Below, in pieces: positions 1 to 64,000 of a DNA stretch of 64,000 bases. Below the pieces are notes generated by a model, which did not search any database, was not told the DNA's origin, and was given only the letters and a program-made list of their open reading frames with translations. Source of the DNA: Alphaproteobacteria bacterium (GTDB lineage: Bacteria > Pseudomonadota > Alphaproteobacteria > SP197). The stretch spans positions 416,001 through 480,000 of the forward strand of contig OZ219918.1 of the NCBI GenBank assembly GCA_964291415.2. The letters are read 5' to 3'. Position numbers and translations under genes: made by a program. Position 1 is the first letter of the stretch. Every line of letters begins with the position of its first letter.

Positions 1-1
1 T

Positions 2-106
2 TCGCCGCCCCACGACGTGGGTGGCATGACCGCCTACCTCGCCGGTTGCGTCATGCTCGAGGGCATGCGTCTCGTTGCAGCATCCCCGACCCGCGACCGG
101 CCATGA
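2..106 (+). CDS. C-terminal fragment of an agmatinase/ureohydrolase (arginase family) protein, truncated by the window edge
   Basis: Frame +2 reads SPPHDVGGMTAYLAGCVMLEGMRLVAASPTRDRP* (TGA 104-106), resembling the EVSPPxDxxGxT C-terminal motif of ureohydrolases. Confidence 0.6.
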   Translation, partial: SPPHDVGGMTAYLAGCVMLEGMRLVAASPTRDRP

Positions 107-403
107 TCCCGGCCGCCATGCCGTTTGAGAAAGCGTCTTTCGCCTTTCTCATCCTTACCGGACCACGATGGAGGCGCAGGCGCCCGTTGACCGGTGGATG
201 ACGGGAGCCAACGCGGGCACTCCAGGGCTGGCTCCGGAATTCCCTTCGCGTCGCCAGCGGGAACTGGAAGTTCGGCCGGTATCCCAGCCCCATTGAGACG
301 GCTGCCGAGCCTCTCCGGAGAGGAACCCCGGCCGTAGTGCGCATTGAGCCAAGGCGCCCGCGCGGTGCGGCTGGCGCGGTGGCGCCGGACTCCTCCATGC
401 CCC

Positions 404-434
404 TTGACATGCCACAGGAGAACAAATAAAGAAC
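404..434 (+). promoter_or_regulatory. SOS promoter of imuA: TTGACA -35 element and alphaproteobacterial LexA box GAAC-N7-GAAC
   Basis: TTGACA at 404-409; GAACAAATAAAGAAC at 420-434, 4 nt upstream of the imuA ATG. Confidence 0.9.
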
Positions 435-438
435 AAAC

Positions 439-1305
439 ATGACCTCTTCCTGTTCTCCCGAAAGAGCGAGCGCCTGCCCCGGCGCATCTGCCGTCTCGAA
501 GGATGCCGGCCTTGCGGCGCTGCGCCGGTGCATCGCGGCGCTGGAGCGGCGCTCGCCGGGACCGGCGCATCCTGCTGATCTGCCGCGGCCCTGGCAGACC
601 GGGATTGCGGCGCTGGACGGGGCGCTGCCGACGGATCGGGGATCGGACCCGGCGGCATCCGGACTGATCCTGGGCGGGGTGCACGAGGCGGCCGGCGCTT
701 CCCCGGCCGACCGGCCGGCGGCCCTGGCCTTTCTTGCCGCCCTGCTGGCCCGACTCGGCCGGCACGGTCCGGTGGTGGTCTGCCAGGGTCCCGGCAGCGT
801 CGCCCGGCTGGGCCGGCTCTACGGACCGGGCTGGCGGGATCTCGGCACGGATCCGGCGGCCCTGGTGATTGTCGAGACCCGGCACGAACGGGATGTGCTG
901 TGGGCGATGGAGGAGAGTCTGCGCAGTGGCGCCGCTGCGGCGGTTCTGGGCGAGACGGAACAGCTTGCCTTCGTCGCCAGCCGCCGTCTGGCGCTGGCCG
1001 CGCGCGAAGGCGGGACACCCTTGCTGCTGTTGCGCGGCGACGGGCTTGCCCCGGCAAGCGCCGCCTTTTCGCGTTGGCGTGTTGCGGCCTGGCCGGGTTC
1101 CGTCTCGCCGTTCGATGAGGCCGCTCCCGGCCTGCCTCGCTGGCGTCTGGAACTGACGCGCTGCCGGGGCGGACGGCCCGTGACCTGCATTGTGGAGTGG
1201 AACCGTGAGACGGGTCATTTCGATATGGCTGCCGCGCTGGCCGATCGATCGGCTGCGTCGCGCACGGCGGGCCACCACCCTGCCCTCGAGCGGGCTGCCG
1301 GCTGA
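439..1305 (+). CDS. imuA: ImuA (RecA/SulA-like mutasome accessory protein)
   Basis: DVLWAMEESLRSGAAAAVLGE, SRRLALAAREGG and RWRLELTRCRGG motifs; first gene of the imuA-imuB-dnaE2 cassette. Confidence 0.9.
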   Translation: MTSSCSPERASACPGASAVSKDAGLAALRRCIAALERRSPGPAHPADLPRPWQTGIAALDGALPTDRGSDPAASGLILGGVHEAAGASPADRPAALAFLAALLARLGRHGPVVVCQGPGSVARLGRLYGPGWRDLGTDPAALVIVETRHERDVLWAMEESLRSGAAAAVLGETEQLAFVASRRLALAAREGGTPLLLLRGDGLAPASAAFSRWRVAAWPGSVSPFDEAAPGLPRWRLELTRCRGGRPVTCIVEWNRETGHFDMAAALADRSAASRTAGHHPALERAAG

Positions 1306-2767
1306 GCCGGTTCCGTTCGCGCTCACCGCGCCGGGACGGCACGGCGTGGTGCTGGCGGCGGTCAACCGGCAGGCCGAAGCGGGAGGACTCGTGTCCGGCA
1401 TGCGGCTTGCGGACGCTCGCGCGCTTGTGCCCCGCCTCGCCACTGCCGGATCCCGGCCTGAAGAAGACCAGCGTGGCCTCGAACGCCTCGCACTGTGGTG
1501 CCACCGCTTCACGCCCTCGAGCGCGGTCGACGGTGCGGACGGCCTGCTGCTCGACATCACGGGCTGCGCCCATCTCTTCGGCGGCGAAGCGGCGATGGCG
1601 GTGGAGGTGGAGGCGCGCCTTGCGGGGCTTGGCTTCGAGGCGCGGACCGGACTTGCCGACACCCCTGCTGCCGCCTGGGCGCTCGCCCGCTTCGGCGACG
1701 AGGGCCGGCGCATCGCCGAACCCTGCCGGACCCTGGCCGTGCTGGCGCCGTTGCCGGTCGAGGCGCTCAGGCTTGTACCCGAAGACAGCCGCCTGTTGCG
1801 CCGCCTCGGCCTTGCGACCGTCGGTGCGGTGGAATCCTTGCCGCGCGCGGCGCTTGCCCGCCGCTTCGGCCGGCACAGCGGCGCCGTGCTGCACCGTCTC
1901 GACTGCGCATTCGGGCGACGCACCGATCCTGTCGCGTCCCTGCTGCCGCCGCCCGCCTGTCTTGCGCGCCTTGCCTTTCCGGAACCGCTGATCGACCTCG
2001 CGGCGCTGGAGTCGGCGCTTGCCCGTTTGCTGGACAATCTCTCTGCCTCGCTGGAACGCAAAGGACTGGGCGTGCGGGATCTTGTGCTCCTGTTCTTCCG
2101 GGTGGATGGCGGCACGGCGCGACGCCGTGTTTCTACCGCACGCGCCACCCGCGACGGCGCACATCTTGGAGGTCTCTTCGCCGGAAAGATCGAGACCGTG
2201 GACCCCGGCTTCGGGATTGACGTCGTGGTGCTCCACGCGGTCCGCACCGAACCGCTTGCATCGGAGCAGTACCAGCTGGCGGCTGACGGACTGGAGGGCA
2301 GGGGAGGCAGTGATGACCTTGTCCGCCTGATCGACCGCCTGCAGGCCCGTCTCGGGAAGGAATCCGTCTTTCGCCTCGAATCGGTCGCAAGTCACCTGCC
2401 GGAACGTGCCGAGCGGCGGACGGACCCCGATGGCAAGGGCGCGATACGGCCCGCGCAGCCAGGGATGCCGCAACGACCCCTGCGCCTGTTCGACCGGCCC
2501 GAGCCGGTGGACGCCGTAGCGGAAGTACCGGACGGGCCGCCGGCGCTGTTCACCTGGCGTCGAGTCCGCCGCCGCATCGTCCGCGCCGAGGGGCCCGAGC
2601 GCATTGAACCGGAATGGTGGGCTGGCGGGCCGGAGGCAAGACCGCGCGACTACTACCGTGTCGAGGATCGGGACGGTCGCCGCTACTGGCTCTTCCGGGC
2701 CGGGCTCTACCGGGACGCCGGGGGCAAGGGACCGCCCCGCTGGTACATCCACGGGCTATACGGATGA
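1205..2767 (+). CDS. imuB: ImuB, Y-family polymerase-like scaffold
   Basis: GTG start VRRVISIWLPRWPIDR; DGLLLDITGCAHLFGGE; C-terminal GPERIEPEWW...RDYYRVED...WLFR. Confidence 0.92.
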   Translation: MRRVISIWLPRWPIDRLRRARRATTLPSSGLPAEPVPFALTAPGRHGVVLAAVNRQAEAGGLVSGMRLADARALVPRLATAGSRPEEDQRGLERLALWCHRFTPSSAVDGADGLLLDITGCAHLFGGEAAMAVEVEARLAGLGFEARTGLADTPAAAWALARFGDEGRRIAEPCRTLAVLAPLPVEALRLVPEDSRLLRRLGLATVGAVESLPRAALARRFGRHSGAVLHRLDCAFGRRTDPVASLLPPPACLARLAFPEPLIDLAALESALARLLDNLSASLERKGLGVRDLVLLFFRVDGGTARRRVSTARATRDGAHLGGLFAGKIETVDPGFGIDVVVLHAVRTEPLASEQYQLAADGLEGRGGSDDLVRLIDRLQARLGKESVFRLESVASHLPERAERRTDPDGKGAIRPAQPGMPQRPLRLFDRPEPVDAVAEVPDGPPALFTWRRVRRRIVRAEGPERIEPEWWAGGPEARPRDYYRVEDRDGRRYWLFRAGLYRDAGGKGPPRWYIHGLYG

Positions 2768-5700
2768 GCGGCGTCGCCTATGCGGAATTGCAGGCAAGCA
2801 GCAATTTCAGCTTCCTGCGCGGCGCCTCCCATGCGGAAGAACTGGTGGAGGAGGCCGCGCGTCTCGGACTCGTGGCCATCGGCATTGCCGACCGCAACAC
2901 GCTTGCCGGCGCGGTGCGCGCCCACGTGGCGGCAAAGCGGGCCGGCATCCGACTCCTGACCGGCGCGCGGCTCGACCTCGCCGACGGCGCCTCGCTGCTC
3001 TGCTACCCCCGCGACCGCGCGGCCTGGGGCCGCCTCTGCCGGCTGCTCACCCTCGGTCAGCGGCGTGAGACCAAGGGCAAGTGCCTGCTCTACCGGGAGG
3101 ACCTGCTTTCTCATGCCGAGGGACAGCTGCTGATTGCGCTGCCCCCGGAAGACGGCAGCGTCGAGGATTTCGGGATGGAACTTGCCAGGTTCCGCCACGC
3201 GCATGACGGGCCGCTCTATCTCGCCGCGCACATGCTCCATCGAGGCGACGACCGCGCCCGCCTTAATCGTCTGGCGGCGCTTGCGGAGCGCACCGGCACG
3301 CCACTGCTGGCCACCAACGACGTCCACTACCACCGGCCCGGGCGACGTCCCCTTCAGGACGTGCTGACGGCGATTCGCGAACATGTCACCGTGGCGCAGG
3401 CGGGCTGGCGCCTTGCCGCCAATGCCGAGCGTCACCTCAAGGAGGGAACCGAGATGGTGCGCCTCTTCCGCGGTCATGAAGAGGCGGTGGAGCGGAGCCT
3501 CGAGGCCGTCTCCCTTTGCAGCTTCAGCCTCGACGAGATCGCCTATGAATATCCCGATGAGCCGGTGCCACCCGGCTCGTCGCCGCAGCGTCATCTGGAG
3601 GCGCTCGTCCGGAAAGGCGCAGTCCGGTGTTATCCGGACGGCATTCCGGAGAAGGTCTGCGCCGCGCTCCATCACGAGCTCGAGCTGATCGACGAACTGG
3701 GCTACGCACCCTACTTCCTCACCGTTCACGACATCGTGCGCTTTGCCGACAGCAAGGACATCCTCTGCCAGGGGCGGGGCTCGGCGGCGAACTCGGCTGT
3801 CTGCTACTGCCTCGGCATCACGGCCGTCGATCCGGAGCAAATCGACCTCTTGTTCGAGCGGTTCGTCTCCCGCGAACGCCGCGAGCCACCCGATATCGAC
3901 ATCGATTTCGAGCATGAGCGGCGCGAGGAGGTGATCCAGTACATCTACGGGCGCTATGGCCGCGAACGCGCCGGGATCGCCGCGACCGTCATCTCCTACC
4001 GCGCCCGCAGCGCCGTGCGTGATGTGGGCAAGGCGATGGGACTCTCCGAAGACACCGCCGCGGCACTGGCTGCCGCTGTCCGTGACATGCACCGTGAGGG
4101 CGTGCCCGAACAGCGCCTCCGCGAGGCCGGGCTTGACCCGGCCGATCCGCTGCTGCGGCGGACCGTCGCCCTCGCGACGGAACTGCAGGGCTTCCCCCGC
4201 CATCTCTCGCAGCATGTCGGCGGTTTCGTGCTGACGCGCGGCCGCCTCGACGAGACCGTGCCCATCGGCAATGCGGGGATGAAGGACCGCACCTTCATCG
4301 AGTGGGACAAGGACGACCTCGAGGCGCTCGGCCTGATGAAGGTCGATGTGTTGGGCCTCGGCATGCTGACCTGCATTCGCAAGGCCTTCGAACTGCTGGC
4401 TGCGCACAAGGGACTGAACCTCGCGCTCCCCACCGTGCCGATGGAGGACGAGCAAGTCTATGACATGCTCTGCCGGGCCGACACGATAGGCGTCTTCCAG
4501 GTCGAGAGCCGGGCGCAGATGAACATGCTGCCGCGACTGAAGCCGCGCTGCTACTACGACCTGGTGATCGAGGTGGCGATCGTGCGGCCGGGCCCGATCC
4601 AGGGCGACATGGTGCATCCCTTTCTGCGGCGGCGGGACGGGCTGGAGAACGTGGTCTATCCCGAGCCCGCGCCCGAGCACGGGCCGCCGGACGAGTTGCG
4701 CAAGGTGCTGGAGAAGACACTCGGCGTGCCGCTCTTCCAGGAACAGGCGATGCGCATCGCCATGGAAGCCGCCCGCTTCACGCCGGATGAGGCCAATGCG
4801 CTGCGCCATGCCATGGCGACCTTCCGCAAGCGTGGCACACTCAGTTCCTTGCGGGACCGGATGGTGGACCGGATGACCGCTCGCGGCTACGACCCGGAAC
4901 TCGCGGCGCGATGCTTTCGCCAGATCGAGGGCTTCGGGGACTACGGCTTCCCGGAGTCCCATGCCGCGAGCTTTGCGCTGCTGGCCTGGGTCTCCTCCTG
5001 GCTCAAGTGCCACCATCCGGAGGTCTTTGCCTGTGCGCTGCTCAATTCCCAGCCGATGGGCTTCTACGCTCCTGCCCAGATCGTGCGCGACGCACGCGAA
5101 CACGGGGTCGAGGTGCTCCCGGTCGATGTCCATGCGAGCAGCTGGGACAACAGCCTGGAGCGCATGACGGACGGACGCCACGCGCTCAGGCTTGGCTTCC
5201 GCCAGATCACCGGCTTCGGCAAGGAGGATGCGAAGCGCATCGGGAAGGCACGCGACGACAAGCCCTGGGGGGATATCGCCATGTTGCAGCGCGAGACCGG
5301 GATCGGTGCCGCCGCCATCGAGACGCTGGCTGCCGCCGATGCCTTTCGCTCCATGGGCCTCGACCGGCGCCAGGCCCTTTGGCAGGCCCGTGCCTTGCCG
5401 AAAGGAGAGCCGCTGCCACTGTTCGAAGCGGCAAACGGGCCGACCGAGGGCACAGAAGCGCCGGCCACGTTGCCTGCCATGGCGCCCGGCGAGGAGGTCA
5501 TCGAGGACTACCGCACTCTCAGGCTTTCACTCCGGGCGCATCCGCTCGCCTTCCTGCGCGCGCGCCTGGCAAACCGGGGTGCACTGGCAGCCGAAGCCAT
5601 CGCCGATGCTCGCGACAAGGAGCGTGCCGCCGCCGCCGGTCTCGTCCTGGTCCGCCAGCGTCCGGGCAGCGCCAGCGGCGTCATCTTCATGACGCTGGAA

Positions 5701-5976
5701 GATGAAACCGGCGTCGTGAACATCGTGGTCTGGCCCAGGGTGCTGGAGAGTTTCCGCAGGGCGGTGCTGGGCGCACGCCTCGTCCTGGTTCGGGGGCGCA
5801 TCCAGCGCGCCGGCGACATCGTCCATGTCGTCGCCGACCGGCTGGAGGATCTGACCGGCTGGCTCGACCTGCTGACGCCGGACGACCGGCCCGCGCCGCC
5901 GCCCGGTCCCGTCGCCTTCCCCTCGCGCCATCCGCGGAACGTGCGCACGATCCCGAAATCACGCGACTTCCGATGA
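2764..5976 (+). CDS. dnaE2: Error-prone DNA polymerase III alpha subunit DnaE2 (ImuC)
   Basis: PHP start YAELQASSNFSFLRGAS; QGRGSAANS; PDIDIDFEH; GFPESHAASF; C-terminal SRDFR; ATGA overlap with the imuB stop. Confidence 0.97.
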   Translation: MSGVAYAELQASSNFSFLRGASHAEELVEEAARLGLVAIGIADRNTLAGAVRAHVAAKRAGIRLLTGARLDLADGASLLCYPRDRAAWGRLCRLLTLGQRRETKGKCLLYREDLLSHAEGQLLIALPPEDGSVEDFGMELARFRHAHDGPLYLAAHMLHRGDDRARLNRLAALAERTGTPLLATNDVHYHRPGRRPLQDVLTAIREHVTVAQAGWRLAANAERHLKEGTEMVRLFRGHEEAVERSLEAVSLCSFSLDEIAYEYPDEPVPPGSSPQRHLEALVRKGAVRCYPDGIPEKVCAALHHELELIDELGYAPYFLTVHDIVRFADSKDILCQGRGSAANSAVCYCLGITAVDPEQIDLLFERFVSRERREPPDIDIDFEHERREEVIQYIYGRYGRERAGIAATVISYRARSAVRDVGKAMGLSEDTAAALAAAVRDMHREGVPEQRLREAGLDPADPLLRRTVALATELQGFPRHLSQHVGGFVLTRGRLDETVPIGNAGMKDRTFIEWDKDDLEALGLMKVDVLGLGMLTCIRKAFELLAAHKGLNLALPTVPMEDEQVYDMLCRADTIGVFQVESRAQMNMLPRLKPRCYYDLVIEVAIVRPGPIQGDMVHPFLRRRDGLENVVYPEPAPEHGPPDELRKVLEKTLGVPLFQEQAMRIAMEAARFTPDEANALRHAMATFRKRGTLSSLRDRMVDRMTARGYDPELAARCFRQIEGFGDYGFPESHAASFALLAWVSSWLKCHHPEVFACALLNSQPMGFYAPAQIVRDAREHGVEVLPVDVHASSWDNSLERMTDGRHALRLGFRQITGFGKEDAKRIGKARDDKPWGDIAMLQRETGIGAAAIETLAAADAFRSMGLDRRQALWQARALPKGEPLPLFEAANGPTEGTEAPATLPAMAPGEEVIEDYRTLRLSLRAHPLAFLRARLANRGALAAEAIADARDKERAAAAGLVLVRQRPGSASGVIFMTLEDETGVVNIVVWPRVLESFRRAVLGARLVLVRGRIQRAGDIVHVVADRLEDLTGWLDLLTPDDRPAPPPGPVAFPSRHPRNVRTIPKSRDFR

Positions 5977-6053
5977 GGCGGTGGCCCGTCCGGCGCCGGG
6001 AAAGCGCGGCTCTGTCGGGCAGGGCAACCTCCCCGGGTGAAGGAAGGCCCGCC

Positions 6054-8036
6054 CTACGGTGTTCCGGCAGCGATGTCGGCGATGTCGCGGATGATGGCCG
6101 TGATGTCGTAGTCCCGTGGCGAGTAGGTTCTTGCCACACCGGCATGTCTTAGAAGCGGGATGTCGGCCTCGGGAATGATGCCGCCGACGACGATGGGAAC
6201 GGCCTCGCAGCCCTCCTCGTCCATGAGCCGCCGGATCTCCGTTACGAGGCGGATGTGGGCGCCCGAGAGAATGGAGAGTCCGACCACGTGCACGCTCTCC
6301 TCGACAGCGGATGAGGCGATCTGCTCGGGCGACAGCCTGATACCCTGGTAAACCACCTCGATACCGCAGTCGCGGGCGCGCAGGGCAATCTGCTCGGCGC
6401 CATTGGAGTGGCCGTCAAGCCCGGGCTTGCCGACCAGGAGCTTCAGCCTGCGACCCAGGACCTGCGACGCGCGTTCCACATGACGGCGGGCAGTGTCGAG
6501 GTCGCCGGTGGACACCGCCGGTGCCGCCGACAGTCCGGTGGGTGCCCGGTAGCCTCCGAAGACCTCGCGCAGGGCTCCGCCCCACTCTCCGGTGGTCACT
6601 CCCGCCCCGGCGCAGGCGATGGAGGGCTCCATGATGTTGCGGCCCTCGCGGGCAGCCGCCTTCAGGTCATCGAGGGCTGCGCTTGCCGCCCTGTCATCGC
6701 GGCTGGCACGCCATGCCGTCAGGCTGGCGATCTGTGACTCCTCGGCGTCATGCGAAACAGTCATGAACTCGTTGCCGGAGAGCGGCGAGGGTGCCGATTC
6801 GGTGAACACGTTGACGCCGACGACGGACGTTTCGCCTGATTCGATGGCGGCAAATCTCCTTGCGTTCGATTCGACGAGTCGCTGCTTCATGTAGCCTGAC
6901 TCAACGGCAGCGAGGGCGCCGCCGGCCCTGTTGATGACGTCGAGTTCCTCGAGGGCGGCCCGCTTCAAATCCTCGACCTTCGCTTCGATGGCGGCGTTGC
7001 CGTCGAAGATGTCGTCGAACTCCAGGAGATCGGTTTCCATGGCGACGATCTGCTGCAGGCGCAGGCTCCACTGCTGGTCCCATGGCCGCGGCAGACCGAG
7101 GGCCTCGTTCCATGCCGGCAACTGGACCGCGCGGGCCCGCGCCTTTCTTGACAGGGTCACCGCGAGCATCTCGAGGAGAATGCGGTAGACATTGTTTTCC
7201 GGCTGCTGTTCCGTCAGTCCCAGGGAGTTGACCTGGACGCCGTAGCGGAAGCGGCGGAACCTCGCATCCTCGATGCCGTAGCGCTTGAGCGTGATGTCGT
7301 CCCACAGCTCGGTGAAGGCCCGCATCTTGCACATTTCCGTGATGAACCGGATGCCGGCGTTGACGAAGAAGCTGACGCGCCCCACCACCCGGGCGAAGCC
7401 CTCGTCCGTCACCTCGCCCGATTCCCTGATCGCATCGAGGATGGCGATGGCGTTGGCCAGCGAGAAGGCAATCTCCTGAACCGGCGTCGCTCCGGCTTCC
7501 TGCAGGTGATAGGGGCAGACGTTGACAGGGTTCCAGGCGGGTGTTTCGCGAACCGAGAAGAGGATGGTGTCCGTCGTCAGCCTGAGAGAGGGTCCGGGCG
7601 GGAAAATATAGGTGCCGCGCGACAGGTACTCCTTGACGATGTCGTTCTGGATGGTCCCCTGGAGCGCCTTTCGGGCCACGCCGCGCCGGTCGGCAAGCGC
7701 GATGTAGAGGGCGAAGAGCCACGGCGCGGTGGCGTTGATCGTCATCGACGTGTTCATGCGTTCGAGAGGGATGCCGTCGAACAGAGTTTCCATGTCGCCG
7801 AGATGGGAGACCGGCACGCCGACCCGTCCGACCTCGCCGCGGGCGATGGCCTCGTCGGCGTCGTGGCCTGTCTGGGTCGGCAGATCAAAGGCCACAGACA
7901 GTCCCGTCTGTCCACGCTCCAGGTTCGTGCGGTAGAGCCGGTTGGAGTCCCGTGCCGTGCTGTGGCCGGAATAGGTCCGCATGAGCCACGGACGATCCCT
8001 GTTCCGGCCAGAACTGGGAGGGGACGAGCTTGTCAT
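6054..8036 (-). CDS. ecm: Ethylmalonyl-CoA mutase (MeaA/Ecm), B12-dependent
   Basis: PWLMRTYSGHS, GLSVAFDLPTQTG and B12-binding KPGLDGHSNGAEQI motifs; divergent from ccr; start chosen at MTSSSPP. Confidence 0.93.
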   Translation of the reverse strand: MTSSSPPSSGRNRDRPWLMRTYSGHSTARDSNRLYRTNLERGQTGLSVAFDLPTQTGHDADEAIARGEVGRVGVPVSHLGDMETLFDGIPLERMNTSMTINATAPWLFALYIALADRRGVARKALQGTIQNDIVKEYLSRGTYIFPPGPSLRLTTDTILFSVRETPAWNPVNVCPYHLQEAGATPVQEIAFSLANAIAILDAIRESGEVTDEGFARVVGRVSFFVNAGIRFITEMCKMRAFTELWDDITLKRYGIEDARFRRFRYGVQVNSLGLTEQQPENNVYRILLEMLAVTLSRKARARAVQLPAWNEALGLPRPWDQQWSLRLQQIVAMETDLLEFDDIFDGNAAIEAKVEDLKRAALEELDVINRAGGALAAVESGYMKQRLVESNARRFAAIESGETSVVGVNVFTESAPSPLSGNEFMTVSHDAEESQIASLTAWRASRDDRAASAALDDLKAAAREGRNIMEPSIACAGAGVTTGEWGGALREVFGGYRAPTGLSAAPAVSTGDLDTARRHVERASQVLGRRLKLLVGKPGLDGHSNGAEQIALRARDCGIEVVYQGIRLSPEQIASSAVEESVHVVGLSILSGAHIRLVTEIRRLMDEEGCEAVPIVVGGIIPEADIPLLRHAGVARTYSPRDYDITAIIRDIADIAAGTP

Positions 8037-8072
8037 GACATCCATCCACGCACGGTCACCGGTCAATCATGC

Positions 8073-8161
8073 TGCGATGCAATAAACGTTGCAAATGCCC
8101 GGCAGGCCAAAAACAATGGGATTGCAGCCGCTTCCCCGTTGACATGTTGCAATGCAACATG
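8073..8161. promoter_or_regulatory. ecm/ccr divergent control region with TGC-N3-GCA (PhaR/AniA-like) boxes
   Basis: TGCGATGCA at 8073-8081; inverted repeat CATGTTGCA-A-TGCAACATG at 8143-8161 overlapping TTGACA (8139-8144). Confidence 0.6.
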
Positions 8162-8195
8162 AAATTGACTGTGTTGAAACCGACTGGAGCAGATC

Positions 8196-9479
8196 ATGGT
8201 CATGGCAGCCGATGCGCCGTCCGGAGAGTACGAGGCGCCGATCAAGGATCTCTACGAACTTGGCGAGATCCCGCCGCTGGGACATGTTCCGGCCAACATG
8301 TATGCGTGGGCGATCCGCCGCGAACGCCATGGCGAACCCTCGACGGCGATGCAGGTGGAGGTGCTGCCGACGCACGAGATCGACAGCAACGAGGTCCTGG
8401 TTCTCGTGATGGCGGCAGGCGTCAACTACAACGGCGTGTGGGCCTCTCTCGGCGTTCCCATCAGTCCTTTCGACGTTCACAAGGGCGACGTCCACATTGC
8501 CGGGTCCGACGCCTCGGGAATTGTCTGGGCCGTCGGCTCCAGGGTGAAGCGCTGGAAGGTCGGTGACGAGGTCGTCATCCACTGCAACCAGGACGATGGC
8601 GATGACGAGGAATGCAACGGTGGCGATCCGATGTATTCCACCAGCCAGCGCATCTGGGGCTATGAGACCGGTGATGGCAGCTTCGCCCAGTTCACCCGTG
8701 TCCAGGCCCAGCAGCTCATGGCCCGTCCGCGCCACCTCACCTGGGAAGAGTCGGCCTGCTATACCCTGACCCTGGCGACGGCCTACCGCATGCTGTTCGG
8801 CCACCGGCCGCATATCCTCAGGCCCGGCCACAACGTGCTGGTGTGGGGCGCCTCGGGAGGCCTTGGATCCTATGCCGTCCAGCTGATCGCCACCGCCGGC
8901 GCCAATGCCATCGGCGTCATCAGCGACGATGAGAAGGCCGACTTCGTGATGTCGCTCGGTGCGCGCGGCGTCATCAACCGGAAGGACTACGACTGCTGGG
9001 GCCGGCTGCCGGAGGTCTCGGATACCGCGGCCTATGCCGCCTACATGAAGAAGTGCCGGGAGTTCGGCAAGGCCATCTGGTCCTTCACCGGCAAGGGCAA
9101 CGATGTCGACTTCGTCTTCGAACACCCGGGCGAGTCGACGTTCCCGGTCTCGTGTTTTGTCGTCAAGCGCGGTGGCATGGTGGTGTTCTGTGCCGGGACC
9201 ACCGGATACAACATCACCTTCGATGCCCGCTTCGTGTGGATGCGCCAGAAGCGCATCCAGGGCAGCCATTTTGCCAACCTCATGCAGGCGGCACAGGCGA
9301 ACCGGCTGATGCTGGAACGCCGGCTCGATCCCTGCATGTCGGAAGTCTTCTCGTGGGACGACATTCCCCGCGCCCACATGAAGATGCGGGCCAACGAGCA
9401 CAAGCCGGGTAACATGGCGGTTCTCGTGCAGTCCCCGCGACCGGGCTTGCGCACCCTCGAGGACGTCCTCGAAGGCTAG
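8196..9479 (+). CDS. ccr: Crotonyl-CoA carboxylase/reductase
   Basis: KDLYELGEIPPLGHVP, VMAAGVNYNGVWA, QRIWGYET and WMRQKRIQGSHFAN motifs. Confidence 0.97.
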   Translation: MVMAADAPSGEYEAPIKDLYELGEIPPLGHVPANMYAWAIRRERHGEPSTAMQVEVLPTHEIDSNEVLVLVMAAGVNYNGVWASLGVPISPFDVHKGDVHIAGSDASGIVWAVGSRVKRWKVGDEVVIHCNQDDGDDEECNGGDPMYSTSQRIWGYETGDGSFAQFTRVQAQQLMARPRHLTWEESACYTLTLATAYRMLFGHRPHILRPGHNVLVWGASGGLGSYAVQLIATAGANAIGVISDDEKADFVMSLGARGVINRKDYDCWGRLPEVSDTAAYAAYMKKCREFGKAIWSFTGKGNDVDFVFEHPGESTFPVSCFVVKRGGMVVFCAGTTGYNITFDARFVWMRQKRIQGSHFANLMQAAQANRLMLERRLDPCMSEVFSWDDIPRAHMKMRANEHKPGNMAVLVQSPRPGLRTLEDVLEG

Positions 9480-9486
9480 GGGCCGG

Positions 9487-11118
9487 ATGAACGCCGACGC
9501 TCTTCTCTCACGCTGCCGTGGCGCCCTTGACGCCGCCGACCGGGTTCTCGGCGCGGCCCGCGCAGGCGTCAGGGGCATGGTGGCTGATGACGGCGGCGCC
9601 ATCGATTCATGCCAGCATGCGGTCCACGGCCTTGCCTGGGTGGCGACCTGTGTCGAGAGCCTGCGCCAGATGCTCCACTGGGCCGAAACCCTGGAGCCGG
9701 AGGGACGGTTCGGCGAAACGGAACAGCTTGTCCTCGACTGCGCCTTCCAGGAGTCCCTCGCCCAGCTGACCGGCGGCATCGCCATGAGCCAGGGGGAAAT
9801 CGTGCGCCTGCGTGACCTTGCGGTCGGCGGCGACGATCTCCATGCCTTGTGGACCGAAGACGTGGCGGATCTGATCAACCGCGGATCGACGAAGGAGAGC
9901 CTCTCCCGGCTCGCTCTCCATCTGGGCGAAGGACGCGTCGCCGACACCGGACTCGAGGGCGATCTTGTCATGGTCCGCGACCAGTTCCGCCGCTACGCCG
10001 ACGAGCGCATCAGGCCCAGGGCGCACGCCTGGCACCTTGGCGACGAACTGATTCCCCTCGAGGTCCTCCGGGAACTCGCCGATCTCGGCGTCTTCGGGCT
10101 GTCCGTGCCTGCCGAGCACGGCGGCCTGGGTCTTTCCAAGGTGGCGATGTGCGTGGTCACCGAGGAGCTCTCGCGCGGTTACATCGGCGTCGGCTCGCTT
10201 GGCACGCGCACCGAGATTGCTGCCGAACTCATCATCACCGGCGGCACGCCCGAACAGCAGCAGCGATGGCTCCCGGGGATCGTGTCCGGGGACATCATCC
10301 CGACTGCGGTCTTCACGGAGCCCGGCACGGGCTCGGATCTCGGCAGTCTCGCGACCCGCGCGGTGCGCGACGGCGATCGCTACCACGTCACCGGCAACAA
10401 GACCTGGATCACCCATGCTGCCCGCGCCGATCTCATGACTCTCCTGGCGCGCACCGACGCGGATGAACCGGGCTACCGGGGCTTGAGCATGTTCCTGGCC
10501 GAAAAGCCGCGCGGCACCGAGGACGACCCGTTTCCCGCTCCCGGCATGTCGGGTGGCGAGATCGGCGTTCTGGGCTATCGCGGCATGAAGGAGTACGAGA
10601 TCGGTTTCGACCGTTTCGAGGTTCCGGCCGGGAACCTGCTTGGCGGCGAAGAGGGCAGGGGGTTCAAGCAACTCATGGCGACGTTCGAATCAGCGCGCAT
10701 CCAGACCGCAGCCCGGGCTACCGGGGTGGCGCAGGCCGCTCTTGAAGCGGGCCTGGCCTATGCCCTGGAGCGCCACCAGTTCGGCCGCGCCATCGCCGGT
10801 TTCCCGCGGGTTGCCAACAAGCTTGCATGGATGGCCGTCGAGACGATGATGTCCCGTCAGCTGTGCTGGTACGCGGCGCGCCGCAAGGACTCCGGCCGGC
10901 GCTGCGATCTCGAGGCGGGCATGGCCAAGCTTCTCGGCGCCCGGGTGGCCTGGTCGGCGGCCGACAACACCCTGCAGATCCATGGCGGCAACGGCTACGC
11001 CCTCGAGTACGAGGCAAGCCGGCTGCTGTGCGACGCCCGTATCCTCAACATCTTCGAAGGCGCGGCGGAAATCCAGGCGCAGGTGATCGCCAGGCGCCTG
11101 CTTGCCGCGGCGAACTGA
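9487..11118 (+). CDS. mcd: (2S)-methylsuccinyl-CoA dehydrogenase (acyl-CoA dehydrogenase with N-terminal extension)
   Basis: Acyl-CoA dehydrogenase motifs AVFTEPGTGSDL, GNKTWIT and QIHGGNGYALEY; 543 aa; directly after ccr. Confidence 0.88.
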   Translation: MNADALLSRCRGALDAADRVLGAARAGVRGMVADDGGAIDSCQHAVHGLAWVATCVESLRQMLHWAETLEPEGRFGETEQLVLDCAFQESLAQLTGGIAMSQGEIVRLRDLAVGGDDLHALWTEDVADLINRGSTKESLSRLALHLGEGRVADTGLEGDLVMVRDQFRRYADERIRPRAHAWHLGDELIPLEVLRELADLGVFGLSVPAEHGGLGLSKVAMCVVTEELSRGYIGVGSLGTRTEIAAELIITGGTPEQQQRWLPGIVSGDIIPTAVFTEPGTGSDLGSLATRAVRDGDRYHVTGNKTWITHAARADLMTLLARTDADEPGYRGLSMFLAEKPRGTEDDPFPAPGMSGGEIGVLGYRGMKEYEIGFDRFEVPAGNLLGGEEGRGFKQLMATFESARIQTAARATGVAQAALEAGLAYALERHQFGRAIAGFPRVANKLAWMAVETMMSRQLCWYAARRKDSGRRCDLEAGMAKLLGARVAWSAADNTLQIHGGNGYALEYEASRLLCDARILNIFEGAAEIQAQVIARRLLAAAN

Positions 11119-11146
11119 TCATGGCGGGACGGCGCGAGGTGACGCC

Positions 11147-11344
11147 ATGAACTGGATTGGCTATGCGATTCTGGGCTTTGTCGCCCTCACCCTCATCGCC
11201 CTCTTCGTCGGCATCGGCGGGTTTGCCCGCGGAGGCGAGTTCAACCGGCGTCACGGCAACCGCATGATGCGCTTTCGCGTGGGATTTCAGCTGGCTGCTC
11301 TGGTCCTTCTCGCCATCATGTTTCTCGTCATGCAGGGAGGGTAG
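11147..11344 (+). CDS. Twin-transmembrane-helix small protein (HIG1-like)
   Basis: 65 aa with two hydrophobic segments flanking GGEFNRRHGNRMMRFRVGFQ; usual position before the adenosyltransferase and etf genes. Confidence 0.85.
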   Translation: MNWIGYAILGFVALTLIALFVGIGGFARGGEFNRRHGNRMMRFRVGFQLAALVLLAIMFLVMQGG

Positions 11345-11348
11345 AACC

Positions 11349-11918
11349 ATCGTCAGACTGGACAGGATCTATACCCGCGGCGGAGACCGGGGCGAGACAT
11401 CCCTGGGTGACGGCAGTCGGGTGGCCAAGCACGCTCTCAGGATCGAGGCCTTCGGCACCGTGGATGAGGCGAACTCCGTGATCGGCCTTGCCAGGGTGCA
11501 CGCGGAAGGGGACTGCGACGCGATGCTGGCGCGCATCCAGAACGATCTCTTCGATCTCGGAGCCGATCTCGCCGTGCCCGAGGAGGGCCGCCGCGGTGCG
11601 GGGGCGCTGCGCATCGTTCCCGCCCAGGTGGCGCGTCTCGAGAGTGAAATCGACGCCATGAACGCCAGCCTCGAACCGCTGACCTCATTCATCCTGCCGG
11701 GAGGATCCGATGTTTCGGCATGGCTTCACCTGGCGCGCACGGTGGTCCGCCGGGCCGAACGCCTGATCACCGCGCTTTCCCTTGAGGAGACCGTCAATCC
11801 GGCGGTTCTCGAGTACACCAACCGGCTCTCCGATCACCTCTTCGTGATGGCGCGCCGACTCAACGACAACGGTCGCGCCGATCATCTGTGGGCTCCCGGC
11901 GCCACCCGGGACGGGTGA
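11349..11918 (+). CDS. ATP:cob(I)alamin adenosyltransferase, PduO type (apparent ATC start codon)
   Basis: In-frame (I)VRLDRIYTRGGDRGETSLGDGSRV lies upstream of the ORF-track start; GTVDEANS, IQNDLFDLGADL, FILPGG and NRLSD motifs. Confidence 0.9.
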   Translation: MVRLDRIYTRGGDRGETSLGDGSRVAKHALRIEAFGTVDEANSVIGLARVHAEGDCDAMLARIQNDLFDLGADLAVPEEGRRGAGALRIVPAQVARLESEIDAMNASLEPLTSFILPGGSDVSAWLHLARTVVRRAERLITALSLEETVNPAVLEYTNRLSDHLFVMARRLNDNGRADHLWAPGATRDG

Positions 11919-12037
11919 GCCGGAATGCGCCGACGTTGCGTTGACTCCGGCAATCGAGCGGTCTTAGTGTGCGCTGCGAAATCCTGCCGCGGATTCCGGT
12001 TCATCCCTGTCACAACAAGCGCCTGGAGAGGCACGCC

Positions 12038-12787
12038 ATGAAAGTGCTCGTCCCGGTCAAGCGGGTCATTGATTACAACGTGAAAGTGCGCGTCAAGGCC
12101 GACCGTTCGGGCGTCGACCTTGCCAACGTCAAGATGTCGATGAATCCCTTCGACGAGATTGCCGTCGAGGAGGCGATCCGCATGAAGGAGGCGGGAACCG
12201 CCACCGAGGTGATCGCCCTCTCGCTGGGACCGACCCAGAGTCAGGAAACCCTGCGCACGGCGCTGGCCATGGGTGCCGATCGGGCCATTCATGTCGTTCA
12301 CGACGGTGACCTTGAGCCGCTTGCCGTGGCCAAGATGATTGCCCGCATCGTCGCCGAGGAGTCGCCCGATGTGGTCATCCTCGGCAAGCAGGCGATTGAC
12401 GACGATGCCAACCAGACCGGCCAGATGCTTGCCGGGCTGCTGGGCTGGGCCCAGGGCACATTCGTCTCGAAGGTCGAGGCTGCGAACGGTTCTCTGAAGG
12501 TCGTGCGCGAGGTCGATGGCGGGCTCGAGTCGGTGACGCTGACGCTGCCGGCCATTATCACCGTGGACCTCAGGCTCAATGATCCGCGATACGCGTCACT
12601 TCCCAACATCATGAAGGCGCGCAAGAAGGAGATTGCCAAGCGTACGCCCGACGAACTCGGGATCGACGTGACACCCCGCCTTAAGGTGGTCAGTGTCGAG
12701 GAACCGCCGCGCCGCAAGGCCGGCATCAAGGTCGGTTCCGTCGGGGAACTGGTGGACAGGCTGCAGAACGACGCCGGAGCGATCTGA
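12038..12787 (+). CDS. etfB: Electron transfer flavoprotein beta subunit
   Basis: [20 protein letters not shown]; [12 protein letters not shown]; GKQAIDDD. Confidence 0.97.
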
Positions 12788-12788
12788 C

Positions 12789-13742
12789 ATGGCGATACTG
12801 GTCTATGCGGAACACGACAATCAGGAACTTGCGGCGGCCACCGGGAGTGCCGTGACGGCCGCCCGGGAAATGGGCGGCGACATCACCGTCCTGGTGGCGG
12901 GCAGCGGTTGCGGTGCGGTGGCCGAAGCCGCTTCCCGCATGTCCGGCATCGCCCGGGTTCTTCTTGCCGACGAGGCGCCGCTCGAGGCGCAGCTTGCCGA
13001 GAACGTTGCCCCGCTCATCGCCCAGCTGGCGCCGGACTACAGCCATGTCGTGGCGCCGGCCACCACCACCGGCAAGAACATCATGCCGCGGGCCGCGGCG
13101 CTTCTCGACAAGCAGCAGGTCTCGGACATCACCGAGGTGGCTGATGCCGATACCTTCGTGCGCCCGATCTACGCCGGCAACGCCATGGCGACCGTCCAGT
13201 CGACCGACGACATCGTGTTTGTGACAGTTCGAACGACGGCCTTCGACGCCGCCGAGGAGAGCGACACGGCGGTTCCCGTCGAGGCGGTGGCGGGCGCGGC
13301 CGATGCCGGTCTCTCCAGCTTCGAGGGCGCCGCGCTTTCCGGTAGCGAACGCCCGGAACTGACCACGGCCCGCGTGGTCATCTCGGGTGGCCGTGGCATG
13401 AAGTCCGGTGACAACTTCGCCATGCTCGAGGAGGTGGCGGACATTCTCGGAGCGGCCGTCGGCGCCAGCCGGGCCGCTGTCGATGCCGGCTACGTGCCCA
13501 ACGACTACCAGGTGGGACAGACCGGAAAGGTGGTGGCGCCGGAACTCTATCTTGCCGTCGGCATCTCGGGCGCCATCCAGCACCTGGCCGGCATGAAGGA
13601 CAGCAAGGTCATCGCCTGTATCAACAAGGACGAGGAGGCGCCGATCTTCCAGGTTGCCGACTTCGGTCTGGTTGCGGACCTCTTCGATGCCGTTCCCGAA
13701 CTGAAGGCCGAGCTGGAGCAGAGAGGCATCCAGCCGCGGTGA
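12789..13742 (+). CDS. etfA: Electron transfer flavoprotein alpha subunit
   Basis: RPIYAGNA; [29 protein letters not shown]. Confidence 0.97.
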
Positions 13743-13763
13743 CCGGGGGATAGGCCATTGGGC

Positions 13764-14639
13764 ATGGAGATCAGGAGCATAGGCGTGATCGGTGCCGGCC
13801 AGATGGGTTCGGGAATTGCCCACGTCTGTGCCCTGGCGGGATACGACATCCTGGTTATCGACATGTCGCGGGACCTCGCGGAAGCCGGCGTCGAGGTGGT
13901 GCGCTCCAACATGGAGCGTCAGCTGCGGCGCGGTGTCATCGACCAGGAACAGATGGATGCCGCGCTCGGCCGCATTGCCGTGGTCGACTCCTATGCCGGA
14001 CTGGCTGACTGCGACTGCGTCATCGAGGCCGCCACCGAGAACGAGAAGGTCAAGAAGGAGATTCTCGCCGAACTGACATCGTCCCTCAAGGCGGACGCCA
14101 TCATCTGCACCAACACATCGTCGATTCCCATCACGCGTCTTGCGGCGGCCACCGACAGGCCGGAGAAGTTCATGGGCATGCATTTCATGAACCCGGTGCC
14201 GATGATGAACCTGGTGGAACTGATCCGCGGGCTGGCCACCGATGTCGAGACCTTCGATACCATCCGCAATCTGACGCTGGAACTCGGCAAGGTGCCGGCC
14301 AACGCCGAGGATTTCCCGGCCTTCATCGTCAACCGCATCCTGCTGCCGATGATCAACGAGGCGGTCTACGCCCTTTACGAGGGCGTCGGCACCGTCGAGT
14401 CCATCGATACGGCGATGCGGCTCGGCGCCAACCATCCCATGGGCCCGCTCGAACTCGCCGACTTCATCGGCCTCGATATCTGCTATTCCGTCATGCAGGT
14501 GCTCTATGACGGCCTCGCGGACACCAAGTACCGCCCGTGTCCCCTGCTCGCCAAGTATGTCGAGGCAGGCTGGCTCGGCCGCAAGTCCGGCCGCGGCTTC
14601 TACGACTACTCAGGCGAAGACCCGGTCCCGACGCGCTGA
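13764..14639 (+). CDS. hbd: 3-hydroxybutyryl-CoA dehydrogenase
   Basis: [13 protein letters not shown] Rossmann motif; TNTSS; GMHFMNP; NHPMGPL; [10 protein letters not shown]. Confidence 0.93.
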
Positions 14640-14858
14640 TTGCTCCTGGTTGTGGTGCTTGCGGGGCTTCATCGCGCCGGCCTTGATCCCGACCGCGCGT
14701 TGCATGACGTGAATCTGAAGGAACGATCAGCGTCGTCACGAACGACCGTGACGGCTCGGCTGGCCCGTTCGGCCTATGCGTGACGGAACTGCTGCCTGGT
14801 ACGGGTCGAGAGGCGTGGGTGGCGGAGGTATGCCATGCGAGGGCGTATCGCCCGCCAC

Positions 14859-15110
14859 TCAACCATCGGAGTCGAACAGCCGGCGGAAGGCAGCCTCGGA
14901 TTGCGCCAATCCCGCATCAGTCAGGGCCACGGACTTCGCCTTGCTCACAGGATTGGAGATCAGCTCCTTCTCGTGAAGCCGTTCCATTGTGGACCAGTCG
15001 AACGATTTCCACGTCCGTGCGCCGCCCATGGGATGGCGCTCGAATATCCCGAGGTAGAGCAGCGCAAGCACCGCTTCATCGATCCTGTCGTTCACCCGGT
15101 CGTCGCTCAT
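14859..15110 (-). CDS. Small DUF6429-like protein
   Basis: 83 aa: IDEAVLALLYL...WKSFDWSTMERLHEKELISNPVSKAKSVALT, matching my recollection of DUF6429. Confidence 0.75.
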   Translation of the reverse strand: MSDDRVNDRIDEAVLALLYLGIFERHPMGGARTWKSFDWSTMERLHEKELISNPVSKAKSVALTDAGLAQSEAAFRRLFDSDG

Positions 15111-15469
15111 CGTGACTGTGTGGCCCTGTCCTCTCCGTCAGCATACCCTGACACTCGTCGTCATGGCGAACACCTTCATTGCGAGGTCATCGCCTATTCG
15201 GCGATGCGCATGGCGCGCCTGCCGACGATCAACAACACGGGGCTGGCCGCGCTCGCGGGAGAACTGCACTGCTTCCATGCGTGCTCAGGCGCGGCCCCGA
15301 TCCCGAGGCACTGGCCTTCTTCGGTGTCCAGGGTCGCTGGCGCCGTTCATCCGCAAGGCCCCGGCGGCCGTCAAAAGGGATGTGGCCGGGCGGGATCCGG
15401 CACGAGCCTCGCAGCCTGCCAATGTCCTTCCCGTTGCAGCGACCGCTCATCACTCGCTACCTTGTTCGC

Positions 15470-15716
15470 ATGCGATCGCTCGACATCACGGTTCTGCACA
15501 GCAAATTGAGCGAGTACGTCCGGCGAAACGGTTTTCGTGACCAACGGCGATCAGGTCGTCGCGCAGCTTGGTCCGCTGAGGGAGACCCGGAACCCGCGTC
15601 GACGCCTTTCTGGCCGAGGCGGAGCGCTCCGGCGTGCTGTCGCCGCCAAGCCCGCCCCTGTCGCCACGCTCGATGAAGTTCTGGCCGTTCTCGACGAGAG
15701 CCGATGCGACCGATGA
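15470..15716 (+). pseudogene. Frameshifted Phd/YefM-type antitoxin remnant
   Basis: Segments in different frames: MRSLDITVLHSKLSEYVR / GETVFVTNGDQVVAQLGP / DAFLAEAERSGVLSPP / PVATLDEVLAVLDESRCDR*. Confidence 0.7.
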
Positions 15717-15815
15717 TCTGCATCGACACGACCGTCGCGTTCGCGCATCGTCTTGCCGAGGGCCGCCAGCCCCCTGTTCGCTCTGGGAGAAGGCCCTGTC
15801 TTGCAGCCGCCGGAC
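15713..15815 (+). pseudogene. Truncated, frameshifted PIN-domain (VapC) toxin remnant
   Basis: ATGA overlap with the antitoxin stop; MICIDTTVAFAHRLAEGRQPP, then SLWEKALSCSR in another frame; end coordinate approximate. Confidence 0.6.
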
Positions 15816-15906
15816 GGACCGGCTGGCCGAAAGCCTGCGGATTGGCGGCACGCTGGCTGACCGAGCGTGTACGTCCGTGTCGGTGCCGATCCTCGGCGCT
15901 CCGGCG

Positions 15907-17160
15907 TCAGCAGTGACGCCGGCGGGCGAGATACCAGGCAAAGCAGGCGAGCTGGACCAGGACCCAGCCGCCGAAGGCCGCAAGGTAGCCTGAAGGCGCA
16001 TAGCCGCCTTCGGGCGCCGGGAAGAGATTGAGGACGAGGCCGACAAGGATCTGGAGAACGCCGCCGAGGGCGAATGTGTAGAGGGCGAGCGTGGTGTTGA
16101 CCCTGCCGGCCATGGCCGGCGGGAACCTCTGGGTCATGTCCGCATAATAGATGATGACCGCGCCCCCGGTCGCGGAGAACGCTGCCGTCAGCACCCATGC
16201 AGGCAGACTGCTGCCCAGTGCCAGCATCGCCTGCACGACAATGAACACCAACGTGACCGGAGCAGCGACGAGGGAGATCGGGATCCCGATCCGGCTCAGC
16301 CGTTCGGCGAGCCAGCCGAGGAAGGCATACCCGGCGATCATGGCCAGGCCGCCGACGAAGAGGGCGTCGGCCGCATCCCCGGCGTCAAGGCCCGCCATGT
16401 CGCGCAGCCACGGTCCGAACCACAGCGCCTGGGTCGACAGCCACGCCGCCTGGGTCGTCATCACCAGCGGCGCGACAGCCCGGAAAGCCGGCGAACGCTG
16501 GATGAGCCGGAGTCCCTTCAACTGGTCGATCAGTGTCACCGGAGTTCCCGCCACCCGCCGCTCCGGCACGACGATGTGGATGACTGCCGCCACCAGAAGG
16601 GTGACCGCGGCCAGGGCGAGGAACATGTGCCGCCAGCCGATGAGATCGATCATGGCGTGAACCGGAGCGGATGCGGCCATGGCTCCAGCCCCGCCCGCGG
16701 CCAGGACCAGGCCGTTGACCAGAGGCAGCTTTTGCCCTGGAAACCACAGTGCAAACATCTTCATGGCGGCCAGAAGGCCCCCGGCCATGCCGAGGCCGAT
16801 GATGGCGCGCGCCAGGGTGAGGACGGGGGTGCCGTCACCCTGGCTGAACAGGACCGCACCCGCTGCGGCAATGACAAGCAGCACCGCATGTGTGCGCCTG
16901 GGTCCGAACCTGTCGAGCGCCATGCCGAGAGGAATCTGGATGCCGGCAAAGGCGAGAAAGAAGGCACTGGTCATCAGGCCGATGGCGGCCGCATCCAGGG
17001 CCAGTTCCTCGCCGAGAACCGGTCCGAGAACGGCGTTCACGGTCCGGAAGAGATAGGAGAGGAAGTAACCCGCTGCAAAGGGAAGGAAGACGCGGCACGC
17101 CAGGAACAACAGGCCGCGGGCCGGCGCCTCGGGGACATTCATGACAAGGGGGATCGCCAT
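15907..17160 (-). CDS. MFS transporter
   Basis: About 12 hydrophobic segments; motif A GMALDRFGPRR; start uncertain (17160 or 17142). Confidence 0.9.
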   Translation of the reverse strand: MAIPLVMNVPEAPARGLLFLACRVFLPFAAGYFLSYLFRTVNAVLGPVLGEELALDAAAIGLMTSAFFLAFAGIQIPLGMALDRFGPRRTHAVLLVIAAAGAVLFSQGDGTPVLTLARAIIGLGMAGGLLAAMKMFALWFPGQKLPLVNGLVLAAGGAGAMAASAPVHAMIDLIGWRHMFLALAAVTLLVAAVIHIVVPERRVAGTPVTLIDQLKGLRLIQRSPAFRAVAPLVMTTQAAWLSTQALWFGPWLRDMAGLDAGDAADALFVGGLAMIAGYAFLGWLAERLSRIGIPISLVAAPVTLVFIVVQAMLALGSSLPAWVLTAAFSATGGAVIIYYADMTQRFPPAMAGRVNTTLALYTFALGGVLQILVGLVLNLFPAPEGGYAPSGYLAAFGGWVLVQLACFAWYLARRRHC

Positions 17161-17241
17161 CGCGGTATCGAGGAGATGCGGAGAATACCCGGTTGAAACG
17201 CAAACGCCACGTCTGCGACCGTGACCTGTCCCGGCAGTCTT

Positions 17242-17270
17242 TGGACACGGTTGCCGGCGCCCGCTACACT
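17242..17270 (+). promoter_or_regulatory. Candidate sigma70 promoter of argH
   Basis: TGGACA-N17-TACACT. Confidence 0.45.
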
Positions 17271-17349
17271 CCGCGCCGCGTTCCGGCCTCATGGCATGCG
17301 TCGGCAGGCCGGTTCCAGCATCGACAATCCGCTCCGGCGCCTGATTGGC

Positions 17350-18747
17350 ATGTCAGCAAAGAACAACCCCAACCCTGTCCGGGGCGGCCGCTTCCGCGAG
17401 GAGCCGTCCGCCATCATGGAGCGGATCAACGCCTCGGTGGACTTTGACCGCCATCTGGCGCCTTACGACATCGCCGGATCCAGAGCCCACGCCTCCATGC
17501 TGGCAGCCGCGGGCATCATTTCGGCCGCCGACAACGATGCCATCCAGGAGGGACTCGATCGCATCGCCCGCGAGATCGAGGACGGGTCCATGACATGGGA
17601 CCCGGCGCTGGAAGATGTCCACATGAACATCGAGTCACGTCTTGCCGACCTCATCGGCGAGCCGGCCCGGCGCCTGCACACGGCGCGTTCGCGCAACGAC
17701 CAGGTGGCGACGGACCTGCGCCTGTGGTTGCGCGAACACCTCGATCGTCTCGATGAGGCGCTCACCGGTCTCCAGGAGTCGCTAATTGGCCAGGCGGACC
17801 GACATGCGGCATCGGTCATGCCGGGCATGACACACCTGCAGCCCGCCCAGCCCGTCACCTTCGGCCATCACATGCTGGCTTATGTCGAGATGTTCGGCCG
17901 GGATAGAGGCAGGCTGAAGGACTGTCGGCGAAGAATGAACGAATCACCGTTGGGGGCTGCGGCGCTGGCCGGGACATCGTTTCCCATAGACCGGGAAGCG
18001 ACGGCCGCCTCGCTGGGCTTCGACCGGCCGGCGGCCAATTCCATGGACGCGGTGTCGGACCGGGATTTCTGCCTGGAGTTTCTCGCTGACGGCGCCATCA
18101 TCGGCGTGCACCTGTCGCGCCTCGCGGAAGAACTTGTCCTGTGGACCAGTCCGAACTTCGGATTTGTGCGCCTGCCCGACAGTCTGACCACGGGCTCGTC
18201 GATCATGCCCCAGAAACGCAATGCCGACGCCGCCGAACTGGTGCGCGGCAAGGCCGGACGCCTGACCGGCGCCCTGATGTCGCTTCTGACCGTGCTCAAG
18301 GGTCTGCCGATGACCTACGGCAAGGACATGCAGGAAGACAAGGAACCTCTCTTCGATGCCGCCGCGACGCTCATGCTGGTGATTCCGGCGACAGCGGCCA
18401 TGATACGCGGCATGACCGTCAACACGGAAGTCATGAGGGCGCGCATGGACGATGGTTTCATGACCGCAACCGATCTCGCGGACTGGCTGGTTCGCGAGAA
18501 GGGCCTTGCGTTCCGGGAAGCCCATCACACCACCGGCCGGCTCGTGGCGCTTGCCGAGGAGAAGGGGTGCGATCTGGCGTCGTTGCCGCTTGACGCGATG
18601 CGCCGGGTGGACGACCGTCTCGATGCCTCGGTACGCCGCGTTCTCACTGTCGATGCTTCGGTTGCCAGCCGTGCGAGTCCGGGCGGCACGGCGCCACAAC
18701 GGGTAGCTGAAGCGGTAGAAGAAGCCCGCAGGAGATATCTTGCATGA
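17350..18747 (+). CDS. argH: Argininosuccinate lyase
   Basis: [14 protein letters not shown]; [11 protein letters not shown]; [10 protein letters not shown]. Confidence 0.97.
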
Positions 18748-18854
18748 CCAGACGCAGCGCCCTGATGCTGGTGCTTGCAGCCCTCGCAGCCGCATGCGGA
18801 CGCAAGGGGGATCTGACACGCCCCGGCTCGGACGGGGAGTCGGGCGACAGTTGA
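18744..18854 (+). CDS. Small lipoprotein of the LptM/LppL/YifL family (36 aa, absent from the ORF track)
   Basis: [36 protein letters not shown]; lipobox Cys followed by GxKGxL; overlaps the argH stop and the lysA start. Confidence 0.85.
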
Positions 18855-20113
18855 ACGCCTTCACGTACCGCAACGGGCGGTTGCACGCGGAGGGCGTGGA
18901 TCTCGCGACCATTGTCCGAGAGGTTGGCACGCCCTTCTACTGTTACAGCGCGACGGCGCTGCGGGACCGCTTCCTTCGCCTCCGGGACGCGGTGGCCGGA
19001 ACCGGCACATCGGTCCTCTACGCGGTCAAGGCCAACAGCAATCTCGCGGTCGTCCATCTCCTCGGTGGCCTGGGTGCGGGGGCGGATGTCGTTTCGGCTG
19101 GCGAGATCCATCGCTGCCTGGCCGCGGGACTCGACGGCAGCACGATTGTCTTCTCTGGCGTTGGCAAGTCCCGCGACGAGATCGTCTTCGCCCTGGAGAG
19201 CGGCATCAGGCAGATCAACGTCGAGAGCGAAGGTGAATTCGAGCGCATCCTGGAGATCTGCGACAGTCTGCGCAAGGAAGCGCCCGTGGCATTCCGGTTC
19301 AATCCGGATGTCGATGCGGGTGGGCACGAGAAAATCTCCACCGGGCGGCAGACCGACAAGTTCGGCCTCCCCGCGGCCACCATCCGGCACTTGTGGTCAA
19401 GGGCCCTGGCTCACCCCCTGATCCAGCCTGTCGGACTCGCGGTTCACATTGGCTCCCAGATAAACGATATCGGACTCTACCGTACCGCCTTTGACAGGCT
19501 GCTGAACCTGGCGGGAACGCTGGATGATGTAGCCTCACTCGACCTTGGCGGCGGCCTGGGCATCGCCTACCACGACGGGGAAGAAGCGATCGACCTCGAC
19601 GGCTATGCACGTCTGCTGGCAGATATCCGCTGCCGGACGGACGCGGAACTCGCCATTGAACCTGGACGCTGGCTGGTCGCGTCTGCTGGCGTCCTTGTGA
19701 CCGGGGTAAACACGGTCAAGCAGGCCGGGTCGAAACGCATCGTCATCGTTGATGCGGCCATGAACGATCTCGTGCGGCCGACACTCTATGGTGCGCGCCA
19801 TCCGGTCTGGCCACACCGCGAAGCGGCGACACCGCTGCTCGAATCCGTGGTGGCAGGGCCGGTTTGCGAATCGGGCGACGTGCTGGCCCAGGACGTGTTG
19901 TTGCCCGGCCTCGAAGACGGTGACCTGCTGGCCATCGGTCACGCCGGTGCCTATGGCGCCGTCATGGCCTCGGGTTACAATGGACGCTTGCTGGTACCGG
20001 AGGTGATGGTGGACCAAGATCGCCATGCCGTGGTCCGCAGACGGCCAGGACATGATGAAATGATGGCGTTGGAGACAGTTCCAGGCCTGCAGAGCCATGA
20101 CACCGTCCTCTGA
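18851..20113 (+). CDS. lysA: Diaminopimelate decarboxylase
   Basis: TTG start (M)[15 protein letters not shown]; YAVKANSN PLP lysine; HIGSQ; EPGR; GPVCESGD. Confidence 0.95.
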   Translation: MNAFTYRNGRLHAEGVDLATIVREVGTPFYCYSATALRDRFLRLRDAVAGTGTSVLYAVKANSNLAVVHLLGGLGAGADVVSAGEIHRCLAAGLDGSTIVFSGVGKSRDEIVFALESGIRQINVESEGEFERILEICDSLRKEAPVAFRFNPDVDAGGHEKISTGRQTDKFGLPAATIRHLWSRALAHPLIQPVGLAVHIGSQINDIGLYRTAFDRLLNLAGTLDDVASLDLGGGLGIAYHDGEEAIDLDGYARLLADIRCRTDAELAIEPGRWLVASAGVLVTGVNTVKQAGSKRIVIVDAAMNDLVRPTLYGARHPVWPHREAATPLLESVVAGPVCESGDVLAQDVLLPGLEDGDLLAIGHAGAYGAVMASGYNGRLLVPEVMVDQDRHAVVRRRPGHDEMMALETVPGLQSHDTVL

Positions 20114-22499
20114 CCACGGCGCGGGCTCCGCCTTCATCGCGCGGCGGCTGGTTCTGGCCCGCCTGGCGCTGGTCTGGGAGGATCTCGTCATCCGGTCCTG
20201 GCGCGCTGCGTCCCTCGTCATTCTCTTCCTGGGACTCGTCCTGCTCGGAGTCGTGTCATCGCTCCCCGGGATTCTCCACATCGCCTTTCTCGTTTTCTTC
20301 GGCGTTGCCACGCCTCTGGTCCTGTGGCGGGATTTCCGGGGATTTGCCTGGCCTGCGGAAGGGCATGTGCGACGCCGTCTCGAAACCGGCAGTGATGTGC
20401 CGCACAGACCCTTGATGGCGCTCGACGATATCTACGCGGGCGATCTCCAGGACGGGGCGAGTCAGGCGCTGTTCGAGATGCACCGGACGCGGGAAGCCAG
20501 GCGTGTTCGCCTCCTGCGGGTCGGCTGGCCACTCAGCGCGGTGGCCTCTCGCGACCGCTTCGCCCTCAGGTACCTTGCGCTGCTGGTCCTGGCCTGGGGG
20601 GTGATTGCCGGCTGGTCGCAGGCCCGGGCCAACTTCACCGCTCTGTTGCAGCCAGGGTACTCTGTGAGCGGAAGTGCTGATGCCGCCGGCGAGGCGACAT
20701 TCTGGATCACGCCTCCGGCCTACACCGACGTCGCTCCCATCTGGTTCGAGCAGAACGCAGAGGACCACCCGGTGGCAGTGCCCGTCGGCAGTGAACTGGT
20801 GGTGCAGGTCCGCGGCGGCTCCGGTACTCCGGTGCTGACCGTCGATGACTGGGCATTCGACTTCACCAACGCCGGAGAAGAGAACTGGCAGATCACCCAT
20901 GTGCTGGACAATGGCACACGGTTCTCGATCATCCAGTCCGGCATTGTGCTGGATGGGCGAACGATCACCTTCATCGCCGACGAACCGCCCCAGGTCGCCC
21001 TCACGGCGGAGCCCGCCGAGACGCTGCGGACGGGGCTGCGTCTCGATGTTGCCGCCAGCGACGACTACGGCCTCGTCGCCATCACGGGCGAGATACGCCG
21101 TCCGGGCGGTGCCGACGACGACGTGCTGCGGATATCCGTGCCGCTGGCGCAGCCGGGAATCCGCACCGTGTCGGGCCCCGCCTTCTATAACCTCATGGCG
21201 CATCCATGGGCGGGGCACGATGTGGAACTGGTTCTGATCGCCACGGACGAAATCGGCCAGAGCAGTGCGAGCGTCCGTCATGCCTTCGAGTTGCCGGAGC
21301 GCTTTTTCCATCACCCGGTGGCACGCGAGATCGCGAAGCAGCGCAAGGCCTTCGCGGTCGACCGGGACCTGGCAGACGAGACGGCCTCGGTGTTGCACCG
21401 GCTTTCACGAGAACCGGAAGCCTACCTTTCGGAGATCGATGTTCACCTGGCGCTGGTCACAGGCGCCCTGCGCCTCGATTACAGCGCCGGTCGGGAATCG
21501 ACAGCCGACGACGTGATCGGGCTGATGTGGGAAACGGCGCTTGCCATCGAAGAGGGCCCGCTGGCTTTCGCTGAGCAGCGGGTGCGCGATCTGCAGCAGC
21601 AGATTCTCAAGGCCCTCAGCGACGGCGCGCCGGATGCAGAGATCGAACGTCTGCTCGCGGAACTGCGCAACGCCATGGACGACTACATGCGCGCCCTTTC
21701 GAACAGACTGCGTTCGGATCCAGGAGAGCTGTTCGACCCCACCGAGGCGTTGAAAGCGGTCGGCAGCCGAGAACTGACCGATCTCGTGGACAGGATAACC
21801 GAACTGGTGCGCACCGGTTCGCGCCAGCAGGCCCGGACCTTGTTGACGCGTCTCCAGGAGATCATGGAAAGCATCTCCGTGGGCAATCTCAGCGATCTTT
21901 CGGGAAGTTCGTCTGCCGAAGCCGTGGAATTGATCCAGACCATCCGTCAGATCATCAGCGAGCAGCAGCAACTGCTGGACGAGAGTTTCAGGATTCTGCG
22001 CGATGTCGGAGAAGAGGATATCGACACGACGTCGCAGGCCGGACGCCAGGCTGACGTGAGGGATGTGCTCGAGAGTTTCATGGAGCGCATGGAAGAGTTC
22101 GGCTACGACGTGCCCCGCCACTACAACCGGGCCCACCGCTCGATGCGCCGCGCTGTGCGCCAACTCAACGCCAACCGTCCGGGGCATGCGGTCGACCACC
22201 AGACAGAAGCGGTCGATTTCCTCAAGGAAGGCGCCGGCGACATGATGGCACAGATTCTCGATCTCCTCGGGGAAGGCGTGGCAGGAGACTCCCAGGGATT
22301 CTTTTCCGCTCCCAGGGACCCGATTGGCCGCAGTCTCGGCAACTCAATCGGTTCCGCCACCGACGATATCAACATTCCCGACAAGGGATCCCTCATCCGC
22401 GTTCGCCAGATACTTGAGGAGTTGAAACGTCGCGCCGCCGAACAGCACAGGCCCCAGGAGGAGCAGGAGTACCTCCGCCGCCTGCTCAGGCGGTTCTGA
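20097..22499 (+). CDS. DUF4175 / TIGR02302-family membrane coiled-coil protein
   Basis: LVWE..W N-terminal transmembrane segments; WITPPAYT; DDYG; C-terminal RDPIGR...EYLRRLL; usual position after lysA. Confidence 0.85.
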   Translation: MTPSSDHGAGSAFIARRLVLARLALVWEDLVIRSWRAASLVILFLGLVLLGVVSSLPGILHIAFLVFFGVATPLVLWRDFRGFAWPAEGHVRRRLETGSDVPHRPLMALDDIYAGDLQDGASQALFEMHRTREARRVRLLRVGWPLSAVASRDRFALRYLALLVLAWGVIAGWSQARANFTALLQPGYSVSGSADAAGEATFWITPPAYTDVAPIWFEQNAEDHPVAVPVGSELVVQVRGGSGTPVLTVDDWAFDFTNAGEENWQITHVLDNGTRFSIIQSGIVLDGRTITFIADEPPQVALTAEPAETLRTGLRLDVAASDDYGLVAITGEIRRPGGADDDVLRISVPLAQPGIRTVSGPAFYNLMAHPWAGHDVELVLIATDEIGQSSASVRHAFELPERFFHHPVAREIAKQRKAFAVDRDLADETASVLHRLSREPEAYLSEIDVHLALVTGALRLDYSAGRESTADDVIGLMWETALAIEEGPLAFAEQRVRDLQQQILKALSDGAPDAEIERLLAELRNAMDDYMRALSNRLRSDPGELFDPTEALKAVGSRELTDLVDRITELVRTGSRQQARTLLTRLQEIMESISVGNLSDLSGSSSAEAVELIQTIRQIISEQQQLLDESFRILRDVGEEDIDTTSQAGRQADVRDVLESFMERMEEFGYDVPRHYNRAHRSMRRAVRQLNANRPGHAVDHQTEAVDFLKEGAGDMMAQILDLLGEGVAGDSQGFFSAPRDPIGRSLGNSIGSATDDINIPDKGSLIRVRQILEELKRRAAEQHRPQEEQEYLRRLLRRF

Positions 22500-22595
22500 C
22501 ATTCCCTCCGCCCAGGGCATGCAGTCGGGTCCGGCACTGTGTTAGTGTCCTGAGGACCTTGCCTCCTCATCGGGCATGAAGCAGGGAAAGTTGAC

Positions 22596-23261
22596 GTGAT
22601 TCGGTTTGAAAACGTCGGTCTGCGCTATGGCAGCGGACCGGAAGTCCTGCACGACATCGATCTCACCCTGGAATCGGGATCCGGCCATTATCTCGTCGGA
22701 CCCACGGGCGCCGGCAAGACTTCGCTCTTGAGCCTGCTCTATCTTGGCCGGCGGCCCACCCGGGGGCTGCTGACCATGTTCGGACAGGATGTGGCAACGG
22801 CAACGCGGAGTGCCCTCACGGGCTTCCGCCGGCGCATCGGCGTCGTTTTCCAAGACTACAACCTACTCGATCATCTCTCCGCATTCGACAACGTCGCGCT
22901 GCCGCTGCGCCTGGTCGGTACGGATCCGGATATGGTGCGCGATCACGTCCACCAGCTGCTGGAATGGGTGGGCCTTGATACCATGGCCGAGGTGAAGCCG
23001 CCCTTCATGTCGGGTGGCGAAAAACAGCGGGTCGCCGTGGCGAGGGCAGTGATCGGCCAGCCGGATGTGCTGCTCGCCGATGAGCCGACAGGCAATCTCG
23101 ACGAGCCGGTGGCAGATCGCCTGATGATGCTCTTCATGGAACTCAATCGCCATGGCACGACCCTGGTGATCGCCACCCACAACACCAGACTTCCGCAGCG
23201 GTTTCCCCATCCGGTCCTCCACCTCAAGGAAGGCTTCCTGAAGGCGGGCCGTCCATGGTGA
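22596..23261 (+). CDS. ftsE: Cell division ATP-binding protein FtsE
   Basis: GPTGAGKT; IGVVFQDYNLL; SGGEKQRVAVARA; LLADEPTGNLD. Confidence 0.92.
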   Translation: MIRFENVGLRYGSGPEVLHDIDLTLESGSGHYLVGPTGAGKTSLLSLLYLGRRPTRGLLTMFGQDVATATRSALTGFRRRIGVVFQDYNLLDHLSAFDNVALPLRLVGTDPDMVRDHVHQLLEWVGLDTMAEVKPPFMSGGEKQRVAVARAVIGQPDVLLADEPTGNLDEPVADRLMMLFMELNRHGTTLVIATHNTRLPQRFPHPVLHLKEGFLKAGRPW

Positions 23262-24142
23262 GGTGGCGACAGCGGCCGCGGGAGGTCCCGCTCGCATCGG
23301 ATCCCTCGTCCAGCTTTGTTCCGACAATCATCGGCGCCATGGTGTTCCTGTCGACCCTTGTGCTCGGGGTGTCGCTGGCCATCGAAGGAGTCGCCGACGG
23401 GTGGCAGATCACCGGTCAGCAGCATCGCGCCACCATCGAGATGTCCCGGGACAGCGCCAGCGAAGAGACGGTCGCCACCTCCATCGAGGTGCTGGCGCAG
23501 TTGCCTGGAATCACCCGGGTCCGCCTGGTCGGCGATGACGAGATTCTCGAGACCATCGAGGCGTGGACGGGTGGCAGGCCCGACCTGGATCTGTTGCCGT
23601 TGCCGGTGCTGATCGAGATCGAAGCCCTGTCGGCCGATGCCCTGAGAAGCGACATCATCGAGCAGATTCTCGAAGAGACCGCCGGCGCCGTCACGGTCTA
23701 TGTCGAACCGCAGTGGCTCCTCGCCGTGCGCAGCACCGTCGGTACCGTTCAGCTGGTGACCGCCCTGATGCTGGTCATCATCGCGCTGATCTCCGTCGTC
23801 TCGATCGTCTACGTCACGCGGACGGCTCTGTCCATACATCAGGACACGATCGAGATCATGCACCAGATCGGAGCCCAGGACAGCTATATCGCAATCCAGT
23901 TCCAGAACCAGTCCCTCCTCCTGGCGTTGATGGGAGGCATACCCGGCAACGTTCTGGCCATCATCATCATGATGATCCTGATGCGCGAATTGCCCGGCAG
24001 TGTGGAAGCTCCCCTGTTGCCGGCGGTCTCCCTCGGGACCCGCGAGTGGATCTTTCTCGGCGCGCTTCCCGTCGTCGCGGCGCTGGTGGCGATGGTGGCC
24101 GCGCGGGTGACGGTGATCACCTCACTGGGTCGCATGCCGTGA
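23255..24142 (+). CDS. ftsX: Cell division permease FtsX
   Basis: One N-terminal and three C-terminal transmembrane segments; IEIMHQIGAQDSYIAIQFQ; follows ftsE. Confidence 0.88.
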   Translation: MVRWRQRPREVPLASDPSSSFVPTIIGAMVFLSTLVLGVSLAIEGVADGWQITGQQHRATIEMSRDSASEETVATSIEVLAQLPGITRVRLVGDDEILETIEAWTGGRPDLDLLPLPVLIEIEALSADALRSDIIEQILEETAGAVTVYVEPQWLLAVRSTVGTVQLVTALMLVIIALISVVSIVYVTRTALSIHQDTIEIMHQIGAQDSYIAIQFQNQSLLLALMGGIPGNVLAIIIMMILMRELPGSVEAPLLPAVSLGTREWIFLGALPVVAALVAMVAARVTVITSLGRMP

Positions 24143-24732
24143 GACGGAGGAGCGCATTGAAGGCGCGGCTTGTCATCGTCCTGGTGGCGATTCTGGTGGC
24201 GATATGGGTTGGCGGCCTGATGCGCTTTGTCACGCAGATCACCCCGGAAACACCGCCGGTGGCAAGCCGGAAGGCGGATGCCATCGTCGTGCTCACGGGA
24301 GGGAGGGAACGGCTGCCCGCCGGGATCGAACTGTTGCAAGAGGGAAAGGCGGATCGCCTTTTCGTCACCGGTGTTCACAGTGGCGTCGATGTTGCCGAGA
24401 TCCTCGATCTGAACAGTCAGGCGCCTACAACCCTGGCCTGCTGCATCGATCTTGGACACGATGCCCGTCATACCGTGGGCAATGTGCGCGAGACAGCGAA
24501 CTGGATGGCGGCGGGAGGGCGTACGTCCATGATCCTTGTGACCGCCAACTATCACATGCCGCGCAGTCTTGTCCTCTTCCACAGGATCATGCCGGCGATC
24601 GATGTCATTCCCTACCCGGTCGTATCAGGAGCGGTGCATCTGGATATCTGGTGGCGCCATCCTCGGACCCTGCTCCTTCTTGCCGGCGAGTACTCCAAGT
24701 ATCTCGTCAGCCTGATCTGGCCTCCCGCATGA
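24139..24732 (+). CDS. YdcF/ElyC/SanA (DUF218) family protein
   Basis: DAIVVLTGG..R; TVGNVRE; LVTANYHMPRS. Confidence 0.88.
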   Translation: MRRRSALKARLVIVLVAILVAIWVGGLMRFVTQITPETPPVASRKADAIVVLTGGRERLPAGIELLQEGKADRLFVTGVHSGVDVAEILDLNSQAPTTLACCIDLGHDARHTVGNVRETANWMAAGGRTSMILVTANYHMPRSLVLFHRIMPAIDVIPYPVVSGAVHLDIWWRHPRTLLLLAGEYSKYLVSLIWPPA

Positions 24733-25457
24733 CCGCCGTCAGATCATGCGCATTTCTCGTGGCGTCGCTTGGTGTCATGGTGTTTCTGGGTCTCGCGATG
24801 TTGCCGGCACTGCTGCTTGCGCGCCGCCTGGCCGCCCGGGTCCCTGTCTGGTTTGCCGGCGTGCAGCTCTTTCTCCTCGACGTGGTGGCCGGACTCAGGC
24901 TTGAGGTGAGGGGCAGGAACAACCTGCCCTGCGGTCCGGCACTGATTGCGGTCAAACATCAGTCGGCCCTGGAAGCCTATGCTCTCGCGCGGCTGTTTCC
25001 GGATGCCTGTTTCGTCATCAAGCAGGAAATCGTTCGTCTTCCGGTTGTCGGCTGGTTCGTTTCGGCCATGGACTGCCTGGCCATTGATCGCCGTGCCGGC
25101 CTTGCCTCGCTGCGCCGGATCATGGGTCACGCGGCAAGGGTCACCGACGAGGGCAGGTGCATCGTGATCTTTCCCGAAGGAACACGCACGGCTCCCGGCG
25201 AAAGGGTCGCCTACCAGCGTGGCGTTGCCGGACTTTATGCCGCGCTGGGTGTGCCGGTGGTTCCGGTGGCGCTCAACTGCGGGGTCTTCTGGCCGCGCCG
25301 GCAGATCAGGAAGAATCCGGGATGCGCCGTCATGGCGTTTCTCGAGGCGATTCCGCCTGCCCTGCCGCGGGAACGTTTCATGGAAGAGCTTGAATCAAGG
25401 ATAGAAAACGGAACCAGCGAGCTCATAGCCGAGGCCAGGGGACAGGGCCGGTGTTGA
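24729..25457 (+). CDS. plsC: 1-acyl-sn-glycerol-3-phosphate acyltransferase
   Basis: KHQSALE; IFPEGTR; PVVPVALN. Confidence 0.85.
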   Translation: MTAVRSCAFLVASLGVMVFLGLAMLPALLLARRLAARVPVWFAGVQLFLLDVVAGLRLEVRGRNNLPCGPALIAVKHQSALEAYALARLFPDACFVIKQEIVRLPVVGWFVSAMDCLAIDRRAGLASLRRIMGHAARVTDEGRCIVIFPEGTRTAPGERVAYQRGVAGLYAALGVPVVPVALNCGVFWPRRQIRKNPGCAVMAFLEAIPPALPRERFMEELESRIENGTSELIAEARGQGRC

Positions 25458-25509
25458 GAGTACATTTCAGGAACGTTATGATGTCACGAGAGCTTGACGA
25501 GATGTCTAG

Positions 25510-27801
25510 ATGAGCGACGCACAATCCCCCATTGCCCTGCAGATCTGGGACATGAAGTACCGTCTCAAGGGCCCCGACGGCACACCGTTGGACGACAATG
25601 TCGAGGCGACCTGGCGACGGGTGGCGAAGTCCTGCGCGTCGGTGGAGGACGCCGGGAACCGGCGCCGAATCGAGGAACAGTTCCTGGAAGCCATGTCGGG
25701 CTACCGCTTCCTGCCTGCCGGCAGGATTCTGGCCGGTGCGGGCACCGAGAGGAATGTCACGCTCTTCAACTGCTTTGTCATGGGGACCATTCCCGACGAC
25801 ATGGGCGGGATCTTCGATCACCTGAAGGAAGCGGCGCTCACCATGCAGGCCGGTGGCGGGATCGGCTACGACTTCTCGACACTGAGGCCGAAGGGTGCCG
25901 CCGTTCGTGGCGTGGGCGCCGACGCCTCCGGGCCGTTGACCTTCATGGATGTCTGGGATTCCATGTGCCGCACCATCATGAGCGCCGGCCATCGGCGCGG
26001 CGCCATGATGGCGACCATGCGCTGCGACCATCCGGACATCGAGGCTTTCATCGACGCCAAGCAGGAAGCCGGGCGGTTGCGCATGTTCAATCTCTCGGTG
26101 CTGGTCAGCGATGCCTTCATGACCGCGGTCCGGCAGGACGATGCATGGAAGCTGACCTTTGACGGGGTCGTCCATGGAACGGTGTCGGCCCGTGCCCTGT
26201 GGGACCGGATCATGCGCAGCACCTATGCCTGTGCGGAGCCCGGCGTCGTCTTCATCGATCGCATCAACCGGCGGAACAACCTGCACTACTGCGAGACCAT
26301 TTCCGCCACCAACCCGTGCGGCGAACAGCCGCTTCCGCCCTATGGCGCCTGTCTGCTGGGATCGCTCAACCTGACGCGCTTCATCGCCGACCCCTTCGGC
26401 GATGAGGCCCGGTTCGATCACGAGGCATTCGCCCGCACCGTTGCGGCGGCGGTGAGGCTGATGGACAACGTCGTCGACGTCTCGCGCTTTCCTCTCGAGG
26501 AACAGCGCCAGGAGGCGGTGGCCAAGCGACGCATCGGTCTGGGCGTCACCGGTCTTGCCGACGCCCTCATCATGATGAAGGCGCATTACGGCGGCGAACG
26601 GGCGGTCACGCTGGCCCGCACCTGGCTTGCAGGCCTGCGCCGCGAGGCCTATCTGGCATCGACACGCCTGGCGAAGGAAAAGGGACCTTTCCCGCTCTTC
26701 GATGCCGAGGCCTATCTGGCGGGAGACACCGTTGCCGGACTCGACCGGGATGTGCGCGAGGCGATCGCCGCCGGCGGCATCCGCAATGCACTGCTGACAT
26801 CGATCGCCCCGACCGGCACCATTTCGCTTTTCGCCGACAACATCTCCTCGGGTCTCGAGCCGGTCTTTGCCTTCTCCTACACGCGCAATGTGCTGATGCC
26901 CGACGGCACCAGGAGGAGCGAGGAGGTCACCGACTATGCGCTCCGCCTGTGGCGCCGGATGCGGGGCGAGTCCGCTCCCTTGCCCGACTACTTCGTGGAC
27001 GCCCAGGGCTTGAGGCCGGCCGACCACATCCGCATGCAGGCGGCGGTCCAGGAGTACATCGACAGCTCGATCTCCAAGACCATAAACGTGCCCGAGGACA
27101 TTGCCTTCGAGGACTTCAAGGATGTCTATCTCGAGGCCTACCGGCTGGGATGCAAGGGATGCACGACCTACCGGCCGAACGACGTCACGGGCGCTGTCCT
27201 CGAGGCGCCCGCAGCCGCGGACGCCGAGCCTTTGCTGCCCCTCGACGAGCCCGGATCCGAAACCCCGGGAGATGCGTTCGAGACGGCCGGCGTCATTCAC
27301 CTGACCCGGCCCCTCGACCGTCCCGAGGTTCTCCCGGGGAGGACCTACAAGCTGCGCTGGCCGGAGAGTGACCATGCGATCTACCTGACCGTGAACGATG
27401 TGGTCAGGAATGGCCGGAGGCGGCCGTTCGAGGTCTTCATCAACTCGAAGAACATGGATCACTATGCCTGGACGCTGGGTCTCACCCGGATGATCTCGGC
27501 GGTGTTCCGCCGTGGTGGTGATGTGAGCTTCGTGGTCGAGGAACTGAAGGCGGTGTTCGATCCGCGCGGCGGCTCATGGATGGACGGCCGCTACGTGCCC
27601 TCGCTGCTGGCCGCCATCGGCGATGTTCTCGAGACCCACATGACCAACATCGGTTTCATCAGCGATTCGGGAGAGAGCATCGGCTCCGTCGGCGAACCGC
27701 TTCGCCGCTCCGCCAGTTGTCCGCGATGCGGCCTTCCCGGTCTCATCCATCAGGAGGGGTGCCATCTCTGCACGTCCTGCGGATTCTCCAAGTGCGCCTG
27801 A
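25510..27801 (+). CDS. nrdJ: Adenosylcobalamin-dependent (class II) ribonucleotide reductase with C-terminal TSCPD/Zn-finger region
   Basis: TLFNCFV; ATNPCGEQPL; ACLLGS; IAPTGTIS; SISKTIN; CPRC...CTSCGFSKC. Confidence 0.95.
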   Translation: MSDAQSPIALQIWDMKYRLKGPDGTPLDDNVEATWRRVAKSCASVEDAGNRRRIEEQFLEAMSGYRFLPAGRILAGAGTERNVTLFNCFVMGTIPDDMGGIFDHLKEAALTMQAGGGIGYDFSTLRPKGAAVRGVGADASGPLTFMDVWDSMCRTIMSAGHRRGAMMATMRCDHPDIEAFIDAKQEAGRLRMFNLSVLVSDAFMTAVRQDDAWKLTFDGVVHGTVSARALWDRIMRSTYACAEPGVVFIDRINRRNNLHYCETISATNPCGEQPLPPYGACLLGSLNLTRFIADPFGDEARFDHEAFARTVAAAVRLMDNVVDVSRFPLEEQRQEAVAKRRIGLGVTGLADALIMMKAHYGGERAVTLARTWLAGLRREAYLASTRLAKEKGPFPLFDAEAYLAGDTVAGLDRDVREAIAAGGIRNALLTSIAPTGTISLFADNISSGLEPVFAFSYTRNVLMPDGTRRSEEVTDYALRLWRRMRGESAPLPDYFVDAQGLRPADHIRMQAAVQEYIDSSISKTINVPEDIAFEDFKDVYLEAYRLGCKGCTTYRPNDVTGAVLEAPAAADAEPLLPLDEPGSETPGDAFETAGVIHLTRPLDRPEVLPGRTYKLRWPESDHAIYLTVNDVVRNGRRRPFEVFINSKNMDHYAWTLGLTRMISAVFRRGGDVSFVVEELKAVFDPRGGSWMDGRYVPSLLAAIGDVLETHMTNIGFISDSGESIGSVGEPLRRSASCPRCGLPGLIHQEGCHLCTSCGFSKCA

Positions 27802-27810
27802 CGGCAGGAG

Positions 27811-28548
27811 TCAGGGCTTGCGGGCCGAAAAGATCGCGTGTCCGGCCACAAGCCAGTGGAGGTCGACATCCACCAGGCCGGCTTCCTCCAGCCATTTGAG
27901 CTGTTCGAAGAGACCGGATGGCATGTCGACCGGATCGGCTTCGGGATCGCTGTAGTAGTTCCAGCCGTCCTCGCGGAAGAAGTGCAGCATCTTCTCGTTG
28001 CCATCGAGACGGATAGCTCTTTCCCTGACGCCGTCATCCCAGTGACGCTCCCACAGGGTGAGACCTTCCCGGCGCCGCGCCTCGACGAGATCGCAGATGA
28101 CGATCACGCCGCCCGGTGCAAGGGCCGCCGCGAGATCCTTGAACAAGGAGGCCTTTCCCGGTCCATCGAGGTGGTGGACGGCAAGCGATGACACGAAGGC
28201 ATGGACCTGGCGGTCGAATTGCCGCCAGCCTGAATCGGCAATGTCCATGAAGGACGTTGTCCAGGAGGCCCCGGTCTTGCCGAGTCGCCTGCCTGTTGCC
28301 TCGAGCATGGCCGATGAGCCATCAAGCGCCAAAATATGACATTGGCTGAATCGTCGGGCCAGGGCCGATGCGAGAAGACCTTCACCGCAGCAGATGTCGA
28401 CAATCAGGGAGTTTTCCTGTGGCGTGGGAATGACGCTGCAAATTGTGTCAATCTGTGTTTCCCGCTCGGGCACAAAATAGGCGCCGTAGTCGATGAAGTG
28501 GCGTGAATCGTCCTCGTTCCAGCCTTCCTTGGTGTCACTGTCTGTCAT
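27811..28548 (-). CDS. Class I SAM-dependent methyltransferase
   Basis: VDICCGEG motif I; LDGSSAML; SSLAVHHL; LAPGGVIVICD. Confidence 0.88.
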   Translation of the reverse strand: MTDSDTKEGWNEDDSRHFIDYGAYFVPERETQIDTICSVIPTPQENSLIVDICCGEGLLASALARRFSQCHILALDGSSAMLEATGRRLGKTGASWTTSFMDIADSGWRQFDRQVHAFVSSLAVHHLDGPGKASLFKDLAAALAPGGVIVICDLVEARRREGLTLWERHWDDGVRERAIRLDGNEKMLHFFREDGWNYYSDPEADPVDMPSGLFEQLKWLEEAGLVDVDLHWLVAGHAIFSARKP

Positions 28549-28703
28549 CTGTCGAACTCCAACATCAATTGGACGCGGAACCTACCATACTTTCCCAAAT
28601 GAATTCCTTCTCCCCGCACAAAGGGATTGACGTTTGGGCACCCCGGCCTTAGTGATTATTGGAACATACCGGAATCTCGAGGCAAACGGGAAAGGGAGTC
28701 CAC

Positions 28704-29612
28704 GTGAGCAACGCCAAGATTGCAGAGGCCCTGGTGCTGATTAACCGGGAAATTGCATCCGAAGAGGAAAGGCGCCAGACATTGCTGGCCGAAGCCGAGA
28801 CGGTCGGAAAATCGATCGAGGACATGCAAAAGGCGGCACAAAGCCTGGAAGCGCTGATCGGCGATGCCGTTGCGGAACGCCAGCCGGCGAGGAGGGGCAG
28901 GCGTCCTGCCGGGAAAACCGGCAAGACTCCTTCTGGAAAGGGCCGGGGTCGCAAGGCCACCGGAAAGACCACCGGAGGACATGCCAGGGTTGCACCCGCA
29001 AAGGTGCTTGCCGCGATTTCCAATTCCGGACAATACGGCGTCAAGCGTTCAGCGCTGAGCCGATTGCTCGCCAATCGCAAGGGCGACGAGCCGGCTCGCA
29101 AGGCGCTTGACGACGTTCTTCAGTCACTTCTGTCGGAAATGAGCATTCGCCGCGAGGGCTACCGCTTCGTGGCCGTCGGGGGACCTGCGCCCGAGACCGT
29201 TCAGGCGGAATCCGAAACCCCTTCGGATGACGGTGTGGCATCGATTGTTGAGAATTCGGCAACCGAATCGGTGGTGGCGCAGTCCGGGGGCGACTCGATT
29301 CCCTTCGAGGAAGATCCGGCGGCAGGTGAAACCGATGAACCGGAATCGACCGCATCGGCGGCGCCATCGGGAAGCGGCAGACGTGGACGTCCCCGCAAGC
29401 CTGTTTCCGACGAGGTTGCGCGAGCGATGGCCGAGGTTGCCGGCGTCATTGCCGGGGCCGGAGAAACGGGCTGCAAAATGTCCGCCATTCGTGCAGGCGT
29501 TGAACAGGCGACCGGTGTGTCGCTTTCCGGAGCCGAAGCGAAACGGGCTGTCAAGGACCTCCTGCAGGAGGGCAGGATACGCCGCGACAAGTATCGATAC
29601 GTCGCCAACTGA
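28704..29612 (+). CDS. Hypothetical protein, possibly DNA-binding (coiled coil, basic linkers, two winged-helix-like repeats)
   Basis: GTG start after a GGGAG RBS; K/R-rich linkers including RRGRPRKP; two domains ending IRREGYRFVA and IRRDKYRYVA. Confidence 0.7.
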   Translation: MSNAKIAEALVLINREIASEEERRQTLLAEAETVGKSIEDMQKAAQSLEALIGDAVAERQPARRGRRPAGKTGKTPSGKGRGRKATGKTTGGHARVAPAKVLAAISNSGQYGVKRSALSRLLANRKGDEPARKALDDVLQSLLSEMSIRREGYRFVAVGGPAPETVQAESETPSDDGVASIVENSATESVVAQSGGDSIPFEEDPAAGETDEPESTASAAPSGSGRRGRPRKPVSDEVARAMAEVAGVIAGAGETGCKMSAIRAGVEQATGVSLSGAEAKRAVKDLLQEGRIRRDKYRYVAN

Positions 29613-29637
29613 AAACGGCGTTGTCGCCGCATTGCAT

Positions 29638-30654
29638 TCAGGCCGACGGTACCGGCACCCCGATTTTGCGGGCGGCATCGACGAGGCCTTGCCAGACTTC
29701 CGAATGAAGTTCGATGCCGGAGGTCCGTTTCCGGTACTCGCTTTCCCTTTCGGGATCTCCCGGAACCCGCACCCGATCGATACCGGGTGCGGGTGGTGAA
29801 GCACGCAGGTTTTCGACAACGGCCCGAGCGTTTTCGTCATAGTGTTCGGTTGAACAGAAGACATCGGTGGCAATGGCGACAACGAGCCAATTGAATTCGA
29901 ATGCCGGACCGAGCATGGCGGCGCCGACAATTTCGCCAATAACGGCCAGACCGTAACCCTTGTGGCCGCCGGCCGGGAGCAGGGCTCCGCCGTTGTCATA
30001 GTCGTCGATCTTCGTGGTGGGATAGCCGTCGCGGTCGCTCAGCCAGCCTTCTGGAACCTCCTCACCGGTTTGCCGGCGCAGGCGAATCTTGCCGTTTGCC
30101 ACGACGCAGGTGGCAAAGTCCGCTGACACGGGGCCGTCGCCGCCAGCCGGCATGGCGAGAGCCCAGGGGTTGGTCGACAACATGCCGCCGCGACCTCCAT
30201 GAGCTGCCACCATGCGCCAGCGCTCCCGCCCGCCACCTCCGCAGATCATGGCCAGCAAGCCGTGACGGGCCAGGCGTTCGGCATAGGCTCCCATGCGCCC
30301 GGTGTGGGCGACATTGACGATACCCGCCGCCATCACTGGCTGGTGACATCCCATGTCGATCAATTCATCGACCGCCCGTTCCATGGCGATAATGCCAAGT
30401 CCGCTGCCGCCGTCGACTCGCACCATCGAAGGCGCGGGCCGTGTCACGGTGATGTCGGCCACCGGTTTGGCGCTGCGGTTCTCGAAGAACGAGAGATAGT
30501 AGGGAACCCTGTTGACGCCATGCGAGACGACATCCTTGAGTTCGGCGTCAACGAGATGGGCGGCAACGGCGTATGCGTCGCCGTCACGCATGCCACCGGT
30601 CACGAGGATGTCCCTGCAAAAGTCCCTCAGGACATCCGCATCCAGCGTCGGCAT
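29638..30654 (-). CDS. Ldh_2 family oxidoreductase (malate/L-lactate/ureidoglycolate dehydrogenase-like)
   Basis: SHGVNRV; HTGRMG; TNPWALAMP; GGHKGYGL; VRVPGD. Confidence 0.9.
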   Translation of the reverse strand: MPTLDADVLRDFCRDILVTGGMRDGDAYAVAAHLVDAELKDVVSHGVNRVPYYLSFFENRSAKPVADITVTRPAPSMVRVDGGSGLGIIAMERAVDELIDMGCHQPVMAAGIVNVAHTGRMGAYAERLARHGLLAMICGGGGRERWRMVAAHGGRGGMLSTNPWALAMPAGGDGPVSADFATCVVANGKIRLRRQTGEEVPEGWLSDRDGYPTTKIDDYDNGGALLPAGGHKGYGLAVIGEIVGAAMLGPAFEFNWLVVAIATDVFCSTEHYDENARAVVENLRASPPAPGIDRVRVPGDPERESEYRKRTSGIELHSEVWQGLVDAARKIGVPVPSA

Positions 30655-30681
30655 GGCCCCGGTTCTCCGGGCGTAGCGGGA

Positions 30682-32622
30682 CTACCTGTTCTGCCGGTTC
30701 TCGATGAGATCGTCCACGACACCGGGCTCGGCAAGGGTCGATGTGTCCCCCAGGTTGCCGAAATCGTTTTCGGCGATCTTGCGGAGAATGCGCCGCATGA
30801 TCTTGCCTGAACGGGTCTTGGGCAGCCCCGGAGCCCACTGCAGCCAGTCGGGACTGGCGATGGGCCCGATCCCCTTGCGCACCCACAGAACGAGTTCCCG
30901 CGCGAGGTCGTCGTCGGGCTCCTCGCCGGCATTGAGCGTCACATAGGCATAGATGCCCTGTCCCTTGATGTCGTGCGGGGCGCCGACCACGGCGGCCTCG
31001 GCAACCCTGGGATGGGCGACCAGTGCGCTCTCGATCTCGGCGGTCCCCATGCGGTGACCGGAGACATTGAGGACATCATCCACCCGGCCGGTGATCCAGT
31101 AGTAGCCATCCTCGTCCCTCCTGGCGCCGTCACCGGTGAAGTACTTGCCGGGATAGGTGGCGAAATAGGTCTGGATGAAGCGCTCGTGATCGCCGTAGAC
31201 CGTTCGCATCTGGCCCGGCCAGGAATCAAGGATGCAGAGATTTCCAGTGGCCGCTCCCTCCTGGAGTCGACCGTCATTGTCGACAATGGCCGGTTTGACA
31301 CCGAAGAACGGCCTGGTTGCCGAGCCCGGCTTGAGATCCGTGGCGCCGGGCAGTGGCGTGATCAGGATACCCCCGGTTTCCGTCTGCCACCAGGTATCGA
31401 CGACCGGACAGCGGCTGTCGCCGACGACACGCCAGTACCAGTCCCAGGCCTCCGGATTGATGGGTTCGCCGACCGAGCCGAGCAGGCGCAGACTGGCACG
31501 CGATGTGGATGCGACCGGTTCGTCACCCTCCCTCATGAGGGCGCGGATGGCCGTTGGCGCCGTGTAGTAGATGTTGACCGAGTGCTTGTCGACAACCTGC
31601 CAGTGTCGGCTGGCGTCGGGCCAGTTCGGTACGCCTTCGAACATCAGCGTGGTGGCGCCGTTGGCCAGCGGCCCGTAGACGATGTAGCTGTGGCCGGTGA
31701 CCCAGCCGACATCGGCCGTGCACCAGTAGATGTCACCATCATGATAGTCGAAGACATAACTGTGGGTCATGGAGGCATAGACGAGATAGCCGCCGGAGGT
31801 GTGCAGCACTCCCTTGGGTTTGCCGGTCGAACCCGAGGTGTAGAGGATGAAGAGCGGATCCTCCGCGTTCATCGTCGCCGCCGGGCAGTCGGCGCCGGCA
31901 GACACCCGCACATCATGCCACCAGTGGTCGCGACCCTCCTTCAAGACCACATCGGCGCCGGTGCGGCGGACCACCAGGACCGCGCTGACATCCGGACAGT
32001 CCTCGAGCGCCTGATCGGCGTTGTTCTTGAGTGGAACCTTCCTGCCGCCACGCAGTCCCTCGTCGGCCGTGATGAGAAAGCGCGAGTCGCAGTCGTGGAT
32101 GCGGCTGGCAAGGGCGTCCGGCGAGAACCCTCCGAACACGACGGAATGAACGGCGCCGATCCGGGCGCAGGCGAGCATGGCCGAAGCCGCCTCGGGGATC
32201 ATCGGCATGTAGATGGTGACCCGATCGCCGCGGCTCACGCCCATCCCGAGGAGGGCGTTGGCCATCCGGCAGACGTCTTCGTGAAGTTCCCGGTAGGTCA
32301 GTGTGCGCGAGTCCTCCCCGGGGTCGTCCGGCTCCCAGATGATGGCTGCCTGATCGCCGCGCGCCGCGAGGTGCCGGTCGAGGCAGTTGGCCGCGACATT
32401 GAGTTCGCCGTCCTCGAACCACCTGATGTCCACACCATCGTCGTAGGTCGTGTTCTTGACCTTCGAATAGGGCGTGATCCAGTCGATCCGCAGGCCGTGC
32501 CGTGCCCAGAAGCCCTCCGGGTCGCGAATCGATTCCTCGTACATGGCAAGGTAGGCATCATTGTCGACATGGGCCCGCGAAGCCCATCCTGATGGAACGC
32601 CATGGACAACTTCGTCGGTCAT
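30682..32622 (-). CDS. acs: Acetyl-CoA synthetase
   Basis: [11 protein letters not shown]; [12 protein letters not shown]; DTWWQTETG; [12 protein letters not shown]. Confidence 0.97.
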
Positions 32623-32753
32623 GGGAACCTCGTCTCTGATCGCCAGGAAGTGTGGCCCGACACGCCTCCCGGAATCAAGAATCCACCACCTGGTGCCATT
32701 GTCCCCTGACGGCACGGCGGGATAGTCTTGGCAGACGCGTGGCGGGGGGGATC

Positions 32754-33500
32754 ATGCAGCTCAGTCTTTCCACATGGCAGGAAGTGGAACACTACCTGGA
32801 GTCGCATTCCGGCATCATCATGCCGGTGGGCTCCACCGAACAGCACGGCCCGGGCGGTCTGATCGGAACCGATGCCATCTGTCCGGAGATTGTCGCCCGT
32901 CGTCTCGGCGAGGAGACCGGTGTTCTTGTGGCGCCCACCCTTGGCATCGGGGTGGCGCAGCATCATCTCGGTTTTTCCGGGTCGATGTGTCTGCGTCCCT
33001 CGACGCTCATGAGCGTCGTCCGGGACTGTGTCGTCTCCCTCGCCCGTCACGGATTCGACCGGTTCTTCTTTCTCAACGGGCACGGCGGGAACATTGCCAC
33101 CATCCATGCGGCGATCGCCGAAATCCACTCCGAGGTCTCGATGCGCACCAGGCCCGTGGAACGCCCCCTGCGCTGCACGCTGTCGAACTGGTGGGATTCG
33201 GCGGGCGTACGGTCGATTTCGAAGGAACTCTACGGGGCCGACGAGGGCGAACATGCGACGTGCAGCGAGGTCTCGGTCACCTGGTTTGCCTTTCCCGACC
33301 ACATCAAGAAGGTCAACCTTGCCGGAAGGGCGCCTGCCTGGTCGGGGTTCCACGATTCGGACGACTACCGCAGGCGCTATCCCGACGGGCGGATCGGCAG
33401 CCTGCCGTCACTCTCCACGCCCGATGCGGGACGTCGCCTGGTGGACGCGTCGGTGAAGGATCTTGCCGGCAAGCTCAACCGTTTTCTCGATGAACCCTGA
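32754..33500 (+). CDS. Creatininase family amidohydrolase
   Basis: PVGSTEQHGP; GTD; NGHGGN; HATCSE. Confidence 0.88.
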   Translation: MQLSLSTWQEVEHYLESHSGIIMPVGSTEQHGPGGLIGTDAICPEIVARRLGEETGVLVAPTLGIGVAQHHLGFSGSMCLRPSTLMSVVRDCVVSLARHGFDRFFFLNGHGGNIATIHAAIAEIHSEVSMRTRPVERPLRCTLSNWWDSAGVRSISKELYGADEGEHATCSEVSVTWFAFPDHIKKVNLAGRAPAWSGFHDSDDYRRRYPDGRIGSLPSLSTPDAGRRLVDASVKDLAGKLNRFLDEP

Positions 33501-33533
33501 CTGGAAGTGGTGACGTATCCCATGGGCAATGTC

Positions 33534-35075
33534 ATGAATGGGGCCGAGAGCCTCGTGCGCACGCTCGTCAAAGGCGGGGTGGACACCTGTTTCACCAACC
33601 CCGGCACCTCGGAAATGCACTTTTGCGCCGCCCTCGACAAGGTCGATGGCATGCGGTGCATCCTGGGCCTCTTCGAGGGCGTGGTGACCGGCGCCGCCGA
33701 CGGCTACGGACGCATGAAGGACGACCCGGCGGCAACGCTTCTTCATACGGGTCCCGGACTGGGGAACGGTCTCGCCAACCTGCACAATGCCAGAAAGGCG
33801 CGCACACCCATCGTCAACATCGTCGGCGAGCACGCGACCTATCACATTGCCCATGACGCACCGCTGACCGCCGATATCGAGGGCATTGCCTGGCCGGTTT
33901 CGGACTGGGTGAGGACCAGCGCGGACGCGGTGTCGGTCGCCGCCGACGGGGCGGCGGCGATTGCCGCGGCGCGCACTTCGCCGGGGCAGATCGCCACCCT
34001 CGTTCTTCCGGCGGACACGGCGTGGAACGATGCGGAGGGTCCTTCCCCGGTTCCGCATGTCCCGGCGCCGCAACGCGTGGACGAAGCCCGGGTCAAGGCA
34101 TGCCGGGACGCGCTCACGTCCGGCGAGCCGGCGCTGATCCTGCTTGGCGGCCGGGCATTGCGCGCCGATGCAACCGAGTTGGCCGGGCGTATCGCCGAGT
34201 GCACGGGCGCTCTCCTCATGACCGAGTTCGCCGGCGCCCGCACGGAGCGCGGCGCCGGCCGGGTCAACCCGGAACGCATGCCCTATGTGGTTGATGTCGC
34301 GCTCGCCGCCACTGCCGGATTACGCCATGTCATTCTCGTCGGAGCGAAAATGCCGGTGGCTTTCTTTGCCTATCCCGGCAAGCCGAGCCTGCTCGTTCCC
34401 GAGACAGCCCGCCCGGTTGAGCTTGCGGGCGTAGCGGACGATGTCGTGGATGGTCTGGAGCGCCTTGCAGACGACCTCGGCGCCATGGGGTGCGAGCCCC
34501 GCCGCGAGCCGGCAAAGAGGCCAGACCCTGGCTCCGGGGATCTCGATATCCACAAGATCGCCGCGGCGATCGGCCACCTGATGCCTGAAGGGTGCATCGT
34601 CTCCGACGAGGCGATCACATCGGGACGCATGCTCCACCCCTACACCGCGGGATGTCCGCACCATGACTGGCTGTTCGGGACCGGAGGATCCATCGGCCGC
34701 GCCTTGCCCGAGGCGACGGGTGCGGCGGTTGCCTGTCCCGACCGCAAGGTGCTCTGTCTTACCGGTGACGGCAGTGCGCTCTACACGGTCCAGGCTCTGT
34801 GGACCCAGGCACGTGAACAGCTCGACGTCGTCACGGTGATCTATGCCAACCGGACCTACGCCATTCTCCACACCGAACTTCTGAATGTCGGCGCCACTCC
34901 GGGACCGAAGGCCCACGACATGTTCGATCTCGACCGGCCCGAGATCAACTGGGTCGAGATGTCGCATTCCATGGGTGTCGAGGCCCGGCGGGCGGACACC
35001 GCCGAGGAATTCAACGAGGCTCTCGCCGCCGGATTTGCGACATCCGGACCGTTCCTGATCGAAGCCAGGATCTGA
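33534..35075 (+). CDS. ThDP-dependent enzyme, acetolactate synthase large-subunit-like
   Basis: MNGAESLVRTL; FTNPGTSEMH; GDGSALYTVQALWT...N ThDP motif. Confidence 0.88.
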   Translation: MNGAESLVRTLVKGGVDTCFTNPGTSEMHFCAALDKVDGMRCILGLFEGVVTGAADGYGRMKDDPAATLLHTGPGLGNGLANLHNARKARTPIVNIVGEHATYHIAHDAPLTADIEGIAWPVSDWVRTSADAVSVAADGAAAIAAARTSPGQIATLVLPADTAWNDAEGPSPVPHVPAPQRVDEARVKACRDALTSGEPALILLGGRALRADATELAGRIAECTGALLMTEFAGARTERGAGRVNPERMPYVVDVALAATAGLRHVILVGAKMPVAFFAYPGKPSLLVPETARPVELAGVADDVVDGLERLADDLGAMGCEPRREPAKRPDPGSGDLDIHKIAAAIGHLMPEGCIVSDEAITSGRMLHPYTAGCPHHDWLFGTGGSIGRALPEATGAAVACPDRKVLCLTGDGSALYTVQALWTQAREQLDVVTVIYANRTYAILHTELLNVGATPGPKAHDMFDLDRPEINWVEMSHSMGVEARRADTAEEFNEALAAGFATSGPFLIEARI

Positions 35076-35374
35076 ACGGAGCCGTCACGGTCGTGGTGGC
35101 ATCGCAGGTCGTCTTCCAGTCGGAGAACGCCATGTGCTGCAACCTGAGTCGGCGAGAACCGGACGTTGCCGCCGTGCTTTGACAATCCGTCGTCGGCGAT
35201 GCTGATCGCAGCAATCGCGGCGCCCGGAGATGCACGGTCGACGTGCGATGGCGCCACCTGACAGCCGCAGACTGCATTTGCACGGCCGTGGTAGGATTGC
35301 GGCCAAACGGGCTCCAGATGGTCGCAATCGCACCGGCATCGTTCACTTCCTGATTCCTTGAGAGACGAGAGAAC

Positions 35375-36292
35375 GTGGAACCCTTGAAGATCGCCACGCG
35401 GGGAAGCCAGTTGGCACGGTTGCAGGCCAACATCGTCCGCGAGGCGCTGATGGCGCGTCATCCCGACCTCGCAACGCCGGAACTGGTCGTCGTGCGCACC
35501 ACCGGCGACAGGGTCCGGGACCGCCCTCTCGCCGAGGTGGGGGGCAAGGGCGTCTTCACCGCGGAAATCGATCGGGTGGTGGCCCGGGGCGAGGCCGATC
35601 TTGCCGTTCATTCCATGAAGGACGTGGAAACCACCGTTGCAGCGCAGGTGGTGCTGGGCGCCATCATGCCGCGCGCCGATCCCCGCGATGCCCTGGTCTC
35701 GACCGTTGCCGCCTCGATCGGCGATCTTCCCGAAGGTGCCCGGGTCGGCACGTCGTCGATACGCCGCCGTGCGCAACTTCTCGGCCGGCGGCCCGATCTC
35801 GAGATCGTGACCTGGCGAGGCAACGTTGATACGCGCCTTGCCCGGTTGAAGGAGGGAAAGGCCGCAGCGACGCTGCTGGCGGCAGCCGGCCTGGAGCGAC
35901 TGGGCCTTCTGCACGAGGCGACGGCACTCCTAGACCCGGACGAGATGCTCCCTGCCGCCGGTCAGGGCGCCATCGGTGTGACATGCCGCGCCGGGGAGTC
36001 CGAAATCCTGGCCCTGCTGGAGACCATCGATGATGCGTCCACCAGACATTGTGTCGGGGCGGAACGTGCCGTCATCGCGGTCCTCGACGGATCGTGCCGG
36101 ACACCCGTCGCCGCCCTCGCCACACTGGACGGCGGCAACGTGCGGGTCCGTGCCCAGGTGCTGTCGGATGACGGCAGCCGGTGGACGATGAGTGAAGACA
36201 GGGGCGCGGTGGCCGAGACCGTGGGCAGGGCGGTCGGCGAGAGGCTGTTGAGTCGTGCAGGCAGGGATCTCTACGGGAGCCGGATTCCGTGA
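35375..36292 (+). CDS. hemC: Hydroxymethylbilane synthase (porphobilinogen deaminase)
   Basis: IATRGSQLA; GGKGVFT; AVHSMKD; GTSSIRR; RGNVDTRL; LDGSCRTP. Confidence 0.96.
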   Translation: MEPLKIATRGSQLARLQANIVREALMARHPDLATPELVVVRTTGDRVRDRPLAEVGGKGVFTAEIDRVVARGEADLAVHSMKDVETTVAAQVVLGAIMPRADPRDALVSTVAASIGDLPEGARVGTSSIRRRAQLLGRRPDLEIVTWRGNVDTRLARLKEGKAAATLLAAAGLERLGLLHEATALLDPDEMLPAAGQGAIGVTCRAGESEILALLETIDDASTRHCVGAERAVIAVLDGSCRTPVAALATLDGGNVRVRAQVLSDDGSRWTMSEDRGAVAETVGRAVGERLLSRAGRDLYGSRIP

Positions 36293-37008
36293 CGGTTCTC
36301 GTCACGCGGCCGAAGAGGGACTCCCTTGCCTTTGCGGCCATTCTCCGGAGTCGCGGAATCGAGTCCCTCATTGCTCCGCTGCTGGAGATCGTCGACATCA
36401 CCATCACGCTCGGCGACCTCGACGATGTCCAGGGATGTGTGGTGACGAGCGCCAACGGCGCCGATGCCCTCGCACGGGCCACGGCGAACCGTTCTCTTCC
36501 GGTCCTTGCTGTCGGCACGGCCTCGGCAGCCCGGGCCAGGGAGCACGGCTTCGCTGGTGTCCATGCCGCCGGAGGCGATCTGGAGAGCCTGGCAGTCCTC
36601 ATCCGCCAGAACCTCGAGCCTGCGTCCGGGCGGCTTGTCCATGTGTCGGGCTCGAGAATCGCCGGCGACCTTGCGGGTCTCCTGGCGAGGGACGGATTCG
36701 TCGTCGAACGCGTAGTCGGCTATCATGCGGACGCTGCCAGCGGCCTTCCGCAGGCGGCCCTGGCTGCGCTTCGCGGAGGCGATCTTTTGGGTGTGGCGCA
36801 CTTTTCGCCGCGAACGGCTGCCATCTTCATGAAGCTCGTTCGCGAGGCGGGCGCCGATGCGTTCTTGCAGTCGCTCGTCGGATTCTGTCTGAGCGATGCT
36901 GTCGCCCGGAACCTCGAGGGATCGGGCTGGAAAGATCTGGTCGTGGCTCCTCGCAGTGATGCAGAGAGTCTTGCGGAGTGCATCGTCCTTGCCGGAGAAC
37001 ATTCATGA
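36289..37008 (+). CDS. hemD: Uroporphyrinogen-III synthase
   Basis: VLVTRP; TSANG; AVGTASA; HFSPRTA. Confidence 0.92.
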   Translation: MTVLVTRPKRDSLAFAAILRSRGIESLIAPLLEIVDITITLGDLDDVQGCVVTSANGADALARATANRSLPVLAVGTASAARAREHGFAGVHAAGGDLESLAVLIRQNLEPASGRLVHVSGSRIAGDLAGLLARDGFVVERVVGYHADAASGLPQAALAALRGGDLLGVAHFSPRTAAIFMKLVREAGADAFLQSLVGFCLSDAVARNLEGSGWKDLVVAPRSDAESLAECIVLAGEHS

Positions 37009-38069
37009 CGTCTGACGACAGCAGCGAGCCGGCGAACGACAGCACCAGCCACGCTCCCTGGGCCCGGAGACCGGTGCTGGCTGCAAAGCGGTACGCCGGA
37101 TGGTTGGCGTCGGGGATTCTCGTTCTGGTGGTGGCGGCCCTTGTGGCCGGGCTGGCCTGGCTATGGTCCGAGATGCGCGACACCACGGCGCGCCTTGCCG
37201 ATCTCGAGGAACGTGTGATTCACCTCGCTGTGGAAGACGGCGAGACGGATGTTGACCCGGCCGTGACGCATCTCACGCAACGTCTTGATGCGGCGGAAGC
37301 CGCTTTCGCCGCTGAAGGCGAGCTCCGCGCCGGACTGGAAGCGCGACTTGCCGAACTTGTCCAGCGTATCGAGCAGTTCGAAGAAGACCTGAAGGATGCA
37401 CCGCCCCCGATTGCTCCTGGCAGTGACATCAAACGCTCCGGTGTCGCGGACCGGGAACGAGCCCGCCTGATCGACATGCTTCGTCGGGAGGTGGCGACCC
37501 TTCGCGAGATGCTGGACACCCTCGCCGCCCGCTCCGGTGGTCACGGCGCAGCCTTCGTCGTCGCCGTTGGCCAGTTGCGGGAGGCCGTCGACAGCGGCCG
37601 GCCGTTTGTCGCGGAACACGAGGCCGTCGCCGTCCTCGAAGCGAATGATCCAGGGATCAAGGCAGACCTTGACATCCTGGCCCGTCATGCCGGCGCCGGC
37701 ATTCCCACCCATCGCGCACTCGAGGAGTCACTGGGGCACGTGGTCGCGTCCGCGAGCAGCGCGCTGAAGGTGGCGGCGGCAGGCGGATGGGTCGACGAGA
37801 CCCTGGCCCATATCGAAAGTCTCGTCACCGTTAGGCGGATCGACGGTGAGGAGCTTTCCGGTACCGGCAGTCCGGCGACGATTCGCAGGATCGAGGCGGC
37901 GGTGGCCACGGGAAACCTTGAAGAGGCGTTGCGGGAGATCGACTCCCTTCCGCTTGAGTCTGCCGGAACCATGGCCCAATGGGCCGGGCAGGCGAGGGCC
38001 CGCGTCGAGGCCGATGGCGCTCTCGATCGTCTCCATGCGCGGGCGATTTCCAGCGTCACGCAACCATGA
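37005..38069 (+). CDS. COG4223 / mitofilin-domain protein (alphaproteobacterial Mic60 homolog)
   Basis: Single transmembrane segment, coiled coil, LREAVDSGRPF..E and SLVTVRR motifs; between hemD and hemY. Confidence 0.8.
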   Translation: MTSDDSSEPANDSTSHAPWARRPVLAAKRYAGWLASGILVLVVAALVAGLAWLWSEMRDTTARLADLEERVIHLAVEDGETDVDPAVTHLTQRLDAAEAAFAAEGELRAGLEARLAELVQRIEQFEEDLKDAPPPIAPGSDIKRSGVADRERARLIDMLRREVATLREMLDTLAARSGGHGAAFVVAVGQLREAVDSGRPFVAEHEAVAVLEANDPGIKADLDILARHAGAGIPTHRALEESLGHVVASASSALKVAAAGGWVDETLAHIESLVTVRRIDGEELSGTGSPATIRRIEAAVATGNLEEALREIDSLPLESAGTMAQWAGQARARVEADGALDRLHARAISSVTQP

Positions 38070-39412
38070 TCGCTCTCGTCTTCTACGTCATTGTCATGGC
38101 CGCGGTGATCGGCGGCATCGTGTGGATTGCCGATCGCGGGGGCAGCGTCACCTTCGTCTGGGATGTCTGGGAAGTGACGACCGACACGCCGATCCTGATT
38201 CTCGGGATCCTTCTCCTCGTTGTCGTGTCGGTGGTTGCGGTGCTCCTTTTCCAGTGGATCTGGCGCGGACCGCGTCGCATCCGGCTCGCCCTGGGCGATC
38301 GCCGCAAGGAGAAGGGTTGGCAGGCGTTGACGTCAGGACTCGTGGCGGTGGCGGCCGGCGACGCCCCGGGCGCCCGGGCCCATGCGAGGAGAGCCGACAG
38401 GCTGCTCGACCGGCCACCGCTCACCCTGCTTCTGACGGCCCAGGCCGCCCAGCTCGATGGGGACGACAAGGAGGCGGACCGGCGCTTTCGCGCCATGCTG
38501 GAGCGCCCGGAAACGGAGTTTCTGGGCCTTCGCGGCCTGATGGCGGCGGCCCTGAGGAAGGGCGATCGCGAGGCCGCGGCGGAGTATGCACGCAAGGCCC
38601 ATGCTCTCAGACCCGATGCCGCGTGGGCCGCCGAGGCCGTCTTCGAGTTGCAGACAAGGGCAGGGGACTGGACCGCCGCCCGCCAGACTCTGAAATCCGC
38701 CCGTGATCGCAAGGTCATCGAGGCCGTACCGGGACGTCGGCGCCATGCTGTCCTGCTGGTCGAGGAAGCGGTGCGGGCCCACGAGGAAGGGCGCCGCGAC
38801 GAGGCGCTCAAGTTCGCCCGCACGGCTCACGGCGAGGCACCGGACCTGGTGCCGGCGGGCTGCATCCTCGCCCGGCTTCTCATCGACTCCGGAAAGGGAA
38901 CCCAGGCCGTTCGAGTCGTCGAAAAGGCCTGGAAGATGGCTCCGCATCCGGATCTGGCCGATCTCTACATCGAGGCCTGCAGTGACGAAGGGGCCAGCCG
39001 CTATCGTCGCATGGAACGTCTGCTCGACCTCAACGAGGATGACCGGGAGGCTCATGTGGCTGCAGCGCGGGTGGCGATGGAATCGAAGCTGACAGGTGAG
39101 ATGCGACGCCATCTCAACGCCATTGGCACGACGGGTCTGGCACCCCGGGAGATCCGTCTGTGGGTCGACCTCGAAACCAGCGAGAACAACGCCGAGAAAG
39201 CCGCCGAGTGGCAGACCCGCATGATCGAGGCGAGCCCGGACAGGACCTGGCAATGTAGCGGCTGTGGCCATATCACGCGGACATGGCGTGCTGTCTGTGA
39301 CGCATGCGGACGTTTCGACGCCATGGTCTGGCGCAGTCCGGGCACTGTGGAGGAGGCCCACTCTCCGGTCCTGGCATCACGCGCACCGGCTGAACCCGTG
39401 ACGCTGTCATGA
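38066..39412 (+). CDS. hemY: HemY-family TPR membrane protein
   Basis: Two N-terminal transmembrane segments; LTLLLTAQAAQL; ETEFLGLRGL; AWKMAPHPDLA; C-terminal CxxC-CxxC. Confidence 0.85.
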   Translation: MIALVFYVIVMAAVIGGIVWIADRGGSVTFVWDVWEVTTDTPILILGILLLVVVSVVAVLLFQWIWRGPRRIRLALGDRRKEKGWQALTSGLVAVAAGDAPGARAHARRADRLLDRPPLTLLLTAQAAQLDGDDKEADRRFRAMLERPETEFLGLRGLMAAALRKGDREAAAEYARKAHALRPDAAWAAEAVFELQTRAGDWTAARQTLKSARDRKVIEAVPGRRRHAVLLVEEAVRAHEEGRRDEALKFARTAHGEAPDLVPAGCILARLLIDSGKGTQAVRVVEKAWKMAPHPDLADLYIEACSDEGASRYRRMERLLDLNEDDREAHVAAARVAMESKLTGEMRRHLNAIGTTGLAPREIRLWVDLETSENNAEKAAEWQTRMIEASPDRTWQCSGCGHITRTWRAVCDACGRFDAMVWRSPGTVEEAHSPVLASRAPAEPVTLS

Positions 39413-39475
39413 GTGTTGAGCCATTGACCATGGTGCCGGCTTGCGACTAGGTTCCCCGCCCGACCGGGTGGCCCA

Positions 39476-39550
39476 GCCGAAGTAGCTCAGTGGCAGAGCA
39501 ACTGATTCGTAATCAGTAGGTCGGGAGTTCGAATCTCCCCTTCGGCACCA
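39476..39550 (+). tRNA. tRNA-Thr (anticodon CGT)
   Basis: Acceptor stem GCCGAAG/CTTCGGC plus ACCA; anticodon arm ACTGA-TTCGTAA-TCAGT; GTTCGAATC T-loop. Confidence 0.97.
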
Positions 39551-39574
39551 TTTTGCAGGACCCCTTTTGGAGCC

Positions 39575-40708
39575 ATGGCCGCATTCGATGTCATCATCAT
39601 TGGCGCCGGGGTGGTGGGCGCGTCCCTTGCCTGGCGCCTTGCGCCATCATGCAGGGTGGTGGTTGTCGAGGCGGAGGACCAGCCGGGCTATCACAGTACC
39701 GGACGATCAGCGGCCCACTACACCGACGTGATCGGTGGCGGGGTCGTCCAGGCTCTCAGCGCCGCGACCAGACCCTTTATCGAGAACCCGCCACCAGGAT
39801 TCACCGACGTGTCCCTGATCAGGAGGCGTCCCGTTCTCCTTCTCTTCGGGACCGAAACCCGGGACGCGGCATTCACGCGTCACGGGCTGCGCCACGTGAT
39901 CGGACACCTGCTCTTCGAACTCGATCATGAGGAATGTCTCCGGCGGTGTCCGGTCCTCAAGCCGGAGAAGATCGAATCGGGGCTCTGGGAACCAGCCGCC
40001 GGTGACATCGATGTCCACGCCATCCATGGAGCCTATCTGAGAGCGGCGCGAGCGTCCGGCGCCACCATGCTCCTCAACGCACCGGTTTCCGGAATGGAAC
40101 GCCGCAGTGGTGTCTGGCACGTGTCGGTGCCCGGAAGGACTTTCGAGGCGCCCATCGTGGCCAATTGCGCCGGCGCCTGGGGCGATGTGGTGGGCCGCAT
40201 GGCCGGGGCGGCACCGGTCGGCCTCGTGCCCATGCGCCGCACCGCCTTCACGTTCCGGGGGCCGGACGGCATGGACCACGGCGCCTGGCCGCTGGTGGCC
40301 GATGACGGCGAGAGTTTCTACTTCAAGCCGGAGGCCGGGCTGATTCTCGGATCCCTGGCCGACGAACAGCCAAGCGAACCCTGTGATGCCGCGCCCGAGG
40401 AACTGGACCTCGCCCTTGCCGCGCACCGGATCATGGATTGGACCACTCTCGACATCCGGCGCATGGAGAGCCGGTGGGCCGGATTGCGAAGCTTCGTCCC
40501 GGACAGGCTGCCGGTGACGGGATTCGATCCTGCATGCGAGGGGTTTTTCTGGAATGTCGGCCAGGGAGGCGCCGGCATCCAGACGTCGACAGGTCTTTCC
40601 GCCTATGCCGCCTGCGTCATGCTCGGCAACAGCCTGCCGCCGGACCTCGTCGAAGCAGGCCTGGATTCCGGGACCCTTTCGCCCTCGAGACTGGGCGGCG
40701 CCCGCTGA
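39575..40708 (+). CDS. FAD-dependent oxidoreductase, DAO/DadA family
   Basis: IIGAGVVG; GYHSTGRSAA; NCAGAWGD; WAGLRSF; GQGGAGIQTS. Confidence 0.88.
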   Translation: MAAFDVIIIGAGVVGASLAWRLAPSCRVVVVEAEDQPGYHSTGRSAAHYTDVIGGGVVQALSAATRPFIENPPPGFTDVSLIRRRPVLLLFGTETRDAAFTRHGLRHVIGHLLFELDHEECLRRCPVLKPEKIESGLWEPAAGDIDVHAIHGAYLRAARASGATMLLNAPVSGMERRSGVWHVSVPGRTFEAPIVANCAGAWGDVVGRMAGAAPVGLVPMRRTAFTFRGPDGMDHGAWPLVADDGESFYFKPEAGLILGSLADEQPSEPCDAAPEELDLALAAHRIMDWTTLDIRRMESRWAGLRSFVPDRLPVTGFDPACEGFFWNVGQGGAGIQTSTGLSAYAACVMLGNSLPPDLVEAGLDSGTLSPSRLGGAR

Positions 40709-40734
40709 TCTCCCGGTGACAGCGGGCGCCGCCC
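40693..40734. terminator. GC-rich hairpin between convergent genes (possible bidirectional terminator)
   Basis: 15-bp perfect stem GGGCGGCGCCCGCTG / CAGCGGGCGCCGCCC with a 12-nt loop; no clear U-tract. Confidence 0.5.
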
Positions 40735-40746
40735 GTTGATGCGTGA

Positions 40747-42135
40747 TCAGGCTGCGTCGAGCAGGCTCTCCTGGCGGACGTACTCCAGGGTGTCGTCGAG
40801 TGCCGCCTTCAGGCGATCGAAGATCTGGTGAATCTGTTCTTCCTCGATGATGAGGGGAGGACAGACCGCGACGGAGTTCCCTCCGGCCGCCCGCACGATG
40901 AGGCGGTGCGCAAGGCATCGTTCGCCACAGTAGTTGGCGATGGCCGGCGGGAAGTTGTCCCTGGTCTCCTTGTCCCTGACGAGCTCCACGGCGCCGATGA
41001 GACCGACCCCCCTGGCTTCGCCGACGATCGGGTGATCGCCGAGGGCCATGAGCCGCTCCTGCATCACCGGCGCCACCTTGGCCACGTGGTCGGCAATGTT
41101 GATTTCGTCGTAGATCTTGAGGGTCTCCACGGCAACCGCCGCCGGAACGGGGTGGCCCGAATAGGTGAAGCCTGTCGCAAACACGCCGTTGTCGTCGGAG
41201 AAGTCGCGAATCGGTCCATAGACCTTCTCGTTCACGATTACCGCGCTGATCGGCAGGTAGGCCGAGGAGAGCTGCTTGGCCACGACCATGATGTCGGGCT
41301 TGATGCCGTAGGTGTTGGAACCGAACAGCTGGCCGGTGCGGTGGAAACCGCAGATCACCTCGTCGGCGATCATCAGCACGTCGTACTTCGCCAGGACGGC
41401 CTGGATCTTCTCGAAATAGCCGGTGGGCGGCACGATGACGCCGCCGGCGCCCATGACAGGCTCGGCGATGAAGGCGGCCACGGTCTCGGGTCCCTCGGCA
41501 AGAATCATCTGCTCGAGTTCCTCGGCCCTGCGGGTCGCGAAATCCTCTTCCGATTCACCCTCCAGGCCTTCGTGGTACCAGTGCGGTGAGCCGGTGTGCA
41601 TGATGTTGGCGATCGGCAGATCAAAGCCCTGGTGCATCAGCGGAATGCCGGTGAGGCTGCCCGAGGACACGCAGATACCGTGATAGCCGCCCAGGCGGGC
41701 GATGATCTTCTTCTTTTCGGGCTTGCCGCGGGCGTTGTTGTAGTACCAGACGAACTTCACCGCATGGTCATTCGCCTCGGAGCCGGAATTGGCGAACCAG
41801 ACACGCGCCATGGGGGCAGGCGACATGTCGATCAGGCGTTCGGCCAACTCGATGGACGGCATCGAGGAGCGGTGAAAGAAGGCGTGGTAGTAGGGGAGCT
41901 TGCGCATCTGCGCCGCCGCCGCCTCCACCAGCCGTTCGTTGTTGAAGCCGAGCGAGGTGCACCACAGGCCGGCGAGCCCCTCGATGTAGGTGTTGCCTTC
42001 GAGATCCTCGACATGGACTCCGTTGCCCTTCTCGATGATGAGAGGGCCTTCCTTCTCGTGAACCACCAGGTTGGAGTAGGGGTGGATGAGGGTTGCGGCG
42101 TCGCGCGCGTGGGGAGAGTTGGGGATGACGGTCAT
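40747..42135 (-). CDS. Class III (omega) aminotransferase
   Basis: GLWC; NSGSEAND; FIAEPVMGAGG; ADEVICGFHRTG; AKQLSS PLP lysine; GFTYSGHP. Confidence 0.92.
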   Translation of the reverse strand: MTVIPNSPHARDAATLIHPYSNLVVHEKEGPLIIEKGNGVHVEDLEGNTYIEGLAGLWCTSLGFNNERLVEAAAAQMRKLPYYHAFFHRSSMPSIELAERLIDMSPAPMARVWFANSGSEANDHAVKFVWYYNNARGKPEKKKIIARLGGYHGICVSSGSLTGIPLMHQGFDLPIANIMHTGSPHWYHEGLEGESEEDFATRRAEELEQMILAEGPETVAAFIAEPVMGAGGVIVPPTGYFEKIQAVLAKYDVLMIADEVICGFHRTGQLFGSNTYGIKPDIMVVAKQLSSAYLPISAVIVNEKVYGPIRDFSDDNGVFATGFTYSGHPVPAAVAVETLKIYDEINIADHVAKVAPVMQERLMALGDHPIVGEARGVGLIGAVELVRDKETRDNFPPAIANYCGERCLAHRLIVRAAGGNSVAVCPPLIIEEEQIHQIFDRLKAALDDTLEYVRQESLLDAA

Positions 42136-42297
42136 GGCGGGTTCCTCACTGGCAGGTCGGGTCTTGTGCCGTCCTCTTTAGTCCACTTCCCCACAGAAGG
42201 CCACACTCCCGGGACGGTCAATCGCGACTCGCCGGCATGGTCCATGGCCGCTATGGTGACCGGCATTCGCCACGCCACGCAAAGCGGTTCTCCATTC

Positions 42298-45200
42298 ATG
42301 CCGGAAGGCGAGGTCAGCCTCGATGACAAGTACGTCCTTGAAGAAGGACGTGTCTACCTGACGGGCATCCAGGCCCTGGTCCGCCTGCCCCTGGAACAGC
42401 GCCGGCGCGATGCCAGGGCGGGGCTCGACACGGCCGGGTTCATTTCCGGATACCGCGGTTCCCCCCTGGGCGGCTATGACCAGCAGCTCTGGCGCGCCGC
42501 GGCACACCTCGAGACGCACCGCATCCACTTCCAGCCGGGCATCAACGAGGATCTCGCGGCGACAGCCATCTGGGGCAGCCAGCAGGCCCAGTTGTTCGAT
42601 GACGCACGCCATGACGGGGTGTTCGCCTACTGGTATGGCAAGGGACCGGGAGTCGACCGTTCCGGGGACGTCTTCAGACATGGCAATCTGGCCGGATCAG
42701 CGAAACATGGCGGTGTGCTGCTGATTGCCGGCGACGATCACGGCTGCCGGTCCTCGACACTGCCGCACCAGAGCGAACAGGCCTTTGTGGCCGCCGGCAT
42801 TCCGGTTCTCAACCCGGCGGGCGTGGCGGAGATTCTCGATTTCGGCATCATCGGCATGGAAATGTCCCGCTATTCAGGATGCTGGATCGGTTTCAAGACG
42901 ACGGCGGACAACCTCGATGCATCCTCGTCGATCGAACTCGTGCCGGACCGGCCCGTCGTCACACGTCCCTGCGTCGACACGGTGGCGGGGGGACTCAACA
43001 TCCGCTGGCCCGATGATCCGATGCGCCAGGAGGAGCGCCTGCAGGACCACAAGCTCGGCGCCGCCAGGGCCTTTGCCCGGGCGAACCGTCTCGACCGCAT
43101 TGTCGCAGGCAGCCACAAGGCGCGCCTCGGAATCGTGGCGGCCGGGAAGTCCTGGCTCGATCTGGCCCAGGCCCTGGACGATCTCGGACTTGACGCCGCC
43201 GCCATGGTGGCTGTCGGTCTGCGTATCTACAAGGTGGGCATGACGTGGCCTTTGGAGACGGAGGGTCTCGGGGAGTTTGCTGCGGGTCTCGAGGACATTC
43301 TGGTCATCGAGGAAAAGCGCGCTCTCATCGAAACCCAGATCAAGGAGGCTCTCTATCATCTGCCGGCGACGCAGCGGCCACGCGTGAGCGGCAAGCGCGA
43401 TGCTGAAGGAGCACCTCTCGTGGCGTCGGATGGCGAACTGGATCCGTCCATGATCGCCCGCATCATCGCGCCCCGCCTCGACGCGCTCACAGGTTCCACG
43501 ACCTTCAGCGGGCGGTTCCGCGCCCGCCGCCAGCCAGCCCCTGCCGGTGAGCCGCCACCCCTCGAGCGCACGCCCTATTTCTGTGCCGGCTGCCCGCACA
43601 ACACGTCGACCAGGGTGCCTCCGGAAAGCCGGGCCCTGGCCGGCATCGGCTGCCACTACCTGGCGCTCGGCATGAAGAGGAATACCGCGACCTTCACCCA
43701 CATGGGCGCGGAAGGCGCCTCATGGATCGGCCAGGCTCCGTTCGTTGCCACGGACCATGTCTTCGTCAATCTGGGTGACGGCACCTACAGCCACTCAGGC
43801 TTGCTGGCGATCCGCGCCGCCGCGGCGGCAAACGTCAACATCACCTACAAGATCCTGTGCAACGACGCTGTTGCGATGACCGGCGGGCAGAGCGCCGACA
43901 TTGATGTCAGCCCGCCCCGGATCGCCCGCCAGGTGGCTGCGGAGGGAGCACGGGAGATCCGTGTCGTCACCGACGATCCGGCGAAGTATCCGTCGACGAC
44001 GCGCTGGCCAGAGGGCCTGACGGTGCATCATCGCGACGACTTGGAACAGGTCCAGCGCGCCCTGGCGAAGGTTCCCGGCCTGACGGTTCTCATCTACGAC
44101 CAGACCTGTGCCGCGGAGAAGCGCCGGCGTCGCAAGCGCGGCACCATGCCGATCCCTGCACAGCGTGTCGTCATCAACGAGGACGTGTGCGAGGGGTGCG
44201 GCGACTGCGGTCTCAAGTCGAACTGTGTGGCGATCGTTCCGGTGGAGACCCCGTCCGGTCGCAAGCGGCAAATCGATCAGTCGTCGTGCAACATGGACAT
44301 GTCCTGCATCAAGGGATTCTGCCCGGCCCTCGTGACCGTCACCGGTGTCCGGCCGCGCCGCGGCAACAAGGATTCGCTTCATTCCCTGGCGTCAGGACAC
44401 CTGCCGCAACCGGCCGTGGCGCCTCTCGACAGGCCGTGGGACATCGTGGTGGCGGGCATTGGCGGTACCGGGGTGGTCACGGTCGGCGCGCTCCTCGGCA
44501 TGGCGGCCCATGTCGCGGGCAACGGTGTCACGGTTCTCGACATGATCGGCATGGCCCAGAAAGGCGGCGCCGTGGTCAGTCACGTCCGTATCGCCAGGTC
44601 TCCCGGCGAGCTTCACGCGCCGCGGATCACCGACGGCGGGGCCCGCCTGCTGCTCGCCTGCGACATGGTCACAGCGGCGGCGCCGGATACGCTTCGCAAG
44701 CTGGCGCCCGGCACGACCACGGCCGTCGTCAACACCGAGAAGACGATGACGGGCGCCTTTGCCCTCGACCCCGATCTCGAGTATCCGCTTGCGGCCCTCG
44801 AGAAGGCCCTCGGGGAGGCGGTCGGCAGCGCGGCAATCCACGTCGTCGATGCCACGCGCCTCGCCAGAACTCTGCTCGGTGACGGCATCGCCGCCAATCT
44901 CTTCATGCTCGGCTATGCCCTGCAGAAGGGTCTTCTTCCGCTCCCGGGCCACGCCATCGACAGGGCCATCGAACTCAACGGCGTTGCCGTCGAGACCAAC
45001 AGGCAGGCGGTGCTCCTGGGACGGCATGCGGCCCATGACATGGCGGCGGTCCGCAATCTGGTGCCGGCGGGAGAAGAACCGGACACCGGCGATCAGCGGC
45101 CACTCGTGGAGCGCAATGCCGCCTTCCTCGCATCCTGGCAGGACCGTTCCTGGGCCGAGAGGTACCTGGATCTCGTCCATCGCGTCTCGGATGCCGAGCG

Positions 45201-45771
45201 CAGGCTGACACCGGGCAGGGATGGACTTGCCGCTGCCGTTGCCCGCCAGGCCTTCAGGCTGATGTCCTACAAGGACGAATACGAGGTAGCGCGGCTCTAT
45301 GTCGACGGCACATTCGCGAAGAGGCTGAAAGACACCTTCGAGGGCAAACCGTCATTGCAGCTCCACCTGGCGCCGCCCTTGATCTCGCGCCGCGATCCGT
45401 CGACCGGCCACCGGTTGAAGCGGACCTTCGGCAGCTGGATCCTCGTAGTGTTCCGCGGCCTCGCGGCCATGCGGCGGCTGCGTGGCACCGTTCTCGACCC
45501 CTTCGGCTGGCAACGGGAACGGCGCGAGGAACGCAAGCTGATCTCCGATTACTTCGATCTCATGAACGAGGTTGCCATCGCACTGACACCCGCAAACCAC
45601 GCTGCCGCCGTGGACCTTGCCAACGTCCCCTCTCAAATTCGCGGCTTTGGTCACGTCAAGGATGAAGCCATCGCCCGAGCCCGCGCACAGGAAGCCGAAG
45701 CTCTGACCGCATTCCGAAGCGCCACGTCAGAAGACGCCATCCGCAACCCTCTGGCAACGCCGGTTGCCTGA
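42298..45771 (+). CDS. Fused indolepyruvate:ferredoxin oxidoreductase family protein
   Basis: SLDDKY; TGIQALVR; ISGYRGSPLGG; FCAGCPHN; CEGCGDC ferredoxin motif; MSYKDEYEVAR. Confidence 0.93.
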   Translation: MPEGEVSLDDKYVLEEGRVYLTGIQALVRLPLEQRRRDARAGLDTAGFISGYRGSPLGGYDQQLWRAAAHLETHRIHFQPGINEDLAATAIWGSQQAQLFDDARHDGVFAYWYGKGPGVDRSGDVFRHGNLAGSAKHGGVLLIAGDDHGCRSSTLPHQSEQAFVAAGIPVLNPAGVAEILDFGIIGMEMSRYSGCWIGFKTTADNLDASSSIELVPDRPVVTRPCVDTVAGGLNIRWPDDPMRQEERLQDHKLGAARAFARANRLDRIVAGSHKARLGIVAAGKSWLDLAQALDDLGLDAAAMVAVGLRIYKVGMTWPLETEGLGEFAAGLEDILVIEEKRALIETQIKEALYHLPATQRPRVSGKRDAEGAPLVASDGELDPSMIARIIAPRLDALTGSTTFSGRFRARRQPAPAGEPPPLERTPYFCAGCPHNTSTRVPPESRALAGIGCHYLALGMKRNTATFTHMGAEGASWIGQAPFVATDHVFVNLGDGTYSHSGLLAIRAAAAANVNITYKILCNDAVAMTGGQSADIDVSPPRIARQVAAEGAREIRVVTDDPAKYPSTTRWPEGLTVHHRDDLEQVQRALAKVPGLTVLIYDQTCAAEKRRRRKRGTMPIPAQRVVINEDVCEGCGDCGLKSNCVAIVPVETPSGRKRQIDQSSCNMDMSCIKGFCPALVTVTGVRPRRGNKDSLHSLASGHLPQPAVAPLDRPWDIVVAGIGGTGVVTVGALLGMAAHVAGNGVTVLDMIGMAQKGGAVVSHVRIARSPGELHAPRITDGGARLLLACDMVTAAAPDTLRKLAPGTTTAVVNTEKTMTGAFALDPDLEYPLAALEKALGEAVGSAAIHVVDATRLARTLLGDGIAANLFMLGYALQKGLLPLPGHAIDRAIELNGVAVETNRQAVLLGRHAAHDMAAVRNLVPAGEEPDTGDQRPLVERNAAFLASWQDRSWAERYLDLVHRVSDAERRLTPGRDGLAAAVARQAFRLMSYKDEYEVARLYVDGTFAKRLKDTFEGKPSLQLHLAPPLISRRDPSTGHRLKRTFGSWILVVFRGLAAMRRLRGTVLDPFGWQRERREERKLISDYFDLMNEVAIALTPANHAAAVDLANVPSQIRGFGHVKDEAIARARAQEAEALTAFRSATSEDAIRNPLATPVA

Positions 45772-46118
45772 GCCTTCATTGTACGGTCGGAACACGCTGA
45801 ACCATCGTTCCATTGGTCTTTCCGGTTCTCGGAGTAGCACCAGCGTGTGTCGGGCCGAACGACAAAGATCGGTTGCAAGGCCGCCCGATCGTTCATTGCT
45901 GAGGTCGGCGTCGGGTGCCTTTGTGTTGGCAGGCGAGTGTCAATCCGTCGTGACGAGGCTCAACACTGGTAGATGCTTGTCGCAAGGCAACGACTTGACA
46001 GGGTCGGGTCCCGATTGAACTTCGGTCACGGGCTGCGCGGGCACCGATGGAAGACGGCGCCCGCCATGTCCGTCAGCAGCTGATGTTTCCTGTCCGGGCT
46101 GGCCATTCAATCAGCGTC

Positions 46119-46985
46119 TCAGAGGATCTCCATCGGTGCCTGGGGTACCTCCTTCCAGAAATCGGGGTCGTGACCGGGGAATATTCGGGCGCCCCTGGCT
46201 CGCATTCGGCGCAGAAGCAGCAGCGAGTCCAGCATCTGCGAACGATCGTGGACCAGCTTCGGCAAATGAAGTTCCTCCAGGGTCTGACGGAAGTAGCAAG
46301 CGTCTGCCGCGAGCACGATGTCACCCGCTTCCAGACGAACCATGAGCGACTGGTGACCGGGAGTGTGACCGAAGGTAGGGATCGTCACCACAGTGCCATC
46401 GCCGAAGACATCATGCTCCCCGTGGACCTGGTGAACCAGGTGACCGTGGTCGTAGTCCTGCAGGTTGTAGGCATTGGCTTCCATAAGTTCGGGCGTATGG
46501 CCTGCCTCCCATTCCCTTTGCTGGATAATGACCTTGGCGTTGGGGATGAGTTCGTTGCCGCCGGAATGATCGAAGTGCAGGTGGCTGTTCACAACGTACG
46601 CAATCTGTTTGGGATCGATCTCGAGCTGATTGAGGCGCGAAGCGATGTCCTCACCGGGCCGGAAGTGAATGTCGAAGAACTTCGCCAGAGCACCGATACG
46701 GCCATGTGGGTCGTGTCCACTTTCGGGATGCAGGCCAGTGTCGAACAGAACATATCCTTTGGGGTGCTGGATCAGGTAGGTCGGGATGGGAAAGCGGATC
46801 CGACCCGACTCGCGTGCAAGCATCATGGAGACGTCAGCGCTGAGCCAGCCGCAGGTCATCGCATAGAGCTTGACAGCGGACGAATGACTCGACGAGCGCG
46901 CAACTGCGGTCGAGCGGGCCCCCTTCAGCGTCTCCCACCAGGCCTGGTTGCGCTCCAGGGCGAGCGCGCTCTCACGTGGGTCCAT
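46119..46985 (-). CDS. N-acyl-homoserine-lactonase family metallo-beta-lactamase-fold hydrolase
   Basis: SHLHFDHSG (HxHxDH); FDTG; DVFGDG; GHTPGHQS; ADACY; PGHDP. Confidence 0.85.
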   Translation of the reverse strand: MDPRESALALERNQAWWETLKGARSTAVARSSSHSSAVKLYAMTCGWLSADVSMMLARESGRIRFPIPTYLIQHPKGYVLFDTGLHPESGHDPHGRIGALAKFFDIHFRPGEDIASRLNQLEIDPKQIAYVVNSHLHFDHSGGNELIPNAKVIIQQREWEAGHTPELMEANAYNLQDYDHGHLVHQVHGEHDVFGDGTVVTIPTFGHTPGHQSLMVRLEAGDIVLAADACYFRQTLEELHLPKLVHDRSQMLDSLLLLRRMRARGARIFPGHDPDFWKEVPQAPMEIL

Positions 46986-49002
46986 GGCGCGTTCCGCTTG
47001 TTGTCATAGTGTCTATCCCGTCCGCGGCGCGGGGAATTCCGCCGGTCGCTGCCGAGTCCTCGGTGAGCGCAACAACCTTCTTGGTCGTCGAGGTCGAGAG
47101 TTCCATCCTGTAAGCGAGAAGCCAAATGAGAAGAACGCCCAGCCCCCACCATAAAAGCTGCCAGGCCCAGATGGAGGGCATCCGGAAATCCCAGCCCCCG
47201 TAGCCTGTGTCCGGCGCGCCAAACAGATAGTTGCCAATAACGATGCATGGCCCGACCGCGAAGAACAACCAAATCATCGTTGCGACCCAGGCGAAGGTGA
47301 CGAAGCGCCGCCTTCGCGCGGAGAGGCCGGCGTACTCCGCCAGGAAGCGGTGAATGCGGTAGCGACCCTCTGCACCGTCATCATCGCGTGTCAGGACCGA
47401 ACCAAGAATGCAGACAAGAAGATTGGCGACGAGACCCCAGGCAGCGGCATGGATGGTCCAGGGCCATTGACCCCAGGGCAGTGTGCCGCGAGTGAGCGCC
47501 TGTCCCAGCGGATCGGTCAGAACTACGACAATGGAGCCCACCACAATGCCGGCCGCAACGCCTTGCCGGGTGAACCAGCGGACCCACGCGACGCCCAGCA
47601 GCGCGGGCCAGAGCTGCACAGCGAGCGCCAGAGCCAGCCCGCCGAGCACGACCATGCCGTCGCGCTCGAGAGTTGCCATGAGAAGCGCGGCGACCGTGGC
47701 CAGCAGAGTCGCCACCCGGGCGAAGCGTTTCTGGAGCCGATCGTCGGCATGGGGATTGAAAAAGCGCATGTAGAGATCACGGGTGACGAGTGCGCCGGCA
47801 CTCGCCATGTAGGCGCCGCCTGCGGCCTTGATTGCGGCGATCATGCATACGGTCACGATGCCGAGAAGCCAGGGAGCAGACGCGCCGACAAGGTCGATCA
47901 GGTTCGCGACCAGCCTACCCTCCTCGCCGTTGTCGAGCGGTGGAAGAACGCGTTTCAGTTCCAGGCCTGCGGCGTTGACCTCCGGACTCGCACCTAGCAA
48001 AAGCCCGCCGAGACCCTGCAGTGTGACGAAAACGAAGAGAAGCACTCCCGCCGCACATGCCGACGCCCAGACCTGCTGCGGTGCGAAGGCGCCAGGATCC
48101 CGGCTGGCGAAGGCCCACATGGAGAACGCCGGTGATGCCTGGATGCCCATCAGGGCGACCATGAAGCTCATCACCATGAGACTGGTCCAGGGACCTCCCT
48201 GGGGCACCTCCTTGTTGAGCCCGTCGCTCCATTGCACCACGCCAGGTGTGGCGAACAACCCGTTGAAGTCGCCACCGCCATAGCCCAGTGTCGTTCCCCA
48301 TGGGCCTGTGGGTGTGCTTGCGATCACAGCCAAAGCCCTGTTGAGCGGGTCGAATCCGCCCACGAGATCAAGCGTCACAAGCCCCAGGATGCTGACGCCG
48401 ACAGCGATCAGCAGAGTTTGCAGTGTCGTGACGTACGCCACGGCTCGAAGTCCGCCGAGCGTCACGTAGATGACCAGGACGACGGCAAGGGTCCACATTG
48501 CCAAGTCGCGCGAGAGCAGGCCACCGGTTACGAGACTTATGAGGCCCCCTGCGAAGCCGAACAGCATACCGAGAAACGGGACGGCAAACAGAAGGGCGAC
48601 GATGACTGTGAACACACGGATGATATCGGAGCCGTAGTAGGCCGCGAACATCTCGCCTGGTGTGACGAAACCAAATCGCTTGCCGAGTATCCACTGCCGC
48701 TTGAGGAAGATCACCCCCGTCAGCGGCACGACGACAGCAGCGAATGCGATGTAGCCTGCCTGAAGGCCATCGCGCAGAATTAACGCGGGTCCGCCGATGA
48801 AGAGCCACCCGGCGAACGAGGTCGCCGTGGCCGCCATGACGAAAACCCAGGTGTTGAGACTGCGCCCGGCGACGAAGTAGGCGCTGGCAGTCTTGGCCTC
48901 GCGCGCACCCCTGACTCCCCAGAAAACGCAGTAGCTCCAATAAAGCACGGCGAAGAGGCCAAGCCAAAGCAGTCTCGACCCGTAGAGGCCGCCGTCGGTC
49001 AC
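46972..49002 (-). CDS. Sodium:solute symporter (SSS) family protein
   Basis: YFVAGR; AATATSFAGW; TLGGLRAVAY; many transmembrane segments; overlaps the lacI stop. Confidence 0.88.
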   Translation of the reverse strand: MTDGGLYGSRLLWLGLFAVLYWSYCVFWGVRGAREAKTASAYFVAGRSLNTWVFVMAATATSFAGWLFIGGPALILRDGLQAGYIAFAAVVVPLTGVIFLKRQWILGKRFGFVTPGEMFAAYYGSDIIRVFTVIVALLFAVPFLGMLFGFAGGLISLVTGGLLSRDLAMWTLAVVLVIYVTLGGLRAVAYVTTLQTLLIAVGVSILGLVTLDLVGGFDPLNRALAVIASTPTGPWGTTLGYGGGDFNGLFATPGVVQWSDGLNKEVPQGGPWTSLMVMSFMVALMGIQASPAFSMWAFASRDPGAFAPQQVWASACAAGVLLFVFVTLQGLGGLLLGASPEVNAAGLELKRVLPPLDNGEEGRLVANLIDLVGASAPWLLGIVTVCMIAAIKAAGGAYMASAGALVTRDLYMRFFNPHADDRLQKRFARVATLLATVAALLMATLERDGMVVLGGLALALAVQLWPALLGVAWVRWFTRQGVAAGIVVGSIVVVLTDPLGQALTRGTLPWGQWPWTIHAAAWGLVANLLVCILGSVLTRDDDGAEGRYRIHRFLAEYAGLSARRRRFVTFAWVATMIWLFFAVGPCIVIGNYLFGAPDTGYGGWDFRMPSIWAWQLLWWGLGVLLIWLLAYRMELSTSTTKKVVALTEDSAATGGIPRAADGIDTMTTSGTRHGPT

Positions 49003-50051
49003 CGGACCATCGCCCCCGCACGCCGGTCGCGATGCGTGTTGCGCGGGATCATTTCGCCTGCAATAGAGCGGTGAACAGGTGCCATGTCGGGATTGTCGTC
49101 GATTTCGCGGATCAACCTTACGGTCTCGGCCGCCATCCGCCGCATCGGATGACGATAGGTGGTCAGCGCATGGGAAGGCCAGCCAGCCATGGCAACGTCA
49201 TCGAATCCGACGACGGAGATGTCACGGGGTACGTCGCGCTTCAGTCCGTGACGCAGTGCATCAACTGTGCCAAAGGCGACGATGTCGTTGGCGCAGAATA
49301 TTGCGTCCAGATCGGGGACGGCGCGGATCAGGCGACAGGCCGCTGCATATCCGTCCTCGTAGGAGAACACCTCGGGAAGGTTGTCCCTGACGATCGTGAG
49401 GCCCGCCTCCGCGCAGCGCTCGACGAAGCCGCTGCCGCGGTCGATCGAGGTTGTCGCGTCGGGCGTACCGGCAATGTAGGCCATGTTGCGGTGGCCGGTT
49501 TCGATGAGGAACTCGGCGATCTCGCGACCGCCCCGCCTGTTGTCGCAGGTCACCGCAAAGGTCTCGGTTTCGGGAATATAGCGGTTGAAGAAGATCAGGT
49601 TGGTTCCGGTATCGATTGTCGCCATGGTGCGCTGGAACGAGACTGTTGCGGTCATGAGGATGATGTACTCGGGCTGATACAGCATGCCCTGTGGCAGCAC
49701 CTCGTCGGTCGTCTTTCCCTCGGGGACGTGAAACAGCATGACTCGGAGGCCGTGTTTTTGAAGTTCGCCGGTCAGGATCGCCATGACCTCTGGAAAGAAC
49801 GGGTTGAAGACGTCCGAGATGAAGATGCTGACGATGCGGGTCTTCTGGGTGATCAGGCTTCGAGCGAAGGGGTTGGGCTGGTATCCCATCGCCTTGGCGC
49901 GTGCGAGGATACGGTCGCGAGTATCCGGGGCGATCTGAGAGTCGGGCGAGAACGCACGCGAGACTGTCGAAATCGACACACCGAGTTCCTCGGCGACGTG
50001 CCGCGCCGCTACCGTCCTGCCGGCTGACTTTGGTTTTCCGGTATTGTCCAT
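48999..50051 (-). CDS. LacI-family transcriptional regulator
   Basis: VAEELGVSISTVSRA helix-turn-helix; YQPNPFARSL hinge; AIFCANDIVA; DISVVGFDD. Confidence 0.95.
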   Translation of the reverse strand: MDNTGKPKSAGRTVAARHVAEELGVSISTVSRAFSPDSQIAPDTRDRILARAKAMGYQPNPFARSLITQKTRIVSIFISDVFNPFFPEVMAILTGELQKHGLRVMLFHVPEGKTTDEVLPQGMLYQPEYIILMTATVSFQRTMATIDTGTNLIFFNRYIPETETFAVTCDNRRGGREIAEFLIETGHRNMAYIAGTPDATTSIDRGSGFVERCAEAGLTIVRDNLPEVFSYEDGYAAACRLIRAVPDLDAIFCANDIVAFGTVDALRHGLKRDVPRDISVVGFDDVAMAGWPSHALTTYRHPMRRMAAETVRLIREIDDNPDMAPVHRSIAGEMIPRNTHRDRRAGAMVR

Positions 50052-50172
50052 CGCCCCAGACCCGATCAGCGCTCCTCAGTCACTCTACGCACCGTGCCAA
50101 CACTTCCTCCACCCCGCTCCGTGGAAAACAGCTTACTGATACGGATCACGATTGATTGAGCGTATGCCTGGC

Positions 50173-50218
50173 TGCAAACCTTTGCAAGACGCAAGATACC
50201 ATGTTGCAAAGGTTTGCA
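50173..50218. promoter_or_regulatory. Pair of LacI-type operators in the divergent promoter region
   Basis: TGCAAACCTTTGCA (50173-50186) and TGCAAAGGTTTGCA (50205-50218); a -10-like TACCAT (50197-50202) lies between them. Confidence 0.75.
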
Positions 50219-50369
50219 TTGCCATTGTATCCAATCTAGGCTCGTCTCGGGCGAGCAGGGTTCAAGGCTTGTCGTCTGCCGATTCTGAGGGGTTAAGGCC
50301 TGACGCAGGACGGGGAGGCGCGACTGGCTGGCCCAGGTTCATGTTCATACACATTGGGAGGTTAAGGTA

Positions 50370-51542
50370 GTGACACAACTAACGAGAACCGCGGCCGCAC
50401 TGGCCGTCAGTCTGAGTGTCGGGACGGGTGCCGCATTGGCGGAAGGTCTCGACGAATTGCCGGAAGAGATAGTCGCCCGGACCTACAGCTCGGAAATGAT
50501 CGATCCGGCCCAGCCGGTCGAGGCAAGTATCTACCGTGACTGGAAATCACCAAGCGAACCGCCCTGGACGATCGGTTACGCCAGTTCCTATGCCGGTAAC
50601 ACCTGGCGGGCGGCCGTCATGGATCGGCTGATCCAGAGCATTCTGCCCAAGTGGCAGGAACTGGGATTGGTGGACGACGTCTTTGTCACCCAGTCCAACC
50701 TGAACGATTCGGTGCAGATCCAGCAGATGCGCCAGCTTGTTGATCAGGGTGTGGACGCGATCATCGTCTGCTGCTCGAACCCGACAGCACTCAATGCAAC
50801 GGTCAAGTATGCATATGAGCGAGGTGTGCCGACCTTCTCGTTCACCGGTTACCTGACATCACCCTATGCCGTGAACTCGTCAGTGAACTATCAGCTGGCC
50901 GGTTTCGAGATCGGCAAGTGGATGGCCGAAGAGGTTGGCGGTGAAGGAAGCATCCTTGTGGTCGAGGGCATTCCTGGCACTTCCGGTTCTGACTCGCAGC
51001 ACCGCGGCGTCCTGCTCGGTCTCGAGTCATACCCCGACATCGACATTGTCGGCGAGATCGCGGGCATGTGGACAGACCAGGTCGCCCAGGGTGAGGTTCA
51101 GAAGTGGTTGTCCACCAACCCTGGCCAGCTTGACGGCATCGTCGTGCAGTCGGCTGCGGAGATGGGCGTGTTGCGGGCCCTGCAACAATCGGGCCGGGAG
51201 ATGGTTCCTGTGGCGATTGGCGGCGAGCTCGGCGCCCTTTGCTACTGGCGCAAGAACCCTGGCTACATCAGCACGACCTTCCAGGTCTGGCCTCCCGGTG
51301 ATGATTTCGAGCTGATCTGGAACATCATGATGCGGACGCTTCAGGGTCAGGGCCCGAGGGTGCAGTCAATTCTCGTGGATCCATTCGAGTTCACTTATTC
51401 GGATCTCGAGGGTGTCCTCGACGAGAACTGCGACGAGAACTCCCAGCTGTGGCTCGAGGTCGGGCCTGCGGCCTGGGGTGCCGAAGACTATCTCGACCAG
51501 TTCTTCCTGCGTCCCGCAGATCCGACCCAGTACCAGCCCTGA
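50370..51542 (+). CDS. Sugar-type (periplasmic binding protein class I) ABC substrate-binding protein
   Basis: Signal peptide ending AALA; YAGNTWR; QIQQMRQLVDQGVDAIIV; VVEGIPGTSGS. Confidence 0.85.
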   Translation: MTQLTRTAAALAVSLSVGTGAALAEGLDELPEEIVARTYSSEMIDPAQPVEASIYRDWKSPSEPPWTIGYASSYAGNTWRAAVMDRLIQSILPKWQELGLVDDVFVTQSNLNDSVQIQQMRQLVDQGVDAIIVCCSNPTALNATVKYAYERGVPTFSFTGYLTSPYAVNSSVNYQLAGFEIGKWMAEEVGGEGSILVVEGIPGTSGSDSQHRGVLLGLESYPDIDIVGEIAGMWTDQVAQGEVQKWLSTNPGQLDGIVVQSAAEMGVLRALQQSGREMVPVAIGGELGALCYWRKNPGYISTTFQVWPPGDDFELIWNIMMRTLQGQGPRVQSILVDPFEFTYSDLEGVLDENCDENSQLWLEVGPAAWGAEDYLDQFFLRPADPTQYQP

Positions 51543-51584
51543 TCGGGCCGGTTTCGACTGAGGCCGTTTGACTCCGGATCGCTG

Positions 51585-53402
51585 ATGCCTTCCGAAGAAA
51601 CCGTGAGTTCCCAACAGGAGCTCCCCGGCGCCGCCGACCAGATGTCGGCGGCGCCGGCTTTCGTCGATGCGGATATTGTTGTGACCAATGTGCACAAGAC
51701 GTTCGGCGTCACGCGCGCGCTCGACGGAGTTTCCTTCAGTGCACGATGCGGCGAGATTCACGCTATCGTGGGTGGCAACGGTTGCGGCAAATCAACTCTG
51801 GCCAAGGTCATTTCGGGCGTCCTTCCCATCGACAGCGGTCAGGTGTCGGTTCTGGGACATGCACCCGGCAGCCCGCGCGAAGCGCGTCTGGCAGGCATCG
51901 CGACGGTCTTCCAGGAAGTTCTGGTGGCTGACCATCTGACGGTGCTCGACAATCTGTATGTCGGCGCTGACGGTCTCTGGTCCAAATCCCTGTCGTTCCG
52001 CGAAAAGTATGCAAGGGGCGAAGCCTTGATGCGTGACCTCAGCGGGGTTGATATCGACCCTGACGAGATCGTCGGTGGCTTGTCGCTGTCGATCAAGCAG
52101 TGGATCACCATCGGCCGCGCATTGATACAGGAACCCCGCGTCCTCATCCTCGATGAGTCCTCTGCAGCCCTCGATTTCGATTCGACCGAGAAGCTCTTCG
52201 AGAAGATGCGCGAACTGCGCGACAAGGGCGCCGCCGTGCTCATCGTGACCCATCGCATTGCCGAGCTGATTCGCGTATCCGACCGCGCCACGGTGCTGCG
52301 TGACGGGCGCGACGTTGGTGTACTGGCCAAGGAGGAAGTGACCGAACAGAACCTCTTGGGCCTGATGACCGGGAGGAGCCAGTCCACCGAGAGCGACGCC
52401 ACCAACTCGGTGGCGCCGGCCCGCGACGACACCGTGATGAGTGTACGTGGGCTCAAGGTTTGGGAAGGCAGCAAGGGTATCGACTTCGATCTCCACCGTG
52501 GCGAGGTGGTGGGTGTCGCCGGACTCGACGGGCAGGGCCAGGATGAGTTCGTGCGCGTGCTCGCCGGCGTCCAGCCCGCACTCGAAGGCGTACCCCTGGT
52601 GCGCAGTGGGCCCGGCAATCTGGCCGAGCTTCACGGACTTGAGGACGCTGATCGATTCCGTGTCGCCTACGTCTCGGGCGATCGCAAGCAGGAGGGAATC
52701 TTCCCCAACCTCTCGGTTTTCGAGAACCTTGCAATCGCGCTCTATCCCAGGGAACTGAAGACGCGCTTCGGCAATGTTATCGACTGGCCTTCACTGGCCA
52801 GCGTGTTCGAAAACTGGCGCCAGAAGCTCTCCATCAAGATCGGTTTGGCGTCCGACAAGGTCACATCGCTGTCGGGCGGCAATCAGCAGAAGGTGCTGAT
52901 CGGTCGCGCGATGGCCCTCAACCCGAGAATCCTTGTGCTCAACGACCCGGCGCGCGGCATCGACGTTGAGGCCAAGCGCGAACTTTATGATCATCTGCGC
53001 GACTTTGCCGCCCGAGGCGAATCCGTGGTCTTCATGTCGAGCGAACTTGAGGAGTTCATTGGACTTTGCACGCGCGTGATCGTGTTCCGTCATGGCGAGA
53101 TCTTCGACGCGTTCGCTGGCGACGACATCGAGCCGGCGCGCCTCCTCGAGGCCATGTTCGGCCAGACCTCCGGTCGTGGGGCCCGCCTTGCCGCGGGCGC
53201 GGATTCGGGACCAGCCGTTGTGGACAGTGATCCTGTGCCAGAGTCCGAGCGGGAAGCGCCGCGCAGGCAACATCGACCTCGGCCAGATGCAATCCGGATC
53301 ATTGACTTCGATGCCGAACGCAGGGAGCACCGCAGTCAGGGTGCAGTGGACACTCGGCAACCTGCGGAAAAGCGCATGAAGATAGTCTATTCGGACGGCT
53401 GA
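51585..53402 (+). CDS. CUT2-type tandem ABC ATPase with a C-terminal extension
   Basis: GGNGCGKST; VFQE; LDES; second half LSGGNQQK; about 80 extra aa after the last conserved helix. Confidence 0.92.
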   Translation: MPSEETVSSQQELPGAADQMSAAPAFVDADIVVTNVHKTFGVTRALDGVSFSARCGEIHAIVGGNGCGKSTLAKVISGVLPIDSGQVSVLGHAPGSPREARLAGIATVFQEVLVADHLTVLDNLYVGADGLWSKSLSFREKYARGEALMRDLSGVDIDPDEIVGGLSLSIKQWITIGRALIQEPRVLILDESSAALDFDSTEKLFEKMRELRDKGAAVLIVTHRIAELIRVSDRATVLRDGRDVGVLAKEEVTEQNLLGLMTGRSQSTESDATNSVAPARDDTVMSVRGLKVWEGSKGIDFDLHRGEVVGVAGLDGQGQDEFVRVLAGVQPALEGVPLVRSGPGNLAELHGLEDADRFRVAYVSGDRKQEGIFPNLSVFENLAIALYPRELKTRFGNVIDWPSLASVFENWRQKLSIKIGLASDKVTSLSGGNQQKVLIGRAMALNPRILVLNDPARGIDVEAKRELYDHLRDFAARGESVVFMSSELEEFIGLCTRVIVFRHGEIFDAFAGDDIEPARLLEAMFGQTSGRGARLAAGADSGPAVVDSDPVPESEREAPRRQHRPRPDAIRIIDFDAERREHRSQGAVDTRQPAEKRMKIVYSDG

Positions 53403-53413
53403 GGGCGGGAGCG

Positions 53414-53770
53414 ATGGAAATGAAGCGCATGAAGATCGTGGAGTTTGATGACGAGGGAAGGCCGGTCGAACGGCAGGGACCGACTGCATCTCCGCGCGTG
53501 ACGTCGGAATGCAGCGGGCCGGTCAGGATCGTGGCCTTTGGTGATGAACCCGAGGACAACCTCGGCGTGGAGACTGCACCGGACGCGCCGAAGATAAAGA
53601 TCAGGGAGTTTGATGGCGCTGGCGCGCCGAGACCGGCGGGTGAGCCAATGCGCTTTCGTATCCCGTCGGAAAAGAGCATCAGGGTTGTCGAGTTCGATGA
53701 CGACGGCAAGCCCAGGCGGCGCGAGAATGGTTCGGGTGCGCGTGGCATCAAGATTGTCGAGTTTGACTGA
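53414..53770 (+). CDS. Small hypothetical repeat protein ([IMV][KR][IV]x[EA]F[DG] five times)
   Basis: GGGAG RBS; repeats MKIVEFD, VRIVAFG, IKIREFD, IRVVEFD, IKIVEFD; lies inside the operon. Confidence 0.75.
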   Translation: MEMKRMKIVEFDDEGRPVERQGPTASPRVTSECSGPVRIVAFGDEPEDNLGVETAPDAPKIKIREFDGAGAPRPAGEPMRFRIPSEKSIRVVEFDDDGKPRRRENGSGARGIKIVEFD

Positions 53771-53821
53771 GCATCTGCCTTCCGGCCGGCGGGAAGGAAT
53801 GCGGAAAAGGGAAGGGCGAGC

Positions 53822-56044
53822 ATGAGCGAAACCGACGTCAGACGTCCGTCCTCGTCGGCCCATTCGTTTCTCATGGTGCCGATCATTCTGCTGTTCGTGC
53901 TGATCGTGGTCGCCGTACTCAGAAGTCCCAGTCTGGTAACGGGGCCGGGTCTGGGCAGCGCTGTCATTGTCGCTGCGCCGCTGATCCTGGCGACCTACGC
54001 GCTGACTGTTATCGTGATGGCGGGCCGTGGCGGCGTCGATCTTTCGATAGGACCGCTCATCGGTTTCATCAACGTCACCATGATTCAGCTTCATGCGGTC
54101 GGGGTCGTGACGTCGGTGGTCGATGTTTTCCTGTACGCGATTGCCGTGGGCATCGCCTATCAGCTGATCATGGGACTGATCATCTGTTACGTGCGGATTC
54201 AGCCCATTATCGTGGCGCTGGCAGGCTTTCTGACACTTGCGGGGCTCAATCTCGTCATACTGCCGCGGCCAGGCGGAGTCGCACCGCAGTGGATGAGTTC
54301 CTGGGCTCTGGGCGAGTCGATCTGGACACCTGTGCTGGCGATTCTCGCCGTCGCGACTGCCGCTTGGTTCCTGTTCACGCGCACCGCCTTTTTCAACCAT
54401 CTGCGCATCATGGGCGCGGACGAGAGAACTGCCTACACAGCGGGCGTCAACATCGTCGTCGTGCGGCTGGGCGCACATGTCGTCGCGGGAGTCTATGCCG
54501 GACTTGCGGCAATCTGTTTCACGTCGTTGATCAGTTCCGGAGACCCGACTCAGGGCAGCACCTATACGCTGATGGCCGTGACAGCGCTCGTTCTGGGCGG
54601 CACGAGCCTGGCCGGCGGACGCGGCAGTATCATCGGATCGCTGTTGGGGGCGCTGAACATCTATCTCATCACCTATGTGCTCGCGACGTTCAACTTCGGC
54701 ATGGTGCAGAGCTTTGTCACCCAGCTCGCCTATGGCGTGATTCTGGTTGTTGCCTTGCTGCTCACGATTCTTCTTCCACAGATCCAGCGCGCCATGCGTT
54801 ACGTGTCGCCCTATGTCGTGTTCGCTTTCCTCGGTCTCACCGCCGCCGGAGCGATGCTCTATGCCCAGGACGTCGTGCTCGAGACCGTTGGAACGTCGCT
54901 CGCCGGGACCTCGCTGAGCGGCCAGTCGCTCAGCGGGCAGTCTCTCAGTGGAACCTCGTTGAGTGGCACGTCCCTGACGACTCAGGCCGAAGCGCCTGCC
55001 GATCCTACCGGTACACCCATCGTCGTCGCGGCGGTGGTGATCGCTGCAGCGGTTTACCTTATCTGGCTGCTTTACAGGCATCTGAATTTCGCGACCGTCG
55101 CTCTGATTGGCGTCGTTTCACTAATCGTATTGGGCTATGCGGTCCATGATGGAGGCATACCCGAGCAGCGCTCCGTGGAGATGGTCGGCAACTGGGCGAT
55201 GGAAAAGGCACAGACCCCGTTCGTACTAGGTGCCGAGAAGCCACCTGAACCGGCAGTGCAGGTGCTGTCATTCGAGGAGTCACCGCTTTTCGGTGCGGCA
55301 CTGGCGGGTGCCGGGACGCTGGTTCTCGGCACCATTCTGATCTTCACGACGGTGCCACAGATACAGCAGCGGAGGGTCGGTGAAAACTCGCTGCTTTTCA
55401 TGTCTGTCGTCGGCTTGATCATAGCCGCGGGATTGATCTACTGGCTGCAGGATGGCGCTGGAGCAAGCAAGCTGTTCGCGGGTGCGCTCGGTGCGCTGGT
55501 TGTAGGCGCCATGCTTTTCGTGGTGACGCTCCCCCGGTTCCAGGACCGCATCCGGAACATCACCATGGTGATGGTGACGCTGATTGCGCTCGTGGCGCTG
55601 ATCAGCACGTTCCTTGCAAATGTTCCGCCCCTGTCGACGAGTCCTGTGCCGCTGTTGACCGCAGCGGCTCCTGAACCTCTGGAAGCGGCCGCACTGTCAA
55701 ACGGCTTTTTCCTTGCAGTCGTACTGCTTCTTGTCGCGGGCGTGACCCTCTATCTTCTGGTGATTCCGGGCGTGCGTCGCCACGTCATGTCGAACGTGCC
55801 GCTTGGCGCAGGGATCCGTTCCTACTCCTACACCACGTTGTTTGTTTCGGTCAGCGCCACGGCCTTCGCTTGTGCGGTGCTGATGGTTGCAGGTGCGCCG
55901 TTGTGGAAAGTCGTGGTCGCCGCACTTGCCGTGCTGATAGCAACCAAGTTCGGTTACCACTTCTTGCGTGATTACCGGCGCAGGCGCCCAACCGTGCCTC
56001 GTCTCAAGACACCGCGAGCCCTTCGGGTGTCGAGGAGGGTCTGA
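53822..56044 (+). CDS. Sugar-type ABC permease with a C-terminal multi-transmembrane extension of about 400 aa
   Basis: GGVDLSIG, IQPIIVAL, GADERTAYTAGV and LGGTSLAGGRG core motifs in the first ~320 aa; 740 aa in total. Confidence 0.88.
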   Translation: MSETDVRRPSSSAHSFLMVPIILLFVLIVVAVLRSPSLVTGPGLGSAVIVAAPLILATYALTVIVMAGRGGVDLSIGPLIGFINVTMIQLHAVGVVTSVVDVFLYAIAVGIAYQLIMGLIICYVRIQPIIVALAGFLTLAGLNLVILPRPGGVAPQWMSSWALGESIWTPVLAILAVATAAWFLFTRTAFFNHLRIMGADERTAYTAGVNIVVVRLGAHVVAGVYAGLAAICFTSLISSGDPTQGSTYTLMAVTALVLGGTSLAGGRGSIIGSLLGALNIYLITYVLATFNFGMVQSFVTQLAYGVILVVALLLTILLPQIQRAMRYVSPYVVFAFLGLTAAGAMLYAQDVVLETVGTSLAGTSLSGQSLSGQSLSGTSLSGTSLTTQAEAPADPTGTPIVVAAVVIAAAVYLIWLLYRHLNFATVALIGVVSLIVLGYAVHDGGIPEQRSVEMVGNWAMEKAQTPFVLGAEKPPEPAVQVLSFEESPLFGAALAGAGTLVLGTILIFTTVPQIQQRRVGENSLLFMSVVGLIIAAGLIYWLQDGAGASKLFAGALGALVVGAMLFVVTLPRFQDRIRNITMVMVTLIALVALISTFLANVPPLSTSPVPLLTAAAPEPLEAAALSNGFFLAVVLLLVAGVTLYLLVIPGVRRHVMSNVPLGAGIRSYSYTTLFVSVSATAFACAVLMVAGAPLWKVVVAALAVLIATKFGYHFLRDYRRRRPTVPRLKTPRALRVSRRV
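54890..54979 (+). repeat. Coding 15-bp (5-aa) tandem repeat, six copies of G[TQ]SL[AST]
   Basis: GTSLA GTSLS GQSLS GQSLS GTSLS GTSLT; synonymous codons differ between units. Confidence 0.95.
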
Positions 56045-57468
56045 TGAAGCCCACACAGCACCGCTTCTACAAGTGGCTCGGGTTCCTCTTCGCGCTCCTG
56101 GTTGCCGGCGGCAGCGTGATTCTCGGAATCGTCGAGGAGATTGAAGCCCAGTACATTCTGTTCTCGGCGATCGCCACCTTCGCCATCGTGCTGTGGGCTT
56201 GGCATCACTTCTCGGTCCGCTGGGTCTACGATCTCGACGGCATGGCGCTCGATAGCATGAGCCGGGAGAATCGGGGATCGTCGGAAGAGCCGTCCGAAGT
56301 GCCGCATCACGAGCAAAGCACGGGCCGCTACGTGCGATTCCTCGCGCTCGAATACAAGCACATCATCATCGGTTTCCTGATTTTGCTTGGGTTGTTCCTG
56401 ATTGTCGCCTTCTCGGTGGAGGATTTCTGGACCTGGAACAACATCATCGCTTCTGTCGTCGTGGCGGTGTTCATCGGCATCGCCTTCATGCTCAATCGAA
56501 CGGTCTCCGAGAACTCGTCAGCCTTCATCGGCGTCACGGTCCTGCTTGGTCTTTTCATTGTCGGCTCGCTTGTCGTCGACGGCTTCTTCTCGGCGATCAA
56601 CATCAAGTCAATGCTGGTCTTTGCATCCTTTCTCGGGCTTGCATGCGTCGGTCAGACACTTGTTGTCCTGCTGGGTGGGCTGGATCTCTCGATTCCCTTC
56701 GTCATCGGTTCAGCCAACGTAGCGTTGCTCTATCTCCTGGGGCTCGGCGTGCCGTCCTGGTTCGCGGTGATCGCGATCCTGATCCTCGGGGCCATCATCG
56801 GGGTCATCAACGGCCTCCTCAGTTTTCGACTGCAGGGCCAGGCACTGATCGTCACGCTCGGTGTGGGCTTTGCGGTCGCAGGTGGCACGCAGATTCTGAC
56901 AAGCATCGGTACACGCTATTCGGGCAACGTCTTCGGCGTGGTGCCCGAGTGGCTCACCAATATCGCAGCGATGAATGGACGCACCTTCGGGCTCGACTTT
57001 CCGCCGGTGATCGTGATCTGGATCGCTGCGGCAATCTTGCTCACCATCGCGATGCGCAACACGGTCTTTGGGCGCAGGCTCTATGCGCTGGGTGGCAGCC
57101 GCAGAGCGGCCAGGCGTCTATCGATCTCGGAGCGCAATTACTGGATTGCGGTCTACGGAGCATCGGGCTGCATCGCGGCGATGACTGGAGCCCTGCTGCT
57201 GGGCTGGTCGGGTGGCGGCTTCATCGGTGTCGGGGATCCTTACCTCTTCATGACACTTGCTGCTGTGGTGATTGGTGGCACCTCGCTCCTGGGCGGCTGG
57301 GGCGGTTATGGCTTCACCGTAATCGGTGTGCTCGTACTGCAGGTGCTGTCGTCCTTTCTGGTCGGCATCGGCCTGTCCTTCGAGGGCCAGCAGTTCGTTT
57401 TCGGCCTGCTGATCCTGCCCATGGTCGCCATGTATGCCCGCTCGCCGCACATTCGAACACAGATCTGA
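56044..57468 (+). CDS. Sugar-type ABC permease with an N-terminal multi-transmembrane extension of about 150 aa
   Basis: GQTLVVLLGGLDLS; IVTLG; FGRRLYALG; IGGTSLLGG; 474 aa. Confidence 0.88.
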   Translation: MKPTQHRFYKWLGFLFALLVAGGSVILGIVEEIEAQYILFSAIATFAIVLWAWHHFSVRWVYDLDGMALDSMSRENRGSSEEPSEVPHHEQSTGRYVRFLALEYKHIIIGFLILLGLFLIVAFSVEDFWTWNNIIASVVVAVFIGIAFMLNRTVSENSSAFIGVTVLLGLFIVGSLVVDGFFSAINIKSMLVFASFLGLACVGQTLVVLLGGLDLSIPFVIGSANVALLYLLGLGVPSWFAVIAILILGAIIGVINGLLSFRLQGQALIVTLGVGFAVAGGTQILTSIGTRYSGNVFGVVPEWLTNIAAMNGRTFGLDFPPVIVIWIAAAILLTIAMRNTVFGRRLYALGGSRRAARRLSISERNYWIAVYGASGCIAAMTGALLLGWSGGGFIGVGDPYLFMTLAAVVIGGTSLLGGWGGYGFTVIGVLVLQVLSSFLVGIGLSFEGQQFVFGLLILPMVAMYARSPHIRTQI

Positions 57469-57513
57469 ACGAGGCAGGTATGACATCAGGACGCCCTATC
57501 GAGGAACGACACC

Positions 57514-58236
57514 ATGAGTGAGATGCTGCAACCAAATGACATCGTCGGCATGTCATTCTGGCTCATGACCCTCGCCATGGCGGGTGCGGCAGCATTCTTC
57601 CTGCTGGAGCGTCGTCGCGTGGAGCGCCGCTGGCAGGCGGCGCTGACCACGCTCGGCGTCGCCATGCTGGTCTCGGCACTGAGCTATGTGAATCTCGCGG
57701 GCGTCTGGGCAGGCAAGGGCGAAGTGTCGACGATTTACCGTTTCGCCGAGTGGCAGCTGACGGTGCCGCTCCTTACAGTGACCTTCTACCTGGTGCTGTG
57801 TGCGGTGACGAAGGTTCCAGCAGCATTGTTCTGGCGCCTTCTGGTGGCCTCGGGTGTACTCACGGCTGCGGGTTACCTCGGTTCGGCGGGCTTCGTCAGC
57901 CCAACACTGGGCTTCCTCGTTGCGCTCGCCGGCGGTCTCTACATCCTGGGCGAAATCTACCTTGGCGAGGCGGGAAGGCTCAATGCCAACAGCGGCAATC
58001 AGAAGGCCCAGACCGCGTTCAGCGCGATGCGCCTTATCGCAACCATCGGCTGGGCGATCTATCCGCTGGGCTACTTCATGGAGTACCTGGGCGGCGGCGT
58101 CGACAATGAAGCGATCAATCTGATCTACAACCTCGCTGATTTTCTCAACAAGCTCGCATTTGGCCTCATCGTCTGGCAGGCCGCGGCGAACGACAGGGAA
58201 GCGGACGGAAATCGCTCGCCGCTGTCAGGCGCATGA
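57514..58236 (+). CDS. Proteorhodopsin-family microbial rhodopsin, flotillin-associated type, ETT motif
   Basis: Seven transmembrane segments; SFWL...FFLLER; YRFAEWQLTVPLL; GWAIYPLGY; YNLADFLNK with Schiff-base Lys213. Confidence 0.92.
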   Translation: MSEMLQPNDIVGMSFWLMTLAMAGAAAFFLLERRRVERRWQAALTTLGVAMLVSALSYVNLAGVWAGKGEVSTIYRFAEWQLTVPLLTVTFYLVLCAVTKVPAALFWRLLVASGVLTAAGYLGSAGFVSPTLGFLVALAGGLYILGEIYLGEAGRLNANSGNQKAQTAFSAMRLIATIGWAIYPLGYFMEYLGGGVDNEAINLIYNLADFLNKLAFGLIVWQAAANDREADGNRSPLSGA

Positions 58237-58297
58237 GCGGACAAAGAAACAAGAGATCCGTGAACCGCGATGTGGGGCGCAGAAGGGGAGTTGAAGC

Positions 58298-60361
58298 ATG
58301 ACCGGAGCTGACATCATCACCACGATCCTGCTTGCAGGCATCCTGATCGCGGTCATCGTCTACCTGCTGTACTGGCTGTACCGGCGCTCGTCCAAGGAAG
58401 TCGCCTTCGTGCGCACAGGCCTGGGTGGCGAAAGGGTCGTCATAACCGGTGGTGCGCTTGTGCTGCCCATCGTCCACAACGTGACGCTGGTGGGAATGAA
58501 CACGTTGCGTCTGGAGGTCAGGCGGGACGGCGATCAGGCACTCATCACCAAGAACCGGATGCGCATTGACGTGGTGGCCGAGTTCACCGTGCGCGTGCGG
58601 TCTGACCCGGAGGCCGTGTCGTTGGCAGCCCAGACGCTGGGACGGCGATCCATGAGTGCCGATGATGTCAAGGAGGTTGTCCAGGGTCGTTTCGTTGATG
58701 CCCTTGCAAGCGTTGCCGCCCGGATGACCATGGACGACATCCAGGAGAACCGTGACGTCTACATGAAGGATGTCCGGGCAATCATCGAGGAGAGCGTGGC
58801 GCGCAACGGACTGGAAATCGAGGCCGTGTCGCTCACCGGCCTCGACCAGACCAGCATCGAACGGTTCAATCCGTCAAACGCCTTTGACGCCGAAGGTCTG
58901 ACCCGACTGACCGAACAGATCGAAACACGCAAGAAGGCCAGAAATGACATAGAACAGGACACGATGGTTGCGATTCGGTCGAAGAACCTCGAGGCCGAAG
59001 TCGAGGCGCTCGAAATTGACCGCAAGAGCGAATACGCGCGGCTCGAACAGGAACGCGAGGTCGCAAAGCAGCGGGCTTTGGAGAAAGCACAGATCACGAT
59101 GGAACGGGCTGCCCGGGACCGGGAGGCTCAAGAGGCGGAGATTCGCGCCGAAGAGGAAGTCGAGATTGCCCGCATTCAGCGTGAAAAGGCCCTGGAGGCC
59201 GAGCGGTCCTTGCGTGAGACGACGCTGACGGAGGAGATCGAGGCCCGGCGCAAGCACCGCAACGACGTGGAGCGCGACACCCAGATTGCGATCCGCGCGA
59301 AGGACCGTCAGGCGGAAGTGGAGATCCTGGAGATCGAGAAGGAGATCGAATTCGCAAGGCTCGGTCAGCAAGAAGCCATTGCCGGACAGCGCGCAACGCA
59401 GATGGCCGAGATTGCCAGGCGTCAGTCGAGTGGCGAGCAGGAAGCGGAGACCGCTCGCATTGCCGCGCTGGAGGCCATTGAGCGCGCTCGCATTCTTCAG
59501 GAAAGAGCGGTGGAGTCCGAGCGCATCGCGCGCAATCAGGAAGTCGATCGCCTGGAGGTGCTGCGCCGCAAGGTTCTGCAACTCGAGGAGCAGGAGCGCG
59601 CCATTGCCATCACACGCAAGGAGAAGGACAAGGCCGAGGCGCAGGCCGAAACCGAGGAGGCCCGCGCCCGGGCCGTCGAAGCCGAGGAGAAAGTCGCCTC
59701 GGCGCGGGAGCGGGAGGCTGCTGAGCGACGCAAGCTCGTCGAACTCATCGAGGCTGCTCGTGCGGTCGAGAGCGAAGCGCTCCAGCTCACCACCATTGCC
59801 GCGGCGCAGACCAACGCAGCTGAACAGAAGGCTGCGGCCGACCGTTTCGCCACACTGTCGGAGAAGCTGCGTTACGAAGTCGATGCCGAGGGCAGGCGTG
59901 CCCTCAACGAGGCGGAGAACATCCGCACCGATGACAACCGTGAACATGCTCTGCGCATGAAGCTTCTGGAGCACATCGAGGGCATCGTGCGTGAGAGCGT
60001 CAAGCCGCTGGAGAACATCGACTCCATCAAGATCCTTCAGGTCGACGGCGTACCGGGCGTCAACAGTCCGTCGGACGTTGGCCGCGGCGGAGCCGGTTCC
60101 GGTGATCCCGCCTCTGGTGGGGGCAGCATGACCGACCGCATCGTGAATTCGGCCATGAAGTATCGCACTCAGGCGGCATTCGTAGACGGCTTGATGAAGG
60201 ACCTGGGACTGCCGATGGAGCACCTCGGCAGCGCGGGTGGCCTGTCCTTCCGCAACTTTGCTGAAGCACCTCCCGAGGATGTCGCGGACGGTAAGCCGGG
60301 TGGAGACCATACCGACGACGATAACGTCGAGGACAGCGGGCCATCAGACGACGACAAATAG
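58298..60361 (+). CDS. Flotillin (SPFH/band 7, YqiK-like) protein
   Basis: N-terminal transmembrane segment; AFVRTGLGG; AAQTLG; NGLEIEAVSLTGLDQT; FNPSNAFDAEGLT; long EA-rich coiled coil; KPLENIDSIKI. Confidence 0.93.
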   Translation: MTGADIITTILLAGILIAVIVYLLYWLYRRSSKEVAFVRTGLGGERVVITGGALVLPIVHNVTLVGMNTLRLEVRRDGDQALITKNRMRIDVVAEFTVRVRSDPEAVSLAAQTLGRRSMSADDVKEVVQGRFVDALASVAARMTMDDIQENRDVYMKDVRAIIEESVARNGLEIEAVSLTGLDQTSIERFNPSNAFDAEGLTRLTEQIETRKKARNDIEQDTMVAIRSKNLEAEVEALEIDRKSEYARLEQEREVAKQRALEKAQITMERAARDREAQEAEIRAEEEVEIARIQREKALEAERSLRETTLTEEIEARRKHRNDVERDTQIAIRAKDRQAEVEILEIEKEIEFARLGQQEAIAGQRATQMAEIARRQSSGEQEAETARIAALEAIERARILQERAVESERIARNQEVDRLEVLRRKVLQLEEQERAIAITRKEKDKAEAQAETEEARARAVEAEEKVASAREREAAERRKLVELIEAARAVESEALQLTTIAAAQTNAAEQKAAADRFATLSEKLRYEVDAEGRRALNEAENIRTDDNREHALRMKLLEHIEGIVRESVKPLENIDSIKILQVDGVPGVNSPSDVGRGGAGSGDPASGGGSMTDRIVNSAMKYRTQAAFVDGLMKDLGLPMEHLGSAGGLSFRNFAEAPPEDVADGKPGGDHTDDDNVEDSGPSDDDK

Positions 60362-60406
60362 ACGACCAGCGCAGGCGGAACGTCACTGACTTAAGGGGAC
60401 TGGGAC

Positions 60407-60796
60407 ATGAGTATCGATGTCAACAGCTGGGCAGCCAAGTACAAGCAGCTCACCAATGCTGACGAAACCATTCAATGCATGGGAAGGTATTACACCTGTA
60501 CGTTCATGTTCGACATGGGCACACGGAAGGTCATCGTCGAAATGCACGATGGCAAGGTGAAGGGCATCAACACGAACCCGGCGCCGATGGATCCCTACGA
60601 TTTTGCCTTGCGCGCCAGTCCTGAGACCTGGCGCGAGTTTGCCCAGCCGATGCCCAAGCCAATGTATCACGGCATCTTTTCGGCGAGCTTCCAGCGTGAC
60701 CTCAAACTCGAGGGCAATTTGCTGGTGTTGATGCAGAACCTGAGGAATTTCACCGTGCAGTTCGAGTTGCTGCGCCAGTCCGGCGTCCCGGTCTAG
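60407..60796 (+). CDS. SCP2 (sterol carrier protein-2)-like lipid-binding protein
   Basis: 129 aa; DFALRASPETWREF and LKLEGNLLVLMQ match the SCP2-like pattern. Confidence 0.6.
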   Translation: MSIDVNSWAAKYKQLTNADETIQCMGRYYTCTFMFDMGTRKVIVEMHDGKVKGINTNPAPMDPYDFALRASPETWREFAQPMPKPMYHGIFSASFQRDLKLEGNLLVLMQNLRNFTVQFELLRQSGVPV

Positions 60797-60848
60797 GCCG
60801 GTCGCCACTACGCCACGAAACACGAACGCCAAGTCGAGGGCAACAACC

Positions 60849-61700
60849 ATGGTCAAGCATTCTCCGGTCACCGGCCGCTACGTCACGATCGAAGTTGACG
60901 GCAACGAGTACAAAGTCTTCTACCTGCACAATGGCACCGGACAGCCGCTGATTTGTCAGCACACGGCGGGTGCTCACAATCATCAATGGCGTGGCCTTCT
61001 GGAGGACGAGGAGATCACCCGGGACTACAACGTGATTGCCTACGACCTGCCGCGTCACGGCAAGTCGGATCCGCCGCACAACAAGGAGTGGTGGAAAGAT
61101 GAGTACCGCCTGACGGCTGACCACTACGTCAACTTCATCGTCACGTTATGCGACGCACTTGAACTCAAGGAACCGATCTTCATGGGGTCGTCCTTCGGCG
61201 GCAACGTGGCGCTGCAGCTTGCGCTGAGGCGGCCGGACCGTTTCAAGGCGGTGATTCCCGTTGAGGCAGCCGACTATGCGCCTGGCTTCTTTCTCGATTG
61301 GTGGCGCCATCCGCACGCCAACGCCGCCCAGGTCTGCGCCTCGGGAGTGTGGGACTTGATGGCCCCGCAATCCCCGGACATGGACCGATGGCTCACTTGG
61401 CACTACTACACGCAGGGTTCGGAGGCCTTCAAAGGCGATCTCTACTTCTATTCGGTCGACCACGACCTGCGTGACGAGCTTGTCAACATCGACGGGAGGC
61501 GGTGCCCTGTCATCATGATGACGGGGACATACGATTACCTGACGCCCCCCGAGGCAACCGAGAATACCGCGCGCCAGATCAAGGGCGGCGTCTACATTGA
61601 AATGGAGGACATCGGGCATTTTCCCATGAGCGAGAATCATGAACTGTTCCGTGTCTATCTCAAGGAGGCGCTGCGCATCATCAGGGAGCGCAAAGGCTGA
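60849..61700 (+). CDS. Alpha/beta-fold hydrolase
   Basis: HTAG; AYDLPRHGKS; nucleophile elbow GSSFGG; GTYDYL; GHFPMSEN. Confidence 0.9.
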   Translation: MVKHSPVTGRYVTIEVDGNEYKVFYLHNGTGQPLICQHTAGAHNHQWRGLLEDEEITRDYNVIAYDLPRHGKSDPPHNKEWWKDEYRLTADHYVNFIVTLCDALELKEPIFMGSSFGGNVALQLALRRPDRFKAVIPVEAADYAPGFFLDWWRHPHANAAQVCASGVWDLMAPQSPDMDRWLTWHYYTQGSEAFKGDLYFYSVDHDLRDELVNIDGRRCPVIMMTGTYDYLTPPEATENTARQIKGGVYIEMEDIGHFPMSENHELFRVYLKEALRIIRERKG

Positions 61701-62094
61701 CACATCGCCTGTACGGGCAAGGGCGCGATCGTGGATCCCGCCGTCGGTTTCCAGTCACGCGTTGACTGCGGGACTTGACGTCACGGTATCGGGCTCATTC
61801 TTGAGTTCTGGTGCGGGCGCGCTCCACGTTTCGGGCGATGAGGCAGAGTGTCGGGATGACGAAACAGACTGGAGTTGCCGCGGGGACTCAACATGATCGG
61901 CTACTTCGAGGACGGTTTTCCCGGCGCCCATGCCCAGCGGTGCCTGCTCGCCAGGTCCGGTTGACGAGAAAAACCCCGCCATTTCCTGCAGCGACGCCGT
62001 GCATTGCTGACGGTCCGGCATGGCGCCGTGGTGTCCGGCCATCGGGCGTTGCGAGCCTGGCGTCTGGCTCGATCCGACAAGACGAGGCAGTTTC

Positions 62095-62985
62095 ATGAAC
62101 GCACACGAGGGACATGTGCCGCTCTGCCAGGGAGCCGATCCGTCGCCACGCCCTTCGTGGGTCGGGATGCCGGAGGGGGCCTGCGACGCGCACATGCACA
62201 TCTTCGGGGCCCGCGCACGCTATCCGATGGTGCCGGACCGCAACTATACTCCGCCGGAAGCAACGGTCGAAGCCTACGAGGCGCTGGCCCGTGTGCTTCA
62301 CATTCGGCGAACGGTGATCGTCCAGCCCAGCGTCTACGGTGTCGACAATGCGTGCACGCTCGATGCTCTGCTGGCCCTGTCGCTTGAAGCCCGTGCCATC
62401 GTGGCAGTCGACAACAGCGTGAGCGACGCCGAGCTTCAGCGCCTGCATGCCCGAGGCGCCCGGGGCATTCGCTTCAATCTGCTGATGAGAGGCGGTATCG
62501 GGATCACGGACGCCGAATGCCTTGCCGAGCGCATCAAGGGCATGGGCTGGCATATCGAGGTGATGATGGACGTTTCCTCCGACCCGGAGCTTACCGAGCG
62601 CCTCGGCCGTCTCGGTGTGCCAGTCGTGTTCGATCACATCGGTCATATCCGACCGGGCACTCGCACTGATGATCCGGGTTTCCAGGCCATGGTCCGACTG
62701 GTGGGAGATGGGGGCGCCTGGGTCAAGCTCTCGGGTGCCTACCGCGTCACGGTCGAGGATCGGACCCCCTATGCGGATGTCGGCGCGCATGTCCGTGTCC
62801 TGCTCGAAGTCAATCCGCAACGGTGCCTCTGGGCCACCGACTGGCCGCACCCAGGCATCAACGTCCCGATGCCCAACGACGGCGCCCTGCTTGACATGCT
62901 CGGCTACTGGGCACGCGACGCAGCGCTGCGCCGTCGCATACTGGTCGACAACCCCGCTGATCTCTACGGCTTCGGAGCGCTCTAG
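62095..62985 (+). CDS. Amidohydrolase_2 family protein, LigI (2-pyrone-4,6-dicarboxylate lactonase)/sugar-lactonase-like
   Basis: CDAHMHIFG; VQPSVYGVDN; RGIRFN; FDHIG; WVKLSGAYR; WATDWPHP. Confidence 0.85.
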   Translation: MNAHEGHVPLCQGADPSPRPSWVGMPEGACDAHMHIFGARARYPMVPDRNYTPPEATVEAYEALARVLHIRRTVIVQPSVYGVDNACTLDALLALSLEARAIVAVDNSVSDAELQRLHARGARGIRFNLLMRGGIGITDAECLAERIKGMGWHIEVMMDVSSDPELTERLGRLGVPVVFDHIGHIRPGTRTDDPGFQAMVRLVGDGGAWVKLSGAYRVTVEDRTPYADVGAHVRVLLEVNPQRCLWATDWPHPGINVPMPNDGALLDMLGYWARDAALRRRILVDNPADLYGFGAL

Positions 62986-63390
62986 TCCGAGCACAGCCAT
63001 TCATTTGTCAAGGTCAGCCGGATCCGCAGGTGACGTGACGGTGAATTCACCGTGAGATTTCATGCCGTCGGTTCTTCCAACAATGCACCGGTCACGCATC
63101 CACAACGCGGCTGGCCCCATCAGACCGCCATATGATGCTCGCGGGGTATGCTCCCAGGGCATCGACGCACCCTCAAGGGCGTGTTCAATGGTGCCCGTAG
63201 CGTCGATCGCCTGCCTGGACCGCAGTCTCTCATCGACATTCCAACATCTGCGGGCGTTCGTGGATCAGCGTTAGCTGAAGGCTTTCCTTGGAGGTTGGAG
63301 CGAAGCAGCAGGCTTTGGCCGCAGGCACGATGTCACGAGCCTCCAGACGAATCAGGCGCGAGTGGCGCAAGCGGGGACAAGGAGCAATCC

Positions 63391-63771
63391 ATGATGGACC
63401 TGAAACGAAGCGGTGTGATCGTGTTCACCGAGCAGTACGAGGCGTGTGTCGACTTCTATCGTCGGGTCCTGGAACTGCCGGAAATGTTCTCGCTCGATGA
63501 CGAGCATTCCACGCTCACCTGCCTGGACATGGGCGGGAGCTACCTGATGATCGAAACCGGCGGCACGGCGATGCCGAAAGGGCGATCCATCGAGCAATGC
63601 CCGGTCAAGCTGAGGTTCAACGTCGCCGACGTCGATGCTGCCGCCCGTCTTCTGGAGTCGCGCGGCGTCATCGTCGTCATCAGACGAGAGGCCTGGGGAA
63701 CTGTCGGCGATTTCGTCGATCCGGACGGGAACCGCTGTTCGCTGCGCGACGAAGACTCGTTCCTTCCGTAA
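63391..63771 (+). CDS. VOC (glyoxalase/bleomycin resistance) family protein
   Basis: AAGGAG RBS; CVDFYRRVLEL; LRFNVADVDAA; WG...FVDPDGN. Confidence 0.85.
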   Translation: MMDLKRSGVIVFTEQYEACVDFYRRVLELPEMFSLDDEHSTLTCLDMGGSYLMIETGGTAMPKGRSIEQCPVKLRFNVADVDAAARLLESRGVIVVIRREAWGTVGDFVDPDGNRCSLRDEDSFLP

Positions 63772-63838
63772 GTTCCCGGAGGGTGTTTCACCAGCGACAC
63801 TCGTCCATGAGGGCGCAGGTTCCGCCACGCCCTTTCAG

Positions 63839-64000
63839 TCAATTCCGGGCCTGGAGATCCTCGGGGGAATCGCCCAAGAGGTAACGCGGACCGGGACCCA
63901 GGCTGCCGGCGACATCACCGTGGTTGTAGAGAGCGCAACTGTCGAGCGACAGGCATCCGCAGCCGATGCATGACGCAAGCTGGTCCCGCAAGCGTTCGAG
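63839..64000 (-). CDS. soxR: C-terminal part of the redox-sensitive activator SoxR, truncated by the window edge and absent from the ORF track
   Basis: Reverse strand reads LERLRDQLASCIGCGCLSLDSCALYNHGDVAGSLGPGPRYLL...*, containing the SoxR [2Fe-2S] motif CIGCGCLSLxxC. Confidence 0.92.
   Translation of the reverse strand, partial: LERLRDQLASCIGCGCLSLDSCALYNHGDVAGSLGPGPRYLLGDSPEDLQARN

Follow-up and report, generated by a model that had tools for sequence, protein, structure and literature searches.

The 240-residue rhodopsin encoded at positions 57,514 to 58,236 on the forward strand of the window, the whole 64,000-nucleotide stretch of contig OZ219918.1 analyzed here, is a flotillin-associated rhodopsin (FAR). 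It is derived from proteorhodopsins and is not an odd proteorhodopsin. It belongs to a FAR branch, referred to here as the Gly141 branch, with a retinal pocket that appears unblocked, and it is the only rhodopsin found in its large, GC-rich host genome. It is proposed, with a probability of roughly 55%, that the protein is a non-pumping seven-transmembrane partner of a flotillin microdomain, most likely working without retinal. A serious rival to this reading is a photosensor that uses scavenged retinal.

The rhodopsin gene and its residues

The ORF starts with ATG, and a Shine-Dalgarno-like GAGG motif is located 8 nt ahead of it. The frame stays open for just 10 more codons on the 5′ side, giving an open frame of 250 aa. 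The translation matches the Pfam Bac_rhodopsin model (E-value 6.6e-32; 111.2 bits, the cut-off being 24.6) and 57 distinct PDB sequences at E ≤ 0.01, a rhodopsin-family match far above chance. The top PDB matches are the double mutant PsFAR-H84V/E120G (9r23, 1.4e-81), PsFAR itself (9r21, 7.6e-80), and Med12 blue proteorhodopsin (4jq6, 1.1e-62). PsFAR is the FAR of a Pseudothioglobus single-cell genome (PDB 9R21; 10.1101/2025.04.29.651185). Comparison of the query with four relatives at 91–95% identity gave dN/dS values of 0.06–0.18. The gene is functional and under purifying selection.

The translated protein has Ser54, Ser57, Phe77, Glu79, Trp80, Thr83, Val84, Leu87, Thr90, Gly120, Ala137, Gly141, Trp180, Tyr183, Pro184, Tyr187, Asp209, Asn212, and Lys213. 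Its motif is thus E79-T83-T90 (ETT), with L87. In gap-free HMMER alignments to 9r23, 9r21, and 4jq6, Glu79 stands opposite Asp, Thr83 opposite Thr, Gly141 opposite Trp, and Lys213 opposite Lys; Thr90 stands opposite Met in PsFAR or Glu in 4jq6. When five DTE proteorhodopsin paralogs taken from single-cell genomes were aligned with the query by MAFFT, the columns agreed (D/T/E, His57, Tyr77, Trp141, and Lys213 in the paralogs). Residue equivalences were computed to PsFAR, Med12 blue proteorhodopsin, and these paralogs. The green-proteorhodopsin counterparts are taken to be D97, E108, H75, Y95, and W159, at a constant offset of 18 from the query numbers. All the substitutions and retained residues listed in an earlier note on this DNA are present when checked against PsFAR, Med12, and the paralogs.

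The AF2 model of the query (pLDDT 88.9) has seven transmembrane helices and one short helix, and Foldseek superposed it on 9r21 with a TM score of 0.92 and an rmsd of 1.5 Å. Helix A begins at residue 7, which bears out the earlier statement that there is no N-terminal signal peptide. The proteorhodopsin paralogs are about 15–18 aa longer at the N-terminus. A 23-aa N-terminal deletion of FARs is described in the available text of PMC10308929, and the short N-terminus of the query is in line with it.

The gene cluster around the rhodopsin

A flotillin gene (58,298 to 60,361, forward strand) starts 61 bp 3′ of the rhodopsin gene on the same strand, with AGGGGAG on the 5′ side of its ATG. The 687-aa product consists of an N-terminal transmembrane helix, an SPFH/Band_7 domain (Pfam Band_7, 8.3e-14, residues 36–183), a long Glu/Ala/Arg-rich coiled coil, and a C-terminal Flot domain (Pfam Flot, 1.9e-31, residues 507–638). 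A flotillin homolog lies directly 3′ of the rhodopsin gene in all 80 related loci, which range from 33% to 69% in GC content. This gene was missed by the earlier note, as were the most informative residues, Val84 and Gly120.

The next gene (60,407 to 60,796, forward strand) encodes an SCP2-like, that is, sterol/lipid carrier-like, protein of 129 aa. Its match to Pfam SCP2 is weak (E-value 0.0067; 17.2 bits, under the cut-off of 21.3), and a PDB search with the protein gave no match at E ≤ 0.1. The gene was found in 73 of the 80 related loci with 71–96% identity. It is followed by a gene for a 283-aa alpha/beta-fold hydrolase (60,849 to 61,700, forward strand; Pfam Abhydrolase_1, 1.4e-22). This gene is very strongly conserved and present in 74 of the 80 loci, two of the matches being contig-end fragments, and the full-length matches are 80–99% identical. 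None of the NCBIfam models matched the hydrolase over its cut-off. The best PDB match has an E-value of just 2.9e-10, and its relatives there are generic alpha/beta-hydrolases.

On the 5′ side, a sodium:solute symporter gene (46,972 to 49,002; Pfam SSF, 5.4e-31) and a LacI-family regulator gene (48,999 to 50,051; Pfam LacI, 1.2e-09, and Peripla_BP_3, 6.5e-27) are on the reverse strand, the latter being divergent from the run of transporter and FAR genes. This same-strand run is opened by a gene for a periplasmic substrate-binding protein (50,370 to 51,542, forward strand; Pfam Peripla_BP_4, 4.4e-36). Then come, also on the forward strand, an ABC-transporter ATPase with two ABC_tran stretches (51,585 to 53,402; Pfam ABC_tran, 4.7e-39) and two permeases. 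The first permease (53,822 to 56,044; 740 aa) matches BPD_transp_2 over residues 49–315 (5.1e-15), after which a Ser/Leu/Gly repeat linker leads into about 400 aa with more hydrophobic segments. It is kept upstream in most of the 80 related loci. The second permease (56,044 to 57,468) has a sugar-type BPD_transp_2 domain (5.5e-26) and an N-terminal extension of 186 aa, and its stop codon lies 45 bp ahead of the rhodopsin start. All the NCBIfam sugar ABC permease models stayed under their cut-offs with this protein. A tblastn match to it was found in 77 of the 80 related loci; in 72 of them, it is at least 53% identical and lies directly 5′ of the rhodopsin gene.

According to the available text of PMC10308929, the published FAR cluster comprises a sterol-carrier-like gene, an inner-membrane translocator, an alpha/beta hydrolase, and a membrane sodium symporter. 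Compared with that description, the window locus has the conserved FAR gene cluster, and the SCP2-like gene corresponds to the "sterol-binding-domain" gene mentioned there.

The gaps of 45 and 61 bp around the rhodopsin gene contain Shine-Dalgarno-like motifs. Terminator-like matches occur at chance level (9 versus 9.5 expected), and none was found on the forward strand from the rhodopsin gene to the hydrolase gene. It is probable that the FAR, the two ABC permeases, the flotillin, the SCP2-like protein, and the hydrolase share one transcript. An RNA-library run labelled sponge metagenome has contigs identical to parts of the second permease and the flotillin genes; for the rhodopsin gene, the same run has only a diverged 96-nt piece with 11 differences. 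The run is a hint of expression at most and does not prove transcription. DNA near-identical to the window occurs in runs labelled sponge metagenome. A complex prediction for the rhodopsin with flotillin residues 1–200 scored 0.00, which gives no answer either way.

Placement among the FARs

A phylogeny and a structure prediction had been proposed by the earlier note as checks, and both point to FARs: the query falls inside the FAR clade, and the model has the TM score of 0.92 to PsFAR. In an IQ-TREE quick search of 78 rows, with SH-aLRT as the only support measure, the query is in a 45-row clade (SH-aLRT 97) nested in a 55-row FAR clade (SH-aLRT 90). The latter also holds the marine-type FARs (8 rows, SH-aLRT 99) and stands apart from the DTE proteorhodopsins. 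Thus, the identification as a FAR results from the flotillin gene directly 3′, the FAR gene cluster, and the position inside the FAR clade. The earlier note had set this protein against the FARs, whereas it is one of them.

The branch of FARs to which the query belongs is the Gly141 branch. Residues were counted over 94 distinct sequences of this branch and compared with 72 marine-type FAR sequences and 15 proteorhodopsins. The ETT motif, called an atypical variant by the earlier note, turned out to be a minor one and no special design. It is found in 5 of the 94 sequences (Glu79 in 8), and a relative with 95% identity to the query (locus L012) has DTT. Judging from these alignments, ETT is a D-to-E variant on a DTT/DTS background, and it arose on at least three occasions in the clade. 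The helix-C motifs given for FARs in the available text of PMC10308929 are DTT, DTL, and DNI. The query, with no Glu donor, has Thr as in DTT; Glu as the first letter is absent from these published motifs. Likewise, Phe77, Gly141, and the lost His57 are not private changes of this protein. Phe77 and Gly141 are each present in 93 of the 94 sequences and are clade-wide, and His57 is missing from 59. The branch includes MAGs labelled Bradyrhizobiaceae and Aestuariivirga.

The Gly141 branch is probably the same as, or overlaps with, the freshwater FARs. In the available text of PMC10308929, these are more diverse than the marine FARs, occur in wider taxa, always lie beside a flotillin gene, and mostly have Gln, Thr, Leu, or Arg instead of the lysine. 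The Gly141 branch also has lysine-less members (Arg in 20 and Val in 4 of the 94). Rh-noK is another lysine-less group; as far as the available text of PMC10308929 and 10.1101/2025.04.29.651185 goes, it is xanthorhodopsin-like, independent of retinal, and proposed to have regulatory roles. Unlike Rh-noK, which is in tandem with a proteorhodopsin, the query has Lys213 and no rhodopsin neighbor.

The retinal pocket and Lys213

Val84 and Gly120 of the query are the residue states of the engineered, retinal-binding PsFAR-H84V/E120G. In wild-type PsFAR, the retinal site is filled by His84 and Glu120. The side-chain plug formed by an aromatic residue at position 84 with Glu120 or Trp137 is not found in the query, which has Val84, Gly120, and Ala137. 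Position 84 is aromatic in none of the 94 Gly141-branch sequences, while 67 of the 72 marine-type FARs have His or Phe there. On these alignments, the Gly141 branch has neither of the two residues by which PsFAR was shown to exclude retinal. Since the plugged site is a property of the studied marine members and not a naming criterion, the FAR assignment was kept with a variant flag.

The query resembles PsFAR in many respects. They are 53% identical and equal in length, and both have no signal peptide and no carboxylic donor. Ser54, Asp209, Lys213, Asn212, and the frame of Trp80, Trp180, Tyr183, and Pro184 are common to both, and the PsFAR gene is also directly followed by a flotillin gene and then the same SCP2-like and hydrolase genes. 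Besides the two plugging residues, PsFAR differs in having Trp141, Tyr77, Asp79, and Met90, in place of Gly141, Phe77, Glu79, and Thr90 in the query. Thioglobus-type loci related to PsFAR have Leu at position 90. The PsFAR host has a streamlined 1.3-Mb genome with a proton-pumping proteorhodopsin, in contrast to the 4.4-Mb genome of the query host, in which no second rhodopsin was found.

PsFAR-H84V/E120G (9R23) is even closer to the query, because Val84, Gly120, and the lack of a donor residue are shared. The mutant binds all-trans retinal at Lys213, absorbs at 498 nm, does not pump, and has a long-lived 375-nm state (10.1101/2025.04.29.651185). By analogy, the same behavior would be the best guess at hand for the query in case it encounters retinal. 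Since the mutant has Trp141, Asp79, and Gln87 where the query has Gly141, Glu79, and Leu87, the color, the counterion pKa, and the packing of the ring pocket would not be the same. Val84 and Gly120 are engineered in the mutant, whereas in the query they are natural and clade-wide.

Lys213 is retained in 70 of the 94 Gly141-branch sequences and Asp209 in 93. In the other 24, Lys213 is replaced by Arg (20) or Val (4) in several separate subclades; the Val213 subclade carries Lys87. Thus, Gly141 and Phe77 (93 of 94 each) are better conserved than the Schiff-base lysine. The "retinal-pocket" residues Trp80, Trp180, Tyr183, Pro184, Tyr187, and Asn212 are invariant in lysine-bearing and lysine-less members and in all 72 marine-type FARs. 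This conservation is no argument for retinal, since the marine-type branch holds the retinal-free PsFAR. Position 87 is Leu in 22 and Gln in 65 of the 94 sequences, and Leu in 10 and Gln in 62 of the 72 marine-type ones. Ser54, which the query has, is found in 80 of the 94 and in 72 of the 72, and all 15 proteorhodopsins have Ala there. This serine has been linked to the stabilization of the cofactor-free lysine in PsFAR (10.1101/2025.04.29.651185).

Where the query has Gly141 in TM5, the proteorhodopsin paralogs and the marine-type FARs have Trp. Presumably this is the "fenestration" site, that is, Gly156 of xanthorhodopsin and Trp138 of bacteriorhodopsin; the equivalence was inferred from literature statements and residue numbering. 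The idea that the change from Trp to Gly enlarges or opens the ring end of the pocket has held up. By itself, this change is not exotic, because 43% of environmental proteorhodopsins have Gly at the fenestration position according to the available text of 10.1101/2022.08.24.505090.

Host genomes

Is the query accompanied by a proteorhodopsin or a retinal pathway? The host genome (4.44 Mb, 5 contigs, GC 64.5–66%, completeness 100%, contamination 8.99%) has one Bac_rhodopsin match. This is the FAR, and no proteorhodopsin paralog was found. Among 28 other large FAR-carrying genomes, 26 have a single rhodopsin, and the remaining two add a weak match of 31–35 bits; five of six streamlined FAR genomes have two rhodopsins. 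The host at 4.44 Mb and its relatives at 2.7–6.1 Mb are not streamlined.

A profile search of the host genome found no blh/BCD gene, and no crtI over the cut-off was found there among the 31 of 117 first-look candidates that were scored. All 27 host matches to lycopene cyclase fall on profile positions 1–45, the shared nucleotide-binding N-terminus. The two SQS_PSY genes of the host are not crtB; they are HpnC and HpnD, lying beside HpnE, all over the NCBIfam cut-offs. In the 28 other large FAR-carrying genomes (2.7–6.1 Mb), blh was found in none and crtI over the cut-off in one. As a positive control, both blh and crtI were found in four of six streamlined genomes with an additional proteorhodopsin. 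An RPE65-family oxygenase was considered as a retinal source and rejected; among 22 other same-genus genomes, 17 have it, whether they carry a FAR (5 of 6) or not (12 of 16), and that of the host is split over two frames. A search for heliorhodopsin in the host genome gave no match, but neither did the control genomes, so it is uninformative.

FARs are widespread. The two FAR papers (PMC10308929; 10.1101/2025.04.29.651185) generalize, in their available text, from streamlined marine plankton. There, FARs are paralogs beside a proton pump, their retinal site is plugged or reduced and position 84 is aromatic, and they may adjust or help the pump when light is dim. In Haro-Moreno 2023, every FAR is regarded as probably lacking retinal and having a reduced pocket (PMC10308929, available text). 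The locus studied here and its relatives break all three generalizations. In them, a FAR occurs by itself in large genomes of high GC content, of which at least some are sponge-associated and in which the proteorhodopsin and the known retinal-pathway genes were not found. The core function of the FAR family cannot be one that needs a proteorhodopsin as a partner. The constant element is the gene cluster, which comprises the FAR, the flotillin, the SCP2-like protein, the hydrolase, and the transporter.

Relative to the available text of the two FAR papers, the new points are a FAR branch with an unblocked pocket (Val84 and Gly120), a FAR as the sole rhodopsin of a 4.4-Mb genome with 65% GC, and a host with no match to blh, crtI, crtB, or lycopene cyclase, blh being found in 0 of the 28 other genomes. 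The available part of PMC10308929 describes no unblocked pocket, Gly141 signature, ETT motif, or large proteorhodopsin-less host genome. Its authors state there that they were unable to tell whether other rhodopsins are present. A literature search found no paper on a sponge symbiont rhodopsin with a flotillin, and no further FAR study was among the matches listed from 2024 on. The query is a natural test case for whether retinal-competent FARs exist in nature.

Possible functions

By its residues, the query is not a proton pump. Instead of DTE with a carboxylic donor and the partner His75, it has E79/T83/T90 and Ser57; the carboxylic donor at position 90 and His57 are missing, and Glu stands for Asp at 79. 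PsFAR-H84V/E120G, which has Met at position 90, binds retinal without pumping and is nearly bistable (10.1101/2025.04.29.651185). Conversion of DTE to DTT-T abolished function (Olson et al., as cited in the available text of PMC10308929). With these precedents and the residue at position 90, the earlier claim that this protein would not pump efficiently stands.

It is proposed that the FAR, embedded in the membrane, serves the flotillin microdomain and the adjacent transporter as a structural or regulatory partner. By analogy to the PsFAR structure, Lys213, Glu79, Asp209, and Ser54 may form an internal ion lock that replaces the Schiff base. With no plug in it, the pocket would be either collapsed or occupied by a placeholder from the membrane, which could enter through the Gly141 opening. 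Operation without retinal in the cell is most likely. This is suggested by the finding of no second rhodopsin, blh, crtI, crtB, or lycopene cyclase in the host genome, by the loss of the lysine in 24 of 94 sequences with Gly141 and Phe77 better kept, and by the retention of Ser54.

It is possible, but less probable, that the protein is a retinal-binding, non-pumping photoreceptor, in which Lys213 would form a Schiff base with retinal that the bacterium scavenges from its sponge holobiont. Having no donor at position 90, it would run a slow, nearly bistable photocycle like PsFAR-H84V/E120G, and light would switch the flotillin microdomain or the transporter. The Gly141 branch would then be the retinal-competent form of FARs. 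The pocket is indeed unblocked at both positions shown to matter, where Val84 and Gly120 match the retinal-binding mutant (10.1101/2025.04.29.651185), and the best PDB match of the query is this mutant, which scores slightly above the wild type (1.4e-81 for 9r23 versus 7.6e-80 for 9r21). None of the 94 sequences has an aromatic residue at 84, Asp209 is kept in 93, and Lys213 is kept in 70 under purifying selection. The mapped pocket sites are also proteorhodopsin-like (W80, T83, L87, W180, Y183, P184, Y187, D209, N212, and K213). However, Gly141 and the pocket aromatics remain invariant where the lysine is gone (24 of 94). The Leu/Gln variation at position 87 (22 and 65 of 94) looks like that of a spectral tuning site, but the same variation is seen in the marine-type branch, which holds the retinal-free PsFAR. 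As for the supply of retinal, blh was not found in the host or in the 28 large FAR genomes, crtI was found in only one of the 28, and the RPE65-family oxygenase does not track the FAR and is split in the host. A missing blh is no proof of missing retinal, since scavenging by some rhodopsin bacteria without the synthesis pathway is discussed in the available text of PMC11322631. A sponge habitat could conceivably offer carotenoids or retinal made by other organisms.

A more tentative reading, which I consider rather unlikely, is that the Gly141 branch is an "open-pocket opsin", a receptor or holder of a membrane lipid such as a fatty acid or an isoprenoid (e.g., squalene-derived). The proteorhodopsin cavity would have been kept, the need for a Schiff base lost, and a sideways opening to the bilayer provided by the invariant glycine. 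The ligand could be anchored by a conserved buried cation, namely Lys213, Arg213, or, in the Val213 subclade, Lys87. Lipid status would be coupled to the flotillin microdomain, the SCP2-like carrier, the hydrolase, and the ABC transporter. In hosts meeting retinal, the same cavity could still give light sensitivity. If this is true, the open-pocket FAR would be a bacterial counterpart of a ligand-binding seven-transmembrane receptor, derived from a light-driven pump.

That Lys213 might hold a non-retinal ligand was raised by the earlier note. The idea has gained a precedent. According to the available text of PMC11322631, a retinal-free proteoopsin (PDB 8CNK) is a folded, pentameric apoprotein; its retinal pocket contains decanoate, a C10 carboxylate that forms a salt bridge to the lysine, and there is an opening between helices E and F. 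It aligns to the query model with a TMq of 0.85 and sets a precedent for an unplugged pocket holding a lipid other than retinal. In contrast to the query, it is a true pump (DTE, His75, and Trp159) expressed in E. coli, and the decanoate is a proposed temporary placeholder.

A light-harvesting rhodopsin with a carotenoid antenna, in which the Gly141 fenestration lets a xanthophyll ring contact the retinal ring, is very improbable. In Kin4B8, NM-R1, and xanthorhodopsin, Gly at the site of bacteriorhodopsin Trp138 opens the ring end to the bilayer, and the query has Gly where proteorhodopsin paralogs and marine-type FARs have Trp. Foldseek matched the query model to zeaxanthin-bound NM-R1 (9jou) with a TM score of 0.85. 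Gly at position 156 of xanthorhodopsin enables carotenoid binding, and G153F of Kin4B8 abolishes it, according to the available text of 10.1101/2022.08.24.505090 and 10.1101/2024.11.08.622755. However, an antenna is useful only with a retinal acceptor and a pump. Those three proteins are DTE pumps with a supply of retinal and carotenoid, whereas the query has ETT with Thr90 and a host in which no retinal or carotenoid pathway was found. Moreover, the equivalence of Gly141 to Gly156 was inferred via proteorhodopsin and bacteriorhodopsin numbering. The antenna was rejected as the main reading because the carotenoid and retinal genes were not found in the genome and because the glycine (93 of 94) outlasts the lysine (70 of 94).

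Finally, it is hardly credible that the gene is a decaying, functionless proteorhodopsin copy carried in an ABC-transporter operon. In favor of decay, the pump residues are gone (Glu79, Ser57, and Thr90), and some relatives lack the lysine. The distribution is patchy, a FAR being present in 6 of the 22 other genomes of the genus and in none of 10 from the four other genera of the family. In one related locus (L024), codon 6 is an in-frame stop, and the flotillin is truncated. Against decay stand the dN/dS of 0.06–0.18, 63 invariant columns in 30 sequences spanning 50–95% identity, the model pLDDT of 88.9, and the synteny with flotillin, which is kept by all 80 loci over a GC range of 33% to 69%.

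Identity and phylogeny of the rhodopsin

The ORF at 57514-58236 (+ strand; hereafter the query) encodes a protein of 240 residues that matches Pfam Bac_rhodopsin (E = 6.6e-32), and a GAGG motif lies 8 nt ahead of its ATG. Among 57 distinct PDB sequences matched at E ≤ 0.01, the top ones are those of PsFAR, a studied marine flotillin-associated rhodopsin (FAR), namely 9r23 (the double mutant H84V/E120G; 1.4e-81) and 9r21 (7.6e-80), followed by the Med12 blue proteorhodopsin 4jq6 (1.1e-62). Residues 2-230 align to the best PDB matches without gaps, and the columns agree with a MAFFT alignment of the query and five DTE proteorhodopsin paralogs (three-letter motifs give the residues at positions 79, 83, and 90). 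Both alignments bear out the residue assignments of an earlier note, every named residue being present: E79 lies on the acceptor Asp, followed by T83, and T90 lies on the donor position. L87 is at the tuning position; S57, F77, and G141 replace the His, Tyr, and Trp of proteorhodopsins; W80, W180, Y183, P184, D209, and K213 are kept. In green-proteorhodopsin numbering these sites would be D97 and so on. An AlphaFold2 model made with 34 clade sequences (pLDDT 88.9) has seven transmembrane helices, the first from residue 7, and superposes on PsFAR with a TM-score of 0.92 and an rmsd of 1.5 Å.

A homolog search gave 3363 matches at E ≤ 1e-10, of which the best 120 were used, and a representative search gave 1175 matches at E ≤ 0.001, of which the best 150 were used. 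The tree of 78 rows comprises the query, rhodopsins from the loci and listed homologs after thinning at 85% identity, and 23 full-length representatives, partial ones having been dropped (IQ-TREE, LG+C20+F+G4, quick search, SH-aLRT supports only). In it, the FARs form a clade (55 rows, support 90) that stands apart from the DTE proteorhodopsins. Inside this clade are one divergent pair without the lysine, a marine-type clade (8 rows, support 99) with Thioglobus and HIMB59-type sequences among its members, and the query's clade (45 rows, support 97). It is almost certain that the query is a FAR. Reassigning the thinned-out sequences to their representatives brought the query's clade to 94 distinct sequences and the marine-type clade to 72; these groups were set by the tree, independently of the residues tallied. 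Position 141 is Gly in 93 sequences and Ala in one of the query's clade, and Trp in all 72 of the marine-type clade, while position 77 is Phe in 93 and Val in one against Tyr in all 72. One clade member on a 938-bp contig (P0012) combines the full DTE-Q pump motif and Ala54 with the Gly141 and Phe77 of the clade. It could be a revertant or a recombinant, or else a chimera produced by assembly, the contig being very short.

Is the ETT motif of the query atypical, as the earlier note had it? It is uncommon, occurring in 5 of the 94 sequences, and is carried by no characterised homolog. Position 79 is Asp in 84, Glu in 8, and Gly in 2 sequences of the query's clade (Asp in 71 and Gly in 1 of the marine-type clade), and Glu arises at three separate places in the tree: the query with L014, L016, and P0026 with P0038. 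In L016, position 209 is Glu as well as position 79. Among clade motifs, DTS (39), DTT (18), and DTL (11) are the most frequent, counted over all 101 rows with 7 duplicates, and L012, which is 95% identical to the query, has GAT (Asp) at codon 79 instead of GAG (Glu). Thus, ETT reads as a conservative variant on a donor-less background, and nothing points to a separate function.

The gene cluster

The query lies in a same-strand run (+) of a substrate-binding protein (50370-51542), an ABC ATPase (51585-53402), two BPD_transp_2 permeases (53822-56044, 740 aa, and 56044-57468), the rhodopsin, a flotillin of 687 aa starting 61 bp downstream (58298-60361; Flot 1.9e-31, SPFH/Band_7 8.3e-14), a 129-aa protein weakly resembling SCP2 (60407-60796), and an alpha/beta hydrolase (60849-61700), after which come an amidohydrolase and a glyoxalase-fold protein. 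Upstream, the opposite (-) strand carries genes for a LacI regulator and a sodium:solute symporter. This arrangement matches the FAR cluster as described in the available text of Haro-Moreno et al. (PMC10308929), in which flotillin comes next after the rhodopsin and the other members are a sterol-carrier-like gene, an inner-membrane translocator, a sodium symporter, and alpha/beta hydrolases. Within 49800-64000, terminator-like and promoter-like matches are about as frequent as expected by chance, with none on the + strand from the rhodopsin to the hydrolase; thus, a single predicted operon is plausible.

A scan of one genome per species gave 146 relatives, of which 80 loci were retained. According to tblastn with the window's proteins, flotillin is directly downstream of the rhodopsin in all 80, the SCP2-like gene is present in 73, the hydrolase in 74, and permease 2 in 77, over loci spanning 33% to 69% GC.

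Flotillin residues 1-45 (58298-58430), the N-terminal transmembrane helix and the next segment, are nearly invariant in 30 aligned sequences that are 46-95% identical overall, and residue 25 is Tyr in loci of the query's branch versus His in marine-type loci. These two features make the segment a candidate contact surface for a partner in the membrane. Permease 1 has a normal BPD_transp_2 domain, then consecutive SLSGQ/SLSGT repeats and additional hydrophobic segments totalling about 400 aa, which have no Pfam match. Permease 2 has an N-terminal extension of 186 aa, and both extensions are kept in many related loci.

The retinal pocket and Lys213

Mapped onto what I take to be bacteriorhodopsin numbering, the pocket positions are proteorhodopsin-like (W80, T83, L87, L116, I144, L145, I148, W180, Y183, P184, Y187, D209, N212) except Gly141, presumably the TM5 site adjoining the beta-ionone ring. 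According to the available text of one study, W159 of green proteorhodopsin is in proximity to the ring (10.64898/2026.07.18.739351). The text at hand on PsFAR describes a colourless protein in which the polyene site is filled by His84 and the ring site by Glu120, single mutants at 84 or 120 are insufficient, and only H84V/E120G regains covalent all-trans retinal; it also gives an aromatic residue at 84 as a conserved feature of FARs (10.1101/2025.04.29.651185). The query natively has Val84 and Gly120, the states of this engineered mutant. At position 84, the query's clade has Val in 67, Ala in 21, Leu in 3, and Ile, Thr, and a gap in one each, hence no aromatic residue in 94 sequences, and the marine-type clade has His in 52, Phe in 15, Gln in 4, and Arg in 1. 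Position 120 is Ala in 71 and Gly in 23 in the query's clade, and Glu in 59 and Gly in 13 in the marine-type clade. By sequence, the query's pocket is thus unplugged at both sites known to matter, and this natural open pocket contradicts the claim on position 84 as worded in the published text.

Lysine 213 is substituted in 24 of the 94 sequences (Lys 70, Arg 20, Val 4) and is kept in all 72 marine-type sequences. W80, W180, Y183, P184, Y187, and N212 show no variation among members with the lysine, among those without it, or in the branch of the retinal-free PsFAR. Thus, conservation of the "retinal pocket" is uninformative about retinal here. All four Val213 members (P0020, P0021, P0047, P0056) have Lys at 87, the helix-C tuning site, together with Ala54. 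This looks like a shift of the buried cation to a different helix and not a loss, and some buried cation is thus kept in all 94 members. In the accessible PsFAR text, K213 is hydrogen-bonded to S54, D79, and D209 (10.1101/2025.04.29.651185), and the retained cation fits such an ion lock.

Retinal and carotenoid genes in the host genomes

The window's genome (4.44 Mb, 5 contigs, completeness 100%, contamination 8.99%) has a single rhodopsin by whole-genome profile search. It gave no match to blh/BCD, and of 117 first-look crtI candidates the 31 that were scored all fell below the cut-off. Its 27 lycopene cyclase matches are all confined to profile positions 1-45, and crtB, crtI, and crtY were not found in it. 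I also searched 34 genomes reached through related loci for rhodopsin, blh, and crtI. Of 28 large genomes (2.7-6.1 Mb), 26 have a FAR only and two have an extra match of 31-35 bits; blh is present in none and crtI over the cut-off in one. Five of six streamlined genomes (1.0-1.3 Mb) have both FAR and proteorhodopsin, with blh in four and crtI over the cut-off in four, a positive control indicating that the searches work. These genomes argue against the use of retinal by the query.

The two SQS_PSY genes of the window's genome score as HpnC and HpnD, with HpnE adjoining HpnD, all over NCBIfam equivalog cut-offs; as CrtB they score far below the cut-offs. These squalene-route genes lie at C4:1624298-1626550 (L126:7298-9550) and C2:1041550-1042792 (L127:8551-9792), HpnD and HpnE adjoining dxs and HpnC two genes away from ispH/lytB. 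No squalene-hopene cyclase C-domain was found in this genome. A flotillin microdomain could have squalene, or a molecule derived from it, as its isoprenoid lipid.

A single-copy RPE65-family carotenoid-oxygenase-like gene (C2:979039-980369) matches its profile in two reading frames (profile positions 8-333 and 349-469), due to either a frameshift or an assembly error; most genomes of the genus have an intact copy. A second rhodopsin-like ORF, about 251 aa long and very distant from the query (32-34% identity, 31-35 bits on Pfam), occurs in G052, G055, G058, and G059 of the same genus and in G003 and G004, with in-frame TGA codons in three of four copies, and is absent from the window's genome.

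Proposed function

The favoured reading is that the query is a non-pumping FAR that would act with flotillin in a membrane microdomain, probably with the adjacent ABC transporter as a further partner, and that would most likely operate without retinal in its native host. I give this reading a probability of roughly 0.55. Its parts differ in strength: the query is very probably not a pump, and it is probably, with some reserve, retinal-free in vivo. The earlier note suggested that Lys213 might bind another aldehyde or a lipid; the lipid part stands as a legitimate hypothesis, in which a lipid might enter at Gly141, since in the solved retinal-free proteoopsin (8CNK; TMq 0.85 against the query model) the lysine, according to the available text, forms a salt bridge with a decanoate, and helices E and F leave an opening between them (PMC11322631).

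The main rival, a sensor using scavenged retinal, is possible at a lower level of confidence. The open pocket would suit it, and its properties would resemble those given for PsFAR-H84V/E120G in the text at hand (498 nm, no pumping, a long-lived 375 nm state; 10.1101/2025.04.29.651185); the gene content of the hosts speaks against it. An antenna-bearing pump is very unlikely, the query having Thr at the donor position. Gly at xanthorhodopsin 156 (bacteriorhodopsin Trp138) opens a "fenestration" for carotenoid antennas and is present in 43% of environmental proteorhodopsins, as the accessible texts put it (10.1101/2022.08.24.505090; 10.1101/2024.11.08.622755). A decaying relic is scarcely credible; the gene is under purifying selection (dN/dS 0.06-0.18 against four relatives).

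The FAR family and its association with flotillin are already published, so this is not a new kind of system; no further FAR study was found in the literature searched beyond PMC10308929 and 10.1101/2025.04.29.651185. New relative to the available text of these are the natural open-pocket state, a large branch marked by near-invariant Gly141 and Phe77, the ETT variant, and large high-GC hosts, at least some of them sponge-associated, with neither a proteorhodopsin paralog nor known retinal pathway genes. Such hosts rule out "helper of a co-resident pump" as a general FAR function.

Distribution and mobility

By their record titles, the closest loci belong to uncultured Alphaproteobacteria, and further clade members to Rhodospirillales, Kiloniellaceae, Hyphomicrobiales, Bradyrhizobiaceae, Aestuariivirga, Gammaproteobacteria, Ectothiorhodospiraceae, and one "Spongia" bin. 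Alpha- and gammaproteobacterial sequences are interleaved in the tree. Two runs labelled sponge metagenome, from two studies, contain contigs that match parts of 56000-61800 at 99% identity or more (7 pieces in X3 and 5 in X4). Among 33 genomes of the window's order searched for a close homolog (E below 1e-100), it was found in 6 of 22 other same-genus genomes and in none of 10 from four other genera of the family. The GC content is 0.60-0.62 in the cluster region, and 0.60-0.63 when taken over 46001-64000, versus 0.64-0.72 in the first 46 kb and 0.645-0.66 in whole contigs. The lower GC and the presence in only some same-genus genomes point to a mobile accessory, horizontally acquired island.

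The hydrolase is 80-99% identical over all loci holding a full copy (L012-L091), including single-cell genomes of 33-36% GC, where identity falls to about 50% for the rhodopsin and about 47% for the flotillin. This suggests that no other part of the FAR cluster is as constrained as the hydrolase. No solved or curated protein is closely related to it (best PDB match 2.9e-10; NCBIfam models all below cut-off). On a 4090-bp contig titled as a Hyphomicrobiales MAG (L024), codon 6 of the FAR homolog is an in-frame stop and the flotillin is shortened to 118 aa, with a hydrolase fragment almost immediately after; the cluster may have decayed in this copy.
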